64,000 nucleotides of DNA from Escherichia coli. GTDB lineage: Bacteria; Pseudomonadota; Gammaproteobacteria; Enterobacterales; Enterobacteriaceae. Within the stretch, counting starts at the first letter, position 1; the number at the start of each line of letters is the position of its first letter. The position numbers and the translations under genes are program-made. The DNA is taken from the NCBI RefSeq assembly GCF_003018255.1, contig NZ_CP027440.1; one strand, written 5' to 3'. A model generated the notes under the pieces. The model had not been told where the DNA came from. It was given only the letters and a program-made list of their open reading frames with translations, and made no database searches. Positions 1-64,000 of this stretch are shown one piece after another.

Positions 1-11067: not shown

Positions 11068-11206
11068 GGTCTGAACTACGACATCCGTGATGGAATTAAA
11101 AAAAGTGCCCTACTATAGCAAATGCACTACCGGCAGGCATCTGACTTTCCGCGTGACTTTGTTAACGTCATTTACAGAAATTGACACATCAGATGCCTGC
11201 TTTACG

Positions 11207-12295
11207 CTACTGCGCGGTGGTAATAAATGACTGTAATTGGGCTTCGGTTTGCAAACGTTGCTGCAAGGTACTGGCTTCGGCTTTGCTGGCGAATGGGCCA
11301 AGCTGGATCCGCCAGACCGCGCCATTTTGAGTTACGCGACCGGGGACGCCGAACTTCTGTCCCAGTTGCTGTTGGTACTGTTGCGCACGCGCCTGATCGC
11401 TTACGGCCCCAACTTGCACCATAAAGTTGCCGCTGGCGCTTTGCGAGGCGGCTTGCGGTGTCACCATTGCAGGCGAGGTTGCAGGCGTTGTCGACGGAGC
11501 TGTAACAACGGGCTGTGGCGCAGGTGTTGGTTCGCTGCCTTCCAGAACTCCAGGCGCTAAGGTCGTTGGTGCACCGAGGAAACCGCTGCTGGTTACCGGC
11601 GCGCCGGTCGGATCTTCGCTTTTTAGCGTCGAATTACTGACCGGAAGAATGTCACCCTGCGGGCCAGACACTGAACTTGTTCCCGCGCCACCGCTTAAAT
11701 CGGGAGGTGCAGGCAGGGCGTAAGTCTGTTTAGCAACTGTGGTACAGGCCATACCAGGACCAGAAAGCGAACCATCCTGGGCGACAATAATCGGATCGAT
11801 ACGAACTTTGGTGTTGTTTGACGTGTTAAGACGGTCAGCTGCCGCGCGAGAAAGCGAAATAACGCGGTCGTTGCCGTAAGGACCGCGATCATTAATGCGC
11901 ACCACGATCATTCGCCCGTTAGCCAGGTTAGTGATTCTGGCGTAGCTGGGGATCGGAAGCGTTGGATGGGCCGCCGTCAGCTGTGTCGGATCGAAAGCTT
12001 CGCCAGAGGCCGTCAGGTTACTGCCGGGTTCGGCATCATAGATTGCCGCCAGTCCCGCCTGGCTAAATCGAGACGGATCCTGCACGATTTTGTAGCTTTT
12101 ACCGTCGCGCTGGTAATCCTGATTTGCCGTCGCGTTCAGTGGTTCGAAACGCGGGTCCGCCCCGCTAATTTCAACTATGGGGCCGTTACATACCGCAGGC
12201 TGCGGTACACTTACCGTCTGTTGCTGACCATCATCGCTTGTACATGCCGCGAGCATTCCTGCCGCGATGCAGATCCCGAGCCACTGCTTACGCAT
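11207..12295 (-). CDS. rlpA: septal ring lytic transglycosylase RlpA (362 aa)
   Basis: ORF track; lipoprotein signal (LAACTS), Pro/Thr/Ser-rich linker, C-terminal SPOR-like region. Confidence 0.93.
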   Translation of the reverse strand: MRKQWLGICIAAGMLAACTSDDGQQQTVSVPQPAVCNGPIVEISGADPRFEPLNATANQDYQRDGKSYKIVQDPSRFSQAGLAAIYDAEPGSNLTASGEAFDPTQLTAAHPTLPIPSYARITNLANGRMIVVRINDRGPYGNDRVISLSRAAADRLNTSNNTKVRIDPIIVAQDGSLSGPGMACTTVAKQTYALPAPPDLSGGAGTSSVSGPQGDILPVSNSTLKSEDPTGAPVTSSGFLGAPTTLAPGVLEGSEPTPAPQPVVTAPSTTPATSPAMVTPQAASQSASGNFMVQVGAVSDQARAQQYQQQLGQKFGVPGRVTQNGAVWRIQLGPFASKAEASTLQQRLQTEAQLQSFITTAQ

Positions 12296-12305
12296 TGCGC
12301 ACCTC

Positions 12306-13418
12306 TTACACGCTTTTCGACAACATTTTCCTGTGGGTGTGGATTGACATTACAATCCCGAACCCAGCCATCAGCACAATTAGCGCCGATCCTCCATAAC
12401 TGACCAGTGGGAGCGGAACCCCTACAACCGGCAGAATACCGCTTACCATACCAATATTTACGAAGACATAAACGAATAATATCAGCATTAAGCCGCCAGC
12501 CATGACGCGACCAAAGGTGGTTTGCGCTCTGGCGGCTATCCACAGCCCGCGCATGATCAGCAGAATGTAGAGAGCGAGCAGAATCAAAATGCCCACTAAT
12601 CCCAGCTCTTCCGCCAGTACCGCGAAGATAAAGTCGGTATGGCGTTCGGGGAGAAATTCAAGTTGTGACTGAGTGCCGTGCAGCCAGCCTTTGCCGCGTA
12701 ATCCGCCGGAGCCAATAGCAATTTTAGACTGAATAATGTGATAGCCCGCGCCGAGTGGGTCTGATTCCGGGTCCAGGAGCATCATTACGCGCTGGCGCTG
12801 GTAATCATGCATCAGGAAGAACCACAGAATCGGAATGAACGCCGCTACCAGCACTACTGCGACGCCAATCAGACGCCAGCTAAGGCCAGAGAGGAACAGT
12901 ACAAACAGACCGGAAAGCGCAACGAGGATTGATGTTCCCAGGTCAGGCTGTGCAGCCACCAGCAGCGTGGGCATAAATATCAGCACCAGCGCGATGCCAG
13001 TGTTCTTCAACGATGGCGGGCAAACGTCGCGGTTGATAAAGCGCGCTACCATCAGTGGTACGGCTATTTTGGCAATTTCCGACGGCTGAAAACGAACGAT
13101 ACCGAGGTCCAGCCAGCGTTGAGCGCCTTTAGAGATGGCACCAAAAGCATCTACTGCCACCAGCAAAATAATACAGATGATATAGAGATAGGGGGCCCAG
13201 CCTTCATAAACGCGTGGAGGAATTTGCGCCATCACCACCATGATGACCAGACCCATCGCGATTTGGCCGATTTTACGCTCCATCATGCCAATATCCTGAC
13301 CGCTGGCGCTCCAGATAACCAGGGCGCTGTAAACCAGCAATGCCAGTAAGATCAGCAGCATTGTGGGATCGAGATGGACTTTATCCCAGAATGTTTTTTT
13401 ATTCGGATTATCCGTCAT
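12306..13418 (-). CDS. mrdB: peptidoglycan glycosyltransferase RodA/MrdB (370 aa)
   Basis: ORF track; SEDS-family membrane protein. Confidence 0.95.
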
Positions 13419-13420
13419 GA

Positions 13421-15322
13421 TTAATGGTCCTCCGCTGCGGCAACCGCTGGATTTTCCGCAGGCAGATCGGTGTTGTTATCACCCAGCATAATGTGGTCGA
13501 GGATCTGGCGCATCAGCGTACCAACCGCTGGACCCGCGCCACCGTTCTCCAGAATCATGGCGACAGCCACTTGCGGATTGTTGTATGGCGCAAAGGCAGT
13601 CATCAGTTTGTGGTCACGTAAACGCTCGGCAATTTTGTGCGCATTATAGGTTTCGTTCGCTTTCAGACCGAAGACCTGAGCTGTACCAGATTTCGCCGCA
13701 ATTTTGTACGGTGCGCTGGCAAAGTATTTATGCGCCGTACCGTTAGGGCGGTTAGCAACACCGTACATACCGTCTTTTGCTAGCTCCCAGTAACCGGAAT
13801 GAATATCGCCGACGGGCGGTTCATGCGGTTGTACCCATGGCACCTGTTTGCCGTCTTCGGCGGTGCTCATCAGCAAATGCGGAACCTTCACGATACCGTC
13901 ATTAATCAGGATCATCAGTGCCTTACTCATCTGGATTGGGGTCGCTGTCCAGTAACCCTGACCGATACCAACCGGAATGGTGTCACCCTGATACCACGGT
14001 TTTTTAAAGCGTTTCTGTTTCCATTCGCGGGTAGGCATGTTGCCGGAACGTTCTTCCGCCAGGTCGATACCGGTGTAATGACCATAACCGAATTTACCCA
14101 TCCATTCGGAGAGGCGATCGATCCCCATATCGTAGGCCACCTGATAGAAGAAGGTATCCGCAGATTCTTCCAGCGATCTTGTGACATTCAGACGCCCGTG
14201 GCCCCATTTTTTCCAGTCACGATAACGTTTTTCCGACCCTGGCAGTTGCCACCAGCCGGGGTCAAACAGCGTCGTATTGCGCGTGATCACCCCGGCACTC
14301 AATGCCGAAACCGCAACATAGGGTTTAACTGTAGACGCGGGAGGATAAACCCCCTGTGTGGCGCGGTTCACCAGCGGTGTATTCGGGTCGTTCAGCAAGG
14401 CGGAATAATCTTTGCTGGAGATACCGTCAACAAACAGGTTTGGGTCATAACTAGGCGTGGAAACCAGCGCCAACACCCCACCTGTACGCGGATCGGTGAC
14501 TACCACAGCTGCGCGGCTACCCGCCAGCAGCGTTTCAATATATTGCTGGAGTTTGAGATCCAGCGTCAGGTAAATATCGTGTCCGGCTTGCGGTGGTACT
14601 TCTTTTAACTGGCGGATAACACGCCCACGGTTGTTAACTTCAACCTCTTCATAACCGGTCTGACCGTGCAGCACGTCTTCATAGTAACGTTCAATGCCCA
14701 GCTTACCGATATCATGCGTTGCCGCATAGTTGGCCAGTTTGCCGTCATTATTCAGGCGTTCGACGTCTTTATCGTTGATTTTCGACACATAGCCGATGAC
14801 GTGGGTCAACGCCGAACCGTAAGGATAGTAACGACGTTTATAGCCTTTAACTTCAACACCCGGAAAACGGTACTGGTTGACGGCAAAGCGAGCTACTTGT
14901 ACTTCGGTCAGGTTAGTTTTCACCGGAATAGAGGTGAAACGGTGTGAACGTGCGCGCTCTTTTCGGAATGCCGCAATATCATCATCGGTCAGATCAACCA
15001 CGCTGCGCAAAGCGTCCAGCGTTTGCTGCACGTTATCGACTTTCTCCGGCATCATTTCTATCTGGTAGATAGTGCGGTTGAGAGCCAGAGGGATACCGTT
15101 ACGGTCGTAGATAATGCCGCGGCTGGGTGCGATAGGCACCAGCTTAATGCGGTTTTCATTAGAGCGGGTCTGGTAGTCGGTAAAGCGAACAATTTGCAGA
15201 TTATACAGGTTGGCGATAAGCACGCCGGTCAGCAGCAAAATCCCCAAAAAGGCGACCAGCGCCCGGCGCACAAACAGCGCGGACTCTGCCGTATAGTCGC
15301 GAAAAGAGTTCTGTAGTTTCAT
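13421..15322 (-). CDS. mrdA: penicillin-binding protein 2 MrdA (633 aa)
   Basis: ORF track; 4-nt ATGA overlap with rodA. Confidence 0.95.
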
Positions 15323-15352
15323 CCGCTGCGTTTTCTACTCAAAGCTCACTTA

Positions 15353-15820
15353 TCACTCACGGTGATAAGGATGGTTGGTGGTGATGCTCCACGCCCGGTA
15401 CAGACTCTCTGCGACCAGCACGCGAACCAGCGGATGGGGAAGGGTAAGTGCCGACAGCGACCAGCTCTGCTCCGCCGCCGCTTTACAGGCAGGCGACAAC
15501 CCTTCAGGCCCGCCAATCAGTAGACTGACGTCGCGACCATCCAGCTTCCAGCGTTCCAGCTCAGCGGCTAACTGCGGCGTATCCCAGGGCTTGCCTGGAA
15601 TATCGAGGGTGACAATGCGGTTTTTGCCTGCGGCCGCCAACATCTGCTCACCCTCTTTGTCGAGTATGCGCTTGATGTCCGCATTCTTGCCGCGTTTTCC
15701 GGCCGGAATTTCAATCAGCTCGAAGGGCATATCTTTCGGAAAACGACGCAGGTACTCGGTAAAACCGGTTTGTACCCAGTCCGGCATTTTCGTTCCCACG
15801 GCGACAAGTTGCAGCTTCAC
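15353..15820 (-). CDS. rlmH: 23S rRNA methyltransferase RlmH (155 aa)
   Basis: ORF track; recognised sequence. Confidence 0.93.
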
Positions 15821-15823
15821 GCA

Positions 15824-16159
<336 letters not shown>

Positions 16160-16400
16160 TCAAATAGATAAAAATGGTCTGTCAGTATACCTGAACCAGA
16201 GGCGATTTCGGGACAATTGTCGCCGAATCGGCTTTCGAAAGTGGGCTATCATCCCACCCCGCGCCGCAGATTGCATCGCCATTTTTGTAAAACAATTTCT
16301 ACAAAGTCGTGTCTGGCGGAAAAAGTCTGGCTGCGGAGAATATCAGCCTGCCCGGGGCTGTCAATGGTCGTTGCGGCTTACCCGTAAAAAAACAGAAAAG

Positions 16401-17012
16401 TCATGCATTCTCGACCCCGATGGCACGGCTATTGAGGACGCGTAGCGTCGCGAATTTTTGGTTGATATCAATGGCGCTCCAACACCCCTGGTCAACGCGG
16501 AAATGCCACATAGACTCGGCAGGCATGCCAATTAAACGAGCAATTAACAGACTCAGTACGCCCTGATGGCTGACGACTAAAATATTCTGATAGTGCTGAT
16601 ATTCACTAAGCCTTGCGATAAATCGTTCCACACGTTGCGAAAATGCCTGAAATCCTTCACCGTTCGTGGGGATAGCATGCTGCCAGTCATTGCACCACGC
16701 GCTATAGTTTTCGGCATCTTCTTGCATGAGGTCACGATGATGTCGCATCTCCCAGTCGCCAAAAAACATTTCATTGAGTTCAGGGATGATATGAACGGGG
16801 TGCTGGCGGTCACTAAGAACCAGTCGCGCGGTATGCTGTGCCCGTTCCAGTTCACTGCATAAAACCAGGTCAAAGGAAACATCATGTAGCAGCGTATGCA
16901 GATTTTGCGCTTGCTCAATACCGCGCGCGGTCAGGGGTGTGGGCGCATGACCGCTGTACAGACCATCGACATTCGCTTGCGTTTCACCATGACGAATTAA
17001 CCACAGTCGCAT
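16401..17012 (-). CDS. cobC: alpha-ribazole phosphatase CobC (203 aa)
   Basis: Track ORF starts MM; known protein begins at the second Met (MRLWLIRHGETQAN). Confidence 0.88.
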   Translation of the reverse strand: MRLWLIRHGETQANVDGLYSGHAPTPLTARGIEQAQNLHTLLHDVSFDLVLCSELERAQHTARLVLSDRQHPVHIIPELNEMFFGDWEMRHHRDLMQEDAENYSAWCNDWQHAIPTNGEGFQAFSQRVERFIARLSEYQHYQNILVVSHQGVLSLLIARLIGMPAESMWHFRVDQGCWSAIDINQKFATLRVLNSRAIGVENA

Positions 17013-17035
17013 CATGCCCTCCGTAACGACAGGTA

Positions 17036-17677
17036 TCAGCGATACAAGCCTTGTTGGTTAATGTAAGTCAGTACCGGTTCCGGTAATAAATCCTCACACG
17101 ATTCACCATTTTGCAAACGTTCGCGGATGATGGTCGCCGAGATGTTAAACCACGGCGTTTCAGCCAGATAAATTTTACCGGCAGGCTGAAGGTGAAGATC
17201 TTCCGGGTTATGTGTCAAATGATCCTCCAGCCATTGCTGATATTGTGGTTGTGCCATTTCAAGTGGGTAACCAGGACGCCGACAGACGATCAAATGTGCA
17301 TTGTCGAGTATCGTTTCGTATTCGTACCAGGTCGGAAAGGTCAGCAATGAATCCTGACCAATAATAAACGCCAGCGGCACGTCCGGTCCTTGCTCCTGCC
17401 GCCACTCTTTCAGTGTTTGCGCAGTGTAAGAGGGGGCATTGCGCTTTAGCTCGCGTTCATCAAGAGTAAATAATGGCTTGTCGGCAATCGCCAGTTCAAG
17501 CATGTGTTTACGCTGCATGCTGTTTGCTTCCGGCTGGGGACGATGCGGAGGAACATTATTAGGGATGATTGTGACCCGCGTCAGACCAATCAAATTCGCC
17601 AGCGTTTCCACGGGTTTAAGATGACCATAGTGCACCGGATCAAAGGTGCCGCCAAACAGAGCCTGTAAAGATTTCAT
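17036..17677 (-). CDS. nadD: nicotinate-mononucleotide adenylyltransferase NadD (213 aa)
   Basis: Track ORF is N-extended; known start [20 protein letters not shown] at 17677. Confidence 0.9.
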
Positions 17678-17678
17678 A

Positions 17679-18710
17679 TCAACCGTCGATAAATACGTCC
17701 GCCAGGGGTTTATGGCACAACAGAAGAGATAACCCTTCAAGCTCTGCCCACACTGACTGACCGTAATCTTGTTTGAGGGTGAGTTCCGTTCGTGTCAGGA
17801 GTTGCACGGCCTGACGTAACTGCGGATGGCTTAAGCGATTTAACGCCTCGCCCATCATGCCCCGGCGGTTCTGCCATACCCGATGCTTATCAAACAACGC
17901 ACGCAGTGGCATATGGGCAGACTGGCGTTTCAGGTTAACCAGTAACAACAGTTCACGTTGTAATGTGCGCAACAAAATAACCGGTTCGCTGCCTTCCAGA
18001 CGCAGTTGCTGAAGAATATGCAACGCGCGCTTACTTTTTCCCATCAACAAAGCATCAACCCAATGAAAAGGGGTGAAATGCGCGGCATCATTCACCGCCT
18101 GTTCAACGCGAGGTAATGTCAGTTTGCCGTCTGGCCAGAGTAGCGATAAACGCTCCAGTGCCTGAGCCAGCGCCAGCAGGTTACCTTCATAACAGTAGCA
18201 GAGCACCTGATTCGCCGCGTCATCCAGCTCTAAGTTGAGCTGTTTTGCGCGCACAGCAACCCAGCGGGGAAGCTGAGCCTGCTCCGGTGTCTGACAGGTC
18301 ACCTGCACGCTGCGATTCGCAAGAGCAGTAAACCAGGCGGCATTTTCTTGCGCTTTGCTTAATTTATTGCCGCGGACGATCAACAGCAGGTCGTCATGCA
18401 GAAGTCCGGTGAGTGTGAGAAGTTGTTCATTGATCGCCGCATTCGGTCCGTTTTCTGGTAACAACAGCAATAGCGTTTGTCGACTGGCAAACAGACTCAT
18501 GGCCTGGCATAACGAAAAGATCGCATTCCAGTCAGTGTTGGGATCAATGGAAAAAGTGTGGTGTTCTTCGAATCCTTGTACCGCAGCTACCTGACGAATA
18601 GCGTCCTGGCTTTCCTGCAATAACAGAGGATCGTTACCAAGTAAAAGATACGCCGCGCGCAGCCCTTCATTGAGCTGCGCGCGGAGTTGTTCCGGGTACA
18701 ACCGAATCAT
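17679..18710 (-). CDS. holA: DNA polymerase III delta subunit HolA (343 aa)
   Basis: ORF track; recognised sequence. Confidence 0.93.
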
Positions 18711-19291
18711 CAGTTACCCAGCGTGGTAGAGACGCGTGCAGGCGTTGCCGGAGTATCCGTTGTGGTCGACGTCTGTTCTTCGTCGGAACGAATATCCGCA
18801 GCACGGATGCTTGGCAGCTTACGAATCAGCTGTTCGGCAGCACGGTCGTACATCTCTTTTACGATCATGTCTTGTTCGTTATCTTTCGCTAACGCCATTT
18901 GCGGGTTATCGAAGAACGAACGGAAGACTTTGGCGCTAATCGGGTAGATGTCACGGCCGGGGATCAACACGGTCGCATTGACCGTCATGATCATCTGATA
19001 CTCTGCTGTTTGACCGTTACGGAATACCGATGCGGTATCTTTCGCGATGCTCACTTTACCCAAACGCAGGGATGGAACGTCCTTACGCGTGGTTTCTTTA
19101 TCAAGCAACTCGACACCATTTAGACGTAACTGGTTACGCACCGCACGGCTTAATGGCCCGTTCGGATCGCCTGAGTCCAGGATCATGACCTTCATAGTGG
19201 AAGGAACCTGCGTGGTATCACGCAGATGCCAGCCACACCCGGCGGTGATTAACACCGCCAGAGATAACAACAATGTTGCCAGATATCGCAC
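18710..19291 (-). CDS. lptE: LPS assembly lipoprotein LptE (193 aa)
   Basis: ORF track; lipobox LITAGCG; 1-nt overlap with holA start. Confidence 0.93.
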
Positions 19292-19305
19292 GCTTCCTCC
19301 CGCGC

Positions 19306-21888
19306 TTAGCCAACGACCAGATTGAGGAGTTTACCGGGTACGTAAATCACTTTACGCACGGTAACGCCATCAAGATATTTTGCTACCAGATGTTCCTGGC
19401 CAGCACGTTCGCGAACCTGTTCTTCCGTTGCGTCCACCGGAACGGTGATTTTTGCACGGACTTTACCGTTAACCTGCACCACGACCAGCGTGGAGTCTTC
19501 CACCATCGCTTTTTCGTCAGCAACCGGCCACGGCGCGTTGTCGATATCGCCTTCGCCTTTCAGTTCCTGCCACAGCGTGAAGCAGATGTGCGGGGTGAAC
19601 GGGTTAAGCATACGGACAACGGCCAGCAGTGCTTCCTGCATCAGGGCGCGGTCCTGCTCGCCATCGGTCGGTGCTTTCGCCAGTTTGTTCATCAGCTCCA
19701 TAATCGCCGCAATTGCGGTGTTGAAGGTCTGACGACGGCCGATATCATCGGTCACTTTAGCGATCGTTTTATGCACATCGCGACGCAGCGCTTTCTGATC
19801 TTCAGTCAGCGCATCAACGTTCAGTGCCGCAACATCACCTTTCGCTGTGTGCTCGTAAACCAGTTTCCAGACACGTTTCAGGAAGCGGTTAGCCCCTTCC
19901 ACGCCGGATTCCTGCCATTCGAGAGTCATATCAGCCGGAGAAGCAAACATCATAAACAGACGAACGGTGTCCGCGCCGTAACGTTCAACCATCACCTGCG
20001 GGTCGATACCGTTGTTCTTCGACTTGGACATTTTGCTCATGCCGGTATAAACCAGTTCATGGCCTGCCGCATCTTTCGCTTTCACGATACGGCCTTTCTC
20101 GTCACGTTCAACGATAGCATCAACCGGGGAAACCCAGTTACGTTCGCCGTTTTCGCCAACATAGTAGAAGGCATCTGCCAGCACCATACCCTGACACAGC
20201 AACTGTTTTGCTGGTTCGTCAGAGTTCACCATGCCTGCATCACGCATCAGTTTGTGGAAGAAGCGGAAGTAGAGCAGGTGCATAATGGCGTGTTCGATAC
20301 CACCAATGTAGATATCCACCGGCAGCCAGTAGTTAGCCGCTTTGGAATCCAGCATACCTTCTTTGTACTCCGGGCAAGTGTAGCGCGCATAGTACCAGGA
20401 GGACTCCATAAAGGTGTCGAAAGTGTCGGTTTCACGCAGCGCTGGCATACCGTTAACGGTAGTTTTTGCCCACTCCGGATCTGCTTTAATCGGGCTGGTA
20501 ATGCCGTCCATCACCACATCTTCCGGCAGGATCACCGGCAGCTGGTCGTCCGGGGTCGGCATTACGGTACCGTCTTCCAGCGTCACCATCGGAATCGGCG
20601 CGCCCCAGTAACGCTGACGAGAAACACCCCAGTCGCGCAGGCGGTAGTTCACTTTACGCTCGCCAACGCCCATCGCAGTCAGTTTATCGGCGATGGCGTT
20701 GAAGGCCGCTTCATGGTCAAGACCGTTGAACTCGCCAGAGTTGAACAGCACGCCTTTTTCAGTCAGGGCTTGCTGAGAAAGATCTGGCTCAGAGCCGTCA
20801 GCTGCCAGGATAACCGGTTTGATGTTCAGGCCGTATTTAGAGGCAAACTCGTAGTCGCGCTGGTCGTGACCCGGAACCGCCATAACTGCGCCCGTGCCGT
20901 ATTCCATCAATACGAAGTTTGCTGCCCAAACGGGAATTTCTTCGCCCGTTAATGGGTGAACCGCTTTAAAGCCAGTATCGACGCCTTTTTTCTCCATCGT
21001 CGCCATTTCAGCTTCGGCAACTTTGGTGTTACGGCATTCGTCAATAAAGGCGGCCAGTTCAGGATTATTTTCCGCCGCTTTCTGTGCCAGCGGATGACCC
21101 GCAGCCACCGCCAGGTAGGTACAACCCATAAAGGTGTCCGGGCGGGTAGTGTAAACGGTCAGCGTGTTGTCATAGTCGTTAACGTTGAAGGTGATTTCCA
21201 CGCCTTCGGAACGACCGATCCAGTTACGCTGCATGGTTTTAACGGTGTCTGGCCAGTGATCCAGTTTATCCAGATCGTTGAGCAGCTCGTCAGCGTAAGC
21301 GGTGATTTTGATAAACCATTGCGGGATCTCTTTACGCTCAACTTTGGTATCGCAGCGCCAGCAGCAGCCGTCGATAACTTGTTCGTTCGCCAGTACGGTC
21401 TGGTCGTTCGGGCACCAGTTGACTGCAGAAGTCTTCTTATATACCAGGCCTTTTTTATACAGCTCGGTGAAGAATTTCTGTTCCCAACGGTAGTATTCCG
21501 GCGTACAGGTTGCCAGCTCGCGGCTCCAGTCATAACCAAAGCCCAGCATTTTGAGCTGGTTTTTCATGTACGCGATGTTGTCGTACGTCCACGGTGCCGG
21601 TGCGGTGTTGTTTTTCACCGCCGCGCCTTCCGCAGGCAGACCAAACGCGTCCCAGCCGATCGGCTGCAGGACGTTTTTGCCCAGCATACGCTGGTAGCGG
21701 GCGATCACGTCACCGATGGTGTAGTTACGTACGTGGCCCATGTGTAGTCGACCAGAAGGATAGGGAAGCATAGACAGGCAGTAATACTTCTCTTTGCTCT
21801 CGTCTTCGGTTACTTCAAATGTGCGCTTCTCATCCCAATGAAGCTGTACTTTGGATTCTATCTCTTCCGGGCGGTATTGCTCTTGCAT
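19306..21888 (-). CDS. leuS: leucyl-tRNA synthetase LeuS (860 aa)
   Basis: Track ORF is N-extended (907 aa); known start [11 protein letters not shown] at 21888; HMGH and KMSKS motifs present. Confidence 0.95.
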
Positions 21889-22122
21889 GGCAGCCAGTGG
21901 TCCTGTTTTCAATACGGCTACAAATGTAGCGTTGAGGTGGTTTTTCAGATCCGCATAGCATAGCCCAAACGTCCGCGTCAAAACAGCCTTTCGCGCACTC
22001 GACGTTGAAATGATGCCCGGATTATTCATACATTAATTTACAGAGTTTGTGGGCGTATTAGCAAAGCAAGGAACAAAGAACGTCTATTATTATAGTCAGT
22101 TAACGACCCGGGAGATGAAACG

Positions 22123-22605
22123 ATGAACAAGGTTGCTCAATATTACCGTGAACTGGTCGCGTCACTGAGCGAACGCCTGCGCAATGGCGAACGTGATATC
22201 GACGCACTGGTGGAACAGGCGCGCGAGCGCGTAATAAAAACAGGGGAGTTAACGCGAACCGAGGTCGATGAGCTGACGCGAGCTGTCAGACGTGACCTGG
22301 AAGAGTTCGCCATGAGCTATGAAGAGAGCCTGAAAGAAGAATCTGACAGCGTCTTTATGCGGGTGATTAAAGAAAGCTTGTGGCAGGAGCTGGCAGACAT
22401 CACCGATAAAACGCAGCTTGAATGGCGCGAAGTTTTCCAGGACCTCAATCATCACGGGGTTTATCACAGCGGAGAAGTGGTAGGGCTGGGAAATCTGGTC
22501 TGCGAGAAATGTCACTTCCATCTCCCGATCTATACACCGGAAGTGCTGACGCTATGCCCGAAATGTGGTCATGATCAGTTCCAGAGACGTCCGTTCGAGC
22601 CGTAA
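22123..22605 (+). CDS. ybeL: DUF1451 protein YbeL (160 aa)
   Basis: ORF track; C-terminal paired CxxC motifs. Confidence 0.9.
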   Translation: MNKVAQYYRELVASLSERLRNGERDIDALVEQARERVIKTGELTRTEVDELTRAVRRDLEEFAMSYEESLKEESDSVFMRVIKESLWQELADITDKTQLEWREVFQDLNHHGVYHSGEVVGLGNLVCEKCHFHLPIYTPEVLTLCPKCGHDQFQRRPFEP

Positions 22606-22619
22606 TGAAATGAGTGGTG

Positions 22620-22642
22620 CCGGATGGCGTGATGTCATCCGG
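22620..22642. repeat. REP-like hairpin between convergent ybeL and rihA
   Basis: ccggatg (22620-22626) / catccgg (22636-22642) with 9-nt loop. Confidence 0.55.
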
Positions 22643-22649
22643 TGAGTGA

Positions 22650-23585
22650 TTAAGCGTAAAATTTCAGACGATCAGCCAGTAAATCAACAAAGCCCTGACG
22701 ATCAACATCGACCATTACGGTGGCATTCGGTTTATTGCCAGTCAGATAATAATAATCAACAACCGTCATACCCTGGGTATATTTCCCTTGTGTTTCCACG
22801 CCAACCCAGCGCTCAACAGTGGTAAACAACTCCGGTTTCAACAGCCAGGCGATGGTGCATGGGTCATGCAGTGGTGCGCCGACAAAGCCCCATTTTTCGT
22901 CTTTATGATATTCGAGGAAGAAATCCAGCAGTTCGGCAACAATGGTTGAAACAGGGTTGCCAATCGCGCGGAAACGCTCAGTGTCTTCAACGTGGATTTG
23001 TGCTTTGTGAGTAACATCCAGACCGGCCATCACCACCGGAATTCCTGACTGGAAGACAATTTCTGCCGCTTCCGGGTCAACGTAAATATTAAATTCAGCC
23101 GCAGGCGTCCAGTTACCAAGCCCCATTGCGCCGCCCATAATCACGATACGGGCAATTTTGCTATGCAGTTCCGGGTGGCTATTGAGCAGCAAGGCAACGT
23201 TAGTTTGCGGTCCGGTTGAAACAATGGTGATAGGTTCCTCACTTTCACACAGCGTTTTCGCCATCAGCTCCACCGCCGTACAGTTTTGCGGTGCGAACGT
23301 CGGTTCCGGTAATGCCGGGCCGTCGAGACCGCTTTCGCCGTGCACATTGTCCGCAATAATCAAATTACGCATTAACGGTTTTACCGCGCCGCCTGCTACC
23401 GGAATATCGGTGCGATTAAGCAAGGTCAGCATACGCAGAACATTGCGTAAGGTTTTTTCTGGTGTCTGGTTTCCGGCGGAAGACGTAATTGCTTTGACAT
23501 CAAGCTCTGGTGAGGCGAGGGCAAGAACTATTGCGATAGCGTCGTCATGACCTGGGTCGCAATCTAACAGAATTGGCAGTGCCAT
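22650..23585 (-). CDS. rihA: pyrimidine-specific ribonucleoside hydrolase RihA (311 aa)
   Basis: Track ORF is N-extended; known start [15 protein letters not shown] at 23585. Confidence 0.92.
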
Positions 23586-23702
23586 TGTTGCTCCTTGTTG
23601 TGTGCTTCTTTGCGACAAGGGTACCGCTAGGATGTAACAGATACGAGGAGCGAAACGATAAAGCGTGAGATGGCGCGCACTTGGGTATGCGCGCCAGAGT
23701 GA

Positions 23703-24428
23703 TTAATGCAGGATTTTCGCGAGGAAGTCTTTTGCGCGGTCCGATTTCGGATCATCGAAGAAAGCGTCTTTCGGCGAGTCTTCGACAATTTTACCCTCGT
23801 CCATAAAGATCACCCGATTCGCCACTTTACGGGCAAAGCCCATTTCGTGGGTCACCACCATCATGGTCATTCCTTCGTTCGCCAGTTCCACCATCACGTC
23901 CAGCACTTCGTTGATCATCTCCGGATCCAGCGCCGATGTCGGTTCGTCGAACAGCATGGCAATAGGATCCATACACAATGCGCGAGCGATCGCCACACGC
24001 TGCTGCTGACCGCCGGAAAGCTGCGCCGGAAACTTATTGGCATGTGCGGAAAGCCCGACGCGCTCCAGCAATTTCAATGCTTTTTCACGAGCCGGCGCTT
24101 TATCGCGTTTAAGCACTTTCACCTGCGCCAGGGTCAGGTTTTCGATAATCGACAGATGAGGGAACAGCTCGAAATGCTGGAATACCATCCCGACGCGGGA
24201 ACGCAGCTTTGCCAGATCGGTTTTCTTGTCGTTAACCACGATGCCATCGACGGTGATTTCACCTTGCTGCACCGGTTCGAGGCCGTTGACGGTTTTAATC
24301 AGCGTTGATTTGCCGGAACCAGACGGGCCGCAAACCACCACCACTTCGCCTTTTTTCACTTCGGTTGAGCAGTCGGTCAGCACCTGAAAGTGACCATACC
24401 ATTTTGAAACATTTTTCAGGGTAATCAT
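23703..24428 (-). CDS. gltL: glutamate/aspartate ABC transporter ATPase GltL (241 aa)
   Basis: ORF track; Walker [10 protein letters not shown]. Confidence 0.95.
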
Positions 24429-25102
24429 TATGCTGTCCTTCTTTTCAAGTAGCTGACCAACAACGACGCGCTAAGGCTAATAACGAAATAAACAAATCCG
24501 GCAAACAGGATCATCTCAACCTGCGTACCATCACGCTCACCAATGGTTGAAGCGGTACGGAAGAAATCGGCCAGAGATAACACATACACCAGCGAGGTAT
24601 CCTGGAACAGTACGATGCCCTGAGTGAGCAGCAGCGGCACCATCGCGCGGAAAGCCTGCGGCAGAATAATCAGTTTCATCGACTGCCAGTGAGTCATCCC
24701 CAACGCCAGCGCGGCGCTCGACTGACCACGGGAAATACTTTGAATACCGGCACGGATAATCTCTGAATAGTAGGCCGCTTCAAACATCGAAAACGCCACC
24801 ATTGCCGAAATTAAACGGATATCATTTTTTGGCGATAATCCCAGCACGTTTTGCAGAAATCCCGGCACAATCAGGTAAAACCACAGCAAAACCATGACTA
24901 AAGGAATCGAGCGGAATACGTTAACATAGGCTTTGGCAAACCACGCAACAGGCGCAAAGCTGGACAAGCGCATCACCGCCAGCATGGTGCCCCACAAAAT
25001 ACCAATCACCACTGCCGTGACGGTGATTTTCAGCGTGATCACCAGCCCGTCGAGCAGATATGGCAGGGAAGGAACAATGGAACTCCAGTCAAACTCGTAC
25101 AT
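24428..25102 (-). CDS. gltK: glutamate/aspartate ABC transporter permease GltK (224 aa)
   Basis: ORF track; 1-nt overlap with gltL. Confidence 0.94.
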
Positions 25103-25842
25103 TATTTGCCCCCCATGTTGCCGGGCAGACGAACTTTACGTTCAACCAGCGTCATCACCAGCATGATAAAAGCGTTAATCAATACATACGCCAGCGTGAT
25201 GGCGGTAAACGACTCCCAGGCGTGGGCCGAGTAATCGAGCAATTTACCCGCCTGCGCCGCCATATCCACCAGACCGATAGTCGAGGCGATGGCGGAGTTT
25301 TTCACCAGGTTCATCATCTCTGAGGTCATCGGCGGGACGATAACGCGATAAGCATTAGGCAGCAGTACGTAGCGGTAAGCCTGCGGTAGCGTCAGACCCA
25401 TCGCCAGCGCGGCATTTTTTTGCCCACGCGGCAGCGACTGAATAGCGGCGCGTACCTGTTCGCAAACACGGGCGGCGGTAAACAGCCCCAGGCAGAGCAT
25501 GGATGAAAGGAAAAACTGAATATTGGGATCCAGCTCTGCCTTAAACCACATGCCGATTTTCTCTGGCAGCAGCTCCGGGATCACCAGGTACCAGGTAAAG
25601 AATTGCACAATCAACGGCACGTTGCGGAACAGTTCGACATACAACGTACCCAGACCGGAGAGAAAACGGTTTGGAACGGTACGTAAAATGCCGAAAAATG
25701 AACCGACGAGGAAAGCGATAATCCAGGCGCAGATCGACAAAGCGATCGTCACCTGAAAACCACTCCAGATCCAACCAAGATAGGTGGTGTTGCCGAACGG
25801 GGCTTGTTGTAAAAAAATACCCCAGTTCCAGTCTATAGACAT
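25102..25842 (-). CDS. gltJ: glutamate/aspartate ABC transporter permease GltJ (246 aa)
   Basis: ORF track; SD GGAG 7 nt upstream. Confidence 0.94.
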
Positions 25843-25854
25843 AAATCTACTCCA

Positions 25855-25889
25855 GAAAAAAGAGGGTAGCAGCGTTAACTGCTACCCTC
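25855..25889 (-). terminator. intrinsic terminator in the gltI-gltJ spacer (SroC 3' end)
   Basis: 11-bp stem gagggtagcag / ctgctaccctc (25862-25889), loop cgttaa, U6 on the minus strand (plus A-run 25856-25861) running into the gltJ SD. Confidence 0.8.
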
Positions 25890-26015
25890 GAAGATTGTTA
25901 CCCAGCGTATTGCGGTTTTCAGGCCCGATGGGGAACGACCACCAGGCGTATAGTCTGTCCGTGCTACGTAACAATCGAGAGGGCTGGAATTTCCGCCCCT
26001 GGTTCTTGTAATTAG
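25855..26015 (-). ncRNA. sroC: SroC sRNA region (processed from the gltI-gltJ spacer); ends approximate
   Basis: gltI-gltJ spacer ending in a minus-strand intrinsic terminator; SroC is known to derive from this spacer. Confidence 0.55.
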
Positions 26016-26920
26016 TTCAGTGCCTTGTCATTCGGTTCTTTGAACAGTGCTTTCATTTCGTCTGACAGTTCGAAATTCATGTTCAGGTTTTTCGGCGGAA
26101 TTGGATTTTTGAACCACTTATCAAACCATTTTTCCGCTTCACCGGAGGTCTGCACCTGAGCGATGGTATCATCCATCAGCTTTTTGAACTGCGGATCGTC
26201 TTTACGCAACATGCAACCATAGGCTTCCTGAGACTGCGGCTTGCCGACGATTTCCCAGTTGTCTGGTTTCTTCGCTTTCGCACGTTCACCGGCCAGCAGA
26301 GCATCATCCATCATAAAGGCAACGGCACGACCGCTTTCCAGGGTACGGAAAGAGTCACCGTGATCTTTGGCGCTGATGATGCGCATATTCATTTTTTGCT
26401 CTTCATTCAGTTTGTTGAGCAAAACTTCAGAGGTGGTGCCGGAAGTGACGACTACGGCTTTGCCTTTCAGGTCGGCAAAATCTTTGATATCGCCGCCCTT
26501 TTTGGTCAGCAGGCGCGTACCGACCACGAAAATAGTGTCAGAGAAAGCCGCCTGTTTTTGGCGTTCGGCATTGTTGGTGGTAGAACCGCATTCAAAATCG
26601 AAAGTGCCGTTTTGCAGCAGTGGAATACGGTTTTGTGAGGTGATCGGAATCAATTTCACCTGTAAGTCTGGTTTGTTGAGTTTCTTTTTCACTGCTTCAA
26701 CAATGGCGTTGGAGTAATCCTGCGAGTAGCCCACCACTTTTTGCTGATTGTCGTAATAAGAGAAAGGTACTGAAGATTCACGGTGACCGACGACAATCAC
26801 GCCGTTTTTGGCGATTTTGTCCAGCGTACTGCCTGCTGCCGGGGCGGCGTCATCTGCCTGTGCCAGTCCTGCGGAAAGCGCCAGGGCCAGGATTGCTGTG
26901 GCAGGTTTACGTAATTGCAT
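26012..26920 (-). CDS. gltI: glutamate/aspartate periplasmic binding protein GltI (302 aa)
   Basis: Track ORF is N-extended; known start MQLRKPATAILALALSAGLAQA at 26920 with SD AAGGAG. Confidence 0.93.
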   Translation of the reverse strand: MQLRKPATAILALALSAGLAQADDAAPAAGSTLDKIAKNGVIVVGHRESSVPFSYYDNQQKVVGYSQDYSNAIVEAVKKKLNKPDLQVKLIPITSQNRIPLLQNGTFDFECGSTTNNAERQKQAAFSDTIFVVGTRLLTKKGGDIKDFADLKGKAVVVTSGTTSEVLLNKLNEEQKMNMRIISAKDHGDSFRTLESGRAVAFMMDDALLAGERAKAKKPDNWEIVGKPQSQEAYGCMLRKDDPQFKKLMDDTIAQVQTSGEAEKWFDKWFKNPIPPKNLNMNFELSDEMKALFKEPNDKALN

Positions 26921-26963
26921 ATCCAACTCCTTTATCTTCTGCGTTAAGAACGCATGGATACCC

Positions 26964-26984
26964 GTTGTGAGTGTTTGTGTTGTT
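26964..26984 (-). promoter_or_regulatory. C/A-rich element in the gltI 5' UTR, candidate GcvB pairing site
   Basis: mRNA sense AACAACACAAACACUCACAAC about 45-65 nt upstream of the gltI AUG. Confidence 0.5.
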
Positions 26985-27374
26985 ATCATCTGCAACTTTA
27001 TTGTGCAGTGTTGTGCTTGTTAGGTAACATTTAGTTTGGCTAAATGTAAAGATATTGCTGTTTTATTGTTTGTTTTTGCGAGATGCGCCGCACCATTCCG
27101 AAGCAAAATTCTTAAATCGCACCTTTTTGGTGCTACCGCTGATTTGTGGTGGTGCAACCCGGTTGCGTCGCGGCTGATTTCATTGCTTACACAGTAAATA
27201 AAGCAACTTACATGCCAAAAAATACTTATAGGTGAATTAATTACGATTGTAATGTTAGGCTGAAATAGTCATATTTCGGACAGGGTTATCTTTTCGGCAT
27301 GGGACGTTTGCCGGGATGATAACTGCACACGGGAAAAATGCTTTTTACCTGTCTTTTCAAGGAAGAATCACCTT

Positions 27375-29252
27375 ATGTCTGCATCTTCGGTTAAGCCGTT
27401 AAATGTTCAATTACCCGCAATAACCCTTATCCTTTTTGCGCTCTGTGTTGGGATATTTTGTTACCTCGCACAATGGATGAGTTATGAAGAAGTCGATCAA
27501 TCCGCACTTATCCATCTCGGTGCTAACGTTGCTTCTCTCACGTTGTCGGGTGAATCCTGGCGCTTATTGAGCAGTGTCTTTCTGCACAGCAGTGTTTCTC
27601 ATTTGCTGATGAATATGTTTGCACTCCTGGTGGTGGGGGGAGCGGTGGAACGTATTCTGGGGAAATGGCGACTCCTGATTATCTTGTTATTCTCCGGCAT
27701 CTTTGGTGGGCTGATCAGCGCCTGTTATGCGTTACGCGAAAGTGAGCAGATAGTCATCAGCGTTGGGGCATCCGGGGCAATTATGGGAATAGCGGGCGCT
27801 GCGATAGCAACACAGCTTTCTTCAGGTGCGGGTACACACCATAAAAACCAGCGGCGAGTATTTTCTCTGTTGGGTATGGTGGCGCTGACACTGTTGTATG
27901 GTGCCCGGCAAGCAGGAATAGATAACGCTTGCCACATTGGCGGCCTGATTGCGGGGGGCGCGTTGGGTTGGCTGAGTGCGCGTTTAGTTGGGCAAAATCG
28001 GCTCGTTACGGAAGGCGGGATTATTGTTGCGGTCACTCTTCTTCTGACCGGGACTATCTGGTTTGTGCAGCAGCAGATTGATGAATCAGTTTTACAGGTC
28101 AGGCAAAGCCTGCGTGAAGCGTTTTATCCGCAGGAGATTGAACAAGAGCGACGACAAAAAAAGCAGCAGTTAGTGGAGGAGCGCAACGCCCTCAGGGAAA
28201 CATTATCCGCTCCGGTAAGTCGTGAGCAGGCCAGTGGTGATTTACTCGCTGAGATTGCCGATATCCATGATATGGCGATCAGTCGGGATGGTAATACGTT
28301 GTATGCCGCAATTGAAAACACCAACAGCATTGTTGTTTTCGACCTCGGACAAAAGAAAATCCTGCATACCTTTACAGCGCCCATAGCGAAAGAAAAGTCA
28401 GTCAAACATTGTGGTGGCTGTAAAGATCAGGGCGTCAGATCGCTGGCATTAAGCCTGGATGAAAAGTTGATTTATGCGACTTCATTTGAAGCGAATGCAG
28501 TATCGGTCATTAACGTGGCGACGGGGGAGATTATTCAGTCGATTACCACCGGCGCCCATCCTGACAGCCTTATCCTCTCGCGTGATGGCACAAAAGCCTG
28601 GGTGATGAATCGCACCAGTAATAGTGTGTCAGCCATTGATCTGGTGACTTATCAGCATGTGACGGATATCCCGCTGGAGAAATACGACGGGACGGGGACG
28701 AGCGGTAAACCAGGCGCCTGGGTTATGGCACTTTCCCCGGATGAAAAAACATTGTTGATACCCGGTATGGTCAGAGGCGACATTGTACGCATCAATACCA
28801 TCACGCATCAGAAAGAAGACTTTCCCACAGGTGATGCGCGTGGTATCGTTTCTGCGATGGGATTCCGACCAAAAAATGGCGAGATTATTTTTGCCGATAG
28901 CCAGGGGATTTCACGTATAAGCGTAGGGGATCAACAAGCCAGCATTATGACGCAATGGTGTAGCAGGAGCGTTTATTCCGTTGAGGGTATTAGCCCGGAC
29001 GGTCAATATTTAGCGTTGGTGTCATATGGCCTGCAAGGTTATGTCATCCTGCTCAATATTAATGCCGGGCAGATTATTGGCGTTTATCCTGCCAGCTACG
29101 TTAATCACCTTCGTTTTTCAGCGGATGGTAGAAAGATATTTGTTATGGCGAAGAACAGGTTAATCCAAATGGACAGGACGCGCTCGCTTGATCCGCAGGC
29201 AATTATTCGGCATCCCCAATATGGCGATGTGGCTTGTATCCCTGAACCGTAA
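27375..29252 (+). CDS. rhomboid-family intramembrane serine protease fused to a C-terminal beta-propeller-like repeat domain (625 aa); accessory gene
   Basis: ATG 27375; GlpG-like TM2 H71/H76/N80 then GGAVE; GASG with Ser133 (nt 27771-27773); CHIGG with His187 (nt 27933-27935); predicted 7th TM helix; C-terminal [L/I/F]S-x-DG-type repeats. Confidence 0.8.
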   Translation: MSASSVKPLNVQLPAITLILFALCVGIFCYLAQWMSYEEVDQSALIHLGANVASLTLSGESWRLLSSVFLHSSVSHLLMNMFALLVVGGAVERILGKWRLLIILLFSGIFGGLISACYALRESEQIVISVGASGAIMGIAGAAIATQLSSGAGTHHKNQRRVFSLLGMVALTLLYGARQAGIDNACHIGGLIAGGALGWLSARLVGQNRLVTEGGIIVAVTLLLTGTIWFVQQQIDESVLQVRQSLREAFYPQEIEQERRQKKQQLVEERNALRETLSAPVSREQASGDLLAEIADIHDMAISRDGNTLYAAIENTNSIVVFDLGQKKILHTFTAPIAKEKSVKHCGGCKDQGVRSLALSLDEKLIYATSFEANAVSVINVATGEIIQSITTGAHPDSLILSRDGTKAWVMNRTSNSVSAIDLVTYQHVTDIPLEKYDGTGTSGKPGAWVMALSPDEKTLLIPGMVRGDIVRINTITHQKEDFPTGDARGIVSAMGFRPKNGEIIFADSQGISRISVGDQQASIMTQWCSRSVYSVEGISPDGQYLALVSYGLQGYVILLNINAGQIIGVYPASYVNHLRFSADGRKIFVMAKNRLIQMDRTRSLDPQAIIRHPQYGDVACIPEP

Positions 29253-29253
29253 G

Positions 29254-29278
29254 AAAAAAGGGCATGATAATCATGCCC
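29254..29278 (-). terminator. intrinsic terminator of lnt (ybeZ-ybeY-corC-lnt operon end)
   Basis: palindrome gggcatgat-aa-tcatgccc (29260-29278) followed on the minus strand by U6 (plus A-run 29254-29259). Confidence 0.75.
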
Positions 29279-29329
29279 CACAACTCAATGAGAAAGTATG
29301 TTTTGTTCATGCCGGATACATCAGGCACA

Positions 29330-30868
29330 TTAATGTTTACGTGCTCGCAGACTCATCAGCACAGCTGCAAAACCAAACAGTGCCGTCAGCACCCACAGCG
29401 GCCAGTTGCCGGTACGTGCGTACGGTGTGAGTCCGGTAGTCGGCGTCACGTTAGTGGTTAACACCTCGCGGGTGAACTGCGGGATCATCGCCTGAATCTC
29501 ACCCTGCGGGCCAATCACCGCCGTAATGCCGTTGTTGGTGCTGCGCAACAGTGGGCGCGCCAGCTCCAGCGCACGCATTCGCGCCATCTGGAAGTGCTGC
29601 CATGGACCAATAGACTTACCAAACCACGCATCGTTGGAGATAGTCAGCAGATAGTCGGTATCCGGGCGGAAGTTATCGCGCACTTGCTCGCCGAGAATGA
29701 TTTCGTAGCAAATGGCCGCAGTAAGTTGAATGCCATTCAACGACAGCGGTGGCTGAATATATGGTCCGCGGCTGAATGAAGACATCGGCAAATCAAAGAA
29801 CGGTGCTAACGGACGCAGTATCGACTCCAGTGGGACAAACTCGCCAAACGGCACCAGATGGTTTTTGTTATAGCGATCGGCTGATTCATAGCTGTACGGT
29901 GCGCCTTTACCCAGTGTGATGATGGTGTTGTAGGTATCGTAGCGGTTCTGTTTATTGAGACGCGCGTCGACAATCCCGGTGACCAGCGAGCTCCCTTTAT
30001 CGCGCAACTCACCGTCCAGAGCTTTGAGGAACGGTTGCTGATTAATTTCCAGATCGGTTATCGCCGACTCCGGCCAGATAATCAACGATGATTTGCCCAT
30101 CAGCGGTGCCGTTGCGTTGTAGTATATCTTCAGCGTATTAAGTAGCTGGTCTCCGTCCCATTTCAGCGATTGCGGAATATCGCCCTGAACCATCGAAACC
30201 TGAATAGTTTTTTCCGGTTGCGGGGTAAACCACTGGATGTAACGCAGCGGGAAGGGAAGGGCAAACAGCACGACGGCCACCACCAGCGGACGCCAGTTGC
30301 GTTTGACCAACGCCAGTGCCAGCAGGCCGCTAACCATCATCAGCAGGAAGTTAATGGCTTCCACGCCCATTATCGGTGCCAGCCCTTTTAACGGGCCATC
30401 AATCTGGCTATAGCCGAACTGTAACCACGGGAAGCCTGTTAGTACCCAACCGCGCAGAAACTCGGTCACTTGCCAGAGAGCAGGGGCGGCAATCGCCACG
30501 CGCAGCCAGGTGGTTTTCGGCCACAGACGCGACAGCACGCCAGCAAACAGTCCGGTATACAGCGACAAATACGCCGCCAGCAGTACCACCAGGAAGATGT
30601 TAACCGGGCCAGGCATTCCGCCAAAGGTCGCGATGCTGACATAGACCCAGTTAATACCGCTGCCAAAGAGGCCAAATCCCCAGCAAAAGCCAATAGCGGC
30701 AGACTGGAGTGGACGGCGGTTAAAGGTCAACGCCTGAAGCCCCATCAGCGAAATAATCGCCGCAGGCCAGACGTCGTAAGGAGAGAAGGCCAGCGTTCCG
30801 CAGGCACCGAATAATAACGCCAGCAGCAGGCGAATGCGCTGGCGTTCAATTAATGAGGCAAAAGCCAT
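29330..30868 (-). CDS. lnt: apolipoprotein N-acyltransferase Lnt (512 aa)
   Basis: ORF track; recognised sequence. Confidence 0.95.
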
Positions 30869-30892
30869 GTAGTTATCTATCCAGTTTCGGTT

Positions 30893-31771
30893 TTATTCAT
30901 CCAGCTTCGGCTGGGGTGAGTCATCCGGGATTTTGACATGAACCTGAATAATACGCCGACTGTCGGCCATCGCCACTTTGAACTGGTAACCGTCGATGTC
31001 GATGGTTTCGCCACGCGCCGGAAGATGCCCAAATGCCTGCATCACCAGACCACCGATAGTGTCAACCTCTTCATCGCTAAAGTGGGTGCCGAACGCTTCG
31101 TTGAAGTCTTCAATAGAAGCCAGTGCGCGCACGGTCCAGGTATGACGACTCAGCTGACGGAAGTCGATATCATCTTCTTCGTCATACTCGTCTTCAATCT
31201 CACCAACAATCAGTTCCAGGATGTCTTCAATGGTCACCAGACCGGAAACCCCACCGAATTCGTCAATGACGATCGCCATGTGGTAACGCTGAGAGCGAAA
31301 CTCTTTCAGCATCCGGTCTACGCGCTTACTTTCAGGAACGACAACCGCCTGACGTAACACTTTGTCCATGCTGAAGGCTTCAGCATCGCTGCGCATAAAC
31401 GGCAGCAAGTCTTTCGCCATCAGAATCCCTTCAATGTGATCTTTGTCTTCGCTAATCACCGGGAAACGTGAGTGGGCGGACTCGATGATGACATCAAGGC
31501 ATTCGTCCAGCGTCTGGTTGCGTTTCAGGGTAATCATCTGGGAGCGGGGGATCATGATGTCGCGAACGCGTTGGTCTGCGATGTCCATCACCCCTTCGAG
31601 CATATCGCGCGTATCTTCGTCGATAAGGTCGTTCTGCCCGGAATCACGGATCAGCGCCAGCAGTTCGTCACGGTTTTTCGGTTCACCGTGGAAAAGTTGG
31701 CTGAGTAACAGGGAGAAAAATCCCTTCTTGTTGCTTATCGTGTCACTACTGTGTGAATTGTCGTCGCTCAT
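30893..31771 (-). CDS. corC: Mg/Co efflux-associated CBS-domain protein CorC/YbeX (292 aa)
   Basis: ORF track; recognised sequence. Confidence 0.93.
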
Positions 31772-31860
31772 GGCGTCGTATGGGTTCTCATGTTAGTTAA
31801 TCAAAACGCCGTCGTTAATCACCAACGGCGGGGACGTCTGCCAGTCAAATGCCTGGCAAA

Positions 31861-32328
31861 TTATTCTTTCTCGGCAATGTACGGATCCTCATAGCCCAGA
31901 GCAAGCATAATCTCTGTTTCGATGGCTTCCATTTCTTCTGCTTCGTCATCTTCGATGTGATCGTAACCTAACAAATGCAGACTGCCGTGCACCACCATAT
32001 GCGCCCAGTGCGCCTCCAGTGGTTTGCCTTGCTCCTGAGCTTCCTTCTCAACCACCTGACGGCAGATAACCAGATCGCCCAGTAGCGACATTTCCATGCC
32101 AGGCGGTACTTCAAACGGGAAGGAGAGCACGTTGGTCGGCTTATCCTTACCGCGATAGGTCAGATTCAGACTGTGGCTTTCGGCGGTATCGACCACGCGA
32201 ATAGTCACTTCCGATTCTTCCTGAAACTGCGGGATCACCGCATTCAGCCATGTCTGAAACTGGCTCTCTTCCGGTAACCCGGAATTATCTTCACATGCCA
32301 GTTGTAAATCGAGGATCACCTGACTCAT
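31861..32328 (-). CDS. ybeY: endoribonuclease YbeY (155 aa)
   Basis: ORF track; HxxxHxxxH metal motif ([11 protein letters not shown]). Confidence 0.95.
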
Positions 32329-33365
32329 TTTTGTTCCTGTTCTTCGCGCTTGCGTTCTGCTGCCAGCGCCGCTTTACGTTTTTGTTCGGCTTCTTCCCAG
32401 GCTTCATAGGCGTTAACGATACGCGCCACCACCGGGTGACGAACCACGTCTTCGCTGTGGAAGAAGTTAAAGCTGATCTCTTCGACATCAGCCAGTACTT
32501 CGATGGCATGACGCAAACCAGACTTGGTATTACGCGGCAGGTCGATCTGTGTGACGTCGCCGGTGATAACCGCTTTTGAGTTAAAACCGATACGGGTCAG
32601 GAACATCTTCATCTGTTCGATGGTGGTGTTCTGGCTCTCATCAAGAATGATAAACGCGTCGTTCAGCGTACGACCACGCATATAGGCCAGCGGTGCGACT
32701 TCAATAACGTTGCGCTCAATCAGTTTCTCGACTTTCTCAAAGCCCAGCATTTCAAACAGCGCGTCGTACAGCGGGCGCAGATACGGGTCTACTTTCTGGC
32801 TTAAATCGCCAGGCAGGAAGCCCAGTTTCTCACCGGCTTCTACTGCCGGACGAGTCAGCAGAATACGGCGAATTTCCTGACGCTCCAGGGCATCAACTGC
32901 CGCAGCCACTGCCAGGTAGGTTTTACCCGTACCCGCCGGGCCAACGCCGAAGGTAATGTCATGGTCGAGAATATTGGCGATGTACTGCGCCTGGTTTGGC
33001 GTGCGCGGCTTAATTACGCCGCGTTTGGTTTTGATATTGACCGCTTTGCCGTACTCCGGCACGCTCTCCGCGCTTTGCTCCAGTACCCGCGCTTCTTTAA
33101 TCGCAAGGTGGATCTGTTCCGGTTCGATATCCTGAATCTGACCGCGCATCGGGGCAGTATCGACATACAGGCTACGCAGAATGTCTGCCGCAGCGGTGAC
33201 GCAAATCGGACGGCCGGTCAGTTTAAAGTGGTTATCGCGGCGATTGATTTCGATGCCGAGACGGCGTTCGAGTTGTTTGATGTTGTCATCAAACGGGCCG
33301 CACAGGCTCAACAGACGCGCATTGTCTGCTGGCTCCAGGGTGATTTCGCGAGTGTCTATGTTCAA
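32325..33365 (-). CDS. ybeZ: PhoH-like ATPase YbeZ (346 aa), TTG start
   Basis: Track ORF starts at ATG 33404 with no SD; TTG at 33363-33365 has SD AAGAGGA 5 nt upstream; Walker A GPAGTGKT. Confidence 0.8.
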
Positions 33366-33517
33366 ACCGTTCCTCTTATCTGTATGCCGCCGGAAGCTGA
33401 ACATTCACCGGCCTATAAGGAAATTATTCACGCCACAGGAAAAAGGCGCAAGCATTGCGATAAAGATGGGGATAAAGAGAGAAAAAACAAGGCCCACCGG
33501 AACGGCGGGCCTGAGAA

Positions 33518-34942
33518 TTACGGCTGATAATAACCCACGCCAAGGTCGTTTTCTTTGCGGGTACGGGCAATCACCGATTCCGGTGTTTCTGCCACGCGCA
33601 GACCCATTTCATCTTCAGTTCGCACCACTTTACCGCGCAGAGAGTTCGGGTAGACGTCGGTAATTTCTACATCGACGAATTTACCGATCATATCCGGCGT
33701 ACCTTCGAAGTTGACGACGCGGTTATTTTCAGTACGGCCGGAAAGCTCCATGATGCTCTTACGCGATGTACCTTCTACCAGAATACGCTGGGTGGTACCG
33801 AGCATCCGGCGGCTCCATGCCATTGCTTGCTGATTGATACGTTCTTGTAGAATATACAGGCGCTGCTTCTTCTCTTCTTCCGGAACATCATCAACCATAT
33901 CGGCGGCTGGTGTACCTGGACGAGCGGAGAAGATAAAGCTGTAGCTCATGTCGAAATTGACGTCGGCAATCAGCTTCATCGTTTTCTCGAAGTCTTCGGT
34001 GGTTTCGCCAGGGAAGCCAACGATGAAGTCAGAACTGATCTGAATATCCGGACGCGCCGCACGCAGCTTACGGATGATCGCTTTGTACTCCAGCGCTGTA
34101 TGGGTACGTCCCATCAGGTTCAGAATGCGATCGGAACCGCTCTGTACCGGCAGATGCAGGAAGCTCACCAGCTCCGGCGTGTCGCGGTACACTTCGATGA
34201 TATCGTCGGTGAATTCGATCGGATGGCTGGTGGTAAAGCGAATACGATCGATCCCGTCGATCGCCGCAACCAGACGCAGCAGATCGGCAAACGATCCGGT
34301 GGTGCCGTCGTAGTTCTCACCGCGCCAGGCGTTCACGTTCTGGCCGAGCAGGTTAACTTCACGCACGCCCTGAGCAGCAAGCTGGGCAATCTCAAACAGA
34401 ATATCGTCGGACGGACGGCTTACCTCTTCACCACGGGTGTAAGGCACTACGCAGTAGGTGCAATATTTATTGCAGCCTTCCATGATGGAGACAAACGCGG
34501 TCGGCCCTTCGGCGCGCGGTTCCGGCAGACGGTCAAACTTCTCGATTTCCGGGAAGCTGATATCTACAACCGGGCTGCGGTCGCCGCGCACGGAGTTGAT
34601 CATCTCCGGCAGACGGTGCAGCGTTTGCGGCCCAAAAATAATATCGACATAGTGGGCGCGCTGGCGAATGTGCTCGCCTTCTTGCGATGCCACGCAGCCG
34701 CCGACGCCGATAATCAGGTCTGGATTCTTCTCTTTTAACAGTTTCCAGCGACCCAACTGATGGAAGACTTTTTCCTGAGCCTTCTCGCGGATTGAGCAGG
34801 TGTTCAGCAGCAGCACATCCGCTTCTTCCGCCACGTCGGTCAGTTGATAGCCGTGGGTGGCATCCAGCAGATCGGCCATCTTCGATGAATCGTACTCGTT
34901 CATCTGACAGCCCCAGGTTTTAATATGGAGTTTTTTGGTCAT
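33518..34942 (-). CDS. miaB: tRNA methylthiotransferase MiaB (474 aa)
   Basis: ORF track; radical-SAM CxxxCxxC. Confidence 0.95.
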
Positions 34943-35087
34943 CGACTTGCTCTTGCGAAATAGTAGCCAGGAATGCAGGGCGCATAGTGTAATGCTTTGC
35001 TGCCGTTGTGACCAGTATGAGCGTTATCAGCCCTTGGGGGTAAAAATCCTGTAAACTTAAAGCATATTGCTAACAGGATGATTGACC

Positions 35088-36263
35088 ATGACAAATCAAC
35101 CAACGGAAATTGCCATTGTCGGCGGAGGAATGGTCGGCGGCGCACTGGCGCTGGGACTGGCTCAGCACGGATTTTCGGTAATGGTTATCGAACATGCCCA
35201 ACCTGCACCGTTTGTCGCTGACAGCCAGCCGGACGTGCGGATCTCGGCGATTAGTGCGGCTTCGGTATCATTGCTTAAAGGGTTAGGGGTCTGGGATGCA
35301 GTACAGGCTATGCGTTGCCATCCTTACCGCAGACTGGAAACGTGGGAGTGGGAAACGGCGCATGTGGTGTTTGACGCCGCTGAACTTAAGCTACCGTTGC
35401 TTGGCTACATGGTGGAAAACACTGTCCTGCAACAGGCGTTGTGGCAGGCGCTGGAAGCGCATCCGAAAGTAACGTTACGTGTGCCAACCTCGCTGATTGC
35501 ACTGCATCGCCATAATGATCTTCAGGAGCTGGAACTGAAGGGCGGTGAAACGATCCTCGCGAAGCTGGTGATTGGTGCCGACGGCGCAAATTCGCAGGTG
35601 CGACAGATGGCGGGAATTGGCGTTCATGCCTGGCAGTATGCGCAGTCGTGTATGTTGATTAGCGTACAGTGTGAGAACGATCCCGGCGACAGCACCTGGC
35701 AGCAATTTACCCCGGACGGACCGCGTGCGTTTCTGCCGTTGTTTGATAACTGGGCATCGCTGGTGTGGTATGACTCTCCGGCGCGCATTCGCCAGTTGCA
35801 GAATATGAATATGGCGCAGCTACAGGCGGAAATCGCGAAGCATTTCCCGTCGCGTCTGGGTTACGTGACACCGCTTGCCGCTGGTGCGTTTCCGCTGATA
35901 CGTCGCCATGCGTTGCAGTATGTGCAACCAGGGCTTGCTCTGGTGGGCGATGCCGCGCATACCATCCATCCGCTGGCGGGGCAGGGGGTGAATCTTGGTT
36001 ATCGTGATGTCGATGCCCTGATTGACGTTCTGGTGAACGCCCGCAGCTACGGCGAAGCGTGGGCCAGTTATCCTGTGCTCAAGCGTTACCAGATGCGGCG
36101 TATGGCGGATAACTTTATGATGCAAAGTGGTATGGATCTGTTTTATGCCGGATTCAGCAATAATCTGCCACCGCTGCGTTTTGTGCGTAATCTTGGTTTG
36201 ATGGCGGCGGAGCGTGCTGGCGTGTTGAAACGTAAGGCGCTGAAATATGCGTTAGGGTTGTAG
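35088..36263 (+). CDS. ubiF: ubiquinone biosynthesis hydroxylase UbiF (391 aa)
   Basis: Track ORF starts MTMTNQ; known start MTNQPTEIAIVGGGMVGG (FAD-binding GxGxxG). Confidence 0.9.
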   Translation: MTNQPTEIAIVGGGMVGGALALGLAQHGFSVMVIEHAQPAPFVADSQPDVRISAISAASVSLLKGLGVWDAVQAMRCHPYRRLETWEWETAHVVFDAAELKLPLLGYMVENTVLQQALWQALEAHPKVTLRVPTSLIALHRHNDLQELELKGGETILAKLVIGADGANSQVRQMAGIGVHAWQYAQSCMLISVQCENDPGDSTWQQFTPDGPRAFLPLFDNWASLVWYDSPARIRQLQNMNMAQLQAEIAKHFPSRLGYVTPLAAGAFPLIRRHALQYVQPGLALVGDAAHTIHPLAGQGVNLGYRDVDALIDVLVNARSYGEAWASYPVLKRYQMRRMADNFMMQSGMDLFYAGFSNNLPPLRFVRNLGLMAAERAGVLKRKALKYALGL

Positions 36264-36293
36264 CCTCACAACATTGCTGGATGCATGCCAACC

Positions 36294-36364
36294 GTAGGTC
36301 GGATAAGACGCGGCAGCGTCGCATCCGACTTTGAAGGATAAGACGAGTCAACATCGCATTCGGC
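36294..36364. repeat. REP/BIME-like cluster downstream of ubiF
   Basis: gtaggtcggataagacgcggcagcgtcgcatccgac (36294-36329) resembles the REP consensus; second partial unit 36336-36364. Confidence 0.7.
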
Positions 36365-36385
36365 ATTGAATATACGCAGAAAAGC

Positions 36386-36412
36386 AAAAAGCTCGCCGAG
36401 GCGAGCTTTTTT
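36386..36412. terminator. intrinsic terminator at the tRNA operon 3' end, convergent with ubiF
   Basis: agctcgcc (36390-36397) gag ggcgagct (36401-36408), T6 on plus and U-tract on minus. Confidence 0.8.
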
Positions 36413-36416
36413 AATG

Positions 36417-36491
36417 TGGCTGGGGTACGAGGATTCGAACCTCGGAATGCCGGAATCAGAATCCGGTGCCTTACCGCTTGGCGATACCCCA
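36417..36491 (-). tRNA. glnX: tRNA-Gln (anticodon CUG), 75 nt
   Basis: Full match to the tRNA-Gln cloverleaf with CCA end; anticodon loop UUCUGAU. Confidence 0.95.
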
Positions 36492-36528
36492 ACTGGGTGC
36501 ACTTACAAGGTAAGCGTCTTGAATAAAT

Positions 36529-36603
36529 TGGCTGGGGTACGAGGATTCGAACCTCGGAATGCCGGAATCAGAATCCGGTGCCTTACCGCTTGGCGATACC
36601 CCA
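36529..36603 (-). tRNA. glnV: tRNA-Gln (anticodon CUG), 75 nt
   Basis: Identical copy of the preceding tRNA-Gln(CUG). Confidence 0.95.
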
Positions 36604-36651
36604 ACAAATTGGTTTTTGAATTTGCCGAACATATTCGACACATTCAGAATT

Positions 36652-36728
36652 TGGTGGCTACGACGGGATTCGAACCTGTGACCCCATCATTATGAGTGAT
36701 GTGCTCTAACCAACTGAGCTACGTAGCC
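36652..36728 (-). tRNA. metU: tRNA-Met elongator (anticodon CAU), 77 nt
   Basis: Match to GGCUACGUAGCUCAGUUGGUUAGAGC...CCA, anticodon loop CUCAUAA. Confidence 0.95.
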
Positions 36729-36743
36729 AGATTGTTTCTTCGA

Positions 36744-36818
36744 TGGCTGGGGTACCTGGATTCGAACCAGGGAATGCCGGTATCAAAAACCGGTGCCTTA
36801 CCGCTTGGCGATACCCCA
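36744..36818 (-). tRNA. glnW: tRNA-Gln (anticodon UUG), 75 nt
   Basis: tRNA-Gln body with anticodon loop UUUUGAU. Confidence 0.95.
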
Positions 36819-36852
36819 ATAACCGGGCGGTGAACCGCTTATTCGAAGAATA

Positions 36853-36927
36853 TGGCTGGGGTACCTGGATTCGAACCAGGGAATGCCGGTATCAAAAACC
36901 GGTGCCTTACCGCTTGGCGATACCCCA
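36853..36927 (-). tRNA. glnU: tRNA-Gln (anticodon UUG), 75 nt
   Basis: Identical copy of the preceding tRNA-Gln(UUG). Confidence 0.95.
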
Positions 36928-36950
36928 TCCGTACAACGCTTTCTGGTGAA

Positions 36951-37035
36951 TGGTGCGGGAGGCGAGACTTGAACTCGCACACCTTGCGGCGCCAGAACCT
37001 AAATCTGGTGCGTCTACCAATTTCGCCACTCCCGC
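36951..37035 (-). tRNA. leuW: tRNA-Leu (anticodon UAG), 85 nt
   Basis: Long-variable-arm class II tRNA, anticodon loop AUUUAGG, CCA end. Confidence 0.95.
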
Positions 37036-37043
37036 AAAAAAGA

Positions 37044-37120
37044 TGGTGGCTACGACGGGATTCGAACCTGTGACCCCATCATTATGAGTGATGTGCTCTA
37101 ACCAACTGAGCTACGTAGCC
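37044..37120 (-). tRNA. metT: tRNA-Met elongator (anticodon CAU), 77 nt
   Basis: Identical to metU; first tRNA of the operon. Confidence 0.95.
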
Positions 37121-37153
37121 ATCTTTTTTTTCGCGATACCTTATCGGCGTTGC

Positions 37154-37195
37154 GGGGCGCATTATGCGTATAGAGCCTTGCAGCGTCAACCTCTT
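37154..37195 (-). promoter_or_regulatory. candidate sigma70 promoter of the metT tRNA operon
   Basis: Minus-strand -35 TTGACG (37184-37189), 17-nt spacer, -10 CATAAT (37161-37166), GC-rich discriminator GCGCCCCGC, A/T-rich upstream. Confidence 0.55.
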
Positions 37196-37465
37196 TTTCA
37201 AGGAAAATTGCTCGAAAGTGACTGTTTGGTTAGGTTGCGAACAGCATGGCGCTATATTCGTCAATTATTGTTTACTTTGTGTTTTTTCCCCACCCTACAG
37301 CCATTCTTTTGTCATACAGGATGAAATTCGGAATTCAACAATAGTGGTGGGAAATTAATCTATGAAATACTGGCCTACAGTAATGAGTTGTCAAACAGCG
37401 ATGTGGCAAACCCGGAACATTTCCTTACTGCATATCAGAATCAACAAGCGCCCCAGTAACTGAAA

Positions 37466-37490
37466 TTGCCCCGGATTTCTCCGGGGCAAT
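37466..37490 (-). terminator. terminator-like hairpin just downstream of asnB
   Basis: gccccgga (37468-37475) tttc tccggggc (37480-37487); flanking U-tract is weak. Confidence 0.55.
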
Positions 37491-37500
37491 ATTACACGTC

Positions 37501-39165
37501 TTATTTATATGCCGACTGGTGAACGCCAACCGCGCGACCAGACGGATCGTCCATTTTCTTGAACGCTTCATCCCACTCAATCGCTTTAGCGGAAGAACAA
37601 GCGACGGAAGGACCGCCCGGCACGCACTCAGCGGCGCTCGGAAGCGGGAACAATTCTTCAAAGATCTCCCGGTACAGATACGCTTCTTTTGAGGTCGGCG
37701 TGTTGTACGGGAAGCGGAAGCGGGCAGTTTCCAGCTGTTGATCAGACACCTGCTGCGCTGCCACTTCTTTCAGGGTGTCGATCCAACTGTAACCGACGCC
37801 ATCGGAGAACTGCTCTTTTTGCCGCCAGGCCACGCTTGCAGGCAGATACGCTTCAAAACATTCACGCAGGATGTGTTTTTCCATTTTGCCGTTACCGCAC
37901 ATTTTATCCTGTGGGTTAATGCGCATCGCCACATCAAGGAATTTTTTGTCGAGGAACGGAACGCGTGCTTCCACGCCCCAGGCTGACATCGCTTTGTTGG
38001 CACGCGCGCAGTCATACATATGCAGGGCCAGCAGTTTACGCACCGTCTCTTCATGCAACTCTTTAGCGTTCGGCGCTTTGTGGAAGTATAGATAACCGCC
38101 AAACACTTCGTCAGAACCTTCACCGGACAGCACCATTTTAATGCCCATCGCCTTGATCTTACGCGACATTAAATACATCGGTGTTGAAGCGCGAATAGTG
38201 GTCACATCATAAGTTTCGATGTGGTAAATCACGTCGCGGATGGCATCCAGACCTTCCTGTACAGTGAAGTGAATTTCGTGATGCACCGTGCCCAGATGGT
38301 TTGCCACTTCCTGGGCTGCTTTCAGATCCGGTGAGCCCGGCAGACCTACAGCAAAGGAGTGCAACTGCGGCCACCAGGCTTCAGAGCGTTCCTGATCTTC
38401 CACGCGACGGGCGGCGTATTTCTTGGTGATAGCGGAAATAATTGAGGAATCCAGACCACCAGAAAGCAGCACACCGTAAGGCACATCAGACATCAGATGG
38501 CTTTTAACGGAATCTTCCAGTGCCTGACGCAGCTCGTTTTTGTCGGTCACGTTATCTTTCACCGCATCGTAGTCGAACCAGTCGCGATGATAATAAGAAC
38601 GGATTTCGCCGTCCTGACTCCACAAATAGCTCCCCGCCGGAAACTCTTTAATCGTGCGGCAAACTGGCACGAGGGCTTTCATTTCTGAGGCCACATACAG
38701 CTGACCGTGTTCGTCATAGCCCATATACAGTGGGATGATCCCCAGATGGTCGCGACCAATCAGATATGCATCTTTTTCGCTGTCGTACAGGGCAAAGGCA
38801 AACATGCCCTGCAAGTCGTCGAGAAATTCCGGCCCTTTTTCCTGATACAGCGCGAGGATCACTTCACAGTCAGACCCGGTCTGGAACTGGTAACGATCGC
38901 CATATTCAGCGCGCAATGCCTGGTGGTTGTAGATTTCACCGTTTACTGCCAGCACATGAGTTTTTTGTTGGTTGTAGAGAGGTTGCGCCCCCGCGTTAAC
39001 GTCAACAATTGACAGACGTTCGTGGGCGAGGATGGCGTTATCGCTGGCATAAATACCGGACCAGTCCGGGCCACGATGACGCATCAGGCGTGACAGCTCG
39101 AGTGCTTTCTTACGCAGCTCAACTGCGTCTGTTTTGATATCGAATACGCCAAAAATTGAACACAT
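37501..39165 (-). CDS. asnB: asparagine synthetase B (554 aa)
   Basis: ORF track; N-terminal MCSIFGV (Cys2 glutaminase nucleophile). Confidence 0.96.
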   Translation of the reverse strand: MCSIFGVFDIKTDAVELRKKALELSRLMRHRGPDWSGIYASDNAILAHERLSIVDVNAGAQPLYNQQKTHVLAVNGEIYNHQALRAEYGDRYQFQTGSDCEVILALYQEKGPEFLDDLQGMFAFALYDSEKDAYLIGRDHLGIIPLYMGYDEHGQLYVASEMKALVPVCRTIKEFPAGSYLWSQDGEIRSYYHRDWFDYDAVKDNVTDKNELRQALEDSVKSHLMSDVPYGVLLSGGLDSSIISAITKKYAARRVEDQERSEAWWPQLHSFAVGLPGSPDLKAAQEVANHLGTVHHEIHFTVQEGLDAIRDVIYHIETYDVTTIRASTPMYLMSRKIKAMGIKMVLSGEGSDEVFGGYLYFHKAPNAKELHEETVRKLLALHMYDCARANKAMSAWGVEARVPFLDKKFLDVAMRINPQDKMCGNGKMEKHILRECFEAYLPASVAWRQKEQFSDGVGYSWIDTLKEVAAQQVSDQQLETARFRFPYNTPTSKEAYLYREIFEELFPLPSAAECVPGGPSVACSSAKAIEWDEAFKKMDDPSGRAVGVHQSAYK

Positions 39166-39383
39166 AACCTTCTCCGTTAACCTGGTGTTTACTGCGTGTT
39201 GTGTTTACTTGTTAAAAAAATGCCGCAAAGCAGCACGGTGCGCAAGCGATTTGGCAGTGGAAAAATAAAAAACGTAATGGCGATTGCTGATTGATGAAAA
39301 AGGGGAGGGCTTTTGGGTATATTTATTGATGGATCGATAATTTTTGACGGGTTTTATTGAATGGGGTGATTTTAATGATGGGT

Positions 39384-39415
39384 AAAAATAAGAAACCACG
39401 CCCTGAGGCGTGGTT
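39384..39415 (-). terminator. intrinsic terminator downstream of nagD
   Basis: aaccacgc (39394-39401) / gcgtggtt (39408-39415), U-rich tract on the minus strand (plus 39384-39393). Confidence 0.7.
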
Positions 39416-39420
39416 GCTAT

Positions 39421-40173
39421 TCAGATAACGTCGATTTCAGCGACCGATGGGTAAATCCAACTTGGGCGGAACGGCATACTGTCGATATCGTCGAGTGACG
39501 AAACACCAGAAAGCACCAGAATCGTCTCCAGACCGGCCTGGAAGCCCGCCAGAATATCGGTACGCAAGTTATCGCCGACAATCACCGTTTCTTCCGAATG
39601 CGCCTGCATTTTGTTTAATGCCGCGCGGATGATCCACGGACTCGGCTTTCCAACATAGAACGGTTTGCGCCCGGAGATTTTCTCGATCCCTGCACACAAC
39701 GCGCCACAGGCGGGATAAAAACCGCGCCCGTGGGTGTCCGGGTTGGTGGCGATAAAGCGTGCGCCGTTAGCGACGAAATAGGCTGCTTTATGCATCATGT
39801 CCCAGTTGTAGGAACGCGTTTCGCCAACAATCACAAAATCAGGGTTCACATCGGTAATAGTGAAACCGGCTTTGTACAGTTCATGAATCAGTGCGCCTTC
39901 GCCCACCACATACGCTTTCTTGCCTTCCTGGCGACGCAGGAAATCGGCGGTCGCCATCGCGGAGGTATAAAACACGCTATCCGGTACATCGACACCGGCA
40001 GTGGCAAAGCGATTCGCCAGATCTTGCCCGGTCTGCGAAGGATAGTTGGTCAGCAACACCAGCGGCAGGCCTTTATCCATAATCCCGTGCAAAAATTCCG
40101 CTGCACCCGGTACGGCGACGTTATCGTGCATCAGCACGCCGTCGATATCGCAAATTACATTTTTAATGGTCAT
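39421..40173 (-). CDS. nagD: UMP phosphatase NagD/UmpH (250 aa)
   Basis: ORF track; HAD motif DIDGVL. Confidence 0.93.
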   Translation of the reverse strand: MTIKNVICDIDGVLMHDNVAVPGAAEFLHGIMDKGLPLVLLTNYPSQTGQDLANRFATAGVDVPDSVFYTSAMATADFLRRQEGKKAYVVGEGALIHELYKAGFTITDVNPDFVIVGETRSYNWDMMHKAAYFVANGARFIATNPDTHGRGFYPACGALCAGIEKISGRKPFYVGKPSPWIIRAALNKMQAHSEETVIVGDNLRTDILAGFQAGLETILVLSGVSSLDDIDSMPFRPSWIYPSVAEIDVI

Positions 40174-40220
40174 GGACTACCCAGAATATTGACAACAATA
40201 AGCGCCACTATAAAAGCACA

Positions 40221-41441
40221 TTAATTTTCCAGCAAATGCTGGAGCAAAATACCGTTGAGCATGGCGCGTTTTACCAGCGCAAAAGCGCCGATTGCTGAGC
40301 GGTGATCCAACTCAGAACGTACCACCGGTAGATTAGTACGAAACGCCTTCAGCGCCTGGGTATTAATGCAGCTTTCAATAGCAGGGAGCAGCACTTTATC
40401 GGCTTCGGTGATTTCTCCAGCAATAACAATTTTTTGCGGATTAAATAAGTTGATAGCAATGGCGATGGTTTTACCCAGATGACGACCGACATATTCAATC
40501 ACTTCCGAGGCCAGGCTATCGCCTTTGTTCGCGGCTTTGCAGATAGTTTTGATGGTGCAGTCGTCCAGTGGCACACGGCTCTGGTAGCCCTGCTTTAACA
40601 GATTCAACACCCGTTGTTCAATGGCAGCATTGGCGGCGATAGTTTCCAGGCAGCCAAAGTTGCCGCAGTGGCAGCGTTCACCCAGCGGTTCGACCTGAAT
40701 ATGGCCAATTTCACCGACGTTGCCGTTGCGCCCGATAAAAATTCGCCCGTTAGAGATAATCCCGGCCCCGGTTCCGCGATGGACACGCACCAGAATGGAG
40801 TCTTCGCAATCCTGACTTGCACCGAAGTAGTGCTCTGCCAGCGCCAGACTGCGGATATCGTGGCCGACAAAACAGGTCACTTTAAAACGCTCTTCCAGTG
40901 CTTCAACCAGCCCCCAGTTTTCTACCTGAATATGCGGCATGTAATGAATTTTGCCGCTGTCCGGGTCTACAAGCCCTGGCAGGATCACCGAAATCGCGAT
41001 CAGCTCGCGTAGCTTGCGCTGGTAGCTATCAATAAACTGAGCAATGGCATTCAGCAGGGCATGTTCCAGCGTCTGCTGGGTACGTTCCGGCAGCGGGTAA
41101 TGTTCTTCTGCCAGCACTTTGCTGCTGAGATCAAACAAGGTGATGGTGGCGTCGTGACGACCAAGCCGTACGCCGATTGCGTGGAAATTGCGGGTTTCGG
41201 TGACGATGGAGATAGCGCGGCGGCCCCCGGTGGAGGCCTGCTGATCAACTTCTTTGATCAGCCCGCGTTCGATAAGCTGACGCGTAATTTTGGTTACGCT
41301 GGCGGGGGCAAGCTGACTTTGCTCGGCAATCTGAATCCGCGAGATTGGCCCGTACTGGTCAATCAGGCGATAAACCGCCGCGCTGTTAAGCTGTTTTACG
41401 AGATCAACATTACCTATCTGAGCTTGTCCGCCTGGTGTCAT
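40221..41441 (-). CDS. nagC: N-acetylglucosamine repressor NagC (406 aa)
   Basis: ORF track; ROK-family protein with N-terminal HTH. Confidence 0.95.
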   Translation of the reverse strand: MTPGGQAQIGNVDLVKQLNSAAVYRLIDQYGPISRIQIAEQSQLAPASVTKITRQLIERGLIKEVDQQASTGGRRAISIVTETRNFHAIGVRLGRHDATITLFDLSSKVLAEEHYPLPERTQQTLEHALLNAIAQFIDSYQRKLRELIAISVILPGLVDPDSGKIHYMPHIQVENWGLVEALEERFKVTCFVGHDIRSLALAEHYFGASQDCEDSILVRVHRGTGAGIISNGRIFIGRNGNVGEIGHIQVEPLGERCHCGNFGCLETIAANAAIEQRVLNLLKQGYQSRVPLDDCTIKTICKAANKGDSLASEVIEYVGRHLGKTIAIAINLFNPQKIVIAGEITEADKVLLPAIESCINTQALKAFRTNLPVVRSELDHRSAIGAFALVKRAMLNGILLQHLLEN

Positions 41442-41449
41442 ACTTTCTC

Positions 41450-43458
<2,009 letters not shown>

Positions 43459-43614
43459 TATTCACCTCAATAAGTAAAATGTAAGCCGTTGGCGGATTAG
43501 GCATCTTTAAGCGTAACCTGGATTTGCGCAGACAGGCGTCAATCCGACCTGATTTTTTGAATGATAAAATAAGTTTTCTGGTTTAGCCAGTAAAAGGGAG
43601 TGATGATAACGATA

Positions 43615-43636
43615 TTTGGTGACAAAACTCACAAAA
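43615..43636. promoter_or_regulatory. candidate CRP site in the nagB-nagE divergent control region
   Basis: GGTGA-caaaac-TCACA (43618-43633), 6-nt spacer. Confidence 0.5.
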
Positions 43637-43644
43637 GACACGCG

Positions 43645-43667
43645 TTTAATTTGCGATACGAATTAAA
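43645..43667. promoter_or_regulatory. candidate NagC operator (nagE-proximal)
   Basis: AT-rich 23-bp palindrome tttaatt-tgcgatacg-aattaaa, 124 bp upstream of the nagE ATG. Confidence 0.5.
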
Positions 43668-43790
43668 TTTTCACACACTCTGTAGCAGATGATCTAACAA
43701 TCTGATTACAGAACATCGGCAGTACAATTTGCAGCAAAATAAAAATACGGCTTTAAACGAGCCAAATAGGGTTCTCGTAGGGGGAATAAG

Positions 43791-45737
43791 ATGAATATTT
43801 TAGGTTTTTTCCAGCGACTAGGTAGGGCGTTACAGCTCCCTATCGCGGTGCTGCCGGTGGCGGCGCTGTTGCTGCGATTCGGTCAGCCAGATTTACTTAA
43901 CGTTGCGTTTATTGCCCAGGCGGGCGGTGCGATTTTTGATAACCTCGCATTAATCTTCGCCATCGGCGTGGCATCCAGCTGGTCGAAAGACAGCGCAGGT
44001 GCGGCGGCACTGGCGGGTGCGGTAGGTTACTTTGTGTTAACCAAAGCGATGGTGACCATCAACCCAGAAATTAACATGGGTGTACTGGCGGGTATCATTA
44101 CCGGTCTGGTCGGTGGTGCAGCCTATAACCGTTGGTCCGATATTAAACTGCCGGACTTCCTGAGCTTCTTCGGCGGCAAACGCTTTGTGCCGATTGCCAC
44201 CGGCTTCTTCTGCCTGGTGCTGGCGGCCATTTTTGGTTACGTCTGGCCGCCGGTACAGCACGCTATCCATGCAGGCGGCGAGTGGATCGTTTCTGCGGGC
44301 GCGCTGGGTTCCGGTATCTTTGGTTTCATCAACCGTCTGCTGATCCCAACCGGTCTGCATCAGGTACTGAACACCATCGCCTGGTTCCAGATTGGTGAAT
44401 TCACCAACGCGGCGGGTACGGTTTTCCACGGCGACATTAACCGCTTCTATGCCGGTGACGGCACCGCGGGGATGTTCATGTCCGGCTTCTTCCCGATCAT
44501 GATGTTCGGTCTGCCGGGTGCGGCGCTGGCGATGTACTTTGCAGCACCGAAAGAGCGTCGTCCGATGGTTGGCGGTATGCTGCTTTCTGTTGCTGTTACT
44601 GCGTTCCTGACCGGTGTGACTGAGCCGCTGGAATTCCTGTTCATGTTCCTTGCGCCGCTGCTGTACCTCCTGCACGCACTGCTGACCGGTATCAGCCTGT
44701 TTGTGGCAACGCTGCTGGGTATCCACGCGGGCTTCTCCTTCTCTGCGGGGGCTATCGACTACGCGTTGATGTATAACCTGCCGGCCGCCAGCCAGAACGT
44801 CTGGATGCTGCTGGTGATGGGTGTTGTCTTCTTCGCTATCTACTTCGTGGTGTTCAGTTTGGTTATCCGCATGTTCAACCTGAAAACGCCGGGCCGTGAA
44901 GATAAAGAAGACGAGATCGTTACTGAAGAAGCCAACAGCAACACGGAAGAAGGTCTCAATCAACTGGCAACCAACTATATTGCTGCGGTTGGCGGTACTG
45001 ACAACCTGAAAGCCATTGACGCCTGTATTACTCGTCTGCGCCTTACCGTGGTTGACTCAGCTCGCGTCAACGATGTGATGTGTAAACGTCTGGGGGCTTC
45101 TGGGGTAGTAAAACTGAACAAACAGACTATTCAGGTGATTGTGGGCGCGAAAGCAGAATCCATCGGCGATGCGATGAAGAAAGTCGTTGCCCGTGGTCCG
45201 GTAGCCGCTGCGTCAGCTGAAACTGCGCCTGCAACTGCCGCGCCTGTAGCAAAACCGCAGGCTGTACCAAACGCGGTGTCTATCGCGGAGCTGGTATCGC
45301 CGATTACCGGTGATGTTGTGGCACTGGATCAGGTTCCTGACGAAGCATTCGCCAGCAAAGCGGTGGGTGACGGTGTGGCGGTGAAACCGACAGATAAAAT
45401 CGTCGTATCACCAGCCGCAGGGACAATCGTGAAAATCTTCAACACCAACCACGCGTTCTGTCTGGAAACCGAAAAAGGCGCGGAGATCGTCGTCCATATG
45501 GGTATCGACACCGTAGCGCTGGAAGGTAAAGGCTTTAAACGTCTGGTGGAAGAGGGCGCGCAGGTAAGCGCAGGACAACCGATTCTGGAAATGGATCTGG
45601 ATTACCTGAACGCTAACGCCCGCTCGATGATTAGCCCGGTGGTTTGCAGCAATATCGACGATTTCAGCGGCCTGATCATTAAAGCTCAGGGCCATGTTGT
45701 GGCGGGTCAAACACCGCTGTATGAAATCAAAAAGTAA
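43791..45737 (+). CDS. nagE: PTS N-acetylglucosamine transporter EIICBA NagE (648 aa)
   Basis: ORF track; recognised sequence. Confidence 0.95.
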   Translation: MNILGFFQRLGRALQLPIAVLPVAALLLRFGQPDLLNVAFIAQAGGAIFDNLALIFAIGVASSWSKDSAGAAALAGAVGYFVLTKAMVTINPEINMGVLAGIITGLVGGAAYNRWSDIKLPDFLSFFGGKRFVPIATGFFCLVLAAIFGYVWPPVQHAIHAGGEWIVSAGALGSGIFGFINRLLIPTGLHQVLNTIAWFQIGEFTNAAGTVFHGDINRFYAGDGTAGMFMSGFFPIMMFGLPGAALAMYFAAPKERRPMVGGMLLSVAVTAFLTGVTEPLEFLFMFLAPLLYLLHALLTGISLFVATLLGIHAGFSFSAGAIDYALMYNLPAASQNVWMLLVMGVVFFAIYFVVFSLVIRMFNLKTPGREDKEDEIVTEEANSNTEEGLNQLATNYIAAVGGTDNLKAIDACITRLRLTVVDSARVNDVMCKRLGASGVVKLNKQTIQVIVGAKAESIGDAMKKVVARGPVAAASAETAPATAAPVAKPQAVPNAVSIAELVSPITGDVVALDQVPDEAFASKAVGDGVAVKPTDKIVVSPAAGTIVKIFNTNHAFCLETEKGAEIVVHMGIDTVALEGKGFKRLVEEGAQVSAGQPILEMDLDYLNANARSMISPVVCSNIDDFSGLIIKAQGHVVAGQTPLYEIKK

Positions 45738-45747
45738 TCTGCTTTAT

Positions 45748-45776
45748 GCCTGATGCGACGCTTGAGCGTCGCATCC
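45748..45776. repeat. REP-like palindromic unit downstream of nagE
   Basis: gatgcgacgc (45752-45761) ttga gcgtcgcatc (45766-45775). Confidence 0.6.
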
Positions 45777-45785
45777 AACAATGAC

Positions 45786-45819
45786 AAGCGGTGGAGATCT
45801 TCTCTGCCGCTTTTTTTTT
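45786..45819 (+). terminator. terminator downstream of nagE
   Basis: aagcgg (45786-45791) / ccgctt (45807-45812) then a T9 run to 45819. Confidence 0.6.
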
Positions 45820-45939
45820 CATCAATCATCCCCATAATCTCAGTGAGATTTTCGATTTTCACTAACTAACAGTTGTCAGCCTGTCCCGCTTATAAGATCA
45901 TACGCCGTTATACGTTGTTTACGCTTTGAGGAATCCACG

Positions 45940-47604
45940 ATGAGTGAGGCAGAAGCCCGCCCGACTAACTTTATTCGTCAGATCATCGATGAAGATCTGG
46001 CCAGTGGTAAGCACACCACAGTACACACCCGTTTCCCGCCGGAGCCGAATGGCTATCTGCATATTGGCCATGCGAAATCTATCTGCCTGAACTTCGGGAT
46101 CGCCCAGGACTATAAAGGCCAGTGCAACCTGCGTTTCGACGACACTAACCCGGTAAAAGAAGATATCGAGTATGTTGAGTCGATCAAAAACGACGTTGAG
46201 TGGTTAGGTTTTCACTGGTCTGGTAACGTCCGTTACTCCTCCGATTATTTTGATCAGCTCCACGCCTATGCGATCGAACTGATCAATAAAGGCCTGGCGT
46301 ACGTTGATGAACTGACACCGGAACAGATCCGCGAATACCGCGGCACCCTGACGCAGCCGGGTAAAAACAGCCCGTACCGCGACCGCAGCGTTGAAGAGAA
46401 CCTGGCGCTGTTCGAAAAAATGCGTACCGGTAGTTTTGAAGAAGGTAAAGCCTGCCTGCGTGCGAAAATCGACATGGCGTCGCCATTTATCGTAATGCGC
46501 GATCCGGTGCTGTACCGCATTAAATTTGCTGAACACCACCAGACTGGCAACAAGTGGTGCATCTACCCGATGTACGACTTCACCCACTGCATCAGCGATG
46601 CGCTGGAAGGTATTACGCACTCTCTGTGTACGCTTGAGTTCCAGGACAACCGCCGTCTGTACGACTGGGTACTGGACAACATCACCATTCCTGTTCACCC
46701 GCGCCAGTACGAATTCTCGCGCCTGAATCTGGAATACACTGTGATGTCCAAGCGTAAGCTGAACCTGCTGGTGACCGATAAGCACGTTGAAGGCTGGGAT
46801 GACCCGCGTATGCCGACCATTTCTGGTCTGCGTCGTCGTGGTTACACTGCGGCTTCTATTCGTGAGTTCTGCAAACGCATTGGTGTGACCAAGCAGGACA
46901 ACACCATTGAGATGGCGTCACTGGAATCCTGCATCCGTGAAGATCTCAACGAAAATGCCCCGCGCGCAATGGCGGTTATCGATCCGGTGAAACTGGTTAT
47001 CGAAAACTACCAGGGCGAAGGCGAAATGGTCACCATGCCGAACCATCCGAACAAACCGGAAATGGGTAGCCGTCAGGTGCCGTTTAGCTGTGAGATTTGG
47101 ATCGATCGCGCCGATTTCCGCGAAGAAGCTAACAAGCAGTACAAACGTCTGGTGTTGGGTAAAGAAGTGCGTCTGCGTAATGCTTACGTGATTAAGGCAG
47201 AACGCGTCGAGAAAGATGCCGAAGGTAATATCACCACCATCTTCTGTACTTATGACGCCGACACCTTAAGCAAAGATCCGGCAGATGGTCGTAAAGTGAA
47301 AGGTGTTATTCACTGGGTGAGCGCGGCACATGCGCTGCCGGTTGAAATCCGTTTGTATGACCGTCTGTTCAGCGTGCCTAACCCAGGTGCTGCGGATGAT
47401 TTCCTGTCGGTGATTAACCCGGAATCGCTGGTGATCAAACAGGGTTTCGCTGAACCGTCGCTGAAAGACGCGGTAGCGGGTAAAGCATTCCAGTTTGAGC
47501 GTGAAGGTTATTTCTGCCTCGACAGCCGCCATTCCACTGCCGAAAAACCGGTATTTAACCGCACCGTAGGGCTGCGTGATACCTGGGCGAAAGTAGGCGA
47601 GTAG
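45940..47604 (+). CDS. glnS: glutaminyl-tRNA synthetase GlnS (554 aa)
   Basis: ORF track; HIGH motif (PNGYLHIGH) and VMSKR. Confidence 0.96.
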
Positions 47605-47619
47605 TTTTAAGTTCTACCA

Positions 47620-47650
47620 GGCCGGGTGAGGCATTTACGCCACATCCGGC
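47620..47650. repeat. REP element downstream of glnS
   Basis: Minus-strand gccggatgtggcgtaaatgcctcacccggcc closely matches the REP consensus. Confidence 0.7.
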
Positions 47651-47671
47651 AAGAAATATGCAAACAATCCC

Positions 47672-47699
47672 AAACGCCGCGCTCTGCGGCGTTTTTTTT
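47672..47699 (+). terminator. intrinsic terminator of glnS
   Basis: acgccgc (47674-47680) gctct gcggcgt (47686-47692) then T8. Confidence 0.8.
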
Positions 47700-48033
47700 C
47701 TGCTTTTCTTCGCGAATTAATTCCGCTTCGCAATTTATCCATAAAACAAATTTAAAATCACAAACCATAATTAAATAAAATGTAACCGTTTTCATCTTAC
47801 TGGAAATTCACGCTTTTATTCTTCTGCAAGCCTTTCAACTGCAAACTTAAGCCTTGTAACAAAAATCATCAAAATATGTGCGGTTGCTCATGTTCTTACA
47901 TTCTGGTTACAGAAAGAGATTGATAATTCGCGTCGCGAAAAATAGTCTGTTCCTGTAGTCAGCGAGACTTTTCTCAACGCTACTTTTTTAATTTTTATTT
48001 TTTTCGCTGTTCACCTTTGGTGCAGCAATTTAT

Positions 48034-48046
48034 ACGTCAAAGAGGA
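48034..48046 (+). promoter_or_regulatory. ChiX sRNA pairing site at the chiP ribosome-binding region
   Basis: ACGTCAAAGAGGA 8 nt upstream of the chiP ATG, complementary to the CCUCUUUGACG segment of ChiX as I recall it. Confidence 0.55.
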
Positions 48047-48053
48047 TTAACCC

Positions 48054-49460
48054 ATGCGTACGTTTAGTGGCAAACGTAGTACGCTGGCGCTGGCTATCGC
48101 CGGTGTTACAGCAATGTCGGGCTTTATGGCAATGCCGGAGGCTCGCGCCGAAGGATTCATCGACGATTCAACCTTAACCGGCGGTATCTATTACTGGCAG
48201 CGTGAACGCGACCGTAAAGATGTTACCGACGGCGACAAATACAAAACCAACCTTTCTCACTCCACCTGGAATGCCAACCTCGATTTTCAGTCCGGTTATG
48301 CTGCTGATATGTTCGGCCTTGATATTGCTGCGTTTACGGCGATTGAAATGGCGGAAAACGGTGACAGCTCTCACCCGAACGAAATCGCGTTTTCAAAAAG
48401 CAATAAAGCCTATGACGAAGACTGGTCCGGCGACAAAAGCGGTATAAGCCTGTATAAAGCAGCGGCCAAATTTAAATACGGTCCGGTGTGGGCGAGGGCA
48501 GGTTACATTCAGCCAACTGGTCAGACGCTGTTAGCGCCGCACTGGAGCTTTATGCCGGGTACTTATCAGGGGGCGGAAGCCGGGGCGAATTTTGATTACG
48601 GCGATGCTGGTGCGTTGAGTTTCTCCTACATGTGGACCAACGAATACAAAGCACCGTGGCATCTCGAAATGGATGAGTTTTATCAGAACGATAAAACTAC
48701 CAAAGTTGATTATCTGCACTCCATCGGTGCGAAGTACGACTTCAAAAATAACTTTGTACTGGAAGCGGCATTTGGTCAGGCGGAAGGGTATATAGATCAA
48801 TATTTTGCCAAAGCCAGCTACAAATTTGATATCGCCGGTAGCCCGTTAACCACCAGCTACCAGTTCTACGGTACGCGCGATAAAGTTGACGATCGCAGCG
48901 TCAACGACATTTACGACGGCACTGCCTGGCTGCAAGCGTTGACCTTTGGTTACCGGGCGGCTGATGTAGTGGATTTGCGTCTGGAAGGCACCTGGGTTAA
49001 AGCCGACGGTCAGCAGGGATACTTCCTGCAACGTATGACTCCAACCTACGCTTCCTCGAACGGTCGCCTGGATATCTGGTGGGATAACCGTTCTGACTTC
49101 AACGCCAACGGCGAAAAAGCGGTCTTCTTCGGTGCGATGTATGACCTGAAAAACTGGAATCTTCCAGGCTTCGCCATCGGCGCTTCCTACGTTTACGCAT
49201 GGGATGCTAAACCTGCGACCTGGCAGAGCAATCCGGATGCGTACTACGACAAAAACCGGACTATTGAAGAGTCTGCCTACAGCCTGGATGCGGTGTACAC
49301 CATTCAGGACGGTCGCGCCAAAGGCACGATGTTCAAACTGCACTTCACCGAATACGACAACCACTCCGACATCCCAAGCTGGGGCGGCGGTTACGGTAAC
49401 ATCTTCCAGGATGAGCGCGACGTGAAATTTATGGTAATCGCACCATTCACCATCTTCTGA
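48054..49460 (+). CDS. chiP: chitoporin ChiP/YbfM (468 aa)
   Basis: ORF track; signal peptide, OprD-like outer-membrane porin. Confidence 0.93.
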
Positions 49461-49509
49461 TGCCCGACGCGGCAGGTTTTGTGCCTGCCGCACATTTGAG
49501 GAATTTGCT

Positions 49510-49836
49510 ATGAAAAAACTGATTCTCATCGCCATGATGGCATCGGGGCTGGTAGCTTGTGCGCAATCAACCGCACCGCAGGAAGACAGTCGTCTGAAAG
49601 AGGCTTACAGCGCCTGTATCAACACCGCGCAAGGTTCGCCGGAAAAAATTGAAGCCTGCCAGAGCGTGTTAAACGTGCTGAAGAAAGAGAAACAACATCA
49701 GCAGTTTGCCGAGCAGGAAAGTGTCCGCGTACTGGATTATCAGCAGTGTATTCAGGCAACGCAAACCGGAAATGATCAGGCGGTGAAAGCCGATTGTGAT
49801 AAGGTCTGGCAGGAAATTCGCAGTAATAACAAATAA
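49510..49836 (+). CDS. chiQ: lipoprotein ChiQ/YbfN (108 aa)
   Basis: ORF track; lipobox LVAC. Confidence 0.9.
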   Translation: MKKLILIAMMASGLVACAQSTAPQEDSRLKEAYSACINTAQGSPEKIEACQSVLNVLKKEKQHQQFAEQESVRVLDYQQCIQATQTGNDQAVKADCDKVWQEIRSNNK

Positions 49837-49876
49837 GTGAGAGCTGTAACTCTCGCTTTTCTTATTTCCCTTGTAT

Positions 49877-49904
49877 AAAAAAGCCAACCTGCAGGTTGGC
49901 TTTT
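49877..49904. terminator. intrinsic terminator between convergent chiQ and fur
   Basis: Perfect 20-nt palindrome agccaacctgcaggttggct (49882-49901) flanked by an A-run and a T-run. Confidence 0.8.
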
Positions 49905-49919
49905 CTCGTTCAGGCTGGC

Positions 49920-50366
49920 TTATTTGCCTTCGTGCGCGTGCTCATCTTCGCGGCAATCGCCTTCGGCACAGTGACCGTAAAGATAGAGACTGTGGTTAGT
50001 CAGGCGAATGCCATGTTTTGCGGCGATTTCACGCTGACGCGCTTCGATGGAATCATCACTAAATTCGATAACCTTGCCGCAGTCGAGGCAGATCAGGTGA
50101 TCGTGGTGATGTTGCTGTGTCAGTTCAAATACGGATTTACCGCCTTCAAAATTGTGGCGGGTGACGATACCAGCATCGTCAAACTGGTTCAGTACGCGAT
50201 ATACCGTAGCCAGACCAATTTCTTCACCCATATCGATCAGACGTTTGTATAAATCTTCCGCACTGACGTGATGGTTGTCCGGCTCCTGAAGAACTTCCAG
50301 GATTTTTAAACGAGGAAGCGTTACTTTCAGGCCAGCTTTCTTTAGGGCGGTATTGTTATCAGTCAT
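49920..50366 (-). CDS. fur: ferric uptake regulator Fur (148 aa)
   Basis: ORF track; MTDNNTALKKAGLKVTLPRLKILEVL. Confidence 0.97.
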   Translation of the reverse strand: MTDNNTALKKAGLKVTLPRLKILEVLQEPDNHHVSAEDLYKRLIDMGEEIGLATVYRVLNQFDDAGIVTRHNFEGGKSVFELTQQHHHDHLICLDCGKVIEFSDDSIEARQREIAAKHGIRLTNHSLYLYGHCAEGDCREDEHAHEGK

Positions 50367-50445
50367 GCGGAATCTGTCCTGTTACTAAGCGGTTCACTTC
50401 ATTAGGAGAAGTGACAGAATTTGCTCTTGAGATAATGCGTATCAT
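50359..50445 (-). CDS. uof: uof, 28-codon leader ORF translationally coupled to fur
   Basis: MIRIISRANSVTSPNEVNRLVTGQIPHD; its stop TGA overlaps the fur ATG (ATGACTGA). Confidence 0.75.
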   Translation of the reverse strand: MIRIISRANSVTSPNEVNRLVTGQIPHD

Positions 50446-50448
50446 TAT
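50431..50448. promoter_or_regulatory. Fur-box-like palindrome overlapping the uof start
   Basis: gataatgcgtatcattat; mRNA sense ATAATGATACGCATTATC versus consensus GATAATGATAATCATTATC. Confidence 0.55.
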
Positions 50449-50624
50449 AGAATTGCCACGCCTAAATGAAAACCACAAGTCCCTGGCAAATATTGTTAAT
50501 AAAAACGTGGCACAGCTTACATTTACAACGGCAAGGCCACTTGAACACCGGGACATTGTACAGGTACAACAGCAAAAGTTACAAATTTGTAGCAATTATT
50601 TTGATTGGCATTATCTATTAATAC

Positions 50625-50646
50625 GGCGTAGACATGAGTCTACGCC
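50625..50646 (-). other. stem-loop just downstream of fldA
   Basis: ggcgtagac atga gtctacgcc, 9-bp stem, no clear U-tract. Confidence 0.5.
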
Positions 50647-50654
50647 GCATCACA

Positions 50655-51185
50655 TCAGGCATTGAGAATTTCGTCGAGATGCAGCTCTTCAGAAATTTGT
50701 TTAACCCATTTTTCTACACGTTCAGCAGTCAGTTCCGGCTGACGATCTTCGTCGATAGCCAGACCGACAAAGTGGTCATCATCAGCCAGACCTTTTGACG
50801 CTTCGAAGTGGTAGCCCGCGGTTGGCCAGTGACCAACGATAGTTGCGCCGCGCGGTTCAATGATGTCGCGGATGGTGCCTAATGCATCGCAGAAGTATTC
50901 TGCGTAATCTTCCTGGTCGCCACAACCAAACAGCGCAACCAGTTTACCATTGAAATCAATCTCTTCGAGAGTCGGGAAGAAGTCATCCCAGTCACACTGC
51001 GCTTCGCCGTAATACCAGGTTGGGATGCCCAGCAGCAGAATGTCATATGCTTCCAGATCTTCTTTGCTGCTTTTTGCAATGTCATGGACATCGGCAACGT
51101 CTTTACCAAGCTGTTTTTGAATCATTTTTGCGATATTTTCGGTATTACCGGTGTCGCTGCCGAAAAAGATGCCAGTGATAGCCAT
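50655..51185 (-). CDS. fldA: flavodoxin 1 FldA (176 aa)
   Basis: Track ORF is N-extended; known start [16 protein letters not shown] at 51185. Confidence 0.95.
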
Positions 51186-51324
51186 GAGTGAAATAACCTC
51201 TTGAAACTTATTGAAATGGGGGTGGAAAATTGCCCACGGATAAAGGCAATCATAGCAGAACAGGCAGTCTTGCGGAATCAGCAAACGAGCAGGACTGCAC
51301 ACTGTGCTACATGAAAGTGGAAAT

Positions 51325-51618
51325 TTAAACGATGCCCTGACTACGCAGCGCCGCCAGTTGCTGCATTAACATCTCTTCGATCAGCTCGCTACGGCTCATA
51401 TTGCGCGATTCCGCCAGCTCGTTCAGTGCCTCGACAGCTTCCGCGTTCAGCTTCAGTTCGACACGCTTAAGGCCACGTACTTTGTCGCGTTTTAGTTGGT
51501 TGCGTTTATTAATACGCAGCTGCTCATCGCGCGAAAGCGGATTAGTTTTCGGTCGTCCCGGTCGACGCTCGTGCGCGAACAGATCTAATGTCGTACGGTC
51601 CGTTTGTTCTTTGGCCAT
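51325..51618 (-). CDS. ybfE: YbfE (97 aa); start uncertain
   Basis: Known protein begins [14 protein letters not shown]; an in-frame ATG at 51687 would give 120 aa; neither start has a good SD. Confidence 0.7.
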
Positions 51619-51757
51619 GATCTTGGTGACTTCGGGGGAAACAATCAGCCAGGCGCCTGCCCGGATGGATAGCGCGCCATAATACATCAGCGCGATGAGT
51701 CACGCCAACGTCCACGCGCGGAAAGCGACGCGGACGCTGGGTTTTTAATCAGTTGCG

Positions 51758-52522
51758 TTAATCATTGAGATAGCGACGGATAGCGCGTAATACCGCATCC
51801 GGTTTTTCAGCATGGACCCAGTGACCCGCGCCTGCAATCACATGCGCCCGAGCCTGTGGAAATTGTGCCAGTAAATCATCACGGTACTGCTCGCTAACAT
51901 ACGGAGAATTGCCGCCAGGGATAAACAGGGTAGGATGATCCCATGCCGGGATTTTCTCCCAACCCACAATATGCGGATACTGATCCCACAATACTGGCAC
52001 GTTAAAGCGCCACTCCCCGTCAACAAAAGATTTCAACAGAAACTGAATCACCCCTTCTTCATTAAGATGCTGGCGCATTATTGCCGCTGCTTGCTGGCGT
52101 GTTTGTGCGTCTGATTCACTGACTGCGTTGATGGCCGCGAAAATCTCATCATGACGGCGAACGTGATAATCGACCGGCGCAATATCAATCGCCACCAGCT
52201 TGTCAATGCGATCGGGGGCTAGTGCAGTAAGAGCCATTACCGCTTTACCGCCCATGGAGTGACCGATAAATGTTGCTTTGTCGATCTGCTGTGCATCCAG
52301 GGTATCAACAAGATCCTGCGCCATCGCCGGGTAATTCATTACCGGATCTCTCGGTGAAAGACCGTGGTTACGCATATCAACCTGGATGATATTGTGATCG
52401 TTTACCAGATCGCGAGCCAGTACGCCAAGGTTGTCGAGGCTGCCAAACAGACCATGGACAAGAACGATGGGAGAATTATTGTGCTGGTTTTGTGCAGTTT
52501 GCGCGCGGATATTCAATTTCAT
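51758..52522 (-). CDS. ybfF: esterase YbfF (254 aa)
   Basis: ORF track; alpha/beta-hydrolase GHSMGG. Confidence 0.93.
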   Translation of the reverse strand: MKLNIRAQTAQNQHNNSPIVLVHGLFGSLDNLGVLARDLVNDHNIIQVDMRNHGLSPRDPVMNYPAMAQDLVDTLDAQQIDKATFIGHSMGGKAVMALTALAPDRIDKLVAIDIAPVDYHVRRHDEIFAAINAVSESDAQTRQQAAAIMRQHLNEEGVIQFLLKSFVDGEWRFNVPVLWDQYPHIVGWEKIPAWDHPTLFIPGGNSPYVSEQYRDDLLAQFPQARAHVIAGAGHWVHAEKPDAVLRAIRRYLND

Positions 52523-52706
52523 GGCAAAGTTCTTTTTTTCGCGTTGTCGGGTTAGGGTATTATGTTGACCATTGTGCCACAGGGCTGCAACAAATAAGGT
52601 TTATTCCGAGTTTTTCTGCAAGCCAGGCTTGACGCTATCCGCTGCCGGGATTTATTCATATACTCCTGGCGACTTGTATTCAGCTAAGACACTGCACTGG
52701 ATTAAG

Positions 52707-53252
52707 ATGAAAACGATTGAAGTTGATGATGAACTCTACAGCTATATTGCCAGCCACACTAAGCATATCGGCGAGAGCGCATCCGACATTTTACGGCGTA
52801 TGTTGAAATTTTCCGCCGCATCACAGCCTGCTGCTCCGGTGACGAAAGAGGTTCGCGTTGCGTCACCTGCTATCGTCGAAGCGAAGCCGGTCAAAACGAT
52901 TAAAGACAAGGTTCGCGCAATGCGTGAACTTCTGCTTTCGGACGAATACGCAGAGCAAAAGCGAGCGGTCAATCGCTTTATGCTGCTGTTGTCTACACTA
53001 TATTCTCTTGACGCCCAGGCGTTTGCCGAAGCAACGGAATCGTTGCACGGTCGTACACGCGTTTACTTTGCGGCAGATGAACAAACGCTGCTGAAAAATG
53101 GTAATCAGACCAAGCCGAAACATGTGCCTGGTACGCCGTATTGGGTGATCACCAACACCAACACCGGCCGTAAATGCAGCATGATCGAACACATCATGCA
53201 GTCGATGCAATTCCCGGCGGAATTGATTGAGAAGGTTTGCGGAACTATCTAA
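52707..53252 (+). CDS. seqA: replication-initiation negative modulator SeqA (181 aa)
   Basis: Track ORF is N-extended; known start [33 protein letters not shown] at 52707. Confidence 0.95.
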
Positions 53253-53277
53253 AACGTTGCAGACAAAGGACAAAGCA

Positions 53278-54918
53278 ATGGCAATCCACAATCGTGCAGG
53301 CCAACCTGCACAACAGAGTGATTTGATTAACGTCGCCCAACTGACGGCGCAATATTATGTACTGAAACCAGAAGCAGGGAATGCGGAGCACGCGGTGAAA
53401 TTCGGTACTTCCGGTCACCGTGGCAGTGCAGCGCGCCACAGCTTTAACGAGCCGCACATTCTGGCGATCGCTCAGGCAATTGCTGAAGAACGTGCGAAAA
53501 ACGGCATCACTGGCCCTTGCTATGTGGGTAAAGATACTCACGCCCTGTCCGAGCCTGCGTTCATTTCCGTACTGGAAGTGCTGGCAGCGAACGGCGTTGA
53601 TGTCATTGTGCAGGAAAACAATGGCTTCACTCCGACACCTGCCATTTCCAATGCCATTCTGGTTCACAATAAAAAAGGTGGCCCACTGGCAGACGGTATC
53701 GTGATTACACCGTCCCATAACCCGCCGGAAGATGGTGGTATCAAGTACAATCCGCCAAATGGTGGCCCGGCTGATACCAACGTCACTAAAGTGGTGGAAG
53801 ACAGAGCCAACGCACTGCTGGCTGATGGCCTGAAAGGCGTGAAGCGTATCTCCCTCGACGAAGCGATGGCATCCGGTCATGTGAAAGAGCAGGATCTGGT
53901 GCAGCCGTTTGTGGAAGGGCTGGCCGATATCGTTGATATGGCGGCGATTCAGAAAGCGGGCCTGACGCTGGGCGTTGATCCGCTGGGTGGTTCCGGTATC
54001 GAATACTGGAAGCGCATTGGCGAGTATTACAACCTCAACCTGACCATCGTTAACGATCAGGTCGATCAAACCTTCCGCTTTATGCACCTCGATAAAGACG
54101 GTGCGATCCGTATGGACTGCTCCTCCGAGTGTGCGATGGCGGGCCTGCTGGCACTGCGTGATAAGTTCGATCTGGCGTTTGCTAACGACCCGGATTATGA
54201 CCGTCACGGTATCGTCACTCCGGCAGGTTTGATGAATCCGAACCACTACCTGGCGGTGGCGATCAACTACCTGTTCCAGCATCGTCCGCAGTGGGGCAAA
54301 GATGTTGCTGTCGGTAAAACGCTGGTTTCATCTGCGATGATCGACCGTGTGGTCAATGATTTGGGCCGTAAGCTGGTAGAAGTACCGGTAGGTTTCAAAT
54401 GGTTTGTTGATGGTTTGTTCGATGGCAGCTTCGGCTTTGGCGGCGAAGAGAGTGCAGGCGCTTCCTTCCTGCGTTTCGACGGCACGCCGTGGTCCACCGA
54501 TAAAGACGGTATCATTATGTGTCTGCTGGCGGCGGAAATCACCGCTGTCACCGGTAAGAACCCGCAGGAACACTATAACGAACTGGCAAAACGCTTTGGT
54601 GCGCCGAGCTATAACCGTTTGCAGGCAGCAGCGACTTCCGCACAAAAAGCGGCGTTGTCTAAGCTGTCTCCGGAAATGGTGAGCGCCAGCACCCTGGCAG
54701 GTGACCCGATCACCGCGCGTCTGACGGCGGCACCGGGTAATGGCGCTTCTATCGGCGGTCTGAAAGTGATGACTGACAACGGCTGGTTCGCCGCGCGTCC
54801 GTCAGGCACGGAAGACGCATATAAGATCTACTGCGAAAGCTTCCTTGGTGAAGAACATCGCAAGCAGATTGAGAAAGAAGCGGTTGAGATTGTTAGCGAA
54901 GTTCTGAAAAACGCGTAA
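53278..54918 (+). CDS. pgm: phosphoglucomutase Pgm (546 aa)
   Basis: Track ORF is N-extended; known start [16 protein letters not shown]; active-site TSGHRG (TPSHNPP). Confidence 0.95.
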
Positions 54919-54932
54919 ACATATCAAATAAG

Positions 54933-54963
54933 AAAAAGGGCGGTCGGAAGATCGCCCTTTTTT
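54933..54963. terminator. intrinsic terminator between convergent pgm and potE
   Basis: aagggcg (54936-54942) / cgccctt (54953-54959), T-run 54958-54963, A-run 54933-54937. Confidence 0.8.
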
Positions 54964-54974
54964 GCTTTGCTTAA

Positions 54975-56294
54975 TTAACCGTGTTTATTTTTCAGTTCAA
55001 AGCGTGGTGAGACCAGACCATACAGTGTCCAACCGAGGAAGGTCACGATGGAACCGTATAGCATGGCTTCTTCCCCGGATGAGTACAGCGCATAAAAGCT
55101 GTACATCGCGCCAACAAAAGCAACAAAGTTTGCAACTTTCGCTTTTGAGGGGGGCACATTAGCGACCTTCTGAATAATGACTAATGCCGCCATTGACAGA
55201 ATATACGGAATGATATTGGTCACCACGGCCAGGTTAACCAGCACGTTGAACTGACTGTTCAGCGACGGGCTAATGGTCATCAGTGATAATCCGCTCTGGA
55301 TGATGACAATGGTCAGCATTCCCTGTACTGGTGCATCGACTTTGCTCACACGGGAGAAAATTTTCGGGAAGTACCCTTCATCGGCAGAAGATTTAAACAC
55401 CTGGGCAATGGTGAACTGCCAGCCAAGCAGCGAACCGCAGCAGGACATCACCATCAGCGCCATAATGACTTTACCCACTTCCGGCGTGAACATCTGCGCG
55501 AAGGCCAGACCAAATGGTGCCGTTGAATTTGCCAGCTCCATATTTGGCACAATCCCGGCAATCACGTTGGTGGAGACGATATAAATCACCGCCGCACCTA
55601 ACGTACCGCCAAGAACTGCAATCGGCACGTTACGTTCCGGGTTTTCAACTACTTCGGCGTTGGCACAGGCTGACTCCAGACCGAGGAAAGCCCACAACGT
55701 CATGGCGATGGAAGAACCTACAGCGCTAAAGAACGGCACATGGTGCGGGTTCCATGAGTTAGCGTATAGCGTCGGGCTAAACCAGAACCAGCCGATAATG
55801 CACAGACCGACGACCGGAATAATGACCCCCCACACAGTAATGCTACTGATTTGCCCGGTAATGCGCGCACCACCAAAGTTAGCCACGGTACAAATCCACA
55901 GCACTCCGATGGTCGCAAGACCAATCTGCACTGGCGACAAACTCGCGCCGAGCAGTTCGGTGCCGTAACCAACCGCCGAAATAGCAATCGCGACGTTAGC
56001 AATCAGCAGCGAGACACCGTAGGTGTAGTTCGCCATAAAGTTCCCGGATTTACCGAAAGCATACTCCGCATAACCGCCCATACCGCCTGATTTACGGCTG
56101 AACATACCGCATTTTGCGAATGCCCATGCCAGTGCCATTGAGCCTACGGCTGTCACCAGCCAGGAGATAATTGAGATTGTCCCAACTTCGGCAAGCTTTG
56201 TCGGCAGCATGATGATACCGGAGCCCATCATGTTGACCATCGTCAGTATGGTTAACTGAACGACGCCCATCTTATTCGATTTAGCCTGACTCAT
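54975..56294 (-). CDS. potE: putrescine-ornithine antiporter PotE (439 aa)
   Basis: ORF track; APC-family transporter. Confidence 0.95.
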   Translation of the reverse strand: MSQAKSNKMGVVQLTILTMVNMMGSGIIMLPTKLAEVGTISIISWLVTAVGSMALAWAFAKCGMFSRKSGGMGGYAEYAFGKSGNFMANYTYGVSLLIANVAIAISAVGYGTELLGASLSPVQIGLATIGVLWICTVANFGGARITGQISSITVWGVIIPVVGLCIIGWFWFSPTLYANSWNPHHVPFFSAVGSSIAMTLWAFLGLESACANAEVVENPERNVPIAVLGGTLGAAVIYIVSTNVIAGIVPNMELANSTAPFGLAFAQMFTPEVGKVIMALMVMSCCGSLLGWQFTIAQVFKSSADEGYFPKIFSRVSKVDAPVQGMLTIVIIQSGLSLMTISPSLNSQFNVLVNLAVVTNIIPYILSMAALVIIQKVANVPPSKAKVANFVAFVGAMYSFYALYSSGEEAMLYGSIVTFLGWTLYGLVSPRFELKNKHG

Positions 56295-58489
56295 AATTTT
56301 TCCCCTTTCAACAGGGTGCTTTGCGCATCACGAGGCTTGATGACATAGCACCAAACTTGCTTACGACCATCATGTTCTTCGATATAGACACCCTGCAGCT
56401 CTGGTGCAAAACCTGGCAGCAGGTTGATCCCTTCTTCCAGAGCGCTGAAGTAACGCAGAACAGCACCACCCCAGATTTCACCCGGAACAACACACAGCAC
56501 ACCCGGAGGATAAGGAAGCGCACCTTCGGCAGCGATACGGCCTTCTGCATCCGGCAGACGAACCAGCTCCACTTCATCGCGTAAATAGGCGTAGTTGGCT
56601 TCTTGTGGATTCATGCTTACGCGTGGGAAGTGTTCCTTACGGAACATCTCTTTTTGCAGTTGTTTCACGTTGTGACGGGCATACAAATCATGCATTTCCT
56701 GACACAACTGACGCAGGGTATAACCGGTGTAGCGCTCTTCATGCTGTTTGTAGATGGAAGGCAGTACTTCTGATAATGGCGCGTCGGACTCAAGCAGTTT
56801 TTCGAAGCGTACCAGCAGAGCAACAAGTTGCTGAAGTTTGGCCATATCTTCTGCCGGAGTCAGCAGAAAGAGGATGGAGTTAAGATCGCATTTTTCCGGC
56901 ACTACGCCATTTTCGCGCAGGAAGTTAGCAAGAATCGTCGCGGGTACACCGAACGCTTCATATTCGCCGTTACGTGCATCAATACCTGGGGTTGTCAGCA
57001 ACAGTTTGCACGGATCGACAAAGTATTGATTCTCTGCATAGCCTTCAAAAGAATGCCAGTGCTCACCTGGTACAAACTGGAAGAAGCGCAGATCAACCGC
57101 AATTTGCGCCGTTTCATACGACTGCCAGGGTTTACCATCCACCAGTTCAGGTACGAATGGACGAATATGCTGACAGTTATCGAGGATTAGTTTGCGGGCA
57201 TTAATGCCATTTACCACACAATCCATCCACATATTACGACCGCTGACACCTTCATGCATTTTGGCGTTGATATCCAGTGCGGCAAACAGCGGATAGAACG
57301 GGCTGGTGGAGGCATGCATCATAAAGGCGTTGTTCATGCGTTTGTGCGGTACATAACGCTGTTGCCCTTTGATATGGCTGTCTTTTTTATGGATTTGTGA
57401 AGTCTGGGAAAAACCAGCCTGCTGTTTATGCACAGATTGCGTAACCAGAATACCCGGATCGTTCTCATTAAGATCCAGCAACAGTGGTGAACAGTCCGCC
57501 ATCATCGGGATAAACTGCTCATAGCCGACCCATGCGGAGTCAAAGAGGATGTAGTCACACAGATGACCAATTTTATCCACCACCTGACGGGCGTTATAAA
57601 TCGTACCGTCGTAAGTGCCTAGCTGAATAACGGCGAGGCGGAAAGGACGAGCCTCTTTTGCCCGCTGCGGTGCGAATTCCGCGATCAGTTCACGCAGGTA
57701 ACTTTCTTCAAAACAGTGAGCGTCAATACCACCGATAAAACCATACGGGTTACGTGCGGTTTCCAGATAAACCGGTGTCGCGCCAGCCTGTAGCAACGCT
57801 CCGTGGTGGTTAGATTTGTGGTTATTGCGGTCAAACAGCACCAGATCACCCGGTGTCAGCAGGGCGTTTAAAACCACTTTGTTAGAAGATGAAGTGCCAT
57901 TTAAAACGAAGTATGTTTTATCGGCATTAAACACTTTTGCCGCATGTTGCTGTGCAATGCATGGCGCGCCTTCGTGAATCAGCAGATCGCCCATCGCTAC
58001 GTCGGCGTTGCACAAGTCAGCACGGAACAGCGCCTCACCAAAGTATTCCACAAACTGATTCCCCGCGGGATGGCGACGGAAAAATTCGCCGCCCTGATGA
58101 CCGGGGCAATCAAACGCGCTGTTACCCTGATTGACATAATCGACCAGTGCGCGGAAGAAGGGCGGGCGCAGTTGCGTTTCATAATGGCTGGCTGCGGTTT
58201 CTAACTGACGACCATAAAATTCTCGTCGCGATTCGCAATTCTCAAAGACACCCGAAATACGGGGCAAATACTCTGCGGGTACACGTTCTTGATTTTCAGT
58301 AGCAATAAATACCGGGATGCCATAACCCGTGGCATCGATTTCATCGAGTTTTCCGCGTGTAACATCGTTGAGCGATAAAACTATTGCCGCCACATCGATA
58401 TTACTGTTTTCATTAATATAGATACATTCTCGCTGCGTGGTAAAACAGTCCGGGCAAGAATCACTAACCGCAATTTTTAATTTTGACAT
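56291..58489 (-). CDS. speF: inducible ornithine decarboxylase SpeF (732 aa)
   Basis: Track ORF is N-extended; known start MSKLKIAVSDSCPDCF at 58489. Confidence 0.95.
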   Translation of the reverse strand: MSKLKIAVSDSCPDCFTTQRECIYINENSNIDVAAIVLSLNDVTRGKLDEIDATGYGIPVFIATENQERVPAEYLPRISGVFENCESRREFYGRQLETAASHYETQLRPPFFRALVDYVNQGNSAFDCPGHQGGEFFRRHPAGNQFVEYFGEALFRADLCNADVAMGDLLIHEGAPCIAQQHAAKVFNADKTYFVLNGTSSSNKVVLNALLTPGDLVLFDRNNHKSNHHGALLQAGATPVYLETARNPYGFIGGIDAHCFEESYLRELIAEFAPQRAKEARPFRLAVIQLGTYDGTIYNARQVVDKIGHLCDYILFDSAWVGYEQFIPMMADCSPLLLDLNENDPGILVTQSVHKQQAGFSQTSQIHKKDSHIKGQQRYVPHKRMNNAFMMHASTSPFYPLFAALDINAKMHEGVSGRNMWMDCVVNGINARKLILDNCQHIRPFVPELVDGKPWQSYETAQIAVDLRFFQFVPGEHWHSFEGYAENQYFVDPCKLLLTTPGIDARNGEYEAFGVPATILANFLRENGVVPEKCDLNSILFLLTPAEDMAKLQQLVALLVRFEKLLESDAPLSEVLPSIYKQHEERYTGYTLRQLCQEMHDLYARHNVKQLQKEMFRKEHFPRVSMNPQEANYAYLRDEVELVRLPDAEGRIAAEGALPYPPGVLCVVPGEIWGGAVLRYFSALEEGINLLPGFAPELQGVYIEEHDGRKQVWCYVIKPRDAQSTLLKGEKL

Positions 58490-58746
58490 TTTCCATCTCT
58501 TTATTTTGGGTAATAGCAGGTCCTCAATTTCTCGAATGAGAAATCGATCGTGCCGGAAAAAAAGCAAAGTTACCCCGCTGATAAATTAATCAGAAGTTTG
58601 CTTTTTTCAGAATGCAGAAACCCTTATCAGTCCGGTGGCTGATAATACAAGGGTTAACAGAGAATGAGCACTGCGGAATACAGGCATATGCCTGTAATAC
58701 AGAGAGTCAGGAAGACCTGTACGCTGAAGTGCCCTTAGTCGGTAGA

Positions 58747-58851
58747 CTAACGGGCATTGAAGAAGTGAAAGTCGAAGCTATTGCGATGAGCAAACTTCAT
58801 AATATGAGTTGTCCGCCTTATATGGGGCATAGTGCGGCTGTTATTTTCCAT
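58747..58851 (-). CDS. speFL: SpeFL, 34-codon ornithine-sensing leader peptide of speF
   Basis: Translation MENNSRTMPHIRRTTHIMKFAHRNSFDFHFFNAR; SD AGGAAAGG about 8 nt upstream; 257-nt leader before speF; not in the ORF track (below its length cutoff). Confidence 0.8.
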   Translation of the reverse strand: MENNSRTMPHIRRTTHIMKFAHRNSFDFHFFNAR

Positions 58852-59019
58852 TTAATTTACCTTTCCTGATGTGAATGAAGGTGAAGGTATTCTATCCAGG
58901 AAATACGGTTGAACTGTGAAGGTGATCAATAAAAAATGATCAATCTTAATTTATTTAATGATGAGCTTTTTACTCAGTAATATAAAATATTGAATTGTTA
59001 TTTTTGTGTGTTGTTTAAG

Positions 59020-59049
59020 ATAAAAAGCCGTATTTATTATTACGGCTTT
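59020..59049 (-). terminator. intrinsic terminator downstream of kdpE
   Basis: aaagccgta (59024-59032) / tacggcttt (59041-49), U-rich tract on the minus strand. Confidence 0.65.
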
Positions 59050-59084
59050 AATTAATAAAAGGCAGGATGTATTGAAATTAATAT

Positions 59085-59762
59085 TCAAAGCATAAACCGA
59101 TACCCAATACCGGTTTCAGTAATGAAATGGCGAGGCCGGGCCGGGTCCTGTTCCAGTTTTTGTCGCAGATGCCCCATATAAATACGCAAATAATGACTGT
59201 GTTCGACCGCGTTTGGCCCCCACACCTGGTTAAGGAGCTGGCGCTGGGTGAGCACTTTTCCCGCATTATTAAGCAACACTGCCAGCAGGCGGAACTCAAT
59301 CGGGGTGAGATGCACCTCTTCCTCGCCCCGATGGATCACACGAGCTGCTAAATCGACGGTAACATCGGAAAATTTCACCAGCGGATCGGGCGCGGCGGTG
59401 GCGGAGTGGCGACGTAAAGCGACGCGCAGACGGGCCTGCAATTCGCCAATGCCAAACGGCTTACTCAGATAATCATCCGCTCCGGCATCCAGCGCGGCGA
59501 TTTTGTCGCTCTCTTCGCTACGTGCGGAAAGCACAATCACCGGCACCGCGCTCCACTGGCGCAGGTCGCGGATAAACTCAATCCCATCACCATCGGGCAG
59601 GCCGAGATCGAGAATAATCAAATCTGGCTTACGGGTAGCCGCTTCCAGCAAGCCGCGTTGCAGCGTTTCGGCCTCAAAGACGCGCATACCGTCGCCTTCC
59701 AGCGCCGTGCGCAGAAAGCGACGAATAGCCTGTTCATCTTCAACAATCAGAACGTTTGTCAC
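59085..59762 (-). CDS. kdpE: response regulator KdpE (225 aa)
   Basis: ORF track; receiver domain [10 protein letters not shown]. Confidence 0.96.
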   Translation of the reverse strand: MTNVLIVEDEQAIRRFLRTALEGDGMRVFEAETLQRGLLEAATRKPDLIILDLGLPDGDGIEFIRDLRQWSAVPVIVLSARSEESDKIAALDAGADDYLSKPFGIGELQARLRVALRRHSATAAPDPLVKFSDVTVDLAARVIHRGEEEVHLTPIEFRLLAVLLNNAGKVLTQRQLLNQVWGPNAVEHSHYLRIYMGHLRQKLEQDPARPRHFITETGIGYRFML

Positions 59763-62443
59763 ATATCCTCATGAAATTCTTCAAGTTCAGGAGCGGTTTG
59801 CTGGGGAAGTGTAACACGAAAACAGGCACCACCTTCCGGTCGGTTGAACGCGGTAATGGTGCCGCCGTGTACATCCACAATCGCCCGACAAATTGCCAGC
59901 CCAAGCCCTACACCCGGTACCGCCGACTCTTTATTCCCGCGAGCAAACTTATCAAATATCGTCTGCTCCTGGCCTGGCGGAAGACCGGGGCCGTTATCCC
60001 AGACATCCAGTTGTAGCTTCTCGCCCTCAACGTGGGCATCGATACCAATTTCGGCCTGCGCACCCGCGTATTTCACCGCGTTCTCCAGCAGATTAATCAG
60101 CACCCGTTCAAAGAGCGGCCCGTCAACGTGGATTAAGGTCAGCGGTTCTGGCAGAGAAAGATTGATAGGCGACGATAAACCCGGTTCCAGCATTTGCAGC
60201 GCGCTGCCGACCACTTCTTCCAGCGTTAACCACTCTTTCTTCAAATTAAAGCCGCCGGACTGAATTCGCGCCATATCGAGCAGATTATTCACCAGTCGGG
60301 TCGTGTTCAGCACATGCTGACGAATCTCGCTGGCCTGGCGGGCGTGGGGCGATCCTTCGCTTGCCAGATCGAGCGTTAAGATTTCTGCCTGACCGAACAG
60401 CACCGTGAGCGGCGTGCGTAAATCATGCGAAAGCGCCGCCAGCAGAGCGTTGCGGATCTGTTCACGTTCGCTTGCCATCCGCGCCTGTTCTTCGCTGGCG
60501 GTCAGCGTCAGCCGCTCAAGCGCATTGGCGACTAACAGCGTAAACGTCTCCAGCAGGCGCTGCTGTTCCGGGATCATCAACTGGCGCAGATTCCCCGGTT
60601 CCACCACCACCAGTCCGTAGGTTTTCTCGCCGCTTTTTAGCGGCAAAATCTGGTACGGTACACCGGGTAACGTGTCGGTGCCCGCGCCCGCAGGCAGACC
60701 TTTATCAAAACTCCACTGCGCGATGGCATCGTCCCACGGCGTCATTCCTTGCGGATGTGTTAACGGCTGCAATTTACCGTTGTCATCAGGCAGCAACACC
60801 TGGCTACGGGCATGAAACGTGGAGGCAATAAACTGTTCGCTGGTGGCGGCGATATCCTGCGAACTGCGGCCCACAGCCAGAGCTTTGGACATTTCATATA
60901 AGTGCCGTGTGCGTTGTTCGCGGTAACGGGCTACCCGCGCCTGATAACGCACGCCAGCAGTAAGGTTCCCGATCACCAGCCCGACGGTTAACATCACCGC
61001 GAAGGTCAGCAGATATTGCACATCAGAGACGGCGAGCGTGCCGCGTGGGGCGATAAAAAAGAGATCGAAACTCACCACATTAATGACGGTAGCAACCACC
61101 GAAGGCCAGCGTCCATAAAATAGCGCCACCACCACCACGCCAAGTAGATACAGCATCACCAGGTTGGCGGCATCAAACGCCATCAGCCACTGCATGGCAA
61201 TTAAGGTGATAACGGCGCATAACGCGGCGGCAACCACGCATCCCTGAATCTGTACCCGCCACTTGTCTTTAAAAGAGCGGCTATCCGGCGCGTTGTTAAT
61301 CGTGCGGGCGGGTGGTTCATCAAGCGCGACCAGCACCTGATCGAGATCGGGGGCGATGCGCGCCAGTCGGTCAGCAAACGTTTCCCGACGCCACCAGCGG
61401 CGCGAGGCTGGGCGACCGAGAATAATCTTGCCGAGATTATGCTCACGGGCGTAACGCACTACCGCTTTCTCTTCCGCTGGATTAGAAAGTGTTGCCGTCT
61501 CCGCGCCCAGCTCCTGCGCCAGACGTAAGGCGCTGAGAATTGCCCGACGTTTTTTCTCCGGTAAGCGATGCAGGGCAGGGGTTTCAACATACACCGCGTG
61601 CCAGACGCTACCCAGCCGTGACGCCAGCCGCGCCGCCGCGCGGACCAGTTTCTCACTACCAGTGTTATGGCCGATGCATAAAAGGATCGCGTCGCGCGTG
61701 TGCCAGACTTTCTCTTCGCCAGGATGCCCCCGCCAGGCGCGCATTTGCTCATCTACGCGATCGGCAGTACGGCGCAGTGCCAGTTCGCGCAGGGCGATCA
61801 GATTGCCTTTGCGGAAAAAATGTTCAATGGCGCGCTCCGCCTGCCCGGCAATATAGACTTTGCCTTCTTTCAGTCGCTGGCGCAGATCGTCCGGGGGCAA
61901 GTCCACCAGCACTACGTCGTCGGCGGCATCAAAAAAAGGATCGGGCACGGTTTCCCGAACCTGAATTCCGGTGACGCCGCTGACCACATCATTCAGGCTT
62001 TCCAGATGTTGAACGTTGACGGTAGTGAAAACATCAATGCCAGCTTCCAGCAGCTCTTCGATGTCCTGCCAGCGTTTGGGATGACGAGAACCTGGCGCAT
62101 TACTGTGCGCCAGTTCGTCCATTAAGATCAGTGCCGGACGGCGGGCGAGGGCGGCATCGAGATCAAACTCGCTGATGTGCCGCCCACGGTACGCCTGGCG
62201 TTTTAACGGCAGAACAGCCAGCCCTTCCAGCATTGCGGCGGTATCTTTCCGCCCGTGGGTTTCTACCACGCCAACCACAATATCCAGCCCTTGCGCCCGC
62301 AGTCGCTGGGCTTCTGCCAGCATTGCCCAGGTCTTGCCGACGCCTGCGCAGGCACCGAAGAAAACTTTCAGCTTCCCCCGATGCGGCGCGGCAGTTTGTT
62401 CCAGCAGACGATCGGGGTCGGGACGTAAGGGTTCGTTATTCAT
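59759..62443 (-). CDS. kdpD: sensor kinase KdpD (894 aa)
   Basis: Track ORF is N-extended; known start [14 protein letters not shown] at 62443; 4-nt overlap with kdpE. Confidence 0.95.
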
Positions 62444-63008
62444 CAAGCTTATCCAGCGCCAGATTGAGTTCGACAATGTTGACGACCGGCTGGCCGATAT
62501 ATTTCACCAGCGGTTGTTGGCTATATTTTGCGATCAGCTGCGTGAGCTGTTCAACGCTGAGATTACGCGCTTTCGCCACGCGTGGGATCTGCCAGGCCGC
62601 CGCTTGCGGGGTGATGTTATTGTCCAGCCCGCTTGCCGACGCCGTCACCAGTTCAACCGGAACGTTCGCGCTGGCATCCGGGTTAGCGGCCCGTAATGCG
62701 GCAACGCGTGCAGCGATTTGTTTATCCAGCTCCGGGTTACTAACCGCCAGATTGCTCCCGCCAGAAGCCTGTGGATTATAGGGCATTTCTGCCGTTGCCG
62801 ACGGGCGACCATGAAAATAGCCGTTGCCAGTAAAATTCTGCCCGATCAATGCCGAGCCGCGCACCGTATCACCTTCGCGAATCAACGAACCGTTGGCCTG
62901 CCAGGGAAACCACCATTGCCCCAGCGCGGTGGTCAGCAGCGGGTAAACACCGCCAGTAATCAGTAACAAAAAGAGAAATGTTGATAATGCCGGACGTAAT
63001 CCACGCAT
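62436..63008 (-). CDS. kdpC: K+-transporting ATPase subunit KdpC (190 aa)
   Basis: Track ORF is N-extended; start placed at [11 protein letters not shown]; 8-nt overlap with kdpD. Confidence 0.9.
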
Positions 63009-63016
63009 GGTAAACC

Positions 63017-64000
63017 TCACACCAGACCGCAAACGGTCAGCAGTAAATCAATGACTTTGATACCAATAAACGGCACCAGCAGCCCACCCAGACCGTAAAT
63101 CCATAAGTTACGGCGCAACATGGCAGAAGCGGTAAGCGGTTTATAACTCACGCCTTTTAACGCCAGGGGAATCAAAAAGACGATAATCAAGGCGTTGAAA
63201 ATGACCGCACTGAGAATGGCGGAGTCGGGCGAATGCAGGCGCATGATGTTCAGCGCATTTAACTGCGGATACGTTGCCGCGAACGCCGCCGGAATAATGG
63301 CGAAGTATTTCGCCACATCGTTGGCAATGCTGAAGGTGGTCAGCGAGCCACGGGTCATCAGCATCTGTTTGCCAATATGCACCACCTCGATCAACTTGGT
63401 CGGGTTAGAGTCGAGATCCACCATATTGCCCGCTTCTTTCGCCGCCTGAGTACCGGAGTTCATCGCTACCGCGACATCTGCCTGCGCCAGCGCCGGAGCA
63501 TCATTGGTGCCGTCGCCGGTCATCGCCACCAAACGGCCTTCCGCCTGATACTGACGAATTAACGCCAGCTTGGCCTCCGGTGTCGCTTCGGCGAGAAAAT
63601 CATCGACACCCGCTTCCGCAGCAATGGCGGCGGCAGTCAGACGGTTATCGCCGGTAATCATCACCGTTTTAATGCCCATTTTGCGCAGCTGGGCGAAGCG
63701 CTCTTTAATACCGCCTTTGACGATATCTTTCAGCGCAATAACGCCCAGCACACGAGAACCTTCCACCACCACCAGCGGCGTGGCCCCCTGACGCGCAACC
63801 TGATCGACTTTTTGATCAACATCGACAGGGAAGTGACCACCGTTAGCCTCAACATGGCGGCGAATGGCATCGACAGAACCTTTACGGATCATGCGGTTGT
63901 CGATATTGATCCCGCTCATTCGACTTTGCGCAGTAAACGGTACAAAAGTGGCGTGAAGCGACTGCACATCGCGCTCGCGCAGGTTAAAGCGCTGCTTGGC
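63017..64000 (-). CDS. kdpB: K+-transporting P-type ATPase subunit KdpB, C-terminal part (5' end beyond window)
   Basis: ORF 63017..63967 continues in frame to the window edge; P-type ATPase motifs MITGDN and [10 protein letters not shown]. Confidence 0.93.

Follow-up and report, generated by a model that had tools for sequence, protein, structure and literature searches.

The 139-bp spacer between rlpA and dacA of Escherichia coli contains a 12-bp perfect inverted repeat, and we suggest that this repeat is probably the main stem of a sense-strand RNA hairpin which defines or protects the 3' end of the rlpA transcript and whose descending arm is, as DNA, the -35 region of the dacA promoter. 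One stretch of DNA would then answer to two constraints, supplying one gene with its -35 box and upstream promoter DNA and the gene before it with the descending arm and the interior of its 3' hairpin. The element is an overlap of known signals, namely a 3'-end stem-loop and the next promoter, and not a new kind of element.

The inverted repeat and its RNA fold

The analysis covered a window of 64,000 nucleotides, by which we mean the whole stretch of E. coli DNA that was read, and the features of interest are collected in Table 1. The K-12 annotation contains no feature in the rlpA-dacA spacer. The preliminary description of this DNA had reported a perfect repeat between the rlpA stop codon and dacA, and its coordinates proved exact: GCAGGCATCTGA (11133-11144) is the reverse complement of TCAGATGCCTGC (11189-11200), 44 nt separate the two arms, and the nearer arm lies 6 nt from the TAG of rlpA. 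By chance, according to a first-order Markov model built on the window, 64 kb should contain 0.41 inverted repeats that are perfect over at least 12 bp and have a loop of at most 100 nt; the window contains five such loci, and scaling from the expected rate gives about 1 in 1000 for a chance repeat within the 139-bp spacer. The other four repeats are located at 6195-6312, 6693-6722, 36386-36411 and 49879-49904; the first (arms 6195-6206 and 6301-6312) has a 94-nt loop, and the remaining three have short loops and a terminator-like appearance. Of 5424 complete E. coli genomes, 5265 carry the sequence of the rlpA-dacA repeat unchanged, and it is single-copy, with a median of one place per genome over the 5424 genomes. 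It is therefore not a dispersed repeat, and palindromic elements of the REP/BIME kind and similar families were ruled out on this ground. A search of Rfam matched no family and returned only noise at E > 3.

Table 1. Positions of genes, promoter elements, RNA structures and mapped RNA ends in the window
Feature	Position	Strand	Remark
lipB, ybeD, dacA, rlpA, mrdB, mrdA		-	K-12 annotation in agreement
dacA	9856-11067	-	start codon ATG 11065-11067
rlpA	11207-12295	-	stop codon TAG 11207-11209
Ascending (5') arm GCAGGCAUCUGA	11189..11200	-	begins 6 nt past rlpA stop codon
Descending (3') arm UCAGAUGCCUGC	11133..11144	-	-38..-27 relative to dacA TSS; includes -35 hexamer
Inner helices UUUCUGU/GCGGAAA and UGAC/GUCA	11146..11180	-	E. 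coli fold
GTCAA-N5-GTAAA-N5-TTAAC block	11161..11185	-	about -55..-79 relative to dacA TSS; in hairpin loop
-35 hexamer ATGCCT	11135..11140	-	17 nt upstream of TATAGT; named in PMC9338883
Extended -10 TGCTATAGT	11112..11120	-	TATAGT invariant in the 49-sequence alignment
dacA TSS, K-12 664001	11106	-	SMRT-Cappable-seq; 5 nt past TATAGT
Term-seq RNA 3' ends, K-12 664017 and 664018	11122..11123	-	10-11 nt past descending arm; -16/-17 of dacA promoter
Antisense RNA 3' end, K-12 664101	11206	+	6 nt past hairpin, tail UUUACG

Folded as sense RNA, the repeat closes a 68-nt hairpin at the 3' end of rlpA. Its main stem consists of 12 perfect pairs (7 of 12 being G-C) and one U.G pair, which gives 13 bp in the RNA fold, and its interior forms two further short helices. 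The free energy of the hairpin alone was -31.4 kcal/mol for the sense strand versus -23.5 kcal/mol for the antisense strand, and the minus-strand RNA 11215..11060 folded at -49.5 kcal/mol, with z = -3.5 against 200 dinucleotide shuffles. In many other species the E. coli inner helices are replaced by a CUUUG/CAAAG extension of the main stem. The sense tail that follows the stem, CGGUAGUGC, has 2 U of 9 in E. coli, and the mean over 48 species is 2.25 U of 9; none of these species carries a U-tract directly 3' of the stem on the sense strand. A consensus terminator scan of the region also gave no match. The missing U-tract, the 44-nt interior and the negative consensus scan together indicate that this is not a canonical intrinsic terminator.

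Two other RNA structures in the spacer were considered and rejected. The fold predicted a second hairpin, GUGCAUUUGCUAUAGUAGGGCAC, with the -10 element in its loop and a U7 run behind it, as a candidate intrinsic terminator; RNAalifold retains only 4 invariant pairs of this hairpin with zero covariation, and Term-seq has no end at the U-run. An outer helix between the stop-codon region and the promoter spacer looked covariation-like by eye, with the candidates GCGUA/UAGUGC in E. coli, AUAACG/CGUUAU in Citrobacter and AAGCGGUU/AACCGCUU in Buttiauxella, and its own-versus-cross-species test gave p = 0.18. Judged from these sequences, such a helix would be lineage-specific at best.

Co-evolution of the two arms in Enterobacteriaceae

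A dacA-anchored scan yielded 80 loci across Enterobacterales, with Salmonella and Klebsiella not among them, and the rlpA-dacA spacer was extracted from each. The MAFFT alignment comprised 49 Enterobacteriaceae sequences. RNAalifold did not call the long hairpin on this alignment, and for this reason we wrote the helix explicitly from the E. coli register and then counted the pairs.

First, in minimum-free-energy (MFE) folds the region of the -35 hexamer was paired with the segment behind the rlpA stop codon in all 48 Enterobacteriaceae loci, and the paired segment began 4-13 nt past the stop codon's first base. Second, pairing cells amounted to 75.7% over the 49 Enterobacteriaceae versus 31-40% when the partner was slid, cells altered on both sides numbered 60 versus 26.5 +/- 6.9 in shuffles (0 of 500 reached 60), and the covariation score was 0.214 versus 0.138 after shuffling (0 of 500) and 0.06-0.10 for slid partners, all three comparisons being uncorrected for phylogeny. 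In the 49-sequence alignment, for example, columns 31-92 carry UA in 23 and CG in 20 sequences, and columns 24-99 carry AU in 16 and UA in 11. Third, when the arms were paired as duplexes independently of any alignment, own-species combinations averaged -19.5 kcal/mol compared with -15.6 kcal/mol for cross-species combinations, and 0 of 5000 permutations were as low (p <= 2e-4, phylogeny uncorrected). Fourth, 47 of the 49 Enterobacteriaceae showed z < -2 against shuffles of the post-stop segment, and this control was also significant in six Erwinia/Pantoea loci and one Serratia locus.

Finally, the mismatches carry information on the strand. Among the core cells that are not Watson-Crick pairs, 34 read G.U and 11 read A.C on the sense strand. 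A constraint on DNA or on antisense RNA would be expected to leave the two classes equal or reversed, and the excess of G.U over A.C therefore points to a sense-strand RNA rather than a DNA palindrome. The hairpin was also more stable as sense than as antisense RNA in 39 of 48 species. The ascending arm has no promoter constraint, and it follows its partner arm in evolution. These comparisons support, at the level of sequence, a co-evolution of the two arms as sense-strand RNA in which complementarity and not sequence is conserved. The length enclosed between the arms is 33-52 nt in Enterobacteriaceae, 24-36 nt in Erwiniaceae and more than 80 nt in Serratia.

Outside the group in which the long hairpin was counted, the same position holds other structures. 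In Rahnella (L070, L073, L076) and Hafnia (L068, L074), canonical intrinsic terminators were found within 50 nt past the rlpA stop codon, made of CGGGGC-N4-GCCCCG hairpins with T-rich tails, as in CGGGGC-TGCG-GCCCCG-TTTTTATA. The -35 region is unpaired with the post-stop segment in these two genera, the long hairpin having been replaced, and the presence of the terminators implies that, as a general rule, this position carries a 3'-end signal. In three Serratia loci (L050, L053, L054), the MFE folds join CCGGCAG, in the post-stop segment, to CTGCCGG of the -35 region over a distance of 80-170 nt, the intervening 80-170 nt contain a separate AGCTGAAA...TTTCAGCT hairpin, and only L053 passes the shuffle control for the long-range pairing.

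Mapped RNA ends and the dacA promoter

Published Term-seq data (PMC7815308) contain a minus-strand RNA 3' end at K-12 position 664018 with 91,306 reads; for comparison, 73,288 were counted at the ybeD terminator, which lies on the same strand. The neighbouring end 664017 is given in a second sheet. Both ends are classed there as 'orphan' and 'upstream ORF -54 dacA', which means that no TSS is listed upstream. Taking nucleotide 51 of each 61-nt string as the 3' end (according to the file header, with the sgrS row as a check), we placed the ends on K-12 at ...UCAGAUGCCUGC-CGGUAGUGCA (...GUGCA) and ...GCAU, just beyond the stem. We infer that the RNAs ending at 664017/18 originate from rlpA and that the hairpin causes or stabilises this end. 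The preliminary description had raised the possibility of a long-loop stem ending the rlpA transcript, to be judged by RNA folding, 3' end mapping and conservation of both arms. The covariation of the arms as sense RNA and the Term-seq ends 10-11 nt downstream bear out the 3'-end part of this proposal; the structure is, however, not a classical terminator, since it has no U-tract and its 'loop' is structured and conserved.

On the plus strand, an RNA 3' end at 664101 is present in all three Term-seq conditions, implying an antisense transcript that runs from dacA towards rlpA. SMRT-Cappable-seq (PMC6131387) recorded a transcription unit which starts at TSS 665332 and spans rlpA-dacA-ybeD. This minus-strand TSS lies inside mrdB, at about position 12437 of the window; rlpA is thus served by a promoter of its own, and because part of the transcription runs through the hairpin, any termination must be partial. 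Adams et al. list no Rho-termination region at 6639xx-6641xx, where the strong dacA promoter, firing 16 nt downstream, would mask any change in read-through. The TERMITe data gave no hit, and rlpA was not found in the Hfq/ProQ interactome literature searched.

The promoter on the other side of the overlap is known. ATGCCT and TATAGT have been named as the -35 and -10 elements of 'PdacA-3', and GFP was driven from the fragment GCCGG...ATG (PMC9338883), while SMRT-Cappable-seq places the dacA TSS at K-12 664001 (PMC6131387). With TGCTATAGT, with ATGCCT at a distance of 17 nt and with this TSS, the site has the composition of a sigma-70 extended -10 promoter. Most of the 48 Enterobacteriaceae loci have ATGCCW or GTGCCA as their -35 element. 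A consensus promoter scan gave no match although the dacA promoter is real, because its -35 is weak. Since the TSS at 664001 is downstream of the hairpin, the hairpin is situated wholly upstream of the primary dacA mRNA.

The block enclosed in the hairpin interior consists of three 10-bp-phased pentamers conserved across Enterobacteriaceae, and it resembles GTAAA-N5-6-GTAAA, the motif of CpxR; a perfect GTAAA-N5-GTAAA is found at the equivalent place in Yersinia, Hafnia, Cedecea and one Serratia (Serratia silvae). Both of the E. coli 15-mers upstream of dacA appear in a published PSSM screen, whose hits across the genome number more than 10,000, and the CpxR match is therefore only a lead. No link between Cpx and dacA was found in the published literature. 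The block is probably upstream regulatory DNA of dacA.

Some further observations concern the dacA leader. The 5' UTR (11068-11106, minus strand) is nearly invariant, reading CAYCACGGAYGTYGT..., and lacks a Shine-Dalgarno sequence close to the ATG; a small GGAY/GUUC helix within it shows one-sided changes only (UG 35, CG 12). The TSS is followed by C and by a U-run from +3, which is T7 in this window and T6 in K-12 and BL21, and this run is a possible site of transcript slippage. Two candidates were discarded: a sigma-54-like GG-N10-GC in CCGGTAGTGCATTTGC, spotted by eye, has an unconserved GG that is TG in many species, and a tiny uORF in the leader (ATG TCG TAG) has its ATG changed to ACG in 12 of 49 species. 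In one locus (L059:2152-2501, from the metagenome-assembled genome Enterobacterales bin_230) the spacer is 348 nt long; by eye, about 200 bp seem to be inserted in the dacA promoter between TTTGTTATA and TATAGT, perhaps as a small element of the mobile or repeat kind.

Origin of the 3' end and comparison with known systems

We suggest the following arrangement. The hairpin would form in sense transcripts leaving rlpA, which come either from the rsfS-rlmH-mrdA-mrdB-rlpA unit or from the promoter inside mrdB, and it would define and protect a transcript 3' end 10-11 nt past the stem. Its 44-nt interior would hold the conserved DNA upstream of the dacA promoter. Since the descending arm is the DNA of the -35 region, the dacA-proximal arm would be held by promoter function, and interior and descending arm together would be kept by the dacA promoter. 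The rlpA-proximal arm would evolve complementarity to the -35 region, so wrapping the rlpA 3' signal round the upstream promoter of dacA.

The distance between stem and end bears on how the end may arise. Intrinsic terminators typically have their 3' end 7-9 nt from the stem. A distance of 10-11 nt fits a hairpin-stabilised pause of RNA polymerase followed by release, and it also fits a 3' exonuclease of the RNase II/PNPase type stalling short of a stable stem. We favour these two routes, namely hairpin-stabilised pausing and termination or exonuclease trimming to the stem, over intrinsic termination driven by a U-tract.

A close rival to the pause and trimming routes is endonucleolytic cleavage of read-through RNA. 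Here an endonuclease would cut the rlpA-dacA mRNA in the AU-rich single-stranded stretch behind the hairpin (GUGCA|UUUGCUAUAGU), and the hairpin would only stabilise the upstream fragment, uncoupling the decay of rlpA and dacA. Read-through units are on record (PMC6131387), the mapped ends lie where an AU-rich unpaired stretch begins, the U-tract is missing, and Adams et al. do not list a Rho region, all of which agrees with cleavage; on the other hand, no 5'-monophosphate end or nuclease-dependence data were found for the site, and this account overlaps largely with the explanation we prefer, in that the hairpin is still the stabiliser of the 3' end. We regard it as rather unlikely.

The plus-strand end raises the question of whether the hairpin is instead an intrinsic terminator for antisense transcription from dacA to rlpA, with the sense end as a by-product of a bidirectional terminator. 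That end occurs in all three conditions 6 nt past the stem with a UUUACG tail, and antisense tails are slightly richer in U than sense tails (3.15 versus 2.25 U of 9). However, its read counts are near the lowest plus-strand values in the Term-seq table, the U-rich tails are confined to Escherichia and Citrobacter, the sense hairpin is the more stable one in 39 of 48 species, and the G.U pairs that prevail on the sense strand (34 versus 11) are A.C mismatches on the antisense strand. A main role of the hairpin on the antisense strand appears improbable.

We also considered that the hairpin-capped fragment itself, about 90 nt from the rlpA stop codon to -17 of dacA, might be a stable RNA derived from the 3' UTR with a trans-acting or coupling role, which we hold to be distinctly improbable. 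If it had such a role, the fragment could couple transcription of the elongasome operon (mrdAB-rlpA) to expression of PBP5 (dacA); coupling is conceivable because hairpin formation needs transcription through the dacA -35 and the response-regulator sites. The overlap of the arm with the -35 would in that case be a regulatory device, beyond mere compaction.

The preliminary description had alternatively read the repeat as a two-half-site operator affecting dacA. That the dacA-proximal arm includes the -35 hexamer agrees with some effect on dacA, and BolA, a candidate regulator (motif core GCCAG) that might bind the two inverted half-sites, possibly with looping, has been reported on the dacA promoter, its motif YYGCCAGH weakly resembling the arm core GCCWG. 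Several observations nevertheless speak against the operator itself. Depending on the species, the arms lie about 24 to 52 nt apart, and more than 80 nt apart in Serratia; the two arm centres of E. coli are separated by 56 bp, or about 5.3 helical turns, which puts the sites out of phase. Moreover, the arms diverge freely provided that pairing is kept, G.U is tolerated, and the BolA authors themselves count the motif, when one mismatch is allowed, in 39.5% of the 5' regions of all genes. A DNA operator is thus highly unlikely. A chance repeat or a relic without function is scarcely credible: five such repeats in the window are not rare in absolute terms, but compensatory changes over 49 species that 0 of 500 shuffles match, arm pairing that is stronger within than between species (p <= 2e-4) and 3' ends mapped at the stem all speak against it.

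A hairpin of rlpA origin, as we propose, would explain an 'orphan' Term-seq 3' end of E. coli K-12 and would give a boundary between mrdAB-rlpA transcripts and dacA. It would also be a case in which an unconstrained arm visibly follows a constrained arm across a bacterial family. In practical terms, editing of the dacA promoter, as in work on secretion strains (PMC9338883), or deletion of rlpA may disturb the signals of the neighbouring gene.

When compared with known systems, the element shares features with four of them. It resembles the hairpin-protected 3' ends of Rho-dependent or processed transcripts (Dar & Sorek 2018, PMC6061677) in having a stable hairpin just upstream of a sharp mapped end, no U-tract and a position at an operon end; it differs from that class in its unusual hairpin length of 68 nt, which includes a structured interior, in having as its descending arm the -35 region of the promoter that follows, and in that Adams et al. 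list no Rho region there. With canonical intrinsic terminators it has in common a 12-13-bp stem right after the stop codon, G+C-rich and within their usual range of about 5-14 bp, and RNA 3' ends nearby, whereas its 44-nt folded interior contrasts with their 3-8-nt loop, its sense strand has no U-tract, and its end lies at +10/+11 instead of +7 to +9. As in bidirectional terminators, 3' ends on both strands flank one hairpin; unlike in those, the flanking genes are co-directional and not convergent, and only the plus-strand tail is U-rich, and only in Escherichia and Citrobacter. On the side of dacA, 'PdacA-3' is like other extended -10 sigma-70 promoters, with TGCTATAGT, ATGCCT 17 nt upstream and a TSS 5 nt past the hexamer. 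What is added to this known promoter is its overlap with the preceding gene, whose 3' hairpin contains the -35 and the region upstream of it.

Follow-up and report, generated by a model that had tools for sequence, protein, structure and literature searches.

The junction examined here lies in a 64-kb stretch of Escherichia coli DNA (the window, by which we mean the whole of that stretch). Here the genes lptE, leuS, ybeL, rihA, gltL, gltK, gltJ and gltI follow one another in the order usual for E. coli, with leuS and rihA on the minus strand and ybeL on the plus strand. The conserved gene on the left, leuS (19306-21888, minus strand), was taken from the list of open reading frames (ORFs) and matches K-12 LeuS by tblastn at 100% identity over 19309-21888. 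It is followed by ybeL (22123-22605, plus strand), whose 160-aa product, a zinc-ribbon protein with DUF1451, is 100% identical to K-12 YbeL; the identical protein carries Pfam PF07295, and ybeL is present in the annotation of the matching RefSeq genomes. Facing it is rihA (22650-23585, minus strand), which encodes a pyrimidine-specific ribonucleoside hydrolase of 311 aa that is 98% identical to K-12 RihA, and which likewise appears in the annotation of matching genomes. The conserved gene on the right, gltL (23703-24428, minus strand), was placed by the ORF list and by tblastn.

The stop codon of ybeL (TAA, 22603-22605) and that of rihA (complement of 22650-22652) are separated by a spacer of exactly 44 bp (22606-22649), which reads TGAAATGAGTGGTGCCGGATGGCGTGATGTCATCCGGTGAGTGA. 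These ORF coordinates bear out an earlier reading made from the letters of the window (the sequence-only reading), which had placed the two convergent stops 44 bp apart. We read the spacer as the unoccupied, and probably ancestral, form of a site that in K-12 is occupied by the hscC island.

The spacer hairpin and its likeness to REP elements

Within the spacer is a hairpin with perfect 7-bp arms, CCGGATG at 22620-22626 and CATCCGG at 22636-22642. A pattern search placed these arms at 22620-22642, where the sequence-only reading had put the hairpin. The 64-kb window has a single occurrence of CCGGATG-N9-CATCCGG, against 0.01 expected by chance. When the plus strand is folded as RNA, the stem extends to 10 pairs, 22619-22628 with 22634-22643, around a loop at 22629-22633, giving a feature of 25 nt (22619-22643). 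The fold has an energy of -17.2 kcal/mol (z = -3.0), and none of 200 shuffled sequences did as well. The minus-strand fold is weaker, at -11.0 kcal/mol (z = -3.2). The distance from stop codon to hairpin is 13 nt on the ybeL side and 6 nt on the rihA side. A scan of 21900-23800 against Rfam (E <= 1) matched no family.

Across all sampled empty-site E. coli, the 44 bp are unchanged apart from one or two SNPs. Searching the complete E. coli genomes with the 44-mer, we found 573 that match at 43 of the 44 positions and none that match at all 44, with one matching place in each genome. Position 22643, at the base of the stem, is T in the window and C in all other sampled empty-site junctions. This private C-to-T change turns a G-C pair into G-U on the plus strand and removes the pair on the minus strand. 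The common allele, with C at the equivalent position, folds into an 11-pair stem of -19.6 kcal/mol; the T thus weakens the plus-strand stem by 2.4 kcal/mol (from -19.6 to -17.2) and the minus-strand stem by 3.8 kcal/mol (from -14.8 to -11.0). A second natural allele, with an additional C at 22618, reaches -21.5 kcal/mol. The T at 22643 could be a real SNP of this strain or a sequencing error.

REPs and BIMEs between convergent genes are a long-established feature of E. coli genomes, and the GTAG/CTAC tetranucleotide beside the palindrome is the feature recognized by the RAYT transposase in REP/RAYT systems. The E. coli REP consensus has been given as GCCGGATGCGGCGTGAACGCCTTATCCGGCCTAC and also as GCCGGATGCGGCGTGAACGCCTTATCCGGCCTACGA (PMC12306157). 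Local alignment of the spacer with the consensus scored 24, compared with 10.9 +/- 2.2 for shuffled spacers, of which 2 in 2000 reached 24. The alignment runs from the head through ATCCGG and stops before the CCTAC tail, leaving the tail unaligned and about five interior bases missing.

Like the REP/BIME elements of E. coli and its relatives, the hairpin is extragenic, lying wholly inside the 44-bp ybeL-rihA spacer at the 3' ends of genes, and it is an imperfect palindrome that folds into a stem-loop on both strands. Its head, GCCGGATGGCG, fits the classical consensus of PMC12306157, and its far arm is CATCCGG. It differs from those elements in being shortened, at 25 nt compared with about 35 nt, in having lost the GGCCTAC/GTAG tail, and in being a single-copy variant in each genome instead of one of many near-identical copies. 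Both GTAG and CTAC are missing from the 44-bp spacer, while the outgroup REPs at the same site have GGCCTAC; the 44-mer occurs once per genome in the 573 genomes; and the head octamer occurs four times in the 64 kb, no more than chance would give.

Because the hairpin has the position and structure of a REP, and has neither the tail nor the copy number, its sequence is best described as a decayed REP remnant and not as an active member of the family. Such decay would have shortened the interior and lost the GGCCTAC tail, but spared the head, GCCGGATGGCG, and the CATCCGG arm that is complementary to it. To call the hairpin REP-like, as had been done at the outset, is fair on a consensus score that 2 of 2000 shuffles matched, though the CTAC tail is missing. 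Apart from the spacer hairpin, the window has one extragenic occurrence of GCCGGATG: a degenerate REP-like sequence, GCCGGATGTGGCGTAAATGCCTCACCCGGCCTGGTAG, at 47614-47650 on the minus strand, immediately downstream of a terminator hairpin with a T-run.

A G+C-rich stem placed exactly between two convergent stop codons could instead be chiefly a bidirectional Rho-independent terminator for ybeL and rihA, with an incidental resemblance to a REP, and it is true that both end spacers of the island-bearing allele contain hairpins as well. We regard this as improbable. The stem is followed by no T-run on either strand, a promoter/terminator scan makes no terminator call at the hairpin, and on the rihA strand the stem reaches no more than -11 kcal/mol. 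The alignment to the REP consensus, though partial, scores well above shuffled spacers, moreover, and the orthologous spacers of outgroup genomes are canonical REPs. Since there is no U-tract, efficient intrinsic termination at the hairpin appears unlikely.

REP stem-loops are barriers to 3'-exonucleases. The hairpin would be included in both convergent transcripts near their 3' ends and would probably fold into a stem-loop there, one that would by analogy protect against 3'-exonucleases. A second role is suggested by the passage of PMC12306157 that cites Liang et al. 2015, according to which translation of an upstream gene is down-regulated when a REP stands less than 16 nt (within 15 nt) from its stop codon. 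At distances of 13 and 6 nt past their stops, both ybeL and rihA fall within this range, and the hairpin might possibly act as a translation attenuator, hindering ribosomes that reach the stop codon. Results obtained with canonical REPs may not transfer to a single-copy hairpin without the CTAC tail. The site does offer a natural test case for the 15-nt rule, with one hairpin near two convergent stops and T/C variants at 22618 and 22643.

The seven-gene island in K-12

In a K-12 derivative (L001), seven genes lie between ybeL and rihA: ybeQ, ybeR, djlB, ybeT, ybeU, djlC and hscC, covering 7,976 bp from stop to stop. This is the block that the sequence-only reading had named for K-12. Direct adjacency of ybeL and rihA in K-12, which would have told against that reading, was checked and is not what the genome has; the island is present. 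None of the seven island proteins matched the 64-kb window by tblastn.

The island consists of hscC, which encodes an Hsp70, and two paralogous Sel1 / DUF1266 / J-domain modules. Its G+C content is 42-49%, compared with 51-54% in the flanks. HscC cooperates with DjlC and presumably with DjlB, and their loss raises sensitivity to Cd2+ (PMC8215388); the same Hsp70 review describes HscC as sporadically distributed, which suggests horizontal transfer (PMC8215388). This HscC-DjlB-DjlC system of K-12 is exactly the block missing from the window. When the seven K-12 island proteins were scanned with PADLOC, none credibly matched a model of a defence system.

The K-12 island contains a well-formed REP of its own, GCCGGATGCAGCGTTTACGCCGCATCCGGC, between djlC and hscC (L001, 10212-10241; -29 to -31 kcal/mol). 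It lies 8 nt from the hscC stop and between convergent genes, the same layout as that of the ybeL-rihA hairpin. As a possible source of the window's hairpin we rejected this element (L001:10212-10241): its alignment scores 22, no better than the 24-28 of the outgroup spacers, and a derivation from it would be less parsimonious, since two separate deletions would be needed.

The empty and the occupied allele are homologous only as far as the two stop codons. Past the TAA of ybeL, K-12 continues with TAGTCTGATTTCGCACAG... and the window with TGAAATGAGTGG...; before the rihA stop, K-12 has ...AATGACGTGTG and the window ...CCGGTGAGTGA. The end spacers of the K-12 island measure 69 and 83 bp, and each has its own hairpin. 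Local alignment of the 44 bp with either of them scored 7, within the range of shuffles (mean 6.3, 95th percentile 8-9), and the two end spacers have direct repeats of at most 7 bp in common. The window junction holds no remnant of the island. Because homology ends at the stops and repeats between the end spacers do not exceed 7 bp, we conclude that the spacer was replaced and not split, and that the island ends carry no target-site duplications of the kind that the sequence-only reading had suggested looking for. By eye, there is a resemblance of 8-11 nt before the rihA stop between K-12 (GACGTGTGTTA) and Citrobacter (GGCGTGTATTA), too short to weigh.

The borders of the K-12 island have no integrase, tRNA or IS, and the occupied form consists of the seven cargo genes only. 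The island shares with classical integrase-type islands a composition that departs from its flanks and a pattern of presence and absence among strains, but unlike those islands, which leave an empty attB, it lacks an integrase, a tRNA/tmRNA target and flanking direct repeats. It also resembles the islets and integration hotspots of the E. coli pan-genome: it is present or absent at a fixed position between core genes, its cargo is lower in G+C, and other genera hold different cargo at the same site. From these it differs in that the ybeL-rihA site has no integrase, tRNA gene, att-type direct repeats or IS, and in that the spacer is replaced instead of interrupted. Because of that replacement, the mechanism of gain would not be classical site-specific recombination.

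We then counted states of the site in E. coli. Among 5,426 complete genomes, ybeL and rihA are contiguous in 964 (17.8%, about one in six), while hscC is present at a coverage of at least 80% in about 4,377 and the ybeQ-ybeR-djlB block, at the same coverage, in 3,713. Some 660 complete genomes thus keep hscC but not the whole ybeQ-ybeR-djlB module, which marks an eroded island. For example, in strain p11A (L003; 8901-9366) ybeQ is a pseudogene fragment and ybeR and djlB are deleted, while ybeT, ybeU, djlC and hscC are kept, and 5,169 bp remain; another genome (L092) has an eroded island like this one. The empty, partial and full states were all found again in independent NCBI and ENA assemblies. 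The proposal that the window has the empty-site configuration of a strain-variable island is upheld by these counts. That the island was instead lost from the window through mis-assembly is scarcely credible, since the identical junction recurs in 964 complete genomes and also in independent assemblies from NCBI and ENA.

The presence or absence of small accessory blocks between core genes is long established in E. coli genomes. The variation between ybeL and rihA is ordinary strain-to-strain variation of the pan-genome, already known in kind, and carries little weight beyond correct annotation; what is added here is a polarity (empty as the ancestral state, at the strength argued below), the frequencies of the three states and the finding of unrelated cargo in other genera. 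It does mean that the window strain and about 18% of complete E. coli genomes lack HscC/DjlB/DjlC, the third Hsp70 system, together with the Sel1 and DUF1266 partners of that system, a point to bear in mind when phenotypes of K-12, Cd2+ tolerance for instance, are carried over to other strains.

The site in relatives and the direction of change

We scanned species-representative genomes with YbeL, obtaining 80 loci in which LeuS, YbeL, RihA, GltL and the seven island proteins were placed by tblastn; this set leaves out E. albertii, E. fergusonii, E. marmotae, E. ruysiae and S. enterica subsp. enterica. In 33 of the 80 loci, rihA lies directly downstream of ybeL (within 250 bp), as in the window. 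In another 27, rihA is absent and gltL directly follows ybeL, 13 have other inserts downstream of ybeL, and four are truncated. The hscC block was found in three loci, all from Escherichia (sp. E1V33, E. whittamii and sp. MOD1-EC7003).

The direct spacers of Citrobacter and of Salmonella enterica subsp. arizonae hold a canonical REP or an inverted REP pair, whose head always faces ybeL; that of C. braakii, for example, contains GCCGGATGCGACGCGCTGCGTCTTATCCGGCCTAC. In a multiple alignment, the E. coli hairpin fits the outer arms of the outgroup REP pair, GCCGGATGGCG ... CATCCGGCG, after which come (A/T)GT(G)ATTA and the stop codon of rihA. Citrobacter sp. FP75 has a hairpin shortened in much the same way, GTGCCGGATGGTATCGCCATCCGGCA. 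Closer to the window, one locus deposited as 'Escherichia coli strain SCPM-O-B-8794' (L011; NZ_JAATUR010000029.1) has a 39-bp version of the same spacer. Over 4.5 kb of flanks its identity to the window is no more than 93.5-95.6%, a distance similar to that of the cryptic clades, and despite the deposit as E. coli this degree of divergence suggests that it probably belongs to a different Escherichia species or a cryptic clade.

A neighbour-joining tree of 17 sequences, computed from 4.5 kb of flanks, places this divergent locus outside all sampled E. coli. Genomes with the full K-12-type island form one local clade. The empty-site genomes fall into several lineages of its sister clade, and genomes with a partial island (L003, L092) are nested among them.

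On this evidence we consider it likely that the ybeL-rihA junction of the window is the unoccupied ancestral allele of a variable site, that the island is a gain of the Escherichia lineage, and that the hairpin is a decayed REP. The 39-bp version of the spacer in the divergent L011 argues that the empty allele predates the diversification of E. coli; together with it, the direct junctions of the outgroups and their REP spacers argue that the empty site is ancestral and the island an Escherichia-specific insertion. K-12 would then have the derived state and the window the ancestral one. By the same evidence, the outgroup spacers and that of L011, the empty site reads as ancestral and not as the REP-mediated deletion boundary that the sequence-only reading had raised, which is not supported.

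The history that we propose would begin with an ancestor of Escherichia, Citrobacter and Salmonella in which ybeL and rihA were held apart by a short spacer with a REP or an inverted REP pair (BIME). In an Escherichia lineage, the seven-gene block would have taken the place of this spacer, stop codon to stop codon. Both alleles are found in E. coli today; homologous recombination in the conserved flanks has presumably carried them between backgrounds, and the hscC block would since have been shuffled among lineages, eroding in some of them.

The converse history is that a K-12-type island was deleted secondarily, perhaps stepwise through a partial form, and that the deletion left or acquired a REP at the scar. 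Some observations fit it well. The island is found in three other Escherichia representatives (L009, L010, L012) and is therefore old in the genus, which means that the persistence of the empty allele in E. coli requires a long-lived polymorphism or re-import. The roughly 660 genomes that keep hscC and lack the full ybeQ-ybeR-djlB block can be seen as ongoing erosion. On the flank tree the partial-island genomes cluster with the empty-site genomes, which could be read as a progressive loss from full to partial to none, and the rihA of one partial-island strain is 99.6% identical to that of the window.

A deletion, however, has no means of rebuilding a spacer whose position, orientation and sequence agree with those of the REP spacers in Citrobacter and Salmonella, nor does it account for the 39-bp form of that spacer in a divergent Escherichia lineage (L011). 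No trace of the island is left at the junction, where the 44 bp are no closer to the K-12 end spacers than shuffled sequences are. All 964 junctions appear to be one allele, which excludes independent deletions, and a single deletion followed by insertion of a REP is less parsimonious than retention of the ancestral spacer. We therefore think secondary loss unlikely, and prefer the reading in which the window retains the ancestral allele. REP copies are alike everywhere, and the likeness to the outgroup spacers is by itself no proof of orthology.

One of the Escherichia islands is longer than that of K-12. In Escherichia sp. MOD1-EC7003 (L012, 10578-12916), two extra ORFs of 344 and 321 aa lie between ybeL and ybeQ; the first is 27-29% identical to DjlB and DjlC, giving a third J-domain-like module in that version of the island.

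Other cargo downstream of ybeL

Genomes of other genera have unrelated genes at this position. In Citrobacter sp. MGH106 (L020, 10552-16827), a chaperone-usher fimbrial operon (Usher, PapD and Fimbrial domains) lies downstream of ybeL. A two-partner secretion pair (TPS domain and ShlB/POTRA) lies downstream of ybeL in Leclercia sp. (L054, 10559-13917), and another such pair stands in the place of rihA in Klebsiella oxytoca (L075, 10838-14350). The gene rihA is itself variable at the ybeL junction: loci without it (L022, L027, L031, L042-L045 and others) come from Kosakonia, Siccibacter, Yokenella and some Citrobacter.

These cases would make the 3' junction of ybeL a recurrent insertion point across the Enterobacteriaceae. 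A broader reading joins them to the hairpin. The REP or BIME past the ybeL stop would be a recombination target that makes the site a family-wide hotspot, different cargoes would have replaced the repeat independently, and the remnant in the window would attenuate translation termination of ybeL and rihA, tuned by the T at 22643. We offer this joint reading as speculative and doubt that all of it holds. If it were true, the hotspot would have taken up the HscC block in Escherichia, fimbriae of the chaperone-usher type in Citrobacter, and genes for two-partner secretion in both Leclercia and Klebsiella.

The window has a second strain-variable insert 5 kb from the ybeL-rihA junction. Between gltI and lnt lies a gene for a rhomboid-family intramembrane protease of 625 aa (27375-29252, plus strand); K-12 has IS5 at this position instead, and the gene is also missing from one empty-site assembly (L091).

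Follow-up and report, generated by a model that had tools for sequence, protein, structure and literature searches.

The region between gltI and gltJ in this strain of Escherichia coli almost certainly encodes SroC itself, a small RNA that is processed from the gltIJKL mRNA, sponges the small RNA GcvB, and ends at a leaky terminator inside the operon. The window analysed here is a stretch of 64,000 nucleotides from contig NZ_CP027440.1, and all positions refer to it. The SroC locus, its biogenesis, the leaky terminator and the sponging of GcvB have all been described already, and nothing in the identity of the RNA is new. According to the papers that cite it, the RNA was discovered in 2003 (Vogel et al., 2003, via PMC4474525 and PMC9438474). 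The sequence itself shows the identity of SroC, its folding and its terminator, the two sites of pairing, the GcvB target in the gltI 5´ UTR and the conservation across species; processing, Hfq dependence, GcvB decay, terminator leakiness and 3´ ends are carried over from experimental work on Salmonella and on E. coli K-12. The locus is organized as follows:

26012–26920, minus strand: gltI, periplasmic glutamate/aspartate-binding protein of 302 amino acids (NCBIfam NF008063, 666 bits, cutoff 375), whose mRNA is the parent of SroC
25854–26016, minus strand: SroC small RNA, 163 nt as curated in K-12 (Rfam, identity to b4763 and K-12 term-seq)
25102–25842, minus strand: gltJ, permease of 246 amino acids, ATG at 25842–25840 (NCBIfam amino-acid ABC permease families)
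24428–25102, minus strand: gltK, permease (NCBIfam NF011687 GltK, 479 bits, cutoff 318)
23703–24428, minus strand: gltL, ATPase (open reading frame list, NCBIfam and RefSeq)

When the whole window is compared to Rfam, sroC (RF00369) is placed at positions 26016 to 25854 on the minus strand with 172.6 bits, the gathering score being 45 (E-value 2.5e-36). The match is not truncated and spans the complete model (positions 1–163 of 163). The preliminary description, made from the letters alone, had spoken of an SroC-like RNA; the full-length match identifies it as SroC proper. It had also suggested aligning the spacer to annotated SroC, and the two do align, with 162 of 163 nt shared with the curated K-12 ncRNA sroC (b4763). 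In K-12 MG1655, sroC has the same position relative to gltI and gltJ: at 686681–686843, it shares the final 5 nt of gltI and leaves 11 nt to the start of gltJ. This extent corresponds exactly to 25854–26016 of the window. The limits first proposed, 25855–26015, were thus right to within 1–2 nt of the curated ones. The gltI coding sequence (RefSeq, 909 nt) is translated from 26920 and ends in CTG AAC TAA with the stop codon at 26014–26012. The 5´ end of SroC therefore sits within the last gltI codons and the RNA is not purely derived from the 169-nt spacer. The earlier idea of a spacer RNA released by termination holds for SroC as the product, but its 5´ end lies in the gltI reading frame and is generated by RNase E (PMC4474525).

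The 501 nt around the spacer are present in 5421 of 5426 complete E. coli genomes, several of them 100% identical, and in a genome identical across this query RefSeq names the reading frame starting at 25842 GltJ. PGAP/RefSeq genomes that are identical across the spacer carry only gltI and gltJ there and no ncRNA, so that among the records examined the sRNA is annotated only in K-12. PGAP-annotated E. coli genomes thus leave SroC unannotated despite a 172.6-bit Rfam match. A 75-aa open reading frame on the plus strand (25784–26011), antisense to SroC, was considered and rejected, as it lies over an RNA gene that is structured and conserved and shows no sign of coding for a protein.

Several features in the surroundings of the operon may be recorded in their own right. 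On the gltI side, between gltI and lnt, a 625-aa reading frame (27375–29252, plus strand) combines an N-terminal rhomboid protease domain with C-terminal beta-propeller repeats; RefSeq names it “rhomboid family intramembrane serine protease”, and K-12 has only IS5D at this place. The gene occurs in 3237 of the 5426 complete E. coli genomes, and its divergence is unusual for the species, with 1657 genomes at 90–95% identity and only 73 at 99% or above. On the gltL side, rihA (~22650–23618) is directly followed by ybeL and leuS. K-12 has a block of ~8 kb with ybeQ, ybeR, djlB, ybeT, ybeU, djlC and hscC between ybeL and rihA, and the window is without these Sel1, DUF1266, J-domain and Hsp70 genes. 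Further away, positions 4602–5050 (plus strand) match the Rfam cspA-thermoregulator with 136 bits, above the gathering score of 78, over the 5´ UTR and coding sequence of a 69-aa cold-shock protein flanked by pagP-like and crcB-like reading frames. From this synteny we take the gene to be cspE rather than cspA, in which case the thermoregulator assignment may reflect only sequence similarity within the csp family. The seven tRNA genes at 36420–37120 (minus strand; Met-Leu-Gln-Gln-Met-Gln-Gln by the annotation of an identical genome), between ubiF and asnB, form an ordinary cluster that is the same as metT-leuW-glnUW-metU-glnVX in K-12.

The 3´ part of SroC and the start of gltJ are closely packed:

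25862–25889, minus strand: intrinsic terminator hairpin, GAGGGTAGCAG-TTAACG-CTGCTACCCTC, with an 11-bp Watson-Crick stem and a 6-nt loop
25856–25861, minus strand: U6 tract directly after the stem, followed by CT at 25855–25854
25850–25853, minus strand: gltJ Shine-Dalgarno sequence GGAG, 2 nt past the U-tract, followed by TAGATTT (7 nt) and the ATG at 25842

The hairpin folds at -21.3 kcal/mol and is the top-ranked of 10 terminator-like sites in a 3-kb scan in which 3.4 were expected. In that scan the stem is counted as 12 pairs with a closing T.G (G.U) pair and a 4-nt loop, and 7 of the pairs are G-C. The GC-rich 11-bp stem and U6 on the minus strand, proposed beforehand at the same coordinates, are thereby confirmed. 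Its U-tract had further been said to run into the gltJ ribosome-binding site; GGAG and the ATG at 25842 were correctly placed, but two nucleotides separate the U-tract from GGAG and the elements do not abut. The 3´ end of SroC has been attributed to a conserved “leaky Rho-independent terminator” in the gltI-gltJ spacer (Miyakoshi, Chao and Vogel, 2015; PMC4474525). Because the terminator is leaky, one promoter gives rise to both monocistronic gltI/SroC and full-length gltIJKL (PMC4474525), in line with the proposal that gltJKL expression needs readthrough.

A simple DNA pattern that required GGTCGTTCCCC was used to collect homologous spacers, each species being represented by one genome. Ninety-two of them align to the spacer of the window at 70–99% identity, 87 of these have a recognisable gltJ start, and 83 distinct sequences were used for counts of base pairs. 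A T-run of 6–9 nt directly follows the stem in 87 of 87 species (8 nt in 67), and the terminator core GGGUAGC/GCUACCC is invariant in 83 of 83 sequences. The T-run ends 12–13 nt before the gltJ ATG in 85 of 87 species of Enterobacteriaceae, with the Shine-Dalgarno sequence 1–3 nt past the run; given this fixed spacing, the layout from U-tract to ribosome-binding site is a conserved feature of the family and not a peculiarity of the window. The hairpin itself comes in different sizes. In most genera (Salmonella, Citrobacter, Enterobacter, Klebsiella, Kosakonia and others) it is short, GGGTAGC-GCT-GCTACCC, and folds at about -10 kcal/mol. In Escherichia (E. coli, E. albertii, E. whittamii and relatives) a 7-nt insertion, AGTTAAC, has turned the old loop into stem, resulting in -15 to -21.6 kcal/mol and a doubling of hairpin stability. 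Kluyvera has independent hairpin expansions of 8–10 nt (-17 to -20 kcal/mol). In three species, large insertions are located between the tip hairpin of the central SroC domain and the terminator (~120 nt in Enterobacteriaceae bacterium RIT691 and one further species, ~40 nt in Enterobacter sp. Cy-643). All three keep the GcvB sites and the layout of terminator and Shine-Dalgarno sequence. A truncated form of SroC has been reported for Yersinia and Serratia.

The authors of PMC4474525 did not decide if termination between gltI and gltJ is subject to regulation. The conserved spacing and the strengthened terminators of Escherichia and Kluyvera bear on this question, and we consider them modest leads rather than discoveries. 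One conceivable, on balance unlikely, extension is that the juxtaposition of terminator, U-tract and gltJ ribosome-binding site is functional, such that Hfq or SroC-associated factors tune both gltJ translation and termination, and that the 7-nt insertion in Escherichia and the expansions in Kluyvera have re-set the GltI:GltJKL ratio and the output of SroC relative to Salmonella. On the readthrough mRNA, the hairpin and U-tract may constitute an internal Hfq-binding module that borders the ribosome footprint on its 5´ side.

With a folding energy of -65.7 kcal/mol (z = -6.0; none of 200 shuffled sequences as good), the 163-nt RNA is made up of SL1, the long domain SL2 and the terminator, in agreement with the Rfam consensus structure:

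25980–25999, minus strand: SL1 (SroC nt 18–37), present in the minimum-free-energy and centroid folds, with the same region paired in the Rfam consensus
25893–25976, minus strand: SL2 domain (SroC nt 41–124), closed by an invariant GAUU/AAUC helix

Across the 83 distinct species sequences, 87% of cells pair compared to 38–51% when the partners are slid by 1–3 columns. Double-sided changes occur in 19 of 51 pairs, compared to 8–15 in the slid controls, and are concentrated in the stem at the tip of SL2, which presents the loop UCGUUCC. The pairs of SL1 are mostly kept. The SL2 tip hairpin (25947–25923) covaries strongly, with exchanges between GC, AU, CG and UA at 25946–25941 paired with 25924–25929. 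The sole difference from K-12 falls into this stem. SroC nt 75 (window 25942) is G here and A in K-12; it pairs with U89, and the A-U pair of K-12 thus becomes G.U within the stem. This G.U pair is unique among the 83 sequences, the others having G-C (36), A-U (30) or C-G (13) at this position, and from the sequences it resembles a transitional stage of a compensatory exchange.

The fold also bears on the possibility that the spacer works as a regulated attenuator, in which pairing of a CCCUC/UCGA strand with the 5´ strand of the terminator (UCGAGGG), or a bound factor, would switch termination, SroC output and gltJKL. Regulation of this kind was raised as a possibility in PMC4474525, where conserved nucleotides outside the GcvB sites were noted, and the 5´ strand of the terminator is indeed complementary to the 3´ strand of SL1, both being near-invariant. 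We nevertheless consider it improbable. In folds of the nascent transcript, the alternative pairing has a median probability of 0.05, the value also obtained for this strain, and no more than 9 of 82 species are above 0.5; forcing the pairing costs a median of +6.8 kcal/mol, and +9.2 kcal/mol here. Since neither strand of the alternative pairing varies, covariation cannot support an antiterminator. An attenuator or riboswitch-like element would call for a terminator and an antiterminator that exclude each other, are similarly stable and are conserved or covary, and the alternative pairing does not fit this pattern.

Two further structures around the gltJ start were considered and rejected. A hairpin in the readthrough mRNA that would sequester the Shine-Dalgarno sequence and the AUG (UUCUGG.GUAGAU...GUCUAU...CUGGAA) has a local energy of -9.0 kcal/mol, which is not unusual (z = -0.92). 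Of 54 distinct sequences, only about half can form its inner stem, and its outer stem is conserved only since the Shine-Dalgarno region and the Trp-Asn codons are conserved for other reasons. A long-range pairing of CCAG (26002–25999) with the Shine-Dalgarno region is poorly kept across species.

SroC contains two sites for pairing with GcvB, and gltI carries a target of GcvB:

25953–25960, minus strand: GcvB-pairing site GGACAGAC (SroC nt 57–64), complementary to GcvB nt 156–163 (R3/SL4)
25932–25938, minus strand: GcvB-pairing site UCGUUCC (SroC nt 79–85) in the SL2 loop, complementary to GcvB nt 13–19 (SL1)
26963–26996, minus strand: C/A-rich target of GcvB R1 in the gltI 5´ UTR, ending 42 nt upstream of the AUG

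We name the pairing sites by sequence, as the text of PMC4474525 is ambiguous on the labels BS1 and BS2; the energies and a remark on phoP and R3 suggest that BS2 is the site for GcvB R3. GGACAGAC makes a perfect 8-bp Watson-Crick match to K-12 GcvB (-12.6 kcal/mol, and -16.2 kcal/mol in a wider context). It is invariant in 86 of 86 distinct species sequences, a result to which the search pattern contributed no more than the last 2 nt. UCGUUCC makes a perfect 7-bp match (-9.0 kcal/mol, and -14.3 kcal/mol in a wider context) and is unpaired with a probability of 0.99 in SroC alone; its conservation was discarded as evidence, being circular, because the collection pattern required GGTCGTTCCCC. 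Four Watson-Crick runs of at least 7 nt exist between SroC and GcvB, compared to 1.4 expected by chance. The other two (SroC nt 101–108 with the GcvB terminator and SroC nt 146–152 with GcvB nt 114–120) involve stable stems in both RNAs and are probably due to chance. With such numbers complementarity alone is not decisive, and the weight comes from the invariance of GGACAGAC and from the coincidence with sites tested by mutation. In Salmonella, SroC base-pairs with GcvB at two sites of 7–8 nt, 14 nt apart in SroC (PMC4474525), and the same distance is found here. SroC C60 is opposite GcvB G160 and C84 opposite G14. These residues align with the published C63 and C87, which implies an offset of +3 in the numbering of Salmonella SroC; by homology to that numbering, the 5´ end of SroC may be up to 3 nt further upstream, at ~26019. 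A study in E. coli assigned the SroC sites on GcvB to SL1 and R3/SL4, as found here, and in stationary phase SroC made up as much as ~70% of the chimeras with GcvB (PMC9299463). The E. coli homologues are reported to be functional (PMC4474525). SroC also sponges MgrR, and repression of fliE and flhBAE is listed among its activities (reviewed in PMC9438474).

The regulatory circuit includes the parental gene. GcvB represses gltI through a C/A-rich site in its 5´ UTR (PMC4474525). Pairing of this target with GcvB nt 63–92 is predicted at -33.9 kcal/mol, compared to a mean of -22.2 kcal/mol for shuffled sequences, none of 300 of which reach the observed value. The targeting of gltI by GcvB, mentioned in the preliminary description, is thus well founded. 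The sponging of GcvB is likewise in accordance with PMC4474525, with the nuance that SroC triggers decay of GcvB by RNase E rather than titrating it passively.

These observations also speak to the idea that the hairpin and U-tract are only an attenuator within the operon that sets the GltI:GltJKL stoichiometry, with the ~160-nt RNA as an inert decay intermediate. A role in stoichiometry is real and stated in PMC4474525, and the invariant terminator core and the U-tract conserved in 87 species could be explained by a purely cis-acting role. A terminator, however, needs neither GGACAGAC, invariant in all 86 sequences, nor a covarying SL2 stem. In Salmonella the idea has been refuted: deletion of sroC or the changes C63G/C87G stabilise GcvB, from 1.7 to more than 15 min, and the compensatory changes G160C/G14C in GcvB restore the regulation lost by SroC C63G/C87G (PMC4474525). 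We therefore give an inert RNA very little chance.

Equally unfavoured is a reading of the stem-loop as an exonuclease barrier that stabilises the mRNA at a 3´ end made by processing, rather than as a terminator of transcription. ABC operons commonly rely on a hairpin that selectively stabilises the first cistron (PMC4474525), and K-12 data provide a trace of trimming. Among the minus-strand 3´ ends that the term-seq tables of Adams et al. (2021; PMC7815308) assign to sroC are 686683, given as 14 nt upstream of gltJ, and 686689. Transferred by the offset between K-12 and the window, the former is at 25856, the last U of U6 and the main 3´ end, and the latter at 25862, the last base of the stem, which shows that exonucleolytic trimming occurs. 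The proposed RNA is thus present in K-12, where the main end is 1 nt from the estimate of 25855 that had been offered for checking by term-seq. The position of this end on the last U, scored “No” in the column that we take to denote Rho dependence, and the T-run directly past the stem in all 87 species point to termination, and the authors of PMC4474525 explicitly contrast gltI with the exonuclease-barrier model. A processing barrier in place of a terminator is therefore highly unlikely. The same tables contain a weak 3´ end on the opposite strand (K-12 686719, window 25892, plus strand; PMC7815308), just past the hairpin as seen from that side. A weakly expressed antisense transcript may be stopped or stabilised by the hairpin, which is not followed by a T-run on the plus strand.

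SroC accumulates as a stable fragment of ~160 nt that has a 5´ monophosphate and no transcription start site. Its biogenesis needs RNase E acting by the 5´-P-dependent pathway, and Hfq is needed for correct cleavage (PMC4474525). Independent transcription from a promoter of its own in the end of gltI, in the manner of type I 3´-UTR sRNAs such as DapZ and MicL (PMC4474525), deserves next to no credence in view of the 5´ monophosphate and the dependence on RNase E and its 5´-P sensor, and a simple scan found no sigma-70-like promoter on either strand of 24500–27500, a weak negative since the scan is insensitive and failed to flag the gltI promoter as well.

With SroC as the product of the gltIJKL mRNA, the following sequence of events can be proposed. 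Transcription from the single gltI promoter would mostly stop at the terminator (25889–25856), resulting in monocistronic gltI mRNA, and a fraction would read through into gltJKL, the ribosome-binding site of which starts 2 nt past the U-tract. Such partial readthrough would provide more of the periplasmic binding protein than of the membrane components. RNase E, dependent on the 5´ monophosphate and guided by Hfq, would then degrade the gltI mRNA from its 5´ side, and the tightly folded last ~160 nt would remain as stable SroC. By pairing through GGACAGAC and UCGUUCC with R3/SL4 and SL1 of GcvB, SroC would induce decay of GcvB by RNase E. The loss of GcvB would in turn de-repress the regulon of amino-acid transporters, including gltI, and close a feed-forward loop. 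The experiments behind this scheme are mostly from Salmonella, where the terminator hairpin is about half as stable as in Escherichia, and the degree of leakiness may be different in E. coli.

The closest relative of the RNA described here is SroC of K-12, with which it shares locus, strand, length, fold, terminator, GcvB sites and parental operon, the difference being the one substitution at 25942. Compared to SroC of Salmonella, on which most experiments have been made, the Escherichia copy has AGTTAAC in the terminator loop, extending the stem from ~7–9 to 11–12 bp and the hairpin energy from about -10 to about -21 kcal/mol. More widely, SroC resembles the type II 3´-UTR sRNAs that associate with Hfq, such as CpxQ, SdhX, NarS, MalH and OppZ, which are made by RNase E, use the terminator of the host transcript and have no promoter of their own. 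Like these, it acts in a pathway related to the parental gene. Unlike these, it arises at a leaky terminator inside an operon rather than at the one that ends it, and its primary target is an sRNA (GcvB, and also MgrR) rather than mRNAs (PMC9438474). In this respect it is reminiscent of the sponges formed by the chbBC spacer for ChiX and by 3´ETS-leuZ for RyhB and RybB, where a by-product RNA pairs with an Hfq-dependent sRNA, lowers its activity and provides cross-talk between mRNAs. The outcome for the sRNA is different: the ChiX trap exposes ChiX to PNPase, whereas SroC directs GcvB into decay by RNase E, independently of the 5´ end, through two short additive sites and without being co-degraded (PMC4474525).

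Follow-up and report, generated by a model that had tools for sequence, protein, structure and literature searches.

Control of gltI, which encodes a protein that binds Glu and Asp in the periplasm, has been described in Salmonella, where a C/A-rich element about 45 nt before the AUG is both the target of the R1 region of GcvB and a translational enhancer (PMC3879156, PMC7534054, after Sharma 2007). Removal of the C/A element abolishes GcvB control and lowers translation, and the element can be transferred as an enhancer (PMC3879156, PMC7534054, PMC4474525). Repression in vivo that depends on GcvB and Hfq is verified for Salmonella. In Escherichia coli, gltI is listed as an R1 target with support from RIL-seq, CLASH and MAPS (PMC9299463), and GcvB lowers the level of gltI mRNA in an RNase E-dependent manner (PMC11347164). 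Compensatory-mutation tests of the GcvB pairing at the gltI site in E. coli K-12 were reported to be inconclusive (PMC11347164).

On the level of transcription, the gltI operon has been stated to possess sigma-70 and sigma-54 promoters (PMC9731577). The Salmonella ortholog of the sigma-54 promoter, TGGCACGTCTATTGCTTT, is bound by sigma-54 according to ChIP-chip and has been assigned to NtrC (PMC3844500). For E. coli K-12, an NtrC ChIP-seq peak is on record at 688381-688461 in old coordinates (PMC4066584), and gSELEX placed peaks of both RpoN and NtrC in the insH-lnt interval (PMC8743547). K-12 also carries an IS5 element upstream of gltI (ybeJ), as reported by Zinser et al. 2003, whom PMC9731577 cites. 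The marginal induction of SroC on nitrogen limitation in K-12 has been blamed on this insertion, and strains of O157 and O111 do induce (PMC9731577).

We have compared these systems with the region upstream of gltI in a 64,000-nt stretch of E. coli DNA (contig NZ_CP027440.1), here called the window, in which the gene order is gltL-gltK-gltJ-sroC-gltI (minus strand), an ORF of 625 aa (plus) and lnt (minus). The gltI coding sequence (26012-26920, minus strand) was identified by its SBP_bac_3 domain (E 1.8e-29) and is annotated as gltI in RefSeq. Its true start is the ATG at 26920-26918, which has AAGGAG ahead of it; a longer, TTG-started version in the ORF list was rejected as an artefact. Together with the ATG of the 625-aa ORF at 27375, it bounds a 454-bp spacer (26921-27374). 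An earlier note on this DNA had given the coordinates and sequences of the spacer, of a C/A stretch and of a palindrome, all of which agreed with the window sequence. A segment of 701 bp around the spacer finds matches in 5423 of 5426 complete E. coli genomes, with 100% identity to strain 104 from chicken. For comparative analyses we used 82 Enterobacteriaceae gltI upstream sequences, and 24 other sequences picked from these 82 were aligned. An Rfam search of the spacer gave no match at gathering thresholds, and at E values up to 5 it returned only a meaningless HOTAIR_2 hit. Elsewhere in the window, Rfam detected sroC at the 3' end of gltI (25854-26016, 172.6 bits), a cspA-type thermoregulator leader (4602-5050) and, on the minus strand, seven clustered tRNA genes (36420-37120).

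The picture that emerges is that of a layered and largely already described control region of gltI(-sroC-gltJKL), next to which some 155 bp go with a rhomboid gene that is specific to Escherichia. For this multi-layer statement as a whole we see about an even chance of being correct, whereas its GcvB and NtrC/sigma-54 parts, taken alone, can be held with high confidence. The GcvB target, the sigma-54 promoter, the binding of NtrC and the effect of IS5 in K-12 are each backed by our analysis or by the literature.

The C/A-rich element AACAACACAAACACUCACAAC is located at 26964-26984 on the minus strand, that is, at -64 to -44 from the AUG; AACAACACAAACACTCACAAC is the reverse complement of 26964-26984. 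In the gltI upstream alignment it coincides with the Salmonella element AACAACAUCACAA at -57 to -45. The two 5' UTRs have in common the end of the element 44-45 nt before the AUG, an AACAACA...UCACAA core, the flanking hairpins and the Shine-Dalgarno sequence, and both are strongly complementary to R1. Escherichia has an element that exceeds the Salmonella one by about 8 nt (AACAACACAAACACUCACAAC vs AACAACAUCACAA), which makes the predicted GcvB duplex longer, too. The earlier note had suggested that the stretch is of the kind bound by the G/U-rich region of GcvB, and had proposed a duplex prediction as a check. Using gcvB of MG1655 as the query, we obtained an R1 duplex that covers 26963-26996 with -33.9 kcal/mol and ranks first among 4264 tiles of 60 nt from both strands of the window (tile mean -17.1, sd 4.0). 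Since the margin over the next tiles (-32.8 and -32.2 kcal/mol) is narrow, duplex energy alone is weak evidence, and it is the orthology with the Salmonella site, which has been verified, that carries the argument for a GcvB site. Predicted GcvB pairing stops at -40 to -45 in most of the 82 sequences. The GcvB reading is right, but it is a rediscovery of what was already known.

In the leader, outward from gltI, the Shine-Dalgarno sequence would be followed by a hairpin, the unpaired C/A element and a second hairpin. In the minimum free energy fold of the 96-nt leader, AUAACAACACAAACAC is unpaired between the two hairpins. The Shine-Dalgarno sequence AAGGAG (26927-26932, minus strand) is almost invariant in the 82 sequences. 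Between it and the C/A element lies hairpin 2 (26933-26960, minus strand; AUGCGUUCUUAACGCAG core), with a predicted energy of -8.0 kcal/mol (z -4.55) and a six-pair stem that shows compensatory changes across genera. Hairpin 1 (CUGCA...UGCAG; 26987-27010, minus strand) has weak energy support (z -1.98), and the main evidence for it is that the stem is swapped for a different one, CUCGC...GCGAG, in Enterobacter-type genera. According to this arrangement, the G/U-rich R1 of GcvB would pair with the unpaired C/A element at -64 to -44 and mask the translational enhancer, whereby GltI synthesis would fall.

The principal known transcriptional control of gltI, which the earlier note had missed, consists of a sigma-54 promoter and NtrC sites at 27089-27217. 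The sigma-54 promoter TGGCATGTAAGTTGCT (27202-27217, minus strand; -24 GG at 27216-27215, -12 GC at 27204-27203) is the only exact match in the window to the canonical pattern TGGCAY-N5-TTGCW. Its transcription start is predicted near 27191, which results in a leader of about 270 nt. Of 81 sequences scanned, 80 contain the pattern TGGCAY-N5-TTGC, and where this is no more than 300 nt from the ATG its position is about -297. Two other sigma-54-like sequences, CTGCAC-N7-TTGCA at 26990-27008 and TGGTGC...TCGCA near 27080-27096, were rejected because the GG-to-GC spacing is wrong.

Downstream of the sigma-54 promoter there are three NtrC-like sites. S1 (GCAACCGGGTTGCACCA, 27150-27167) is conserved, and when the published K-12 ChIP-seq peak is transferred through the K-12 locus it falls on S1 and the sigma-54 promoter. 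S2 (CGCACCTTTTTGGTGCT, 27118-27134) has three mismatches to TGCACCA-N3-TGGTGCA and a perfect GCACC-N5-GGTGC core, and S3 (TGCTTCGGAATGGTGCG, 27089-27105) is conserved across the orthologues. In the window alone, the number of NtrC-like patterns is not above chance. At least one such site occurs within 160 nt downstream of the sigma-54 promoter at 78 of 80 loci, and the 250 nt upstream are free of them at all 80. Unlike the usual enhancers, which precede their promoter, these sites lie in the transcribed leader, at about +22 to +105, or 40-110 nt downstream of the -12 element. As enhancers are position-independent, this location does not exclude an enhancer mechanism. Accompanying these sites, the distal leader hairpin TGCACAATAAAGTTGCA (gltI strand, 26991-27007) fits the NtrC consensus with three mismatches. 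It may represent a fourth, weak NtrC site, whose left half CTGCAC is conserved across genera.

In several respects this arrangement resembles glnAp2 and glnHp2, with which it shares canonical -24/-12 elements, several sites of the TGCACCA-N3-TGGTGCA type about 30-35 bp apart, and published occupancy by NtrC and sigma-54. It differs in that all conserved NtrC-like sites of gltI are downstream of the promoter and none is upstream. Moreover, the candidate sigma-70 promoter of gltI (see below) lies downstream of the NtrC sites, which is the reverse of the glnAp1/glnAp2 order. Functionally, the sigma-54 promoter about 297 nt before the ATG and the three NtrC sites would bring about NtrC-dependent induction under nitrogen limitation.

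Compared with K-12, the window strain has no IS5 at this locus, so that gltI adjoins its promoter block, NtrC sites and sigma-54 promoter without interruption. The insertion point in K-12 corresponds to 27020-27023 of the window, where the TTAG target site is found that is duplicated on both sides of the K-12 element (insH3; PMC9731577). The K-12 IS5 occupies 3719-4922 of the K-12 locus; it lies within the candidate -10 element discussed below, at a distance of 4 bp from the palindrome, and its transposase gene points towards gltI. With this insertion, the palindrome, NtrC sites and sigma-54 promoter of K-12 are severed from gltI. The palindrome is not needed for the sRNA layer, because K-12 still shows GcvB-dependent changes of gltI. 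The only K-12 5' end that we found for gltI, in Table S1 of Kim 2012, maps to -52 (window 26972) with two reads, inside the C/A element; it may be a processing product. In the literature searched we found no transcription start for a strain other than K-12. There is also an Escherichia-specific sigma-70-like sequence at 26995-27023, CTAACA-17-TAAAGT, which is the best gltI-proximal match in the window sequence (PWM score 7.0). It survives the K-12 insertion because CTAA is the duplicated target, and it could be the basal promoter of K-12.

Between the NtrC sites and the leader lies the stretch 27020-27104, the most conserved part of the gltI upstream region in the 82 sequences. Our literature search turned up no operator described upstream of gltI, and this block is apparently without an assignment. 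It contains the 8-5-8 palindrome ACATTTAG-N5-CTAAATGT (27027-27047) with the loop tttgg, which the earlier note had described as a perfect inverted repeat and as operator-like for a dimeric regulator. The repeat is indeed perfect in the window sequence. Yet its symmetry is not kept in the orthologues: all eight pairs match in only five of the 82 sequences, all from Escherichia, whereas 37 have 7/8, 28 have 6/8, nine have 5/8 and two have 4/8 (one sequence, with a 20-nt segment, was left unscored). Substitutions in other genera are one-sided and uncompensated, and the left arm varies far more than the right. On the left, the usual form is ACATTAAG and that of Citrobacter ACATTCAT, and the right arm reads CTAAATGC in several genera. 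When the 454-bp spacer was shuffled 5000 times with its dinucleotides preserved, 8.6% of the shuffles contained at least one equal palindrome (8-nt arms, loop of 0-10 nt), and for this reason the palindrome is weak when taken by itself. In the whole window there are 70 such perfect inverted repeats, or about 30 distinct sites once overlapping registers are merged. That the palindrome is a repeat or the end of a mobile element was rejected, since the 40-nt segment that includes it is single-copy per genome; this segment is present in 5423 of 5426 E. coli genomes.

A more probable source of the symmetry is a promoter. Because a standard sigma-70 scan of 26800-27500 found no promoter, we built our own PWM models over the 82 orthologous regions. 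Nearly invariant are TTTACA and TG(T/C)TAACAA, which are separated by 18 nt and thus have the geometry of a sigma-70 -35 and an extended -10 element; this model is found in 75 of the 82 sequences. In the window, the candidate -35 TTTACA (27045-27050, minus strand), invariant in nearly all 82 sequences, contributes its last three nucleotides as the outer palindrome bases. The candidate extended -10 (27021-27029, minus strand) would be composed of TG (27029-27028), one further nucleotide and TACCTA (27026-27021), where other genera have TGTTAACAA. Upstream lies a conserved, UP-element-like A-rich tract (GCAAAAAYAAACAATAA..., 27053-27079, minus strand). We propose that the conserved block is a sigma-70 promoter made up of the A-rich UP-like tract, the -35 TTTACA, an 18-nt spacer, TGn and a weak -10. 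The palindrome would then fill the last three nucleotides of the -35 element and the whole spacer.

In this layout the candidate matches extended -10 sigma-70 promoters with an UP element, as the near-consensus -35, the TGn one base before the -10 and the A-rich tract upstream are all conserved. It departs from them in a -10 without T at -7 and in an 18-nt spacer that is unusually conserved. Scored by element against hexamers at 17±1 nt with A at -11 and T at -7, TTTACA has 5/6 consensus positions, the spacer is 18 nt long, TG is present, and TACCTA/TAACAA offers A at -11 but no T at -7; the score of the whole model is modest (4.1 bits). Conservation falls just 3' of TAACAA, where a structurally conserved hairpin begins, and this fits a transcript 5' end near TAACAA. 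The sequence CACAAT (27000-27005) was considered as a conserved -10 and rejected, as it is not conserved outside Escherichia. As a separate observation, the A-rich tract contains AACAATAA (27063-27070), which in the long sigma-54 leader RNA would be an exact AAYAAYAA motif, the kind of motif that is bound by the distal face of Hfq.

With respect to the palindrome, the symmetry is most likely a by-product of these promoter elements, because its outer ACA...TGT can be put down to TTTACA and, opposite to it, the TGT of the extended -10. That the symmetry is perfect rests on one Escherichia-specific base (TTTAG, not TTAAG). From the pattern of conservation we infer both the position of the sigma-70 promoter and this origin of the palindrome, and to the latter we give about the same chance of being right as of being wrong. 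The dyad symmetry noted earlier is real, but it is probably no regulator site of its own, and an operator is less likely than a by-product of promoter elements. Conservation of the spacer speaks against the by-product reading. The spacer of the candidate promoter is almost as conserved as the -35 element, and promoter spacers are normally not conserved. A conserved spacer together with an imperfect dyad of 11-nt arms (9/11 as read from the consensus) is what a bound protein would produce.

For this reason, the operator deserves serious consideration, although we regard it as rather unlikely. The palindrome, or the longer dyad TTTACATTWAG-N5-CTAAATGTTAA, would be bound by a dimeric regulator that is new to gltI. 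Since the dyad lies across the -35 element and spacer of the proposed sigma-70 promoter of gltI, such a protein would be expected either to repress or, bound in the spacer, to activate. The placement over core promoter elements is typical of operators. Furthermore, the whole block, spacer and loop included, is about 90% conserved across the 82 Enterobacteriaceae sequences, 6-7 of the 8 symmetric positions are kept in most genera, and the element is single-copy in virtually every E. coli genome searched. On the other hand, the lack of compensation, the inequality of the arms and the frequency of equal palindromes among shuffled spacers weaken this reading, and because the loop is conserved almost like the arms, the conservation lacks a dyad pattern. 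The literature search yielded no regulator site upstream of gltI besides those of NtrC and sigma-54. To our knowledge, from an unsystematic comparison with consensus sequences, the palindrome has no convincing match to those of CRP, FNR, ArgR, Lrp, TyrR, GntR, ArcA, Nac or IHF, nor to the MarA and MerR/TnrA types. Half-sites of TyrR and GntR do occur, but in everted order or with the wrong spacing. A bolder version, which we consider unlikely and somewhat more doubtful than the operator as such, is that the imperfect dyad of about 27 bp (TTTACATTWAG-N5-CTAAATGTTAA) is an Enterobacteriaceae-wide operator whose regulator, new to gltI, acts with the downstream NtrC enhancer in the sigma-54 leader.

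A sigma-70 promoter in another register appears improbable. Here an alternative -35 TAAACA within the A-rich tract (27067-27072) would pair, over 18 nt, with a -10 TACATT (27043-27048). Transcription would start near 27035-27037 in the palindrome loop, so that the right arm would form the conserved 5' terminus of the mRNA, with a symmetry due to chance. Of the conserved sigma-70 matches by PWM, this one scores highest (5.8 bits, in 61 of the 82 sequences), and the critical A (-11) and T (-7) are both found in TACATT. Its -35 region AAATAAACAAT is about 90% conserved and the stretch up to TACATT is more variable, which is the usual promoter pattern. In the window, however, the -35 is only CAAACA (3/6) and the model stays below the threshold. 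Salmonella (TACAAC) and some other genera have lost the -7 T, and the invariant TGTTAACAA is left without an explanation. Finally, it is very improbable that in the sigma-54 leader of about 270 nt the palindrome serves as an RNA hairpin, such as one that stabilises the transcript or signals its processing: the palindrome lies within the predicted sigma-54 transcript and could form an 8-bp stem (-6.0 kcal/mol, z -6.0), but this stem is weak and A-U rich and shows no covariation, as substitutions elsewhere break pairs without compensation, in contrast to the two gltI-proximal hairpins with their compensatory or replacement changes.

On the other side of the spacer, the ORF at 27375-29252 (plus strand) encodes an accessory protein of 625 aa in which an N-terminal rhomboid protease (Rhomboid domain, E 3e-29) is joined to a C-terminal beta-propeller. 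Among the fetched loci, only those of Escherichia whittamii and one further Escherichia species have a rhomboid gene at the gltI position; the gene is Escherichia-specific. The spacer had been described as a divergent control region that must also hold the promoter of the rhomboid gene. While this promoter must indeed lie there, it is confined to the last ~155 bp (27218-27374), the gene's own upstream DNA. To speak of a divergent control region overstates the shared DNA, as the sigma-54 promoter and the NtrC sites at 27089-27217 belong to gltI. Because the gltI sigma-54 promoter reaches 27217, the two genes share little or no control DNA. Within the rhomboid part, the best sigma-70-like candidate by PWM score is TTGTAA-17-CATATT (27247-27275, plus strand). 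Downstream of it, some 50 nt ahead of the start codon, what is presumably the rhomboid leader contains the imperfect inverted repeat GTTATCTTTTCGGCA / TGCCGGGATGATAAC (27285-27323, plus strand; 15-nt arms; folding as RNA at a predicted -18.8 kcal/mol, z -4.35). Relatives have GTTAAC in its left arm without compensation.

The spacer exists in three versions in E. coli, and the rhomboid gene is present in 3235 genomes. In about 60% of the E. coli genomes, a rhomboid/beta-propeller segment of about 2.2 kb (from ~27175 to ~29345) replaces about 160 bp of other strains (3366-3530 of locus L002). In an O157:H7 example without the rhomboid gene, the gltI-lnt gap is 396 bp, and the homology to the window ends near 27165-27175 and near 29345, in the last lnt codons. 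The sigma-54 promoter is kept at the same distance in the rhomboid and the O157:H7-type versions, but with a different sequence. The break points lie just beyond the NtrC site S1 and inside the last lnt codons, and owing to these positions the alleles differ in the sigma-54 promoter (TGGCATGTAAGTTGC vs TGGCACATCTATTGC) and in the C-termini of Lnt.

Taken together, the region mostly re-identifies textbook regulation, namely that by GcvB on the gltI enhancer and by NtrC/sigma-54 on gltIJKL, to which our analysis adds little. K-12, the usual model strain, has this gltI control architecture broken by IS5, and work on gltI/SroC transcription should therefore turn to non-K-12 strains, of which that of the window is one. 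A residual point of interest is that the NtrC-like sites are located downstream of the sigma-54 promoter in every genus examined. As the gltIJKL mRNA is also the source of the SroC sponge, the residual points bear on nitrogen control as well as on sRNA cross-talk.

Follow-up and report, generated by a model that had tools for sequence, protein, structure and literature searches.

The closest described relative of the gene analysed here is Rhom7 of Shigella sonnei, an active rhomboid protease whose activity is abolished by either of the substitutions S133A and H187A and for which Phobius predicts seven transmembrane domains (TMDs) (PMC7232013). It is among the few bacterial rhomboids for which substrates have experimental support; upon overexpression these are HybA and FdnH, both as orphan subunits (PMC7232013). 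At native levels of Rhom7 the cleavage of HybA and FdnH is undetectable and a double rhomboid deletion is without phenotype (PMC7232013) and, for these two reasons, the physiological substrate of the enzyme may be another protein. The C-terminal domain, alone or together with the seventh transmembrane (TM) helix, is dispensable for the cleavage of an artificial TatA-based substrate (PMC7232013), a result that speaks neither for nor against a function of this domain with native substrates. Two further rhomboids are pertinent. AarA of Providencia stuartii is 30% identical to Rhom7, the cores of the two being aligned in Fig EV1 of the same study (PMC7232013), and YqgP of Bacillus subtilis has a quality-control role on MgtE, in which a cytosolic N-terminal domain senses divalent cations and triggers MgtE cleavage (PMC7231995).

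We report the analysis of a 625-amino-acid open reading frame (ORF) in a 64,000-nucleotide stretch of Escherichia coli DNA, which we refer to as the window. The first-pass annotation of the window had placed the ORF at these coordinates and described it as an uncharacterised orphan, with a rhomboid core fused to a periplasmic propeller. The ORF was confirmed, with every sequence feature listed for it, and its start is as follows.

27375..29252, plus strand: rhom7 coding sequence, 625 codons and a stop, orthologue of S. sonnei Rhom7/SSON_0610.
27360..27365, plus strand: Shine-Dalgarno-like AGGAAG, 9 nt 5' of the ATG, read directly from the sequence.

The description as uncharacterised did not survive. 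In strain 2014C-3338, whose sequence is 100% identical, RefSeq carries the protein as WP_001561633.1, 'rhomboid family intramembrane serine protease'. The window protein is collinear over its full length with S. sonnei Rhom7 as machine-read from Fig EV1 of PMC7232013 (556 of the 611 readable letters identical; the same letters agree with the S. sonnei protein P0008 at 597 of 611), and it is 93% identical to P0008 at 100% coverage, about 45 of the 625 residues being different. Sequence comparison identifies the ORF as the orthologue in E. coli of Rhom7 from S. sonnei (SSON_0610, UniProt Q3Z4D6), at about 91-93% identity and, by the same measure, the two are one gene in sister lineages: they share the length of 625 residues, the Ser133/His187 numbering, the C-terminal domain and the prediction of seven TMDs, and differ in allelic substitutions and in that the C-terminal fold is left unnamed in PMC7232013. 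Since Rhom7 was published in 2020, this orthology means that the gene is already known and the protease already characterised in S. sonnei (Liu et al., EMBO J 39:e102922, PMC7232013); the cleavage assay of S133A and H187A mutants that had been proposed for the ORF is part of that work. As a whole, the account developed below, of a rhom7 allele with its catalysis, its periplasmic propeller and its evolution, is in our judgement highly probable.

The catalytic part of the protein is laid out as follows.

27375..27992, plus strand: six-TM rhomboid core, residues 1-206, from PF01694, GlpG alignments and hydropathy, with WR, H71/H76/N80, GGAVE, GASG and the TM6 His-GxxxG.
27771..27773, plus strand: codon of the catalytic Ser133, by arithmetic from the ORF start; aligns with GlpG Ser201 and is invariant in the family.
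27933..27935, plus strand: codon of the catalytic His187, by arithmetic from the ORF start; aligns with GlpG His254 and is invariant in the family.

The GlpG-like signatures reported at first pass were found as described (GGAVE at 88-92, GASG at 131-134 and CHIGGLIAGG at 186-195, besides H71, H76 and N80), and the profile search and GlpG alignment that had been recommended bear out the assignment. The Pfam Rhomboid profile PF01694 matches residues 59-201 (E=3e-29, 102.5 bits). In the alignment with E. coli GlpG, W62R63, H71, H76, N80 and GGAVE fall on W136R137, H145, H150, N154 and GGAVE, and S133, H187, G190 and G194 on S201, H254, G257 and G261; against Haemophilus influenzae GlpG (2NR9), both residues of the dyad match, with Ser133 opposite the serine of GLSG. 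Across 18 homologues, down to 23% identity, H76, N80, G131, A132, S133, G134 and H187 are invariant. The profile match, the GxSG serine with the TM6 histidine and the supporting motifs by which an active rhomboid is recognised in sequence (MEROPS S54, PF01694) are thus all present, and the profile and structure matches of the ORF are strong and not due to chance. The protein is not an orthologue of GlpG, as it scores far below the cutoffs of the NCBIfam equivalogs (TIGR04239 / NF008155; 50.8 bits against 250, and 44.9 against 335), nor is it a rhombosortase (45.6 bits with TIGR03902, whose cutoff is 84); from these comparisons, Rhom7 is placed as a rhomboid paralogous to GlpG.

Because activity has been shown for the S. 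sonnei orthologue, at about 91-93% identity and with active-site motifs fully conserved, we infer that the E. coli allele is catalytic as well. It would be an inner-membrane serine protease of family S54 with a 6+1 TM layout, in which Ser133 of TM4 and His187 of TM6 would form a dyad within the bilayer and cut single-pass membrane proteins that have helix-breaking residues in their TM helices. The enzyme may thereby serve quality control, clipping subunits of respiratory complexes that are orphaned of their partners (HybA and FdnH, upon overexpression only), and this clipping would license the further degradation of the orphans. It might be asked whether Rhom7 is mainly an adaptor or pseudoprotease, its propeller and TM core passing misassembled envelope proteins to a protease such as FtsH and its own cleavage being secondary. 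YqgP offers a precedent, as its S288A mutant acts in this way (PMC7231995), and cleavage by the Shigella rhomboids is said to 'license' degradation by other proteases (PMC7232013). We consider such a function improbable, given that the catalytic residues are invariant family-wide and that proteolysis has been demonstrated directly for S. sonnei Rhom7 (PMC7232013).

Downstream of the core lie two features that would join it to the C-terminal domain.

28002..28064, plus strand: predicted seventh TM helix, residues about 210-230; hydropathy peak at 210-228, AlphaFold helix at 209-233 and seven TMDs by Phobius (PMC7232013).
28065..28244, plus strand: charged, predicted helical linker, residues 231-290, with 9 K/R and 11 D/E; model helices at 237-250 and 253-272.

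Both had been anticipated, at residues of about 212-230 and 235-290 respectively, and need only slight adjustment. Hydropathy gives seven TM segments in all (13-31, 68-91, 100-118, 126-146, 162-180, 188-206 and 210-230), with Lys and Arg clustered in the loops predicted to be cytoplasmic. The odd number of segments and the positive-inside pattern lead to a predicted periplasmic location of the propeller: TM7 would cross back to the periplasm and the linker would hold the propeller above the membrane on that side. The relative orientation of the core and the propeller is undefined in the AlphaFold model (pTM 0.60). The protein also has conserved cysteines at positions 346, 349, 529 and 621, which are compatible with an oxidising compartment.

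The remainder of the protein is taken up by a single predicted domain.

28245..29249, plus strand: predicted seven-bladed YVTN-type propeller, residues about 291-605, and a C-terminal tail with the conserved Cys621; from TIGR02276, 1L0Q, AlphaFold and Foldseek.

The first-pass annotation had recognised here six or more YVTN/lactonase-type repeats and a CGGC motif. The latter lies at 346-349 and six repeat motifs at 302-312, 359-369, 401-411, 453-463, 539-549 and 581-591; the type of the repeats is upheld by the profile, the model and the structural search, and their number becomes seven blades. With the YVTN repeat profile TIGR02276 the protein reaches 52.8 bits, the cutoff being 27.85, and the YVTN propeller of PDB entry 1L0Q matches in five stretches with E=5e-23. 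The AlphaFold model, with a mean pLDDT of 80.4 and values of 85-95 across most of the C-terminal domain, arranges residues 289-600 in seven groups of four strands, that is, in seven four-stranded blades, and Foldseek relates it with E about 1e-16 to 1L0Q, G-beta and hydrazine synthase beta (target-normalised TM-score 0.54-0.76). On the strength of this modelling, the C-terminal domain is confidently predicted to be a seven-bladed YVTN-type beta-propeller, which supplies a fold for a part of the protein not described in the 2020 study. A literature search combining rhomboid with propeller or YVTN returned nothing relevant, and found no paper naming the fold of the Rhom7 C-terminal domain. When this domain was compared with a library of representative proteins, the matches were mostly giant YVTN-repeat proteins, aligned with blades 2-3, together with a few other rhomboid-propeller proteins (P0037, P0268); the search gave no functional lead.

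The gene stands between gltI and lnt, which had been called core genes and have matches in 5424 of 5426 complete E. coli genomes. Beyond its stop codon the sole hairpin is, as had been noted, in the orientation of lnt.

29259..29279, minus strand: GC-rich hairpin followed by a T-run, the lnt terminator, shared convergently with rhom7; from a terminator scan and the sequence.

The plus strand upstream of rhom7 showed no sigma-70 consensus promoter, the only Rfam element near the gene is sroC, on the far side of gltI, and neither flanking repeats, in the repeat searches made, nor mobility genes were found. A part in anti-phage defence was considered and dropped, PADLOC giving zero matches. So was a conserved partner gene: distant homologues lie beside a TetR-type regulator and a bgl-type PTS operon in Budvicia and beside unrelated genes in Pseudoduganella, and these neighbourhoods have nothing in common. 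Rhom7 is a stand-alone gene, as the earlier reading, which saw no partner or operon, had it.

It is also an accessory gene, again as first described, since about 40% of the complete E. coli genomes lack it, and its boundaries are defined by comparison with the gene-less strain SCU-104.

27170..29345, no strand: presence/absence segment; homology to SCU-104 ends near 27165 and restarts near 29346.

In place of this segment SCU-104 has an unrelated stretch of about 170 bp, which on visual inspection alone may be REP-like; the gene-less allele resembles a deletion into which a short unrelated sequence was filled. For K-12 the first-pass annotation had placed an IS5 copy at this position instead of the gene. 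There is indeed an IS5 between gltI and lnt in K-12 BW25113, but it did not replace the gene: the intergenic region of 1596 bp, against 397 bp in SCU-104, is accounted for by the 397 bp of the gene-less allele and a further 1199 bp of IS5 and target duplication. The IS5 of K-12 entered an allele that was already without rhom7. UMNK88 carries a frameshifted allele, another strain has an IS1 in the region and there are many clusters of truncated protein. Given its absence from about 40% of genomes and the frameshifted and IS-interrupted alleles, rhom7 is clearly dispensable, and its absence from K-12 and from this fraction of complete genomes helps to explain why rhomboid work in K-12 has seen GlpG only.

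Such a polymorphism within E. coli, with a patchy taxonomic distribution in which the distant full-length relatives among the matches listed come from Budvicia, Uliginosibacterium and Pseudoduganella, could be thought to betray a horizontally acquired island set between core genes in some lineages. We regard this as extremely unlikely. Orthologues of 48-54% identity occupy the gltI-lnt slot in Klebsiella aerogenes and on two other enterobacterial contigs, in the same orientation and with the same gene order (gltI, rhom7, lnt-corC-ybeY-phoH), and the occupation of this slot in other Enterobacteriaceae likewise disposes of a strain-specific insertion. The GC content of the gene is host-like (49.4%, against 51.1% for the window), and the lack of mobility genes and flanking repeats and the deletion-like form of the gene-less allele also argue against an island. 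In the loci where rhom7 is 48-54% identical the flanking proteins are 83-97% identical, from which we conclude that rhom7 evolves much faster than its neighbours, as far as sequence identity can tell. It would thus be a long-standing, fast-evolving and often lost resident of the gltI-lnt slot in the Enterobacteriaceae.

Frequent loss raises the question of whether the gene is by now a decaying relic in E. coli, functionless, weakly expressed and heading for loss, as might be read from the many genomes without it, the damaged and truncated alleles, the lack of a consensus promoter and the absence of a phenotype upon deletion in Shigella (PMC7232013). This is very unlikely in view of a dN/dS within E. 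coli of about 0.2, far under 1 and alike for the core, the linker and the propeller. Furthermore, the intact protein belongs to a cluster (90% identity) of 8814 sequences, the frame of 625 codons is preserved in the syntenic orthologues of 48-54% identity and the S. sonnei enzyme is active (PMC7232013). The gene is still under selection in E. coli. Its residency in the slot, its fast evolution, its frequent loss and the purifying selection upon it are new, and give a context for follow-up work.

As to what the propeller does, for which the first-pass annotation had suggested substrate capture or sensing, we would tentatively, and with somewhat less than even confidence, take it for a periplasmic protein-docking platform that lies outside the catalytic machinery and may pick out native substrates by their large periplasmic domains or hold these domains in position, or else bind a partner. 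A more specific proposal, which we put forward as doubtful, is that the propeller might be a specificity module that recognises the folded periplasmic domains of a defined class of tail-anchored envelope proteins and supplies the active site with their TM anchors. On this view an arms race or a niche-specific role, and not housekeeping, would lie behind its fast evolution and repeated loss. Candidate clients for such a module are the Tat-exported, ferredoxin-type HybA and FdnH, or else a native substrate still to be discovered. Were this proposal true, Rhom7 would be the first rhomboid of any bacterium to carry its own substrate receptor outside the cytoplasm, and any selection of substrates by the propeller would bear on the general question of how rhomboids choose their substrates.

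A propeller of this kind might, alternatively, be a sensor that binds a small periplasmic ligand or an envelope signal and gates the protease allosterically, in parallel to YqgP. Extramembrane domains do regulate other rhomboids, YqgP among them (PMC7231995; reviewed in PMC12615303), the inactivity of native Rhom7 on its known substrates in the laboratory would fit with an absent activating signal and the propeller is under purifying selection. Against this, Rhom7 without its C-terminal domain is not dead, and is not reported to be hyperactive, on the model substrate (PMC7232013); YVTN propellers are mostly modules of protein or surface interaction, the closest relatives of these blades being giant multi-repeat surface proteins; and no ligand-binding motif was identified in the propeller. 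Sensing by the propeller appears unlikely to us, and docking is the likelier of the two.

The core of Rhom7 is that of GlpG from E. coli and H. influenzae (2IC8, 2NR9), with which it shares the six TM helices, the WR of loop L1, the H-x4-H-x3-N of TM2, GGAVE, the GxSG of TM4 and the histidine and GxxxG of TM6; GlpG, however, has a cytoplasmic N-terminal domain and is without both the seventh TM helix and a periplasmic domain. In overall plan Rhom7 is like YqgP/GluP of B. subtilis and the large rhomboid-TPR family, which have the 6+1 TM arrangement with a seventh helix that puts a repeat domain outside the cytoplasm and whose cores come closest to Rhom7 in sequence among proteins that are not of its family (36-44% identity over the core). 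These proteins match Rhom7 over the core only (23-46% query coverage): the outside domain of YqgP consists of three TPR motifs, of which Pfam finds none in Rhom7, and the cation-sensing cytosolic N-terminal domain of YqgP is absent from Rhom7. AarA is a seven-TM rhomboid. It cleaves the TM segment of TatA, as Rhom7 does, but it stops at residue 281, just past the stretch aligned with TM7 of Rhom7, and has no propeller, and its role is the defined one of TatA maturation and quorum sensing. The propeller itself shares its blade motif and seven-bladed fold with the Methanosarcina mazei S-layer protein 1L0Q, E. coli YncE (3VGZ) and hydrazine synthase beta (5C2V), although strong sequence similarity to these is kept in only two or three of the blades of Rhom7 (residues about 355-436). 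These are secreted or surface proteins in which the propeller is free-standing or fused to PKD domains, whereas in Rhom7 the predicted propeller would be tethered, through TM7 and a helical linker, to an intramembrane protease.

The first-pass observation is confirmed in the sequence. The rhom7 open reading frame and every motif that had been quoted from it are present at the residues assigned to them, and the coordinates of the Ser133 and His187 codons are correct.

Features of rhom7 and its neighbours (residue positions by motif check)
27375..29252, plus strand: rhom7 open reading frame, ATG to stop, 625 aa, read from the window
9 nt upstream of the rhom7 ATG, plus strand: AGGAAG site, read from the sequence
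Residues 71, 76 and 80: H71, H76 and N80
Residues 88-92: GGAVE
Residues 131-134: GASG
27771-27773, plus strand: Ser133 codon
Residues 186-195: CHIGGLIAGG
27933-27935, plus strand: His187 codon
Residues 346-349: CGGC
Start residues 302, 359, 401, 453, 539 and 581: six '[LIF]S-x-D[GE]' blade motifs
Upstream neighbour, minus strand: gltI
Convergent neighbour, minus strand: lnt, then corC, ybeY, ybeZ/phoH and miaB

The sole terminator-like hairpin past the rhom7 stop (29259-29279) is followed by a T-run on the minus strand and is therefore oriented for lnt. Between gltI and gltJ lies an Rfam match to sroC (172.6 bits, 25854-26016, minus strand), a known sRNA that is processed out of the gltIJKL transcript. 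Elsewhere in the window the Rfam model of the cspA thermoregulator matches over its full length (136 bits, 4602-5050, plus strand), presumably marking a cold-shock gene's 5' UTR, and seven tRNA genes cluster in a stretch of about 700 bp (36420-37120, minus strand; Rfam matches of 57-71 bits).

The description of the gene as an uncharacterised 'orphan' is wrong, as rhom7 is already known. RefSeq annotates its product as 'rhomboid family intramembrane serine protease', the Shigella sonnei orthologue SSON_0610 was described and named Rhom7 by Liu et al. 2020 (EMBO J 39:e102922; PMC7232013), and a 2025 review lists Rhom7 under UniProt Q3Z4D6 (PMC12615303). The whole 625-aa sequence appears in Figure EV1 of PMC7232013, in the machine-read text of which 556 of the 611 readable letters agree with the window protein and 597 of the 611 with P0008, an S. 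sonnei database protein; P0008 and the window protein share 93% identity at 100% coverage. Seven TMDs were predicted for Rhom7, with Ser133 and His187 as catalytic residues, and a TatA-based artificial substrate is left uncut by S133A and H187A (PMC7232013); the mutants proposed in the first-pass annotation have thus already been published for an orthologue about 91-93% identical. The C-terminal domain, alone or together with TM7, is dispensable for cutting the artificial substrate, plasmid-expressed Rhom7 cuts HybA, HybO (TM segment only) and FdnH only when these are 'orphaned' from their complexes, cleavage at endogenous levels was undetectable, and a double rhomboid deletion gave no phenotype (PMC7232013).

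Pfam Rhomboid PF01694 matches residues 59-201 (E=3e-29), and the core aligns with Haemophilus influenzae GlpG (2NR9, E=6e-11, phmmer against PDB sequences), with GASG opposite GLSG and NACHIGG opposite NAAHISG. For the alignment to E. coli GlpG we used a core sequence checked for H/H/H/N/S/H at positions 141/145/150/154/201/254.

Residues of Rhom7 and their GlpG counterparts (alignment to the E. coli GlpG core)
W62R63: W136R137
H71: H145
H76: H150
N80: N154
GGAVE: GGAVE
S133: S201
H187: H254
G190 / G194: G257 / G261

Among 18 full-length homologues, with identity down to 23%, H76, N80, G131, A132, S133, G134 and H187 are invariant. Beyond the small Rhom7 family, the nearest rhomboid cores are those of the large rhomboid-TPR (GluP/YqgP-like) group. 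Assignment as a GlpG orthologue or a rhombosortase was rejected, the NCBIfam equivalog scores lying far under their cutoffs.

By Kyte-Doolittle hydropathy the protein has seven hydrophobic segments (13-31, 68-91, 100-118, 126-146, 162-180, 188-206 and 210-230), with Lys/Arg in loops 92-98, 150-164 and 202-211 and none in loop 33-62. Since GlpG has an N-in topology, this pattern predicts that the C-terminal part lies in the periplasm, beyond a highly charged stretch (residues 231-290) that is helical in the AlphaFold model.

For the C-terminal domain, TIGR02276, a model of the YVTN repeat, exceeds its cutoff of 27.85 bits with a score of 52.8, the YncE, lactonase and hydrazine-synthase-beta models match more weakly, and the search of PDB sequences finds 1L0Q, a YVTN propeller from an archaeal S-layer, with E=5e-23. 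The AlphaFold2 model, built from an 18-sequence alignment, has a mean pLDDT of 80.4 (85-95 over most of this domain) and a pTM of 0.60, and between residues 289 and 600 its beta-strands form seven groups of four. A Foldseek search of the PDB recovers propellers with seven blades (G-beta, 1L0Q, hydrazine synthase beta and TLE1; E about 1e-16). By these profile, model and structure-search results the domain is a predicted seven-bladed YVTN-type propeller, one blade of which, at about 494-528, has no canonical motif. The proposed architecture of rhomboid core, TM7 and propeller is right on profile and model evidence, and the count of 'six or more' repeats now becomes seven by the model. The word 'propeller' is absent from PMC7232013, and no relevant paper came up in full-text literature searches for rhomboid together with propeller or YVTN; the fold assignment seems to be recorded only in domain hits of databases.

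The domain contains four cysteines, 346 and 349 (nt 28410-28421), 529 (28959-28961) and 621 (29235-29237); C621 is near-invariant among homologues, and most of the distant ones keep a C-x(2-5)-C loop at 346-349. We infer only that these cysteines would suit an oxidising compartment. The loop lies between blades 1 and 2, in an insert modelled with low confidence, and is lost from the K. aerogenes orthologues, and the WC and C-terminal cysteines (529, 621) could staple the propeller closed.

At least 80% of the stretch 26900-29500 is present in 3231 (about 60%) of the 5426 complete genomes of E. coli, and nearly all the others match in the flanks only. In the gene-less strain SCU-104 homology to the window stops near 27165 and restarts near 29346, with about 170 bp of unrelated sequence between, possibly REP-like by eye only. 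The K-12 derivative BW25113 does carry the IS5 that the first-pass annotation placed at this position, inserted in the same gene-less allele rather than replacing the gene: between gltI and lnt it has 1596 bp where SCU-104 has 397 bp, and IS5 with its target duplication accounts for the difference of 1199 bp. Decay alleles also occur: the UMNK88 copy (L091 776-2652) is annotated as frameshifted, and in strain 19SZHZ869Rt an IS1 lies in the rhom7 region. The protein database contains several large clusters of truncated proteins (434-514 aa), some of which may be contig-end fragments. The C-terminal end of Lnt also varies by allele (window 29330-29345; comparison loci L002 1918-1977 and L089 2700-2800), from SLRARKH in the window to SLRQRRK in SCU-104, and strain 806883-9-2019, which has rhom7, combines an RQRRK-type end with an additional insert of about 57 bp that separates the rhom7 stop from lnt. 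On its right-hand side the indel region therefore has a junction that is itself polymorphic and extends into lnt.

Such losses might suggest a decaying relic, a reading disfavoured by pairwise dN/dS within E. coli of about 0.19-0.22 overall, alike in core, linker and propeller; all three are under purifying, if relaxed, selection. That rhom7 is an acquired island is disfavoured by synteny. Klebsiella aerogenes and two other enterobacterial contigs carry orthologues 48-54% identical in the same slot and orientation (gltI / rhom7 / lnt-corC-ybeY-phoH), which, with a host-like GC (49.4% against 51.1% for the window) and the gene-less genomes, marks the gene as an old, fast-evolving, often-lost resident and not an island. 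Clustering at 90% identity puts the exact window protein in a group of 8814 sequences, which includes entries from E. fergusonii and S. flexneri. More remote full-length relatives, 23-33% identical, are found in Budvicia, Uliginosibacterium and Pseudoduganella with unrelated surroundings, and no partner gene is conserved, judging by the neighbours in Budvicia and Pseudoduganella.

At the same Klebsiella-type loci (L084, L086 and L088 against window 25102-33365) the window proteins GltJ, GltI, Lnt, CorC, YbeY and PhoH have counterparts of 83-97% identity; beside these six neighbours Rhom7 has evolved unusually fast for a conserved slot, perhaps through relaxed constraint or through diversifying selection on its periplasmic face. 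In K. aerogenes (L084 1-1997) gltL adjoins a gene pair for two-partner secretion, encoding a TPS-domain protein and a ShlB/POTRA transporter, where the window has rihA.

In the orthologue, Ser133 and His187 catalyse intramembrane cutting of TM segments with helix-destabilising residues, and cutting by the overexpressed enzyme licenses further degradation of orphan HybA and FdnH (PMC7232013). The predicted 6+1 TM topology would place the helical linker and seven-bladed propeller in the periplasm, where the propeller may act as a platform for protein interactions, selecting or positioning native substrates or partners. It might instead be a sensor gating the protease, or Rhom7 might be an adaptor for another protease. 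The published dispensability of the C-terminal domain counts against an interaction platform, or at least not for one. The residual value of the present work lies in the explicit fold assignment and in the picture of an ancient, fast-evolving, frequently lost locus. In favour of the interaction platform, the propeller is kept under selection, the large periplasmic domains that the known substrates carry on a single C-terminal anchor would fit such a role, and in YqgP the analogous outside domain is a TPR protein-binding array.

Follow-up and report, generated by a model that had tools for sequence, protein, structure and literature searches.

The gene infC, which encodes the initiation factor IF3, is autoregulated via a conserved, non-canonical AUU start codon. 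UUG is a canonical though weak start codon, against which IF3 discriminates mildly. A UUG start has been mapped for ybeZ of Escherichia coli K-12 by Nakahigashi et al. [quoted passage not shown] Row 7 of their Table S2 places ybeZ initiation at 692601 (U00096.2 coordinates) on a TTG, a shift of 39 nt that agrees with the 2014 annotation. TetRP signals in that table are 78.98, 79.30 and 45.15 at the TTG versus 0, 0 and 0 at the 2006 ATG site, and the N-terminal peptide of YbeZ is assigned to the TTG form, as known from its category entry, 'new annotation' (PMC4909307).

We analyzed a stretch of 64,000 nucleotides of E. coli (contig NZ_CP027440.1 of assembly GCF_003018255.1; hereafter the window), in which ybeZ lies on the minus strand. 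Among the re-annotated starts of Nakahigashi et al. (2016), ybeZ is the published case itself and the window locus shows no difference from it: the K-12 and window sequences are identical from -88 to at least +24 around the TTG, so the published result transfers. Initiation has thus been shown to occur at the UUG whose first base is window position 33365, by TetRP and an N-terminal peptide in K-12, and the AUG beginning at 33404 has been shown not to initiate under the conditions tested. A reading made earlier from the sequence alone had placed the probable ybeZ start at the TTG instead of the upstream ATG and had named initiation profiling and N-terminal peptide mapping as ways of checking it; both checks were already in print for K-12, with initiating ribosomes on the TTG and zero at the ATG, and with a peptide that matches the TTG form (PMC4909307). 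Initiating ribosomes at the UUG, a functional Shine-Dalgarno (SD) spacing and a fitting N-terminus are all found for ybeZ, the ribosome and peptide data coming from the published table. We consider it almost certain that ybeZ is translated from the UUG at 33365-33363 into a 346-aa PhoH-like NTPase and that the ATG is unused; ybeY is probably coupled to ybeZ.

Cell-free data place some bounds on the strength of this site. By INRI-seq, an in vitro method using synthetic fragments from -30 to +150, the annotated ybeZ start yielded 0 CPM in five replicates, and the same table holds no in vivo Ribo-RET call for ybeZ (PMC9825163). Because the INRI-seq construct of ybeZ does not contain the ATG and the study missed approximately 30% of the annotated starts, the value of 0 CPM cannot favor the ATG. 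It indicates that in vitro the ybeZ TTG initiates weakly or depends on its context, possibly on sequence beyond -30. The supplement of the TRAINSPOTTER N-terminomics study has no entry for ybeZ.

The start at the rare codon TTG is also the one in current annotation. Over the 1261 bp at 32300-33560, E. coli 536 and many other E. coli genomes match the window with 100% identity, and the stretch is found in 5424 of 5426 complete genomes. RefSeq annotates ybeZ of strain 536 as a 1041-nt CDS with its first base at the equivalent of window position 33365. RefSeq ybeZ of K-12 MG1655 (b0660, NP_415193.2, 692338..693378) has the same TTG start, where 693378 corresponds to window position 33365; the K-12 and window copies are one and the same gene, share their start region letter for letter and encode a 346-aa product, with no relevant difference between them. 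In two more genomes, picked for the lowest identity across the stretch, RefSeq ybeZ also starts from this TTG. The TTG start of ybeZ is thus already known from current annotation and published initiation-site data. By exact-sequence look-up, both the 346-aa form, which is UniProt P0A9K3 (PHOL_ECOLI), and a 359-aa form that begins at the ATG are present in public databases. The 359-aa form is common in automated annotations, with at least 1000 contigs in the public protein collections (P0002, P0003, P0004 and P0016), and represents its 90% cluster, while the representative of the 50%-identity cluster (P0016) is a 367-aa variant with a 13-residue extension. N-terminal tags or expression constructs based on the 359-aa entries would include 13 spurious residues.

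Layout of the ybeZ start region

Read along the minus strand from 33560 to 33200, the region comprises the end of miaB with its terminator, an intergenic region of 152 nt, a TGA, the ATG, 36 nt and the TTG. The longest ORF (32325..33404) encodes 359 aa. As an in-frame TGA (33405..33407) closes the frame directly 5' of the ATG (33402..33404), the ATG is the first codon of this longest ORF, and it was also the start of the legacy 359-aa model. The TTG (33363..33365) is in frame and 13 codons 3' of the ATG, and yields 1038 nt or 346 aa, which with the stop codon make up the ybeZ CDS (32325..33365); the intervening 39 nt (33366-33404) encode the 13-residue extension MFSFRRHTDKRNG. The SD sequence AAGAGGA (33371..33377) is separated from the TTG by the 5-nt spacer ACGGT (33366-33370), and the TTG has the best anti-SD duplex among the in-frame candidate starts in the first 60 codons. 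No GGAG, GAGG or AGGA is found in the 20 nt upstream of the ATG (atttccttataggccggtga). The sequence-only reading, which had described AAGAGGA at a 5-nt spacing before the TTG at 33363-33365, a 346-aa PhoH-like product and an ATG with no SD, was correct in every coordinate, and the anti-SD match of the ATG is also weaker than that of the TTG. At this site, the SD would position the 30S subunit on the UUG, which would be read as fMet by the initiator tRNA.

The AAGAGGA heptamer is not enriched in the window, where it occurs in four copies against 4.8 expected. Among 1183 internal in-frame ATG, GTG and TTG codons of long ORFs in the window, 26 (2.2%) are preceded by a 4-mer SD core at a distance of 4-9 nt and in a single case there is an SD-like run of at least 6 nt. 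An in-frame NTG with an SD as good as that of ybeZ is therefore rare, at approximately 0.1-2% of internal sites.

The product belongs to the PhoH-like NTPases (YbeZ subfamily): Pfam PF02562 (PhoH) matches residues 131-334 of the 359-aa form with an E value of 1.2e-98, the P-loop GxxGxGKT is present as GPAGTGKT, and the match to PDB 3b85 has a value of 5.5e-80. As the Pfam and NCBIfam models and the PDB structure all stop short of the YbeZ N-terminus, they carry no information on the ybeZ start.

Leader of ybeZ and the upstream ATG

The intrinsic terminator hairpin of miaB was located by sequence scan at 33490..33512 on the minus strand, and its T-tract overlaps the -35 element of a sigma-32-type promoter motif, CTTGTTT-N13-CCCCATCT (33464..33491), with a predicted start of transcription near 33457. 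The motif lies at -126 from the TTG in the window and in 15 related species, which together account for 16 of the 80 Enterobacterales loci compared below. It fits the sigma-32 control of ybeZ that has been reported (Nonaka 2006, as cited in 10.1101/2023.03.20.533420; also ChIP data). Downstream of it, a conserved block, TTGCGC-N17-AATAAT (33423..33451), is invariant in 14 species as GCTTGCGCC...GGCGTGAATAAT, with 10 variable nucleotides between the halves. From the alignment, this block may be a sigma-70-type promoter located within the transcript made from the sigma-32 promoter, or alternatively a hairpin of 7 bp, UUGCGCC/GGCGUGA. A sigma-70 consensus scan found no promoter, and TTGCGC-N17-AATAAT is visible only in the alignment; the block has no Rfam entry, and no covariation is seen across the 14 aligned species. 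The text of the Cappable-seq supplement lists no ybeZ transcription start near the expected coordinates, and the Reg-Seq and SELEX papers merely list ybeZ, with no transcription start. An mRNA from either predicted promoter would include the ATG, and its structure therefore does not discriminate between the two start codons.

The ATG is enclosed by a putative GC hairpin, GCCGG-N14-CCGGC (33389..33412), the GCCGG and CCGGC stems of which are conserved and the loop of which is variable in the 14-species alignment, with no covariation across these species. We propose that the ATG may be passed over owing to its missing SD and its location within the loop or stem of this conserved hairpin. The foregoing features bear on a possible dual initiation, in which the TTG would be the main start and the ATG would give rise to a minor 359-aa isoform in Escherichia, for example during heat shock from the sigma-32 transcript. 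The ATG is present on the predicted mRNA, some other genes do have dual starts in the data of Nakahigashi et al. (2016; PMC4909307), and the profiling covered standard growth conditions only. However, there are 0, 0 and 0 reads at the ATG, the peptide of YbeZ falls in the category 'new annotation' and not in 'multiple', the ATG sits in the GC hairpin with no SD, and conservation of the extension already fails inside the genera Citrobacter and Kluyvera. Dual initiation is accordingly very improbable, and initiation at the TTG alone is preferred.

A pairing of the SD itself was also considered. In a single-sequence fold, CCUUUU (33445-33440) pairs with AAGAGG of the SD, which is tempting as an SD-sequestering structure or RNA thermometer for a sigma-32 operon. 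This fold was rejected: it is less stable than those of shuffled sequences (z = +1.57), RNAalifold with 14 species fails to recover the pairing and finds no covariation, and relatives break the pairing without compensation. Searched against Rfam, the intergenic region between miaB and ybeZ gave only one sub-threshold suhB/mmgR match, over the miaB terminator (19.5 bits versus a gathering score of 41 bits).

Conservation and age of the TTG start codon

A scan with one genome per species yielded 80 loci from Enterobacterales, in which YbeZ shares 84-100% identity with the query; almost all of the tblastn matches start at query residue 1. The homologous codon is TTG in 73 of the 80 species, and ATG serves as the start in none of the 80. 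As the median identity to E. coli at third positions of codons 2-100 is only 52% (minimum, 35%), the retention of the TTG does not result from a lack of divergence. In 69 of the 73 TTG-bearing species, the distance from the end of the SD to the TTG is exactly 5 nt; the motif is AAGAGGA in 39, AAAGGA in 13, AGAGGA in 9 and another sequence in 12. Upstream of the TTG, an in-frame stop is found within 13 codons in 32 of the 73 species, 27 have no in-frame NTG of any kind, and an ATG at codon -13 is found in only seven, which belong to Escherichia and in part to Citrobacter and Kluyvera. Majority frequencies at codon positions 1, 2 and 3 are 0.92, 0.95 and 0.62 downstream of the TTG versus flat and low values of 0.39, 0.40 and 0.52 upstream of it. 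When 14 close relatives are aligned, the extension contains 1-nt indels and the ATG is replaced by ATA or ACG. Given the in-frame stops, the frame-breaking indels and the absence of codon periodicity, the 39-nt extension is non-coding, and the triplet ATG at 33404 occurs in the 5' leader by chance and in certain lineages only.

These comparisons also bear on the ATG as the real and sole start, with YbeZ being 359 aa. In its favor, ATG is preferred among start codons, many automated annotations carry the 359-aa form, and the K-12 start was at the ATG before revision; against these stand its lack of an SD, the zero TetRP reads, the N-terminal peptide that fits the TTG form, the loss of the ATG in 66 of the 73 TTG-bearing species, and the stops or frameshifting indels in many of the extensions. 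The 359-aa reading is effectively refuted and has next to no probability left. With no ribosome-binding site, no conservation at the protein level and interruptions in relatives, the extension marks the 359-aa model as an artefact of the rule that prefers the longest ORF or an ATG. The gene is a textbook example of an over-extended N-terminus put right by initiation profiling. A start further downstream, such as at codon 19 of the 346-aa protein, an in-frame TTG (33311), is just as remote, since other in-frame NTG or near-cognate codons are present but none has an SD, coding conservation begins right after the TTG at 33365 (N-I/V-D/E-T-R-E-I-x-L-E-P) and the TetRP peak is on that TTG. The claim that ybeZ starts at the TTG and not at the ATG is hence upheld by annotation, published experiments and comparative genomics alike. 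Reasoning from the sequence, in which an SD and its spacing were given weight over the longest ORF, worked in this case, and the current E. coli annotation is right.

The seven species whose homologous codon is not TTG comprise Xenorhabdus, Photorhabdus, Proteus and Moellerella (Morganellaceae-type) and one MAG (loci L070, L074, L076, L078, L079, L081 and L082). They appear to start at a GTG five to six codons upstream, after GAGATAA or AAGGATAA; the Morganellaceae-type GTG lies approximately 15-18 nt upstream of locus position 1001 (858 in L070). Pantoea, Erwinia and Yersinia carry a homologous GTGAC between a TGA and the SD that is apparently unused. In two Yersinia loci (L059 and L067), the leader contains a tandem duplication of GTGACC(T/C)AGAG(G)AA, which includes SD-like sequence, approximately 45 nt upstream of position 1001.

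Beyond the order, 12 representatives with approximately 46-66% identity to E. coli YbeZ were taken from an exhaustive profile search and their contig DNA was read. These homologues are on metagenomic contigs with GC contents of 36-69%, mostly with miaB-ybeZ-ybeY synteny. By ORF logic alone, seven of the 12 start with TTG and five with ATG, and in six of the seven TTG starters TTG is the sole kind of NTG between the upstream stop and the LxLxP-DN motif. The TTG-starting homologues are L085, L087, L088, L089/L090, L091, L094 and L095, with starts at 401, 205, 401, 401, 227, 401 and 268, respectively. On these contigs, the gene directly downstream has ATG as its start in eight cases, GTG in one and TTG in one. 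At a base rate of 4-15%, the probability of at least seven TTG starts in 12 is 1e-7 to 7e-4, in a small sample and with shared ancestry ignored. The TTG start thus seems to be far older than the Enterobacterales. Its retention over such distances in itself implies purifying selection, and the deep conservation suggests that selection has favored a weak start codon over long periods. A weak TTG could limit the amount of YbeZ and, via the ATGA overlap, also that of YbeY. If the deep conservation is real, selection would act on the level of YbeZ and YbeY expression.

Like infC, ybeZ combines a conserved sub-optimal start codon with a role in translation or ribosome biogenesis. However, the AUU of infC is non-canonical whereas the UUG of ybeZ is canonical, and the likeness is an analogy drawn from TTG conservation. 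In a more specific regulatory form of this analogy, the TTG would be a selected feature that makes a protein pair of 16S 3'-end maturation sensitive to initiation fidelity, in a feedback similar to that of infC and IF3; we regard this form as doubtful. Immature or assembly-defective 30S subunits have been found to initiate more readily at non-AUG codons (PMC6868393).

Overlap with ybeY and the downstream genes

The gene order miaB-ybeZ-ybeY-corC-lnt is found in the window, and the same synteny is found on distant metagenomic contigs. The ybeZ stop (TGA, 32327-32325) and the ybeY start (ATG, 32328-32326) overlap by 4 nt as ATGA (32325..32328), as the sequence-only reading had stated, and the ATGA is found in 70 of the 80 species, with GTGA in three others. 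All the genes concerned are on the minus strand: ybeY (31861..32328) encodes 155 aa, corC (ybeX; 30893..31771) follows 89 nt downstream of ybeY, and lnt (29330..30868) follows 24 nt downstream of corC. The 4-nt overlap is the same as that of ATGA-coupled operon pairs of bacteria. Ribosomes that terminate at the UGA of ybeZ would sit on the AUG of ybeY, where they may re-initiate or aid initiation, so that translation of ybeY is probably coupled to that of ybeZ. A weak AGGA is found 6 nt upstream of the ybeY ATG, and the ybeY start yielded 110-210 CPM in vitro by INRI-seq (PMC9825163). As this start initiates well alone in vitro, translation of ybeZ is not a strict requirement for ybeY. Coupling had earlier been read into the entire ybeZ-ybeY-corC-lnt operon. 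This probably holds for ybeZ-ybeY, where the conserved ATGA argues for it, but does not extend to corC and lnt: only ybeZ and ybeY overlap, and with gaps of 89 and 24 nt thereafter the overlap is uninformative on coupling further down the operon.

Downstream of lnt, the window carries on the plus strand (27375-29252) a 625-aa gene, which the annotation of strain 536 lists as a rhomboid family intramembrane serine protease. In K-12, IS5D/insH3 lies beside lnt.

Follow-up and report, generated by a model that had tools for sequence, protein, structure and literature searches.

REPs are short, non-autonomous, high-copy extragenic repeats, present in hundreds of copies and linked to the RAYT/TnpA-REP transposase. 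They also serve as the building units of BIMEs, among which BIME-1 (RIP/RIB) binds IHF via its L linker, and BIME-2, built on the Y-S-Z2 unit, binds gyrase. The REP between malE and malF is a classical mRNA stabiliser. REPs have been known since 1984 (Stern 1984), and the types Y, Z1 and Z2 are distinguished among them (Gilson and Bachellier).

In E. coli, a REP is a 30-40-nt imperfect palindrome with a conserved GTAG located 5' of the hairpin foot, or with CTAC 3' of the foot when the element is inverted, and both the GTAG and the stem mismatch (AA opposite GC) are needed for binding and cleavage by TnpA-REP (Ton-Hoang 2012, PMC3333891). In a BIME, two REPs of inverse orientation are paired across a defined linker, and Z1, a 30-nt form, is the partner of Y across a long linker (PMC3333891). 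For the K-12 REPs flanking the RAYT gene, GTAGGacgGATAAGgCGttCACGcCGCATCcGGCA was given as Y and GTAGGcatGATAAGaCGcgcCAgCGtCGCATCaGGCA as Z2 (Nunvar 2010 Table 1, PMC2817692), Z2 being a 37-nt form, GTAGGCCTGATAAGACGCGCCAGCGTCGCATCAGGCA (PMC2817692). A consensus drawn from 224 of 356 annotated elements reads GCCGGATGCGGCGTGAACGCCTTATCCGGCCTACGA (PMC12306157). In a REPIN, two inverted REPs form one long hairpin, which was proposed to be the mobile unit (Bertels and Rainey 2011, PMC3116915). One annotated element of MG1655, REP62, is located at 705898-705933, between nagE and glnS (supplement, bioRxiv 10.64898/2026.03.23.713779).

We looked at three REP-like hairpins in a 64,000-nucleotide stretch of DNA, referred to below as the window. 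It is a segment of the E. coli chromosome that runs miaB-ubiF-tRNA operon-asnB-nag-glnS-chiP, and its gene order is syntenic with K-12 MG1655 at 694.5-710.5 kb. The part from 35.9 to 36.7 kb has a match in 5,424 of 5,426 complete E. coli genomes and is 100% identical to strain Combat2C1. The genes that matter here are the following:

miaB, minus strand
35082-36263, plus strand, ubiF
36417-37120, minus strand, seven tRNA genes (the metT-leuW-glnUW-metU-glnVX operon)
asnB, umpH and nagC/A/B, minus strand, in the order listed
43791-45737, plus strand, nagE
45940-47604, plus strand, glnS
chiP, plus strand, after glnS

The junction of ubiF with the tRNA operon is convergent and those of nagE with glnS and of glnS with chiP are tandem, as the first-pass annotation had described them. 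In the tRNA operon itself, at least one genome (NZ_CP018957.1) aligned over a span shorter by about 113 nt at the glnX and glnV tRNA-Gln genes, which points to recombination between these duplicated genes and hence to a variable copy number.

REP-like hairpins had been proposed after ubiF, nagE and glnS, each with an intrinsic terminator just downstream, and hairpins and terminators were all found in these places. When positions were compared with those of ORFs, tRNAs and terminators, all three sites proved to be extragenic and 3' of genes. Their elements are:

36274-36290, plus strand, candidate remnant, possibly the 5' half of an inverted Y REP (direct reading, K-12 alignment)
36294-36329, plus strand, canonical REP with a Z2-like core and a Y-like foot (covariance, fold, copy number)
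36336-36370, plus strand, degenerate tandem copy in direct orientation
36386-36411, both strands, bidirectional intrinsic terminator of ubiF (plus) and the tRNA operon (minus), with perfect 12-nt arms AAAAAGCTCGCC and GGCGAGCTTTTT (terminator scan, fold)
45747-45779, plus strand, chimeric REP remnant after nagE, equal to K-12 REP62
45786-45821, plus strand, nagE intrinsic terminator, with a 12-bp stem at 45786-45812 followed by T9 (terminator scan, fold)
47619-47651, plus strand, Y-type REP without the GTAG head, after glnS (covariance, consensus scan, fold, K-12/O157 alignment)
47672-47702, plus strand, glnS intrinsic terminator, with a GC-rich stem of 9-10 bp at 47672-47694 followed by T8 (terminator scan, fold)

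Counted from the last base of the stop codon, the stem begins after about 34 nt at ubiF (30 nt to the GTAG), 14 nt at nagE and 16 nt at glnS. The distance from hairpin to terminator stem is 56 nt at ubiF (15 nt when measured from where the degenerate copy ends), 10 nt at nagE and 21 nt at glnS. An A-run and a T-run flank the stem at 36386-36411, indicating that this terminator serves both ubiF and the tRNA operon. None of the three REP hairpins has a U-tract of its own, since the sequences that come next are CTTTGAAGG, CAACAATGAC and AAGAAATATG, and none was called by the terminator scan; the true terminators are the separate hairpins 10-56 nt downstream.

To assess membership of the REP family, the whole 64 kb was compared by Smith-Waterman alignment with three literature consensus sequences. 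Four places only stood out, namely ubiF unit 1 (score 49), ubiF unit 2 (28), the nagE hairpin (38) and the glnS unit (41), against a maximum of 32 in a control made of five mononucleotide shuffles. We also built a covariance model from 20 REP units of three K-12 stretches, from which the orthologues of the three sites were excluded. The foot and inner stem were modelled as pairs and the model was run on the whole window with filters off; its E-values are rough, given 20 sequences and a shortened calibration. Covariance matches and folds were as follows:

36292-36332, ubiF unit 1: 37.8 bits, E 1.1e-8; fold of 36294-36329, -22.6 kcal/mol, z -5.05
36336-36361, ubiF unit 2, partial and marginal: 13.7 bits, E 0.099; fold of 36333-36368, z +0.39, no better than shuffles
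45745-45781, nagE, not significant: 7.3 bits, E 6.7; fold of 45752-45775, -18.0 kcal/mol, z -5.4
47615-47653, glnS: 22.6 bits, E 2.6e-4; fold of 47621-47650, -20.7 kcal/mol, z -5.5

A stable stem-loop, as expected of a 30-40-nt palindrome, can thus be formed by three of the four claimed units, the second ubiF unit being the exception. A scan with REP models, which the first-pass annotation had put forward as a check, recovers ubiF unit 1 and glnS and misses the nagE hairpin, though the latter is demonstrably REP-derived. One further match to the REP model was obtained at 33386-33418 on the minus strand, downstream of miaB (13.1 bits, E 0.14; TATAGGCCGG...CCGGC). It is probably not a REP, its fold having a z of -0.22. 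An Rfam scan of 35-49 kb returned the seven tRNAs only and no family matching the REP sites.

Taken alone, the lack of GTAG in two of the three hairpins, the 7.3 bits of nagE with the REP model and the Rfam result could be read as signs of gene-specific 3'UTR hairpins or of chance palindromes unrelated to the REP family. Copy number speaks against this. When each unit was searched by BLAST against 5,426 E. coli genomes (a 28-Gb database, E-value limit 10), the ubiF unit was found at at least 40 places per genome (5,424 records), the nagE hairpin at a median of 35 and the glnS unit at a median of 12, so that over the whole database and at this limit each has from 12 to at least 40 places per genome. 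Moreover, the nagE element begins with 16 nt that match the inverted Z2 consensus exactly, REP62 is annotated in K-12, and other strains have intact alleles of the ancestral type. An origin outside the family is refuted by copy number and by the comparison of alleles, and we give it next to no credence. Altogether, model scores, copy number, the REP62 annotation and the orthology of the glnS unit to a canonical Y REP bear out the proposed membership of, or derivation from, the REP family, and the three hairpins are very probably E. coli REP (palindromic unit) copies at different stages of decay, lying in 3'UTRs. Like other E. coli REPs, they are GC-rich palindromes, extragenic and 3' of genes, and ubiF unit 1 has the full anatomy of a 30-40-nt imperfect palindrome. 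They differ from the family in that nagE and glnS are without GTAG, nagE is perfect and made of two half-units, and ubiF unit 2 does not fold.

The intact unit is the one after ubiF. The sequence at 36294-36329, GTAGGTCGGATAAGACGCGGCAGCGTCGCATCCGAC, carries a GTAG head, a foot of 7 bp, a 2x2 mismatch and an inner stem of 5 bp (9+5 bp in the folded hairpin), and it is the only copy in the window with all features of the REP definition. The GTAG head is present at 36294-36297 only and absent from the nagE and glnS elements, and the AA/GC bubble is found in ubiF unit 1, whereas nagE has no stem mismatch and glnS a single A.A. By the published criteria (PMC3333891), binding by RAYT (TnpA-REP, YafM) would be expected for 36294-36329 only. 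Because the nagE and glnS copies are without GTAG and mismatch, we infer from what is described for the family that they would have lost recognition by RAYT.

Two palindromic units had been reported after ubiF. The repeat is real, as 36336-36370 is 80% identical to 36301-36335 at a spacing of 35 nt, but the second unit has neither GTAG head nor left foot, its inner stem is no longer complementary, and it is not a palindrome (z +0.39). Upstream of the intact unit, the sequence at 36274-36290, TTGCTGGATGCATGCC, corresponds to TTGCCGGATGCGTGCC in K-12, which has an exact 11-mer, TGCCGGATGCG. It was detected neither by the consensus scan nor by the covariance model, and a remnant of an inverted Y half-REP is a weak possibility here. 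In the minimum-energy fold of the whole ubiF 3'UTR, 36274-36290 pairs with 36352-36364. Between the window and K-12, this stem differs by U.G versus C.A and by A-U versus G.U, with no compensatory change, and these differences give no support for selection on the stem. The ubiF spacer has equal length in 39 of 40 evenly sampled E. coli genomes and is at least 80% covered in 5,344 genomes. These comparisons indicate that the ubiF REP cluster is old and fixed.

The hairpin after nagE has another anatomy. Its 5' half, TGCCTGATGCGACGCTTG, belongs to an inverted Z2 REP and is joined to AGCGTCGCATCCAAC, the 3' half of an adjacent REP. The first 16 nt, TGCCTGATGCGACGCT, match the inverted Z2 consensus exactly, and the right half, AGCGTCGCATCC, is that of a forward REP. 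Over all 11 nt, the arms (45752-45762 and 45765-45775) are complementary, making a hairpin of 10-11 bp, and the element ends in ...CATCCAACAATG, with no CTAC. The palindrome is perfect, with neither mismatch nor CTAC, because its right half comes from a forward REP. REP62 of K-12 (705898-705933) corresponds to window 45745-45780, where the K-12 and window sequences are identical, and its annotated start lies 7 nt after the nagE stop codon.

We then compared the nagE-glnS spacer among strains. For this, rows were taken at even steps down the BLAST ranking, and in a sample of 40, 24 were like the window and K-12, 7 were 65 nt longer and 8 carried IS200C, these figures, like the other strain class frequencies given here, being rough database fractions that include redundant records and not population frequencies. 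The long allele, as seen in strain 203740, consists of TGCCTGATGCGACGCTTGACGCGTCTTATCAGGCCTAC, a 15-nt linker and GTTGGATAAGACGCTTAAGCGTCGCATCCAAC. In it, an inverted Z2 REP complete with its CTAC precedes a second REP of opposite orientation. Compared with strain 203740, the window is without 52 nt, the ends of this deletion falling in a repeat, GACGCTT(G/A)A, and it also differs by a 13-nt indel. As a whole, the long allele folds into a single hairpin of -55.4 kcal/mol by pairing of its two REPs with each other, and the window hairpin is the base of this structure. The long allele thus resembles a REPIN, being a single hairpin of two opposed REPs, whereas the window nagE element is without the apical 52 nt and its doublet structure is gone. 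The best reading of REP62 is a stump that remained when a REPIN/BIME-2-like long palindrome lost its apex. That the 52-nt event was a deletion, not an insertion, is argued from this anatomy rather than from a rooted phylogeny.

Two further observations concern this spacer. The 13-nt indel, GCAGGACTGGCAA (against window 45785/45786), is the complement of a part of the linker (CAGTCC / GGACTG) and thereby lengthens the stem around the forward REP in the long allele. IS200C, which carries a tnpA of the IS200/IS605 family, lies between the nagE terminator, whose T-run it directly follows, and the glnS promoter in 8 of 40 (about 20%) of the sampled records; in strain 98192, for example, the insertion is equivalent to window position 45820 or thereabouts.

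The position of the nagE hairpin raises a second reading. According to the summary of Liang et al. 2015 given in PMC12306157, REPs less than 16 nt from a stop codon reduce translation because the ribosome stalls at termination. Of the three sites, nagE is the only one to which this could apply. Its stem starts 14 nt and the annotated REP62 7 nt after the stop codon, and among the alleles sampled the short one is the most frequent (24 of 40), so the hairpin might have been kept as a translation attenuator, with a stem less than 15 nt from the stop, ribosome stalling and tmRNA tagging (the Liang-Rudd-Deutscher mechanism). Yet a spacing of 14 nt is at the limit of the reported range, and in the long allele the 5' arm stands equally far from the stop codon, which means that the spacing is not specific to the deletion. 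We regard an attenuator as quite unlikely. It can also be imagined that nagE carries an exapted relic, in which the apex deletion left a perfect, GTAG-less stem unseen by RAYT and kept in most E. coli by tuning NagE synthesis, via stalling of ribosomes at termination, and/or by shielding the nagE mRNA; this is speculative, and we hold it to be improbable. If it were true, nagE would carry a mobile-element fragment frozen into a gene-specific post-transcriptional regulator.

Concerning glnS, the unit starts with CTACCAGGCCGG, with CCAGG in place of GTAGG, and has a Y-type core, GGC.TTTACGCC.CATCCGGCA. An A-to-G change closes half of the bubble, leaving the single A.A. A CCAGG/CCTGG sequence (the CCWGG Dcm site) stands at the place of GTAGG in the window glnS unit (47617-47621), in the forward REP of the long nagE allele and in one K-12 unit; this could be a coincidence or a recurrent head variant.

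The glnS-chiP spacer also exists in two lengths. Among 60 sampled records, about 33 were short like the window and about 25 (about 40%) were about 128 nt longer, like K-12 and O157. In the long form, a first headless unit is followed by an inverted Z1 REP, a 35-nt linker with CAATATATTG, a perfect Y REP and the same terminator. The window unit aligns with the terminator-proximal canonical Y REP of K-12/O157, and its 3' flank matches the same copy, while its 5' half has TG and TTTACG in common with the first unit of the long form. This pattern fits an origin of the short form by unequal recombination between two direct copies, with insertion as a possible alternative, the direction being argued from anatomy here too. 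The spacer is unusually divergent over 47450-47850, with 4 records at least 99% identical to the window and most at 90-95%, and the short-form REP itself occurs as several haplotypes, for example CTACCAGGCCGGGTGAGGC and GTTGTCGGATAGAGCG.

The asnB-umpH spacer varies too. REP61 of K-12 (699426-699523; Y, a 35-nt linker and Z1, of BIME-1 type) is missing from the window, which has about 20 unrelated nt at 39374-39393 where K-12 has about 160 nt. In an even sample of 60, it was absent from 34 and present in 23.

Comparison across strains had been named as a check, and it showed a constant length at ubiF (39 of 40) and polymorphic spacers after nagE and glnS. Strain-to-strain indels with ends in REPs occur at two of the three sites (nagE and glnS) and in the asnB-umpH spacer, which upholds the statement that these elements are recombination breakpoints. 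At the DNA level, the REPs are hot spots for slippage and recombination indels.

The elements had also been called BIMEs and said to bind gyrase and IHF. There is no opposed REP pair at any of the three sites, the ubiF units being direct repeats with a degenerate second member, and nagE and glnS having one hairpin each, and the name BIME does not suit them. A search of the window for the core of the BIME-1 L linker gave no L linker/IHF site at or near the three sites; its single L-linker-like match, at 14534, is no more than chance would give (1.36 matches expected). Direct reading of the three sites showed no Y-S-Z2 unit, the BIME-2 gyrase target, either. Opposed pairs of BIME type are found in the nagE and glnS spacer alleles of other strains only. 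It could be proposed that the three elements are functional BIMEs acting on DNA via IHF (BIME-1/RIP) or DNA gyrase (BIME-2), as the K-12-type glnS and asnB-umpH spacers carry Y, a linker of about 35 nt and Z1, with a CAATATATTG core typical of the L linker, and the long nagE allele is a short-linker pair of opposed REPs. However, the window has none of these arrangements, with no opposed REPs at any site, and its sole L-linker-like match lies elsewhere and at chance level, making such a function very improbable. The window shares the REP building units with BIME-1 and BIME-2, and its nagE and glnS alleles in other strains are such pairs, but in place of an opposed pair, an L linker or a Y-S-Z2 unit it has single REPs or remnants. 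Binding of IHF and gyrase is a property of the BIME-1 and BIME-2 architectures, which are missing at these sites, and is not supported for these copies.

At the RNA level, all three elements would be transcribed within the 3'UTR, between the stop codon and the gene's own terminator, as is usual for the family. ubiF is followed by one intact REP with a degenerate tandem copy and possibly a half-REP upstream; nagE, most probably, by the basal stump of a two-REP (REPIN/BIME-2-like) hairpin with its apical 52 nt deleted; and glnS by one Y REP without a head, whose allelic counterpart has three REPs, a BIME-1 among them. By analogy with the family, RNA stem-loops of -18 to -23 kcal/mol would most likely be a further obstacle to 3'->5' exonucleases that have got past the terminator hairpin, and may also be pause or attenuation sites. 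The stabilisation of upstream mRNA that the first-pass annotation had ascribed to them is plausible and at best redundant with the terminator hairpins downstream, and as a canonical terminator lies right behind each REP, the effect is expected to be small or nil. In a 2026 preprint, REPs were given a dual, context-dependent role, and terminal REPs had no genome-wide effect on half-life (bioRxiv 10.64898/2026.03.23.713779).

The same preprint describes REP325 in yjdM-yjdN, likewise a 3'UTR/intercistronic stem-loop able to block 3' exonucleases or attenuate readthrough (bioRxiv 10.64898/2026.03.23.713779). The hairpins studied here might have a similar transcriptional role, by pausing or attenuation, partly Rho-dependent, that backs up or tunes the downstream terminators, and REP62 is indeed 43 nt from a region, 705976-706139, listed in a NusG-related table (supplement, bioRxiv 10.64898/2026.03.23.713779). 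Against this, each site has a strong canonical terminator directly downstream, the hairpins themselves are not followed by a U-tract, REP325 comprises 12 units and not one, and about 40% of strains have other REP content at two of the sites with no known phenotype. We consider such a role unlikely. REP325 and malE-malF are both multi-unit arrays without an adjacent strong intrinsic terminator, whereas here a single unit stands just upstream of a canonical one, and its effect is probably smaller or redundant by comparison. The reading that we retain is that of REP copies which grade from canonical (ubiF unit 1) over headless (glnS) to a chimeric remnant (nagE, REP62) and a relic that does not fold (ubiF unit 2).

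REP repeat_region features were absent from the stretches inspected in the current RefSeq records of MG1655 (NC_000913.3) and W3110 (NC_007779.1), and in the thrC-yaaA region (5565-5670) the consensus scan found a clear Z2/Y pair, yet RefSeq has no REP feature there. The RepRanger supplement holds no entries for the genes studied here. From numbering alone (REP59 at 689 kb, REP61 at 699.4 kb, REP62 at 705.9 kb and REP65 at 715.3 kb), our guess is that the ubiF and glnS elements are REP60 and REP63.

The REP hairpins of this locus are ordinary, already known biology, REP/BIME polymorphism having been known for decades, and beyond correct annotation their importance is small. With no REP features in RefSeq, such hairpins can be mistaken for gene-specific regulators or parts of sRNAs, and decayed copies such as REP62 escape a strict REP model. 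What is said about IHF and gyrase applies to particular BIME architectures and not to any REP. The locus offers a small, clean illustration of how REP pairs may decay by apical deletion and unequal recombination, and of the extent to which 3'UTR content differs among E. coli strains.

Follow-up and report, generated by a model that had tools for sequence, protein, structure and literature searches.

The seven tRNA genes packed on the minus strand of the window (the whole 64-kb stretch of Escherichia coli DNA that was analysed) are the long-known metT-leuW-glnUW-metU-glnVX operon of E. coli, a locus that is textbook material. We are highly confident in the explanation as a whole, in which this metT operon is served by one sigma-70 promoter, made as a single transcript and processed into its tRNAs, essential to the cell, subject to stringent-type control and open to exchange between its identical copies. 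The identification rests on K-12 MG1655, which annotates the same seven genes by name and in the same order, and in which the promoter (TTGACG-17-CATAAT-GCGCCCCG) and the leader read as they do in the window. Set against the K-12 operon (b0664–b0673), the genes, their order, the anticodons, the ubiF/asnB flanks, the promoter, the leader and the terminator are all alike, and the differences are strain-level substitutions in the spacers and flanks alone. We take the metT operon to be the historical supB-E operon, reportedly first sequenced by Nakajima, Ozeki and Shimura in 1981. Gene content and operon description are already known and are no discovery of ours; what is added here is a rough census of variants over 5,426 genomes, a view of the operon backbone across species, and a measure of how well the promoter and early leader are conserved.

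The locus is close to universal in the species. A 1,101-bp query covering it matched 5,424 of 5,426 complete E. coli genomes, with a best match at least 95% identical in 5,404 records; strain 317 is 100% identical over the full 1,101 bp, and K-12 derivatives are 98.5–98.6% identical over the same 1.1 kb. Annotation of the 100%-identical strain 317 and of K-12 places the operon at a chromosomal site between ubiF and asnB, and the wider surroundings are those of the standard leuS-lnt-miaB-ubiF / asnB-nag-glnS region. Three genes for translation, leuS (~19258–21840), miaB (33518–34942) and glnS (55027–56691), all lie some 20 kb or less from this Leu/Gln tRNA operon, a closeness that may be a coincidental clustering of translation genes. 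A gene block of ~9 kb stands between nagE and glnS (window ~45828–54807; extracted segment 29529–38508) and encodes an SLC13 permease, sialidase-family, TerC-family and dihydrodipicolinate-synthase-family proteins, an alcohol dehydrogenase, a D-threonate kinase and dehydrogenase, and a DeoR regulator; nagE and glnS are presumably adjacent in K-12, and the block looks like a strain-variable accessory region. Two known RNA elements were also recognized in the window by Rfam, the sroC sRNA at the 3′ end of gltI (25854–26016, minus strand, 172.6 bits) and a cspA-type thermoregulator 5′ region (4602–5050, plus strand, 136.1 bits).

ARAGORN placed seven tRNA genes within 36417–37120, all of them on the minus strand, and detected no others in the 64-kb window, and the Rfam family RF00005 matched all seven at 57.6–71.1 bits (gathering score 29; Table 1). 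Direct string comparison demonstrates exact identity within three pairs (metT and metU, glnU and glnW, glnV and glnX), and the Gln(UUG) and Gln(CUG) genes differ from one another at 7 of 75 positions. All seven genes have an encoded CCA end. The six spacers measure 8, 23, 34, 15, 48 and 37 nt in operon order, giving repeat periods of 112 bp and 109 bp for the Gln pairs and of 392 bp from metT to metU. A preliminary description of this DNA, made from its letters, had listed seven minus-strand tRNAs with these anticodons, three pairs of identical members, spacers of 8–48 nt and, upstream, TTGACG-17-CATAAT with a GC-rich discriminator. It holds on each of these points: ARAGORN returns exactly the seven genes, the scan recovers the promoter in the place assigned to it, and the end coordinate given for the feature (37195) does include that promoter.

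Table 1. Features of the metT operon and its control regions in the window, in order of transcription.
Feature	Coordinates	Strand	Basis
Upstream block GCTGTTCGCAACCTAACCAAACAG, ~−69 to −92 from the inferred start	37222..37245	-	column conservation
A-tract GAAAAAGAG, directly upstream of the −35 hexamer	37191..37199	-	column conservation
−35 hexamer TTGACG	37184..37189	-	promoter scan; same in K-12 MG1655
−10 hexamer CATAAT	37161..37166	-	promoter scan
GC-rich discriminator GCGCCCC	37154..37160	-	conservation and likeness to tyrT
Inferred start (G 37153) and 33-nt 5′ leader	37121..37153	-	tyrT alignment and Kime primer
metT, elongator tRNA-Met(CAU)	37044..37120	-	ARAGORN, Rfam, K-12 annotation
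leuW, tRNA-Leu(UAG)	36951..37035	-	ARAGORN, Rfam, K-12 annotation
glnU, tRNA-Gln(UUG)	36853..36927	-	ARAGORN, Rfam, K-12 annotation
glnW, tRNA-Gln(UUG), identical to glnU	36744..36818	-	ARAGORN, Rfam, K-12 annotation
metU, tRNA-Met(CAU), identical to metT	36652..36728	-	ARAGORN, Rfam, K-12 annotation
glnV, tRNA-Gln(CUG)	36529..36603	-	ARAGORN, Rfam, K-12 annotation
glnX, tRNA-Gln(CUG), identical to glnV	36417..36491	-	ARAGORN, Rfam, K-12 annotation
A/U-rich stretch CAUUAAAAAAG, then intrinsic terminator (11-bp stem, 4-nt loop, U-run)	36376..36416	-	terminator scan

Read along the minus strand, the promoter runs TTGACG (37189–37184), 17 nt, CATAAT (37166–37161) and then GCGCCCCGC. Its hexamers match the consensus at 10 of 12 positions across a 17-bp spacer, and it is the sole sigma-70-like site that the promoter scan returned from 36100–37600. 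Taken as a bare pattern, such a site is no commoner than chance would give (a single one here, where shuffles average 1.9), and we therefore turned to its conservation, on which its significance rests. A scan with the metT-leuW junction, restricted to one genome per species, returned at least 120 loci, with all of the named records belonging to the Enterobacterales; the conservation set comprised the 116 usable upstream regions among the matches listed, the window itself counted in. Among these listed matches TTGACG is present in 111 of the 116 species, CATAAT in 113 and the discriminator GCGCCCCG likewise in 113, and the distance between the two hexamers is 17 bp in every one of the 116 regions; columns farther upstream are mostly 30–60% conserved.

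These data bear on the simplest objection to a dedicated promoter, namely that TTGACG-17-CATAAT is a chance match and that the tRNAs are read through from asnB or from promoters within the spacers. The shuffle mean of 1.9 sites against the single one found would accommodate such a view, as would the fact that the scan called no terminator after asnB on the minus strand. It is contradicted by the near-invariance of the hexamers, spacer length and discriminator in the 116 species among the matches listed, while the flanks drift, and by the lack of a second sigma-70-like site in the scanned interval (36100–37600) from which transcription could be supplied. It is also at odds with published experiments, in which a plasmid-borne unit with its natural promoter rescues the chromosomal deletion (PMC11480407) and both full-length and five-tRNA precursors appear on northern blots (PMC2241853). 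We consider a chance match exceedingly improbable, and proceed with TTGACG-17-CATAAT as the promoter of the operon.

Two further conserved features lie upstream of the core promoter. Conservation of the AAAAAAG columns adjoining the −35 hexamer is 90% or higher (116 species among the matches listed); the A-tract to which they belong, which we take to resemble the proximal UP consensus AAAAAARNR, looks like a candidate proximal UP element. The more distant block at −69 to −92 reaches 80–99% column conservation against 30–60% nearby (again over the 116 species among the matches listed), and may be a candidate activator region, with Fis as the activator concerned.

Transcription would begin at or next to G 37153 (equivalent to NC_000913.3 position 697166), since the tyrT transcript, which we take to start at the G directly after GCGCCCC, begins at the aligned base, and the primer from which a full metT precursor has been synthesized starts within one base of it. 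G 37153 is also where the preliminary description had proposed the start. That primer, used by Kime et al (PMC3985628), starts CGCAACGCCGATAAGGTA at window ~37154, and was paired with a reverse primer just beyond the terminator (window ~36370). The Cappable-seq supplements of PMC4782308 contain, among the entries listed, no start-site entry for 697163–697168.

Conservation continues past the discriminator into the transcribed region. The first 18 nt beyond the −10 hexamer, GCGCCCCGCAACGCCGAT, are identical in 95 of 116 species among the matches listed. It can also be observed that the first ~11 transcribed bases are conserved like the core promoter across the Enterobacterales (window 37121–37160; among the matches listed). 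The leader shows no variation in its 5′ half, which makes a covariation test of a leader hairpin impossible. A broader proposal can be framed, in which this early-leader block is a functional stable-RNA element extending beyond the discriminator (serving escape or leader handling), and/or changes in tRNA copy number tune tRNA supply; we judge it unlikely. Were it true, the GCGCCCCGCAACGCCGAT block would act, for example, on promoter escape or on handling of the leader, and gains or losses of whole Gln and Met units would match tRNA supply to codon demand.

Published work on K-12 informs on the fate of the transcript. The metT operon is transcribed there as one unit, as followed by Mohanty and Kushner in a northern analysis with nine oligonucleotide probes; the full-length transcript keeps its Rho-independent terminator only without RNase E, which cleaves the terminator away and frees the last tRNAs, the first five being separated by RNase P (PMC2241853). 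In the window, the scan finds one promoter-like site and one terminator at the locus. The terminator hairpin (36386–36411) with its U-run has a predicted folding energy of −19.1 kcal/mol (z = −4.66), and none of 200 shuffles was as stable. Among the matches listed, a hairpin with a T-run follows the last tRNA within at most 80 nt in 82 of 99 species arrays, the hairpin usually starting 4–9 nt past the CCA. The course of events that we propose for the window is one in which RNA polymerase, engaged at one sigma-70 promoter with a start at about G 37153, would read through all seven tRNAs to the hairpin terminator at 36376–36411; RNase E would first remove the terminator and split off the last tRNAs, RNase P would separate the upstream tRNAs, make all 5′ ends and remove the 33-nt leader, and exonucleases would shorten the 3′ ends as far as the encoded CCA.

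A REP-like palindromic pair (GATGCGACGCTGCCGCGTCTTATCCGACCTAC and its partner, window 36292–36356) is located between the tRNA terminator and ubiF, and PMC10100675 gives it as REP60ab, a downstream element of the metT operon. At least part of the additional BLAST places that the locus query returned per genome (median 5) is probably explained by this pair.

The metT unit is one of ten essential tRNA transcription units in K-12, a status that it owes to containing all copies of metTU, leuW, glnUW and glnVX (PMC11480407); deletion of the operon is possible only with plasmid support (PMC6265465). It is hence the sole E. coli source of elongator tRNA-Met, of tRNA-Leu(UAG) and of both tRNA-Gln species. 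One chromosome record departs from this: in CEA224S (NZ_CP166080.1, segment 3100–3135, corresponding to window 36416/37121) the leader, ending ...GAAAAAAAAGA, is joined straight to the post-glnX sequence CATTAAAAAAGCTCG..., such that exactly the seven tRNAs are absent, give or take one base; the locus query had no further reported match in that chromosome. The 134-kb plasmid of the same strain has no annotated tRNA within its first 100 kb. Given that the operon is essential, its absence from CEA224S is probably a fault of assembly or polishing. Matches to the full-length operon in PLSDB are mostly to records of 0.28–5.4 Mb (for example NZ_CP134663.1, 4.9 Mb, and CP061270.1, 1.2 Mb); these also bear chromosomal genes, asnB and ubiF among them, and we interpret them as chromosomes, or pieces of chromosome, under a wrong label. 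Two smaller PLSDB records likewise matched, one of 28.8 kb from E. coli and one of 117.6 kb from Arsenophonus.

To map duplicate loss and gain within the species, short megablast queries that covered a spacer and reached 20 nt into the tRNA at both of its ends were run against the 5,426 complete E. coli genomes. The glnV-glnX junction matched 5,267 genomes (5,300 places, at most 4 per genome), the glnU-glnW junction 5,335 genomes (5,375 places, at most 3 per genome) and the metT-leuW-glnU segment 5,413 genomes (5,435 places, at most 3 per genome). The glnV-glnX junction is therefore missing from 159 of 5,426 genomes (~2.9%) and the glnU-glnW junction from 91 (~1.7%), counts that may include assembly collapse or spacer divergence and that come from variant genomes which are not independent events. 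Junction copies beyond one per genome number a few tens, some of which may be larger segmental duplications. Synthetic single-copy junctions were tried as a direct counter of deletions (≥80% coverage) and dropped; the coverage count is meaningless because two overlapping pieces are joined in normal genomes, and rows matching in one piece were used as examples only.

Individual arrays, called with ARAGORN, illustrate both directions of change. The array of E2348/69 comprises six genes with a single Gln(CUG), and that of STEC1012 comprises eight, its three Gln(CUG) following one another at a 112-bp period. Origami2(DE3) (NZ_CP084529.1, segment 305–1401) has 11 genes in the order Met-Leu-Gln(UUG)x3-Met-Leu-Gln(UUG)-Met-Gln(CUG)x2; this is a laboratory derivative of K-12, and its pattern is that expected from unequal exchange, involving the Met copies and the Gln(UUG) copies. 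Identical tandem copies would permit unequal homologous recombination, which at times would delete or add copies, and we infer recombination of this kind as the mechanism of the whole-unit losses and gains at the metT locus.

A competing account holds that the duplicates are no consequential substrate for recombination, and that the apparent differences in copy number reflect assembly collapse or expansion, or spacer divergence that hides a junction. Junction absence was scored by megablast matches only, and a "complete" CEA224S genome lacking the whole of an essential operon points to assembly faults in the collection, both of which lend this account some substance. Several genomes, the reference E2348/69 included, nevertheless give one-piece, near-100% matches to the synthetic single-copy junctions; the gain in STEC1012 holds the exact 112-bp period; and variation of the same kind recurs in the 99 species-level arrays among the matches listed. 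Assembly artefact probably explains some of the cases but not all, and as a general explanation it is very unlikely. Our reading thus remains that identical copies are exchanged by recombination, with a qualification to the preliminary description, which had called the array a hotspot for recombinational change in copy number: variants of loss and gain do exist, as the six-, eight- and 11-gene arrays found across strains attest, but the seven-gene form is dominant and "hotspot" is an overstatement, since ~97–98% of complete E. coli genomes keep each duplicate junction. Together with the cross-species view and the measure of promoter and leader conservation, the census is of use as annotation, and as a caution about assemblies of tRNA arrays.

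The operon is established as the host of the classic supE44 amber suppressor, which published genomes of laboratory strains place in the downstream copy glnX (PMC4444293, PMC11148124). In K-12 J53 (NZ_CP070962.1, segment 1730–1804) we observe a Gln copy in the glnV position with the anticodon CUA, a supE-type amber suppressor; this tRNA gene is unannotated in RefSeq. Either transfer from one identical copy to the other or an independent origin may account for the J53 allele.

Comparison between species, using the 99 arrays complete at their 3′ end among the matches listed, informs on which parts of the operon are fixed and which vary. Met-Leu-Gln(UUG)n-Met-Gln(CUG)m is the constant backbone of these arrays, with n = 1–4 and m = 1–3. 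Among the same listed matches the E. coli form is found in 36 of the 99, a single Gln(CUG) in 29, a single Gln(UUG) in nine and three Gln(CUG) in four, with rarer forms besides. Arrays from Yersinia, Serratia, Pantoea, Photorhabdus, Proteus and Edwardsiella, among other genera, share the backbone order, promoter core and terminator position of E. coli, whereas the copy number of the tandem members differs between other Enterobacterales and E. coli.

The discriminator of the metT promoter, GCGCCCC(G), is entirely G/C and is identical to that of tyrT, a classic stringent promoter and the model of a stringently controlled, Fis-activated tRNA promoter. In stable-RNA promoters, a GC-rich discriminator goes along with stringency and with sensitivity to supercoiling (PMC8422995), and a secondary source (PMC10100675, Table 2) enters the metT operon with Fis as activator and with Lrp and ppGpp as repressors. 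From the discriminator rule, the tyrT precedent and this table we can safely infer that the metT promoter would be sensitive to ppGpp/DksA. In the mechanism that we propose, the GC-rich discriminator would give a short-lived open complex, by virtue of which output would fall as ppGpp/DksA rise and increase with growth rate; Fis bound upstream would probably assist transcription.

One could instead suppose a strong, constitutive metT promoter that does not sense ppGpp/DksA, with the discriminator kept for some other reason such as supercoiling sensitivity. The same discriminator feature does also set supercoiling sensitivity (PMC8422995), and the literature searched yielded no primary measurement of ppGpp/DksA action on the metT promoter that would speak against a ppGpp-blind promoter directly. 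Stringency and supercoiling sensitivity are, however, reported together in stable-RNA promoters (PMC8422995), the metT discriminator is that of tyrT, and ppGpp is given as a repressor of this very operon (PMC10100675, Table 2). We regard a ppGpp-blind promoter as improbable, and favor stringent-type control of the metT operon, which is also how the preliminary description read this promoter.

The closest parallel to this control region is that of tyrT (tyrTV). Alignment with K-12 tyrT reveals that ATGCGCCCCGC is common to both, spanning the end of the −10 hexamer through the start site, and that CCGATAAGG is common to the two early leaders a few bases after ATGCGCCCCGC; each of the two promoters, moreover, drives a tRNA operon with duplicated members. 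The likeness is confined to this region, in that the tyrT hexamers (TTTACA / TATGAT) are unlike those of metT, and the upstream sequence and the tRNAs differ too. Regulation has been measured directly for tyrT (cited in PMC8422995), whereas for metT a secondary listing is what was found. A second point of reference is the argX-hisR-leuT-proM operon, which like metT is a polycistronic tRNA operon, and whose promoter (pArgX) is ppGpp-inhibited according to PMC5137449. Both operons are essential (PMC11480407). Unlike the metT operon, argX-hisR-leuT-proM has no duplicated members, and its processing is begun by RNase E, whereas that of the metT operon is mainly RNase P-dependent (PMC2241853).
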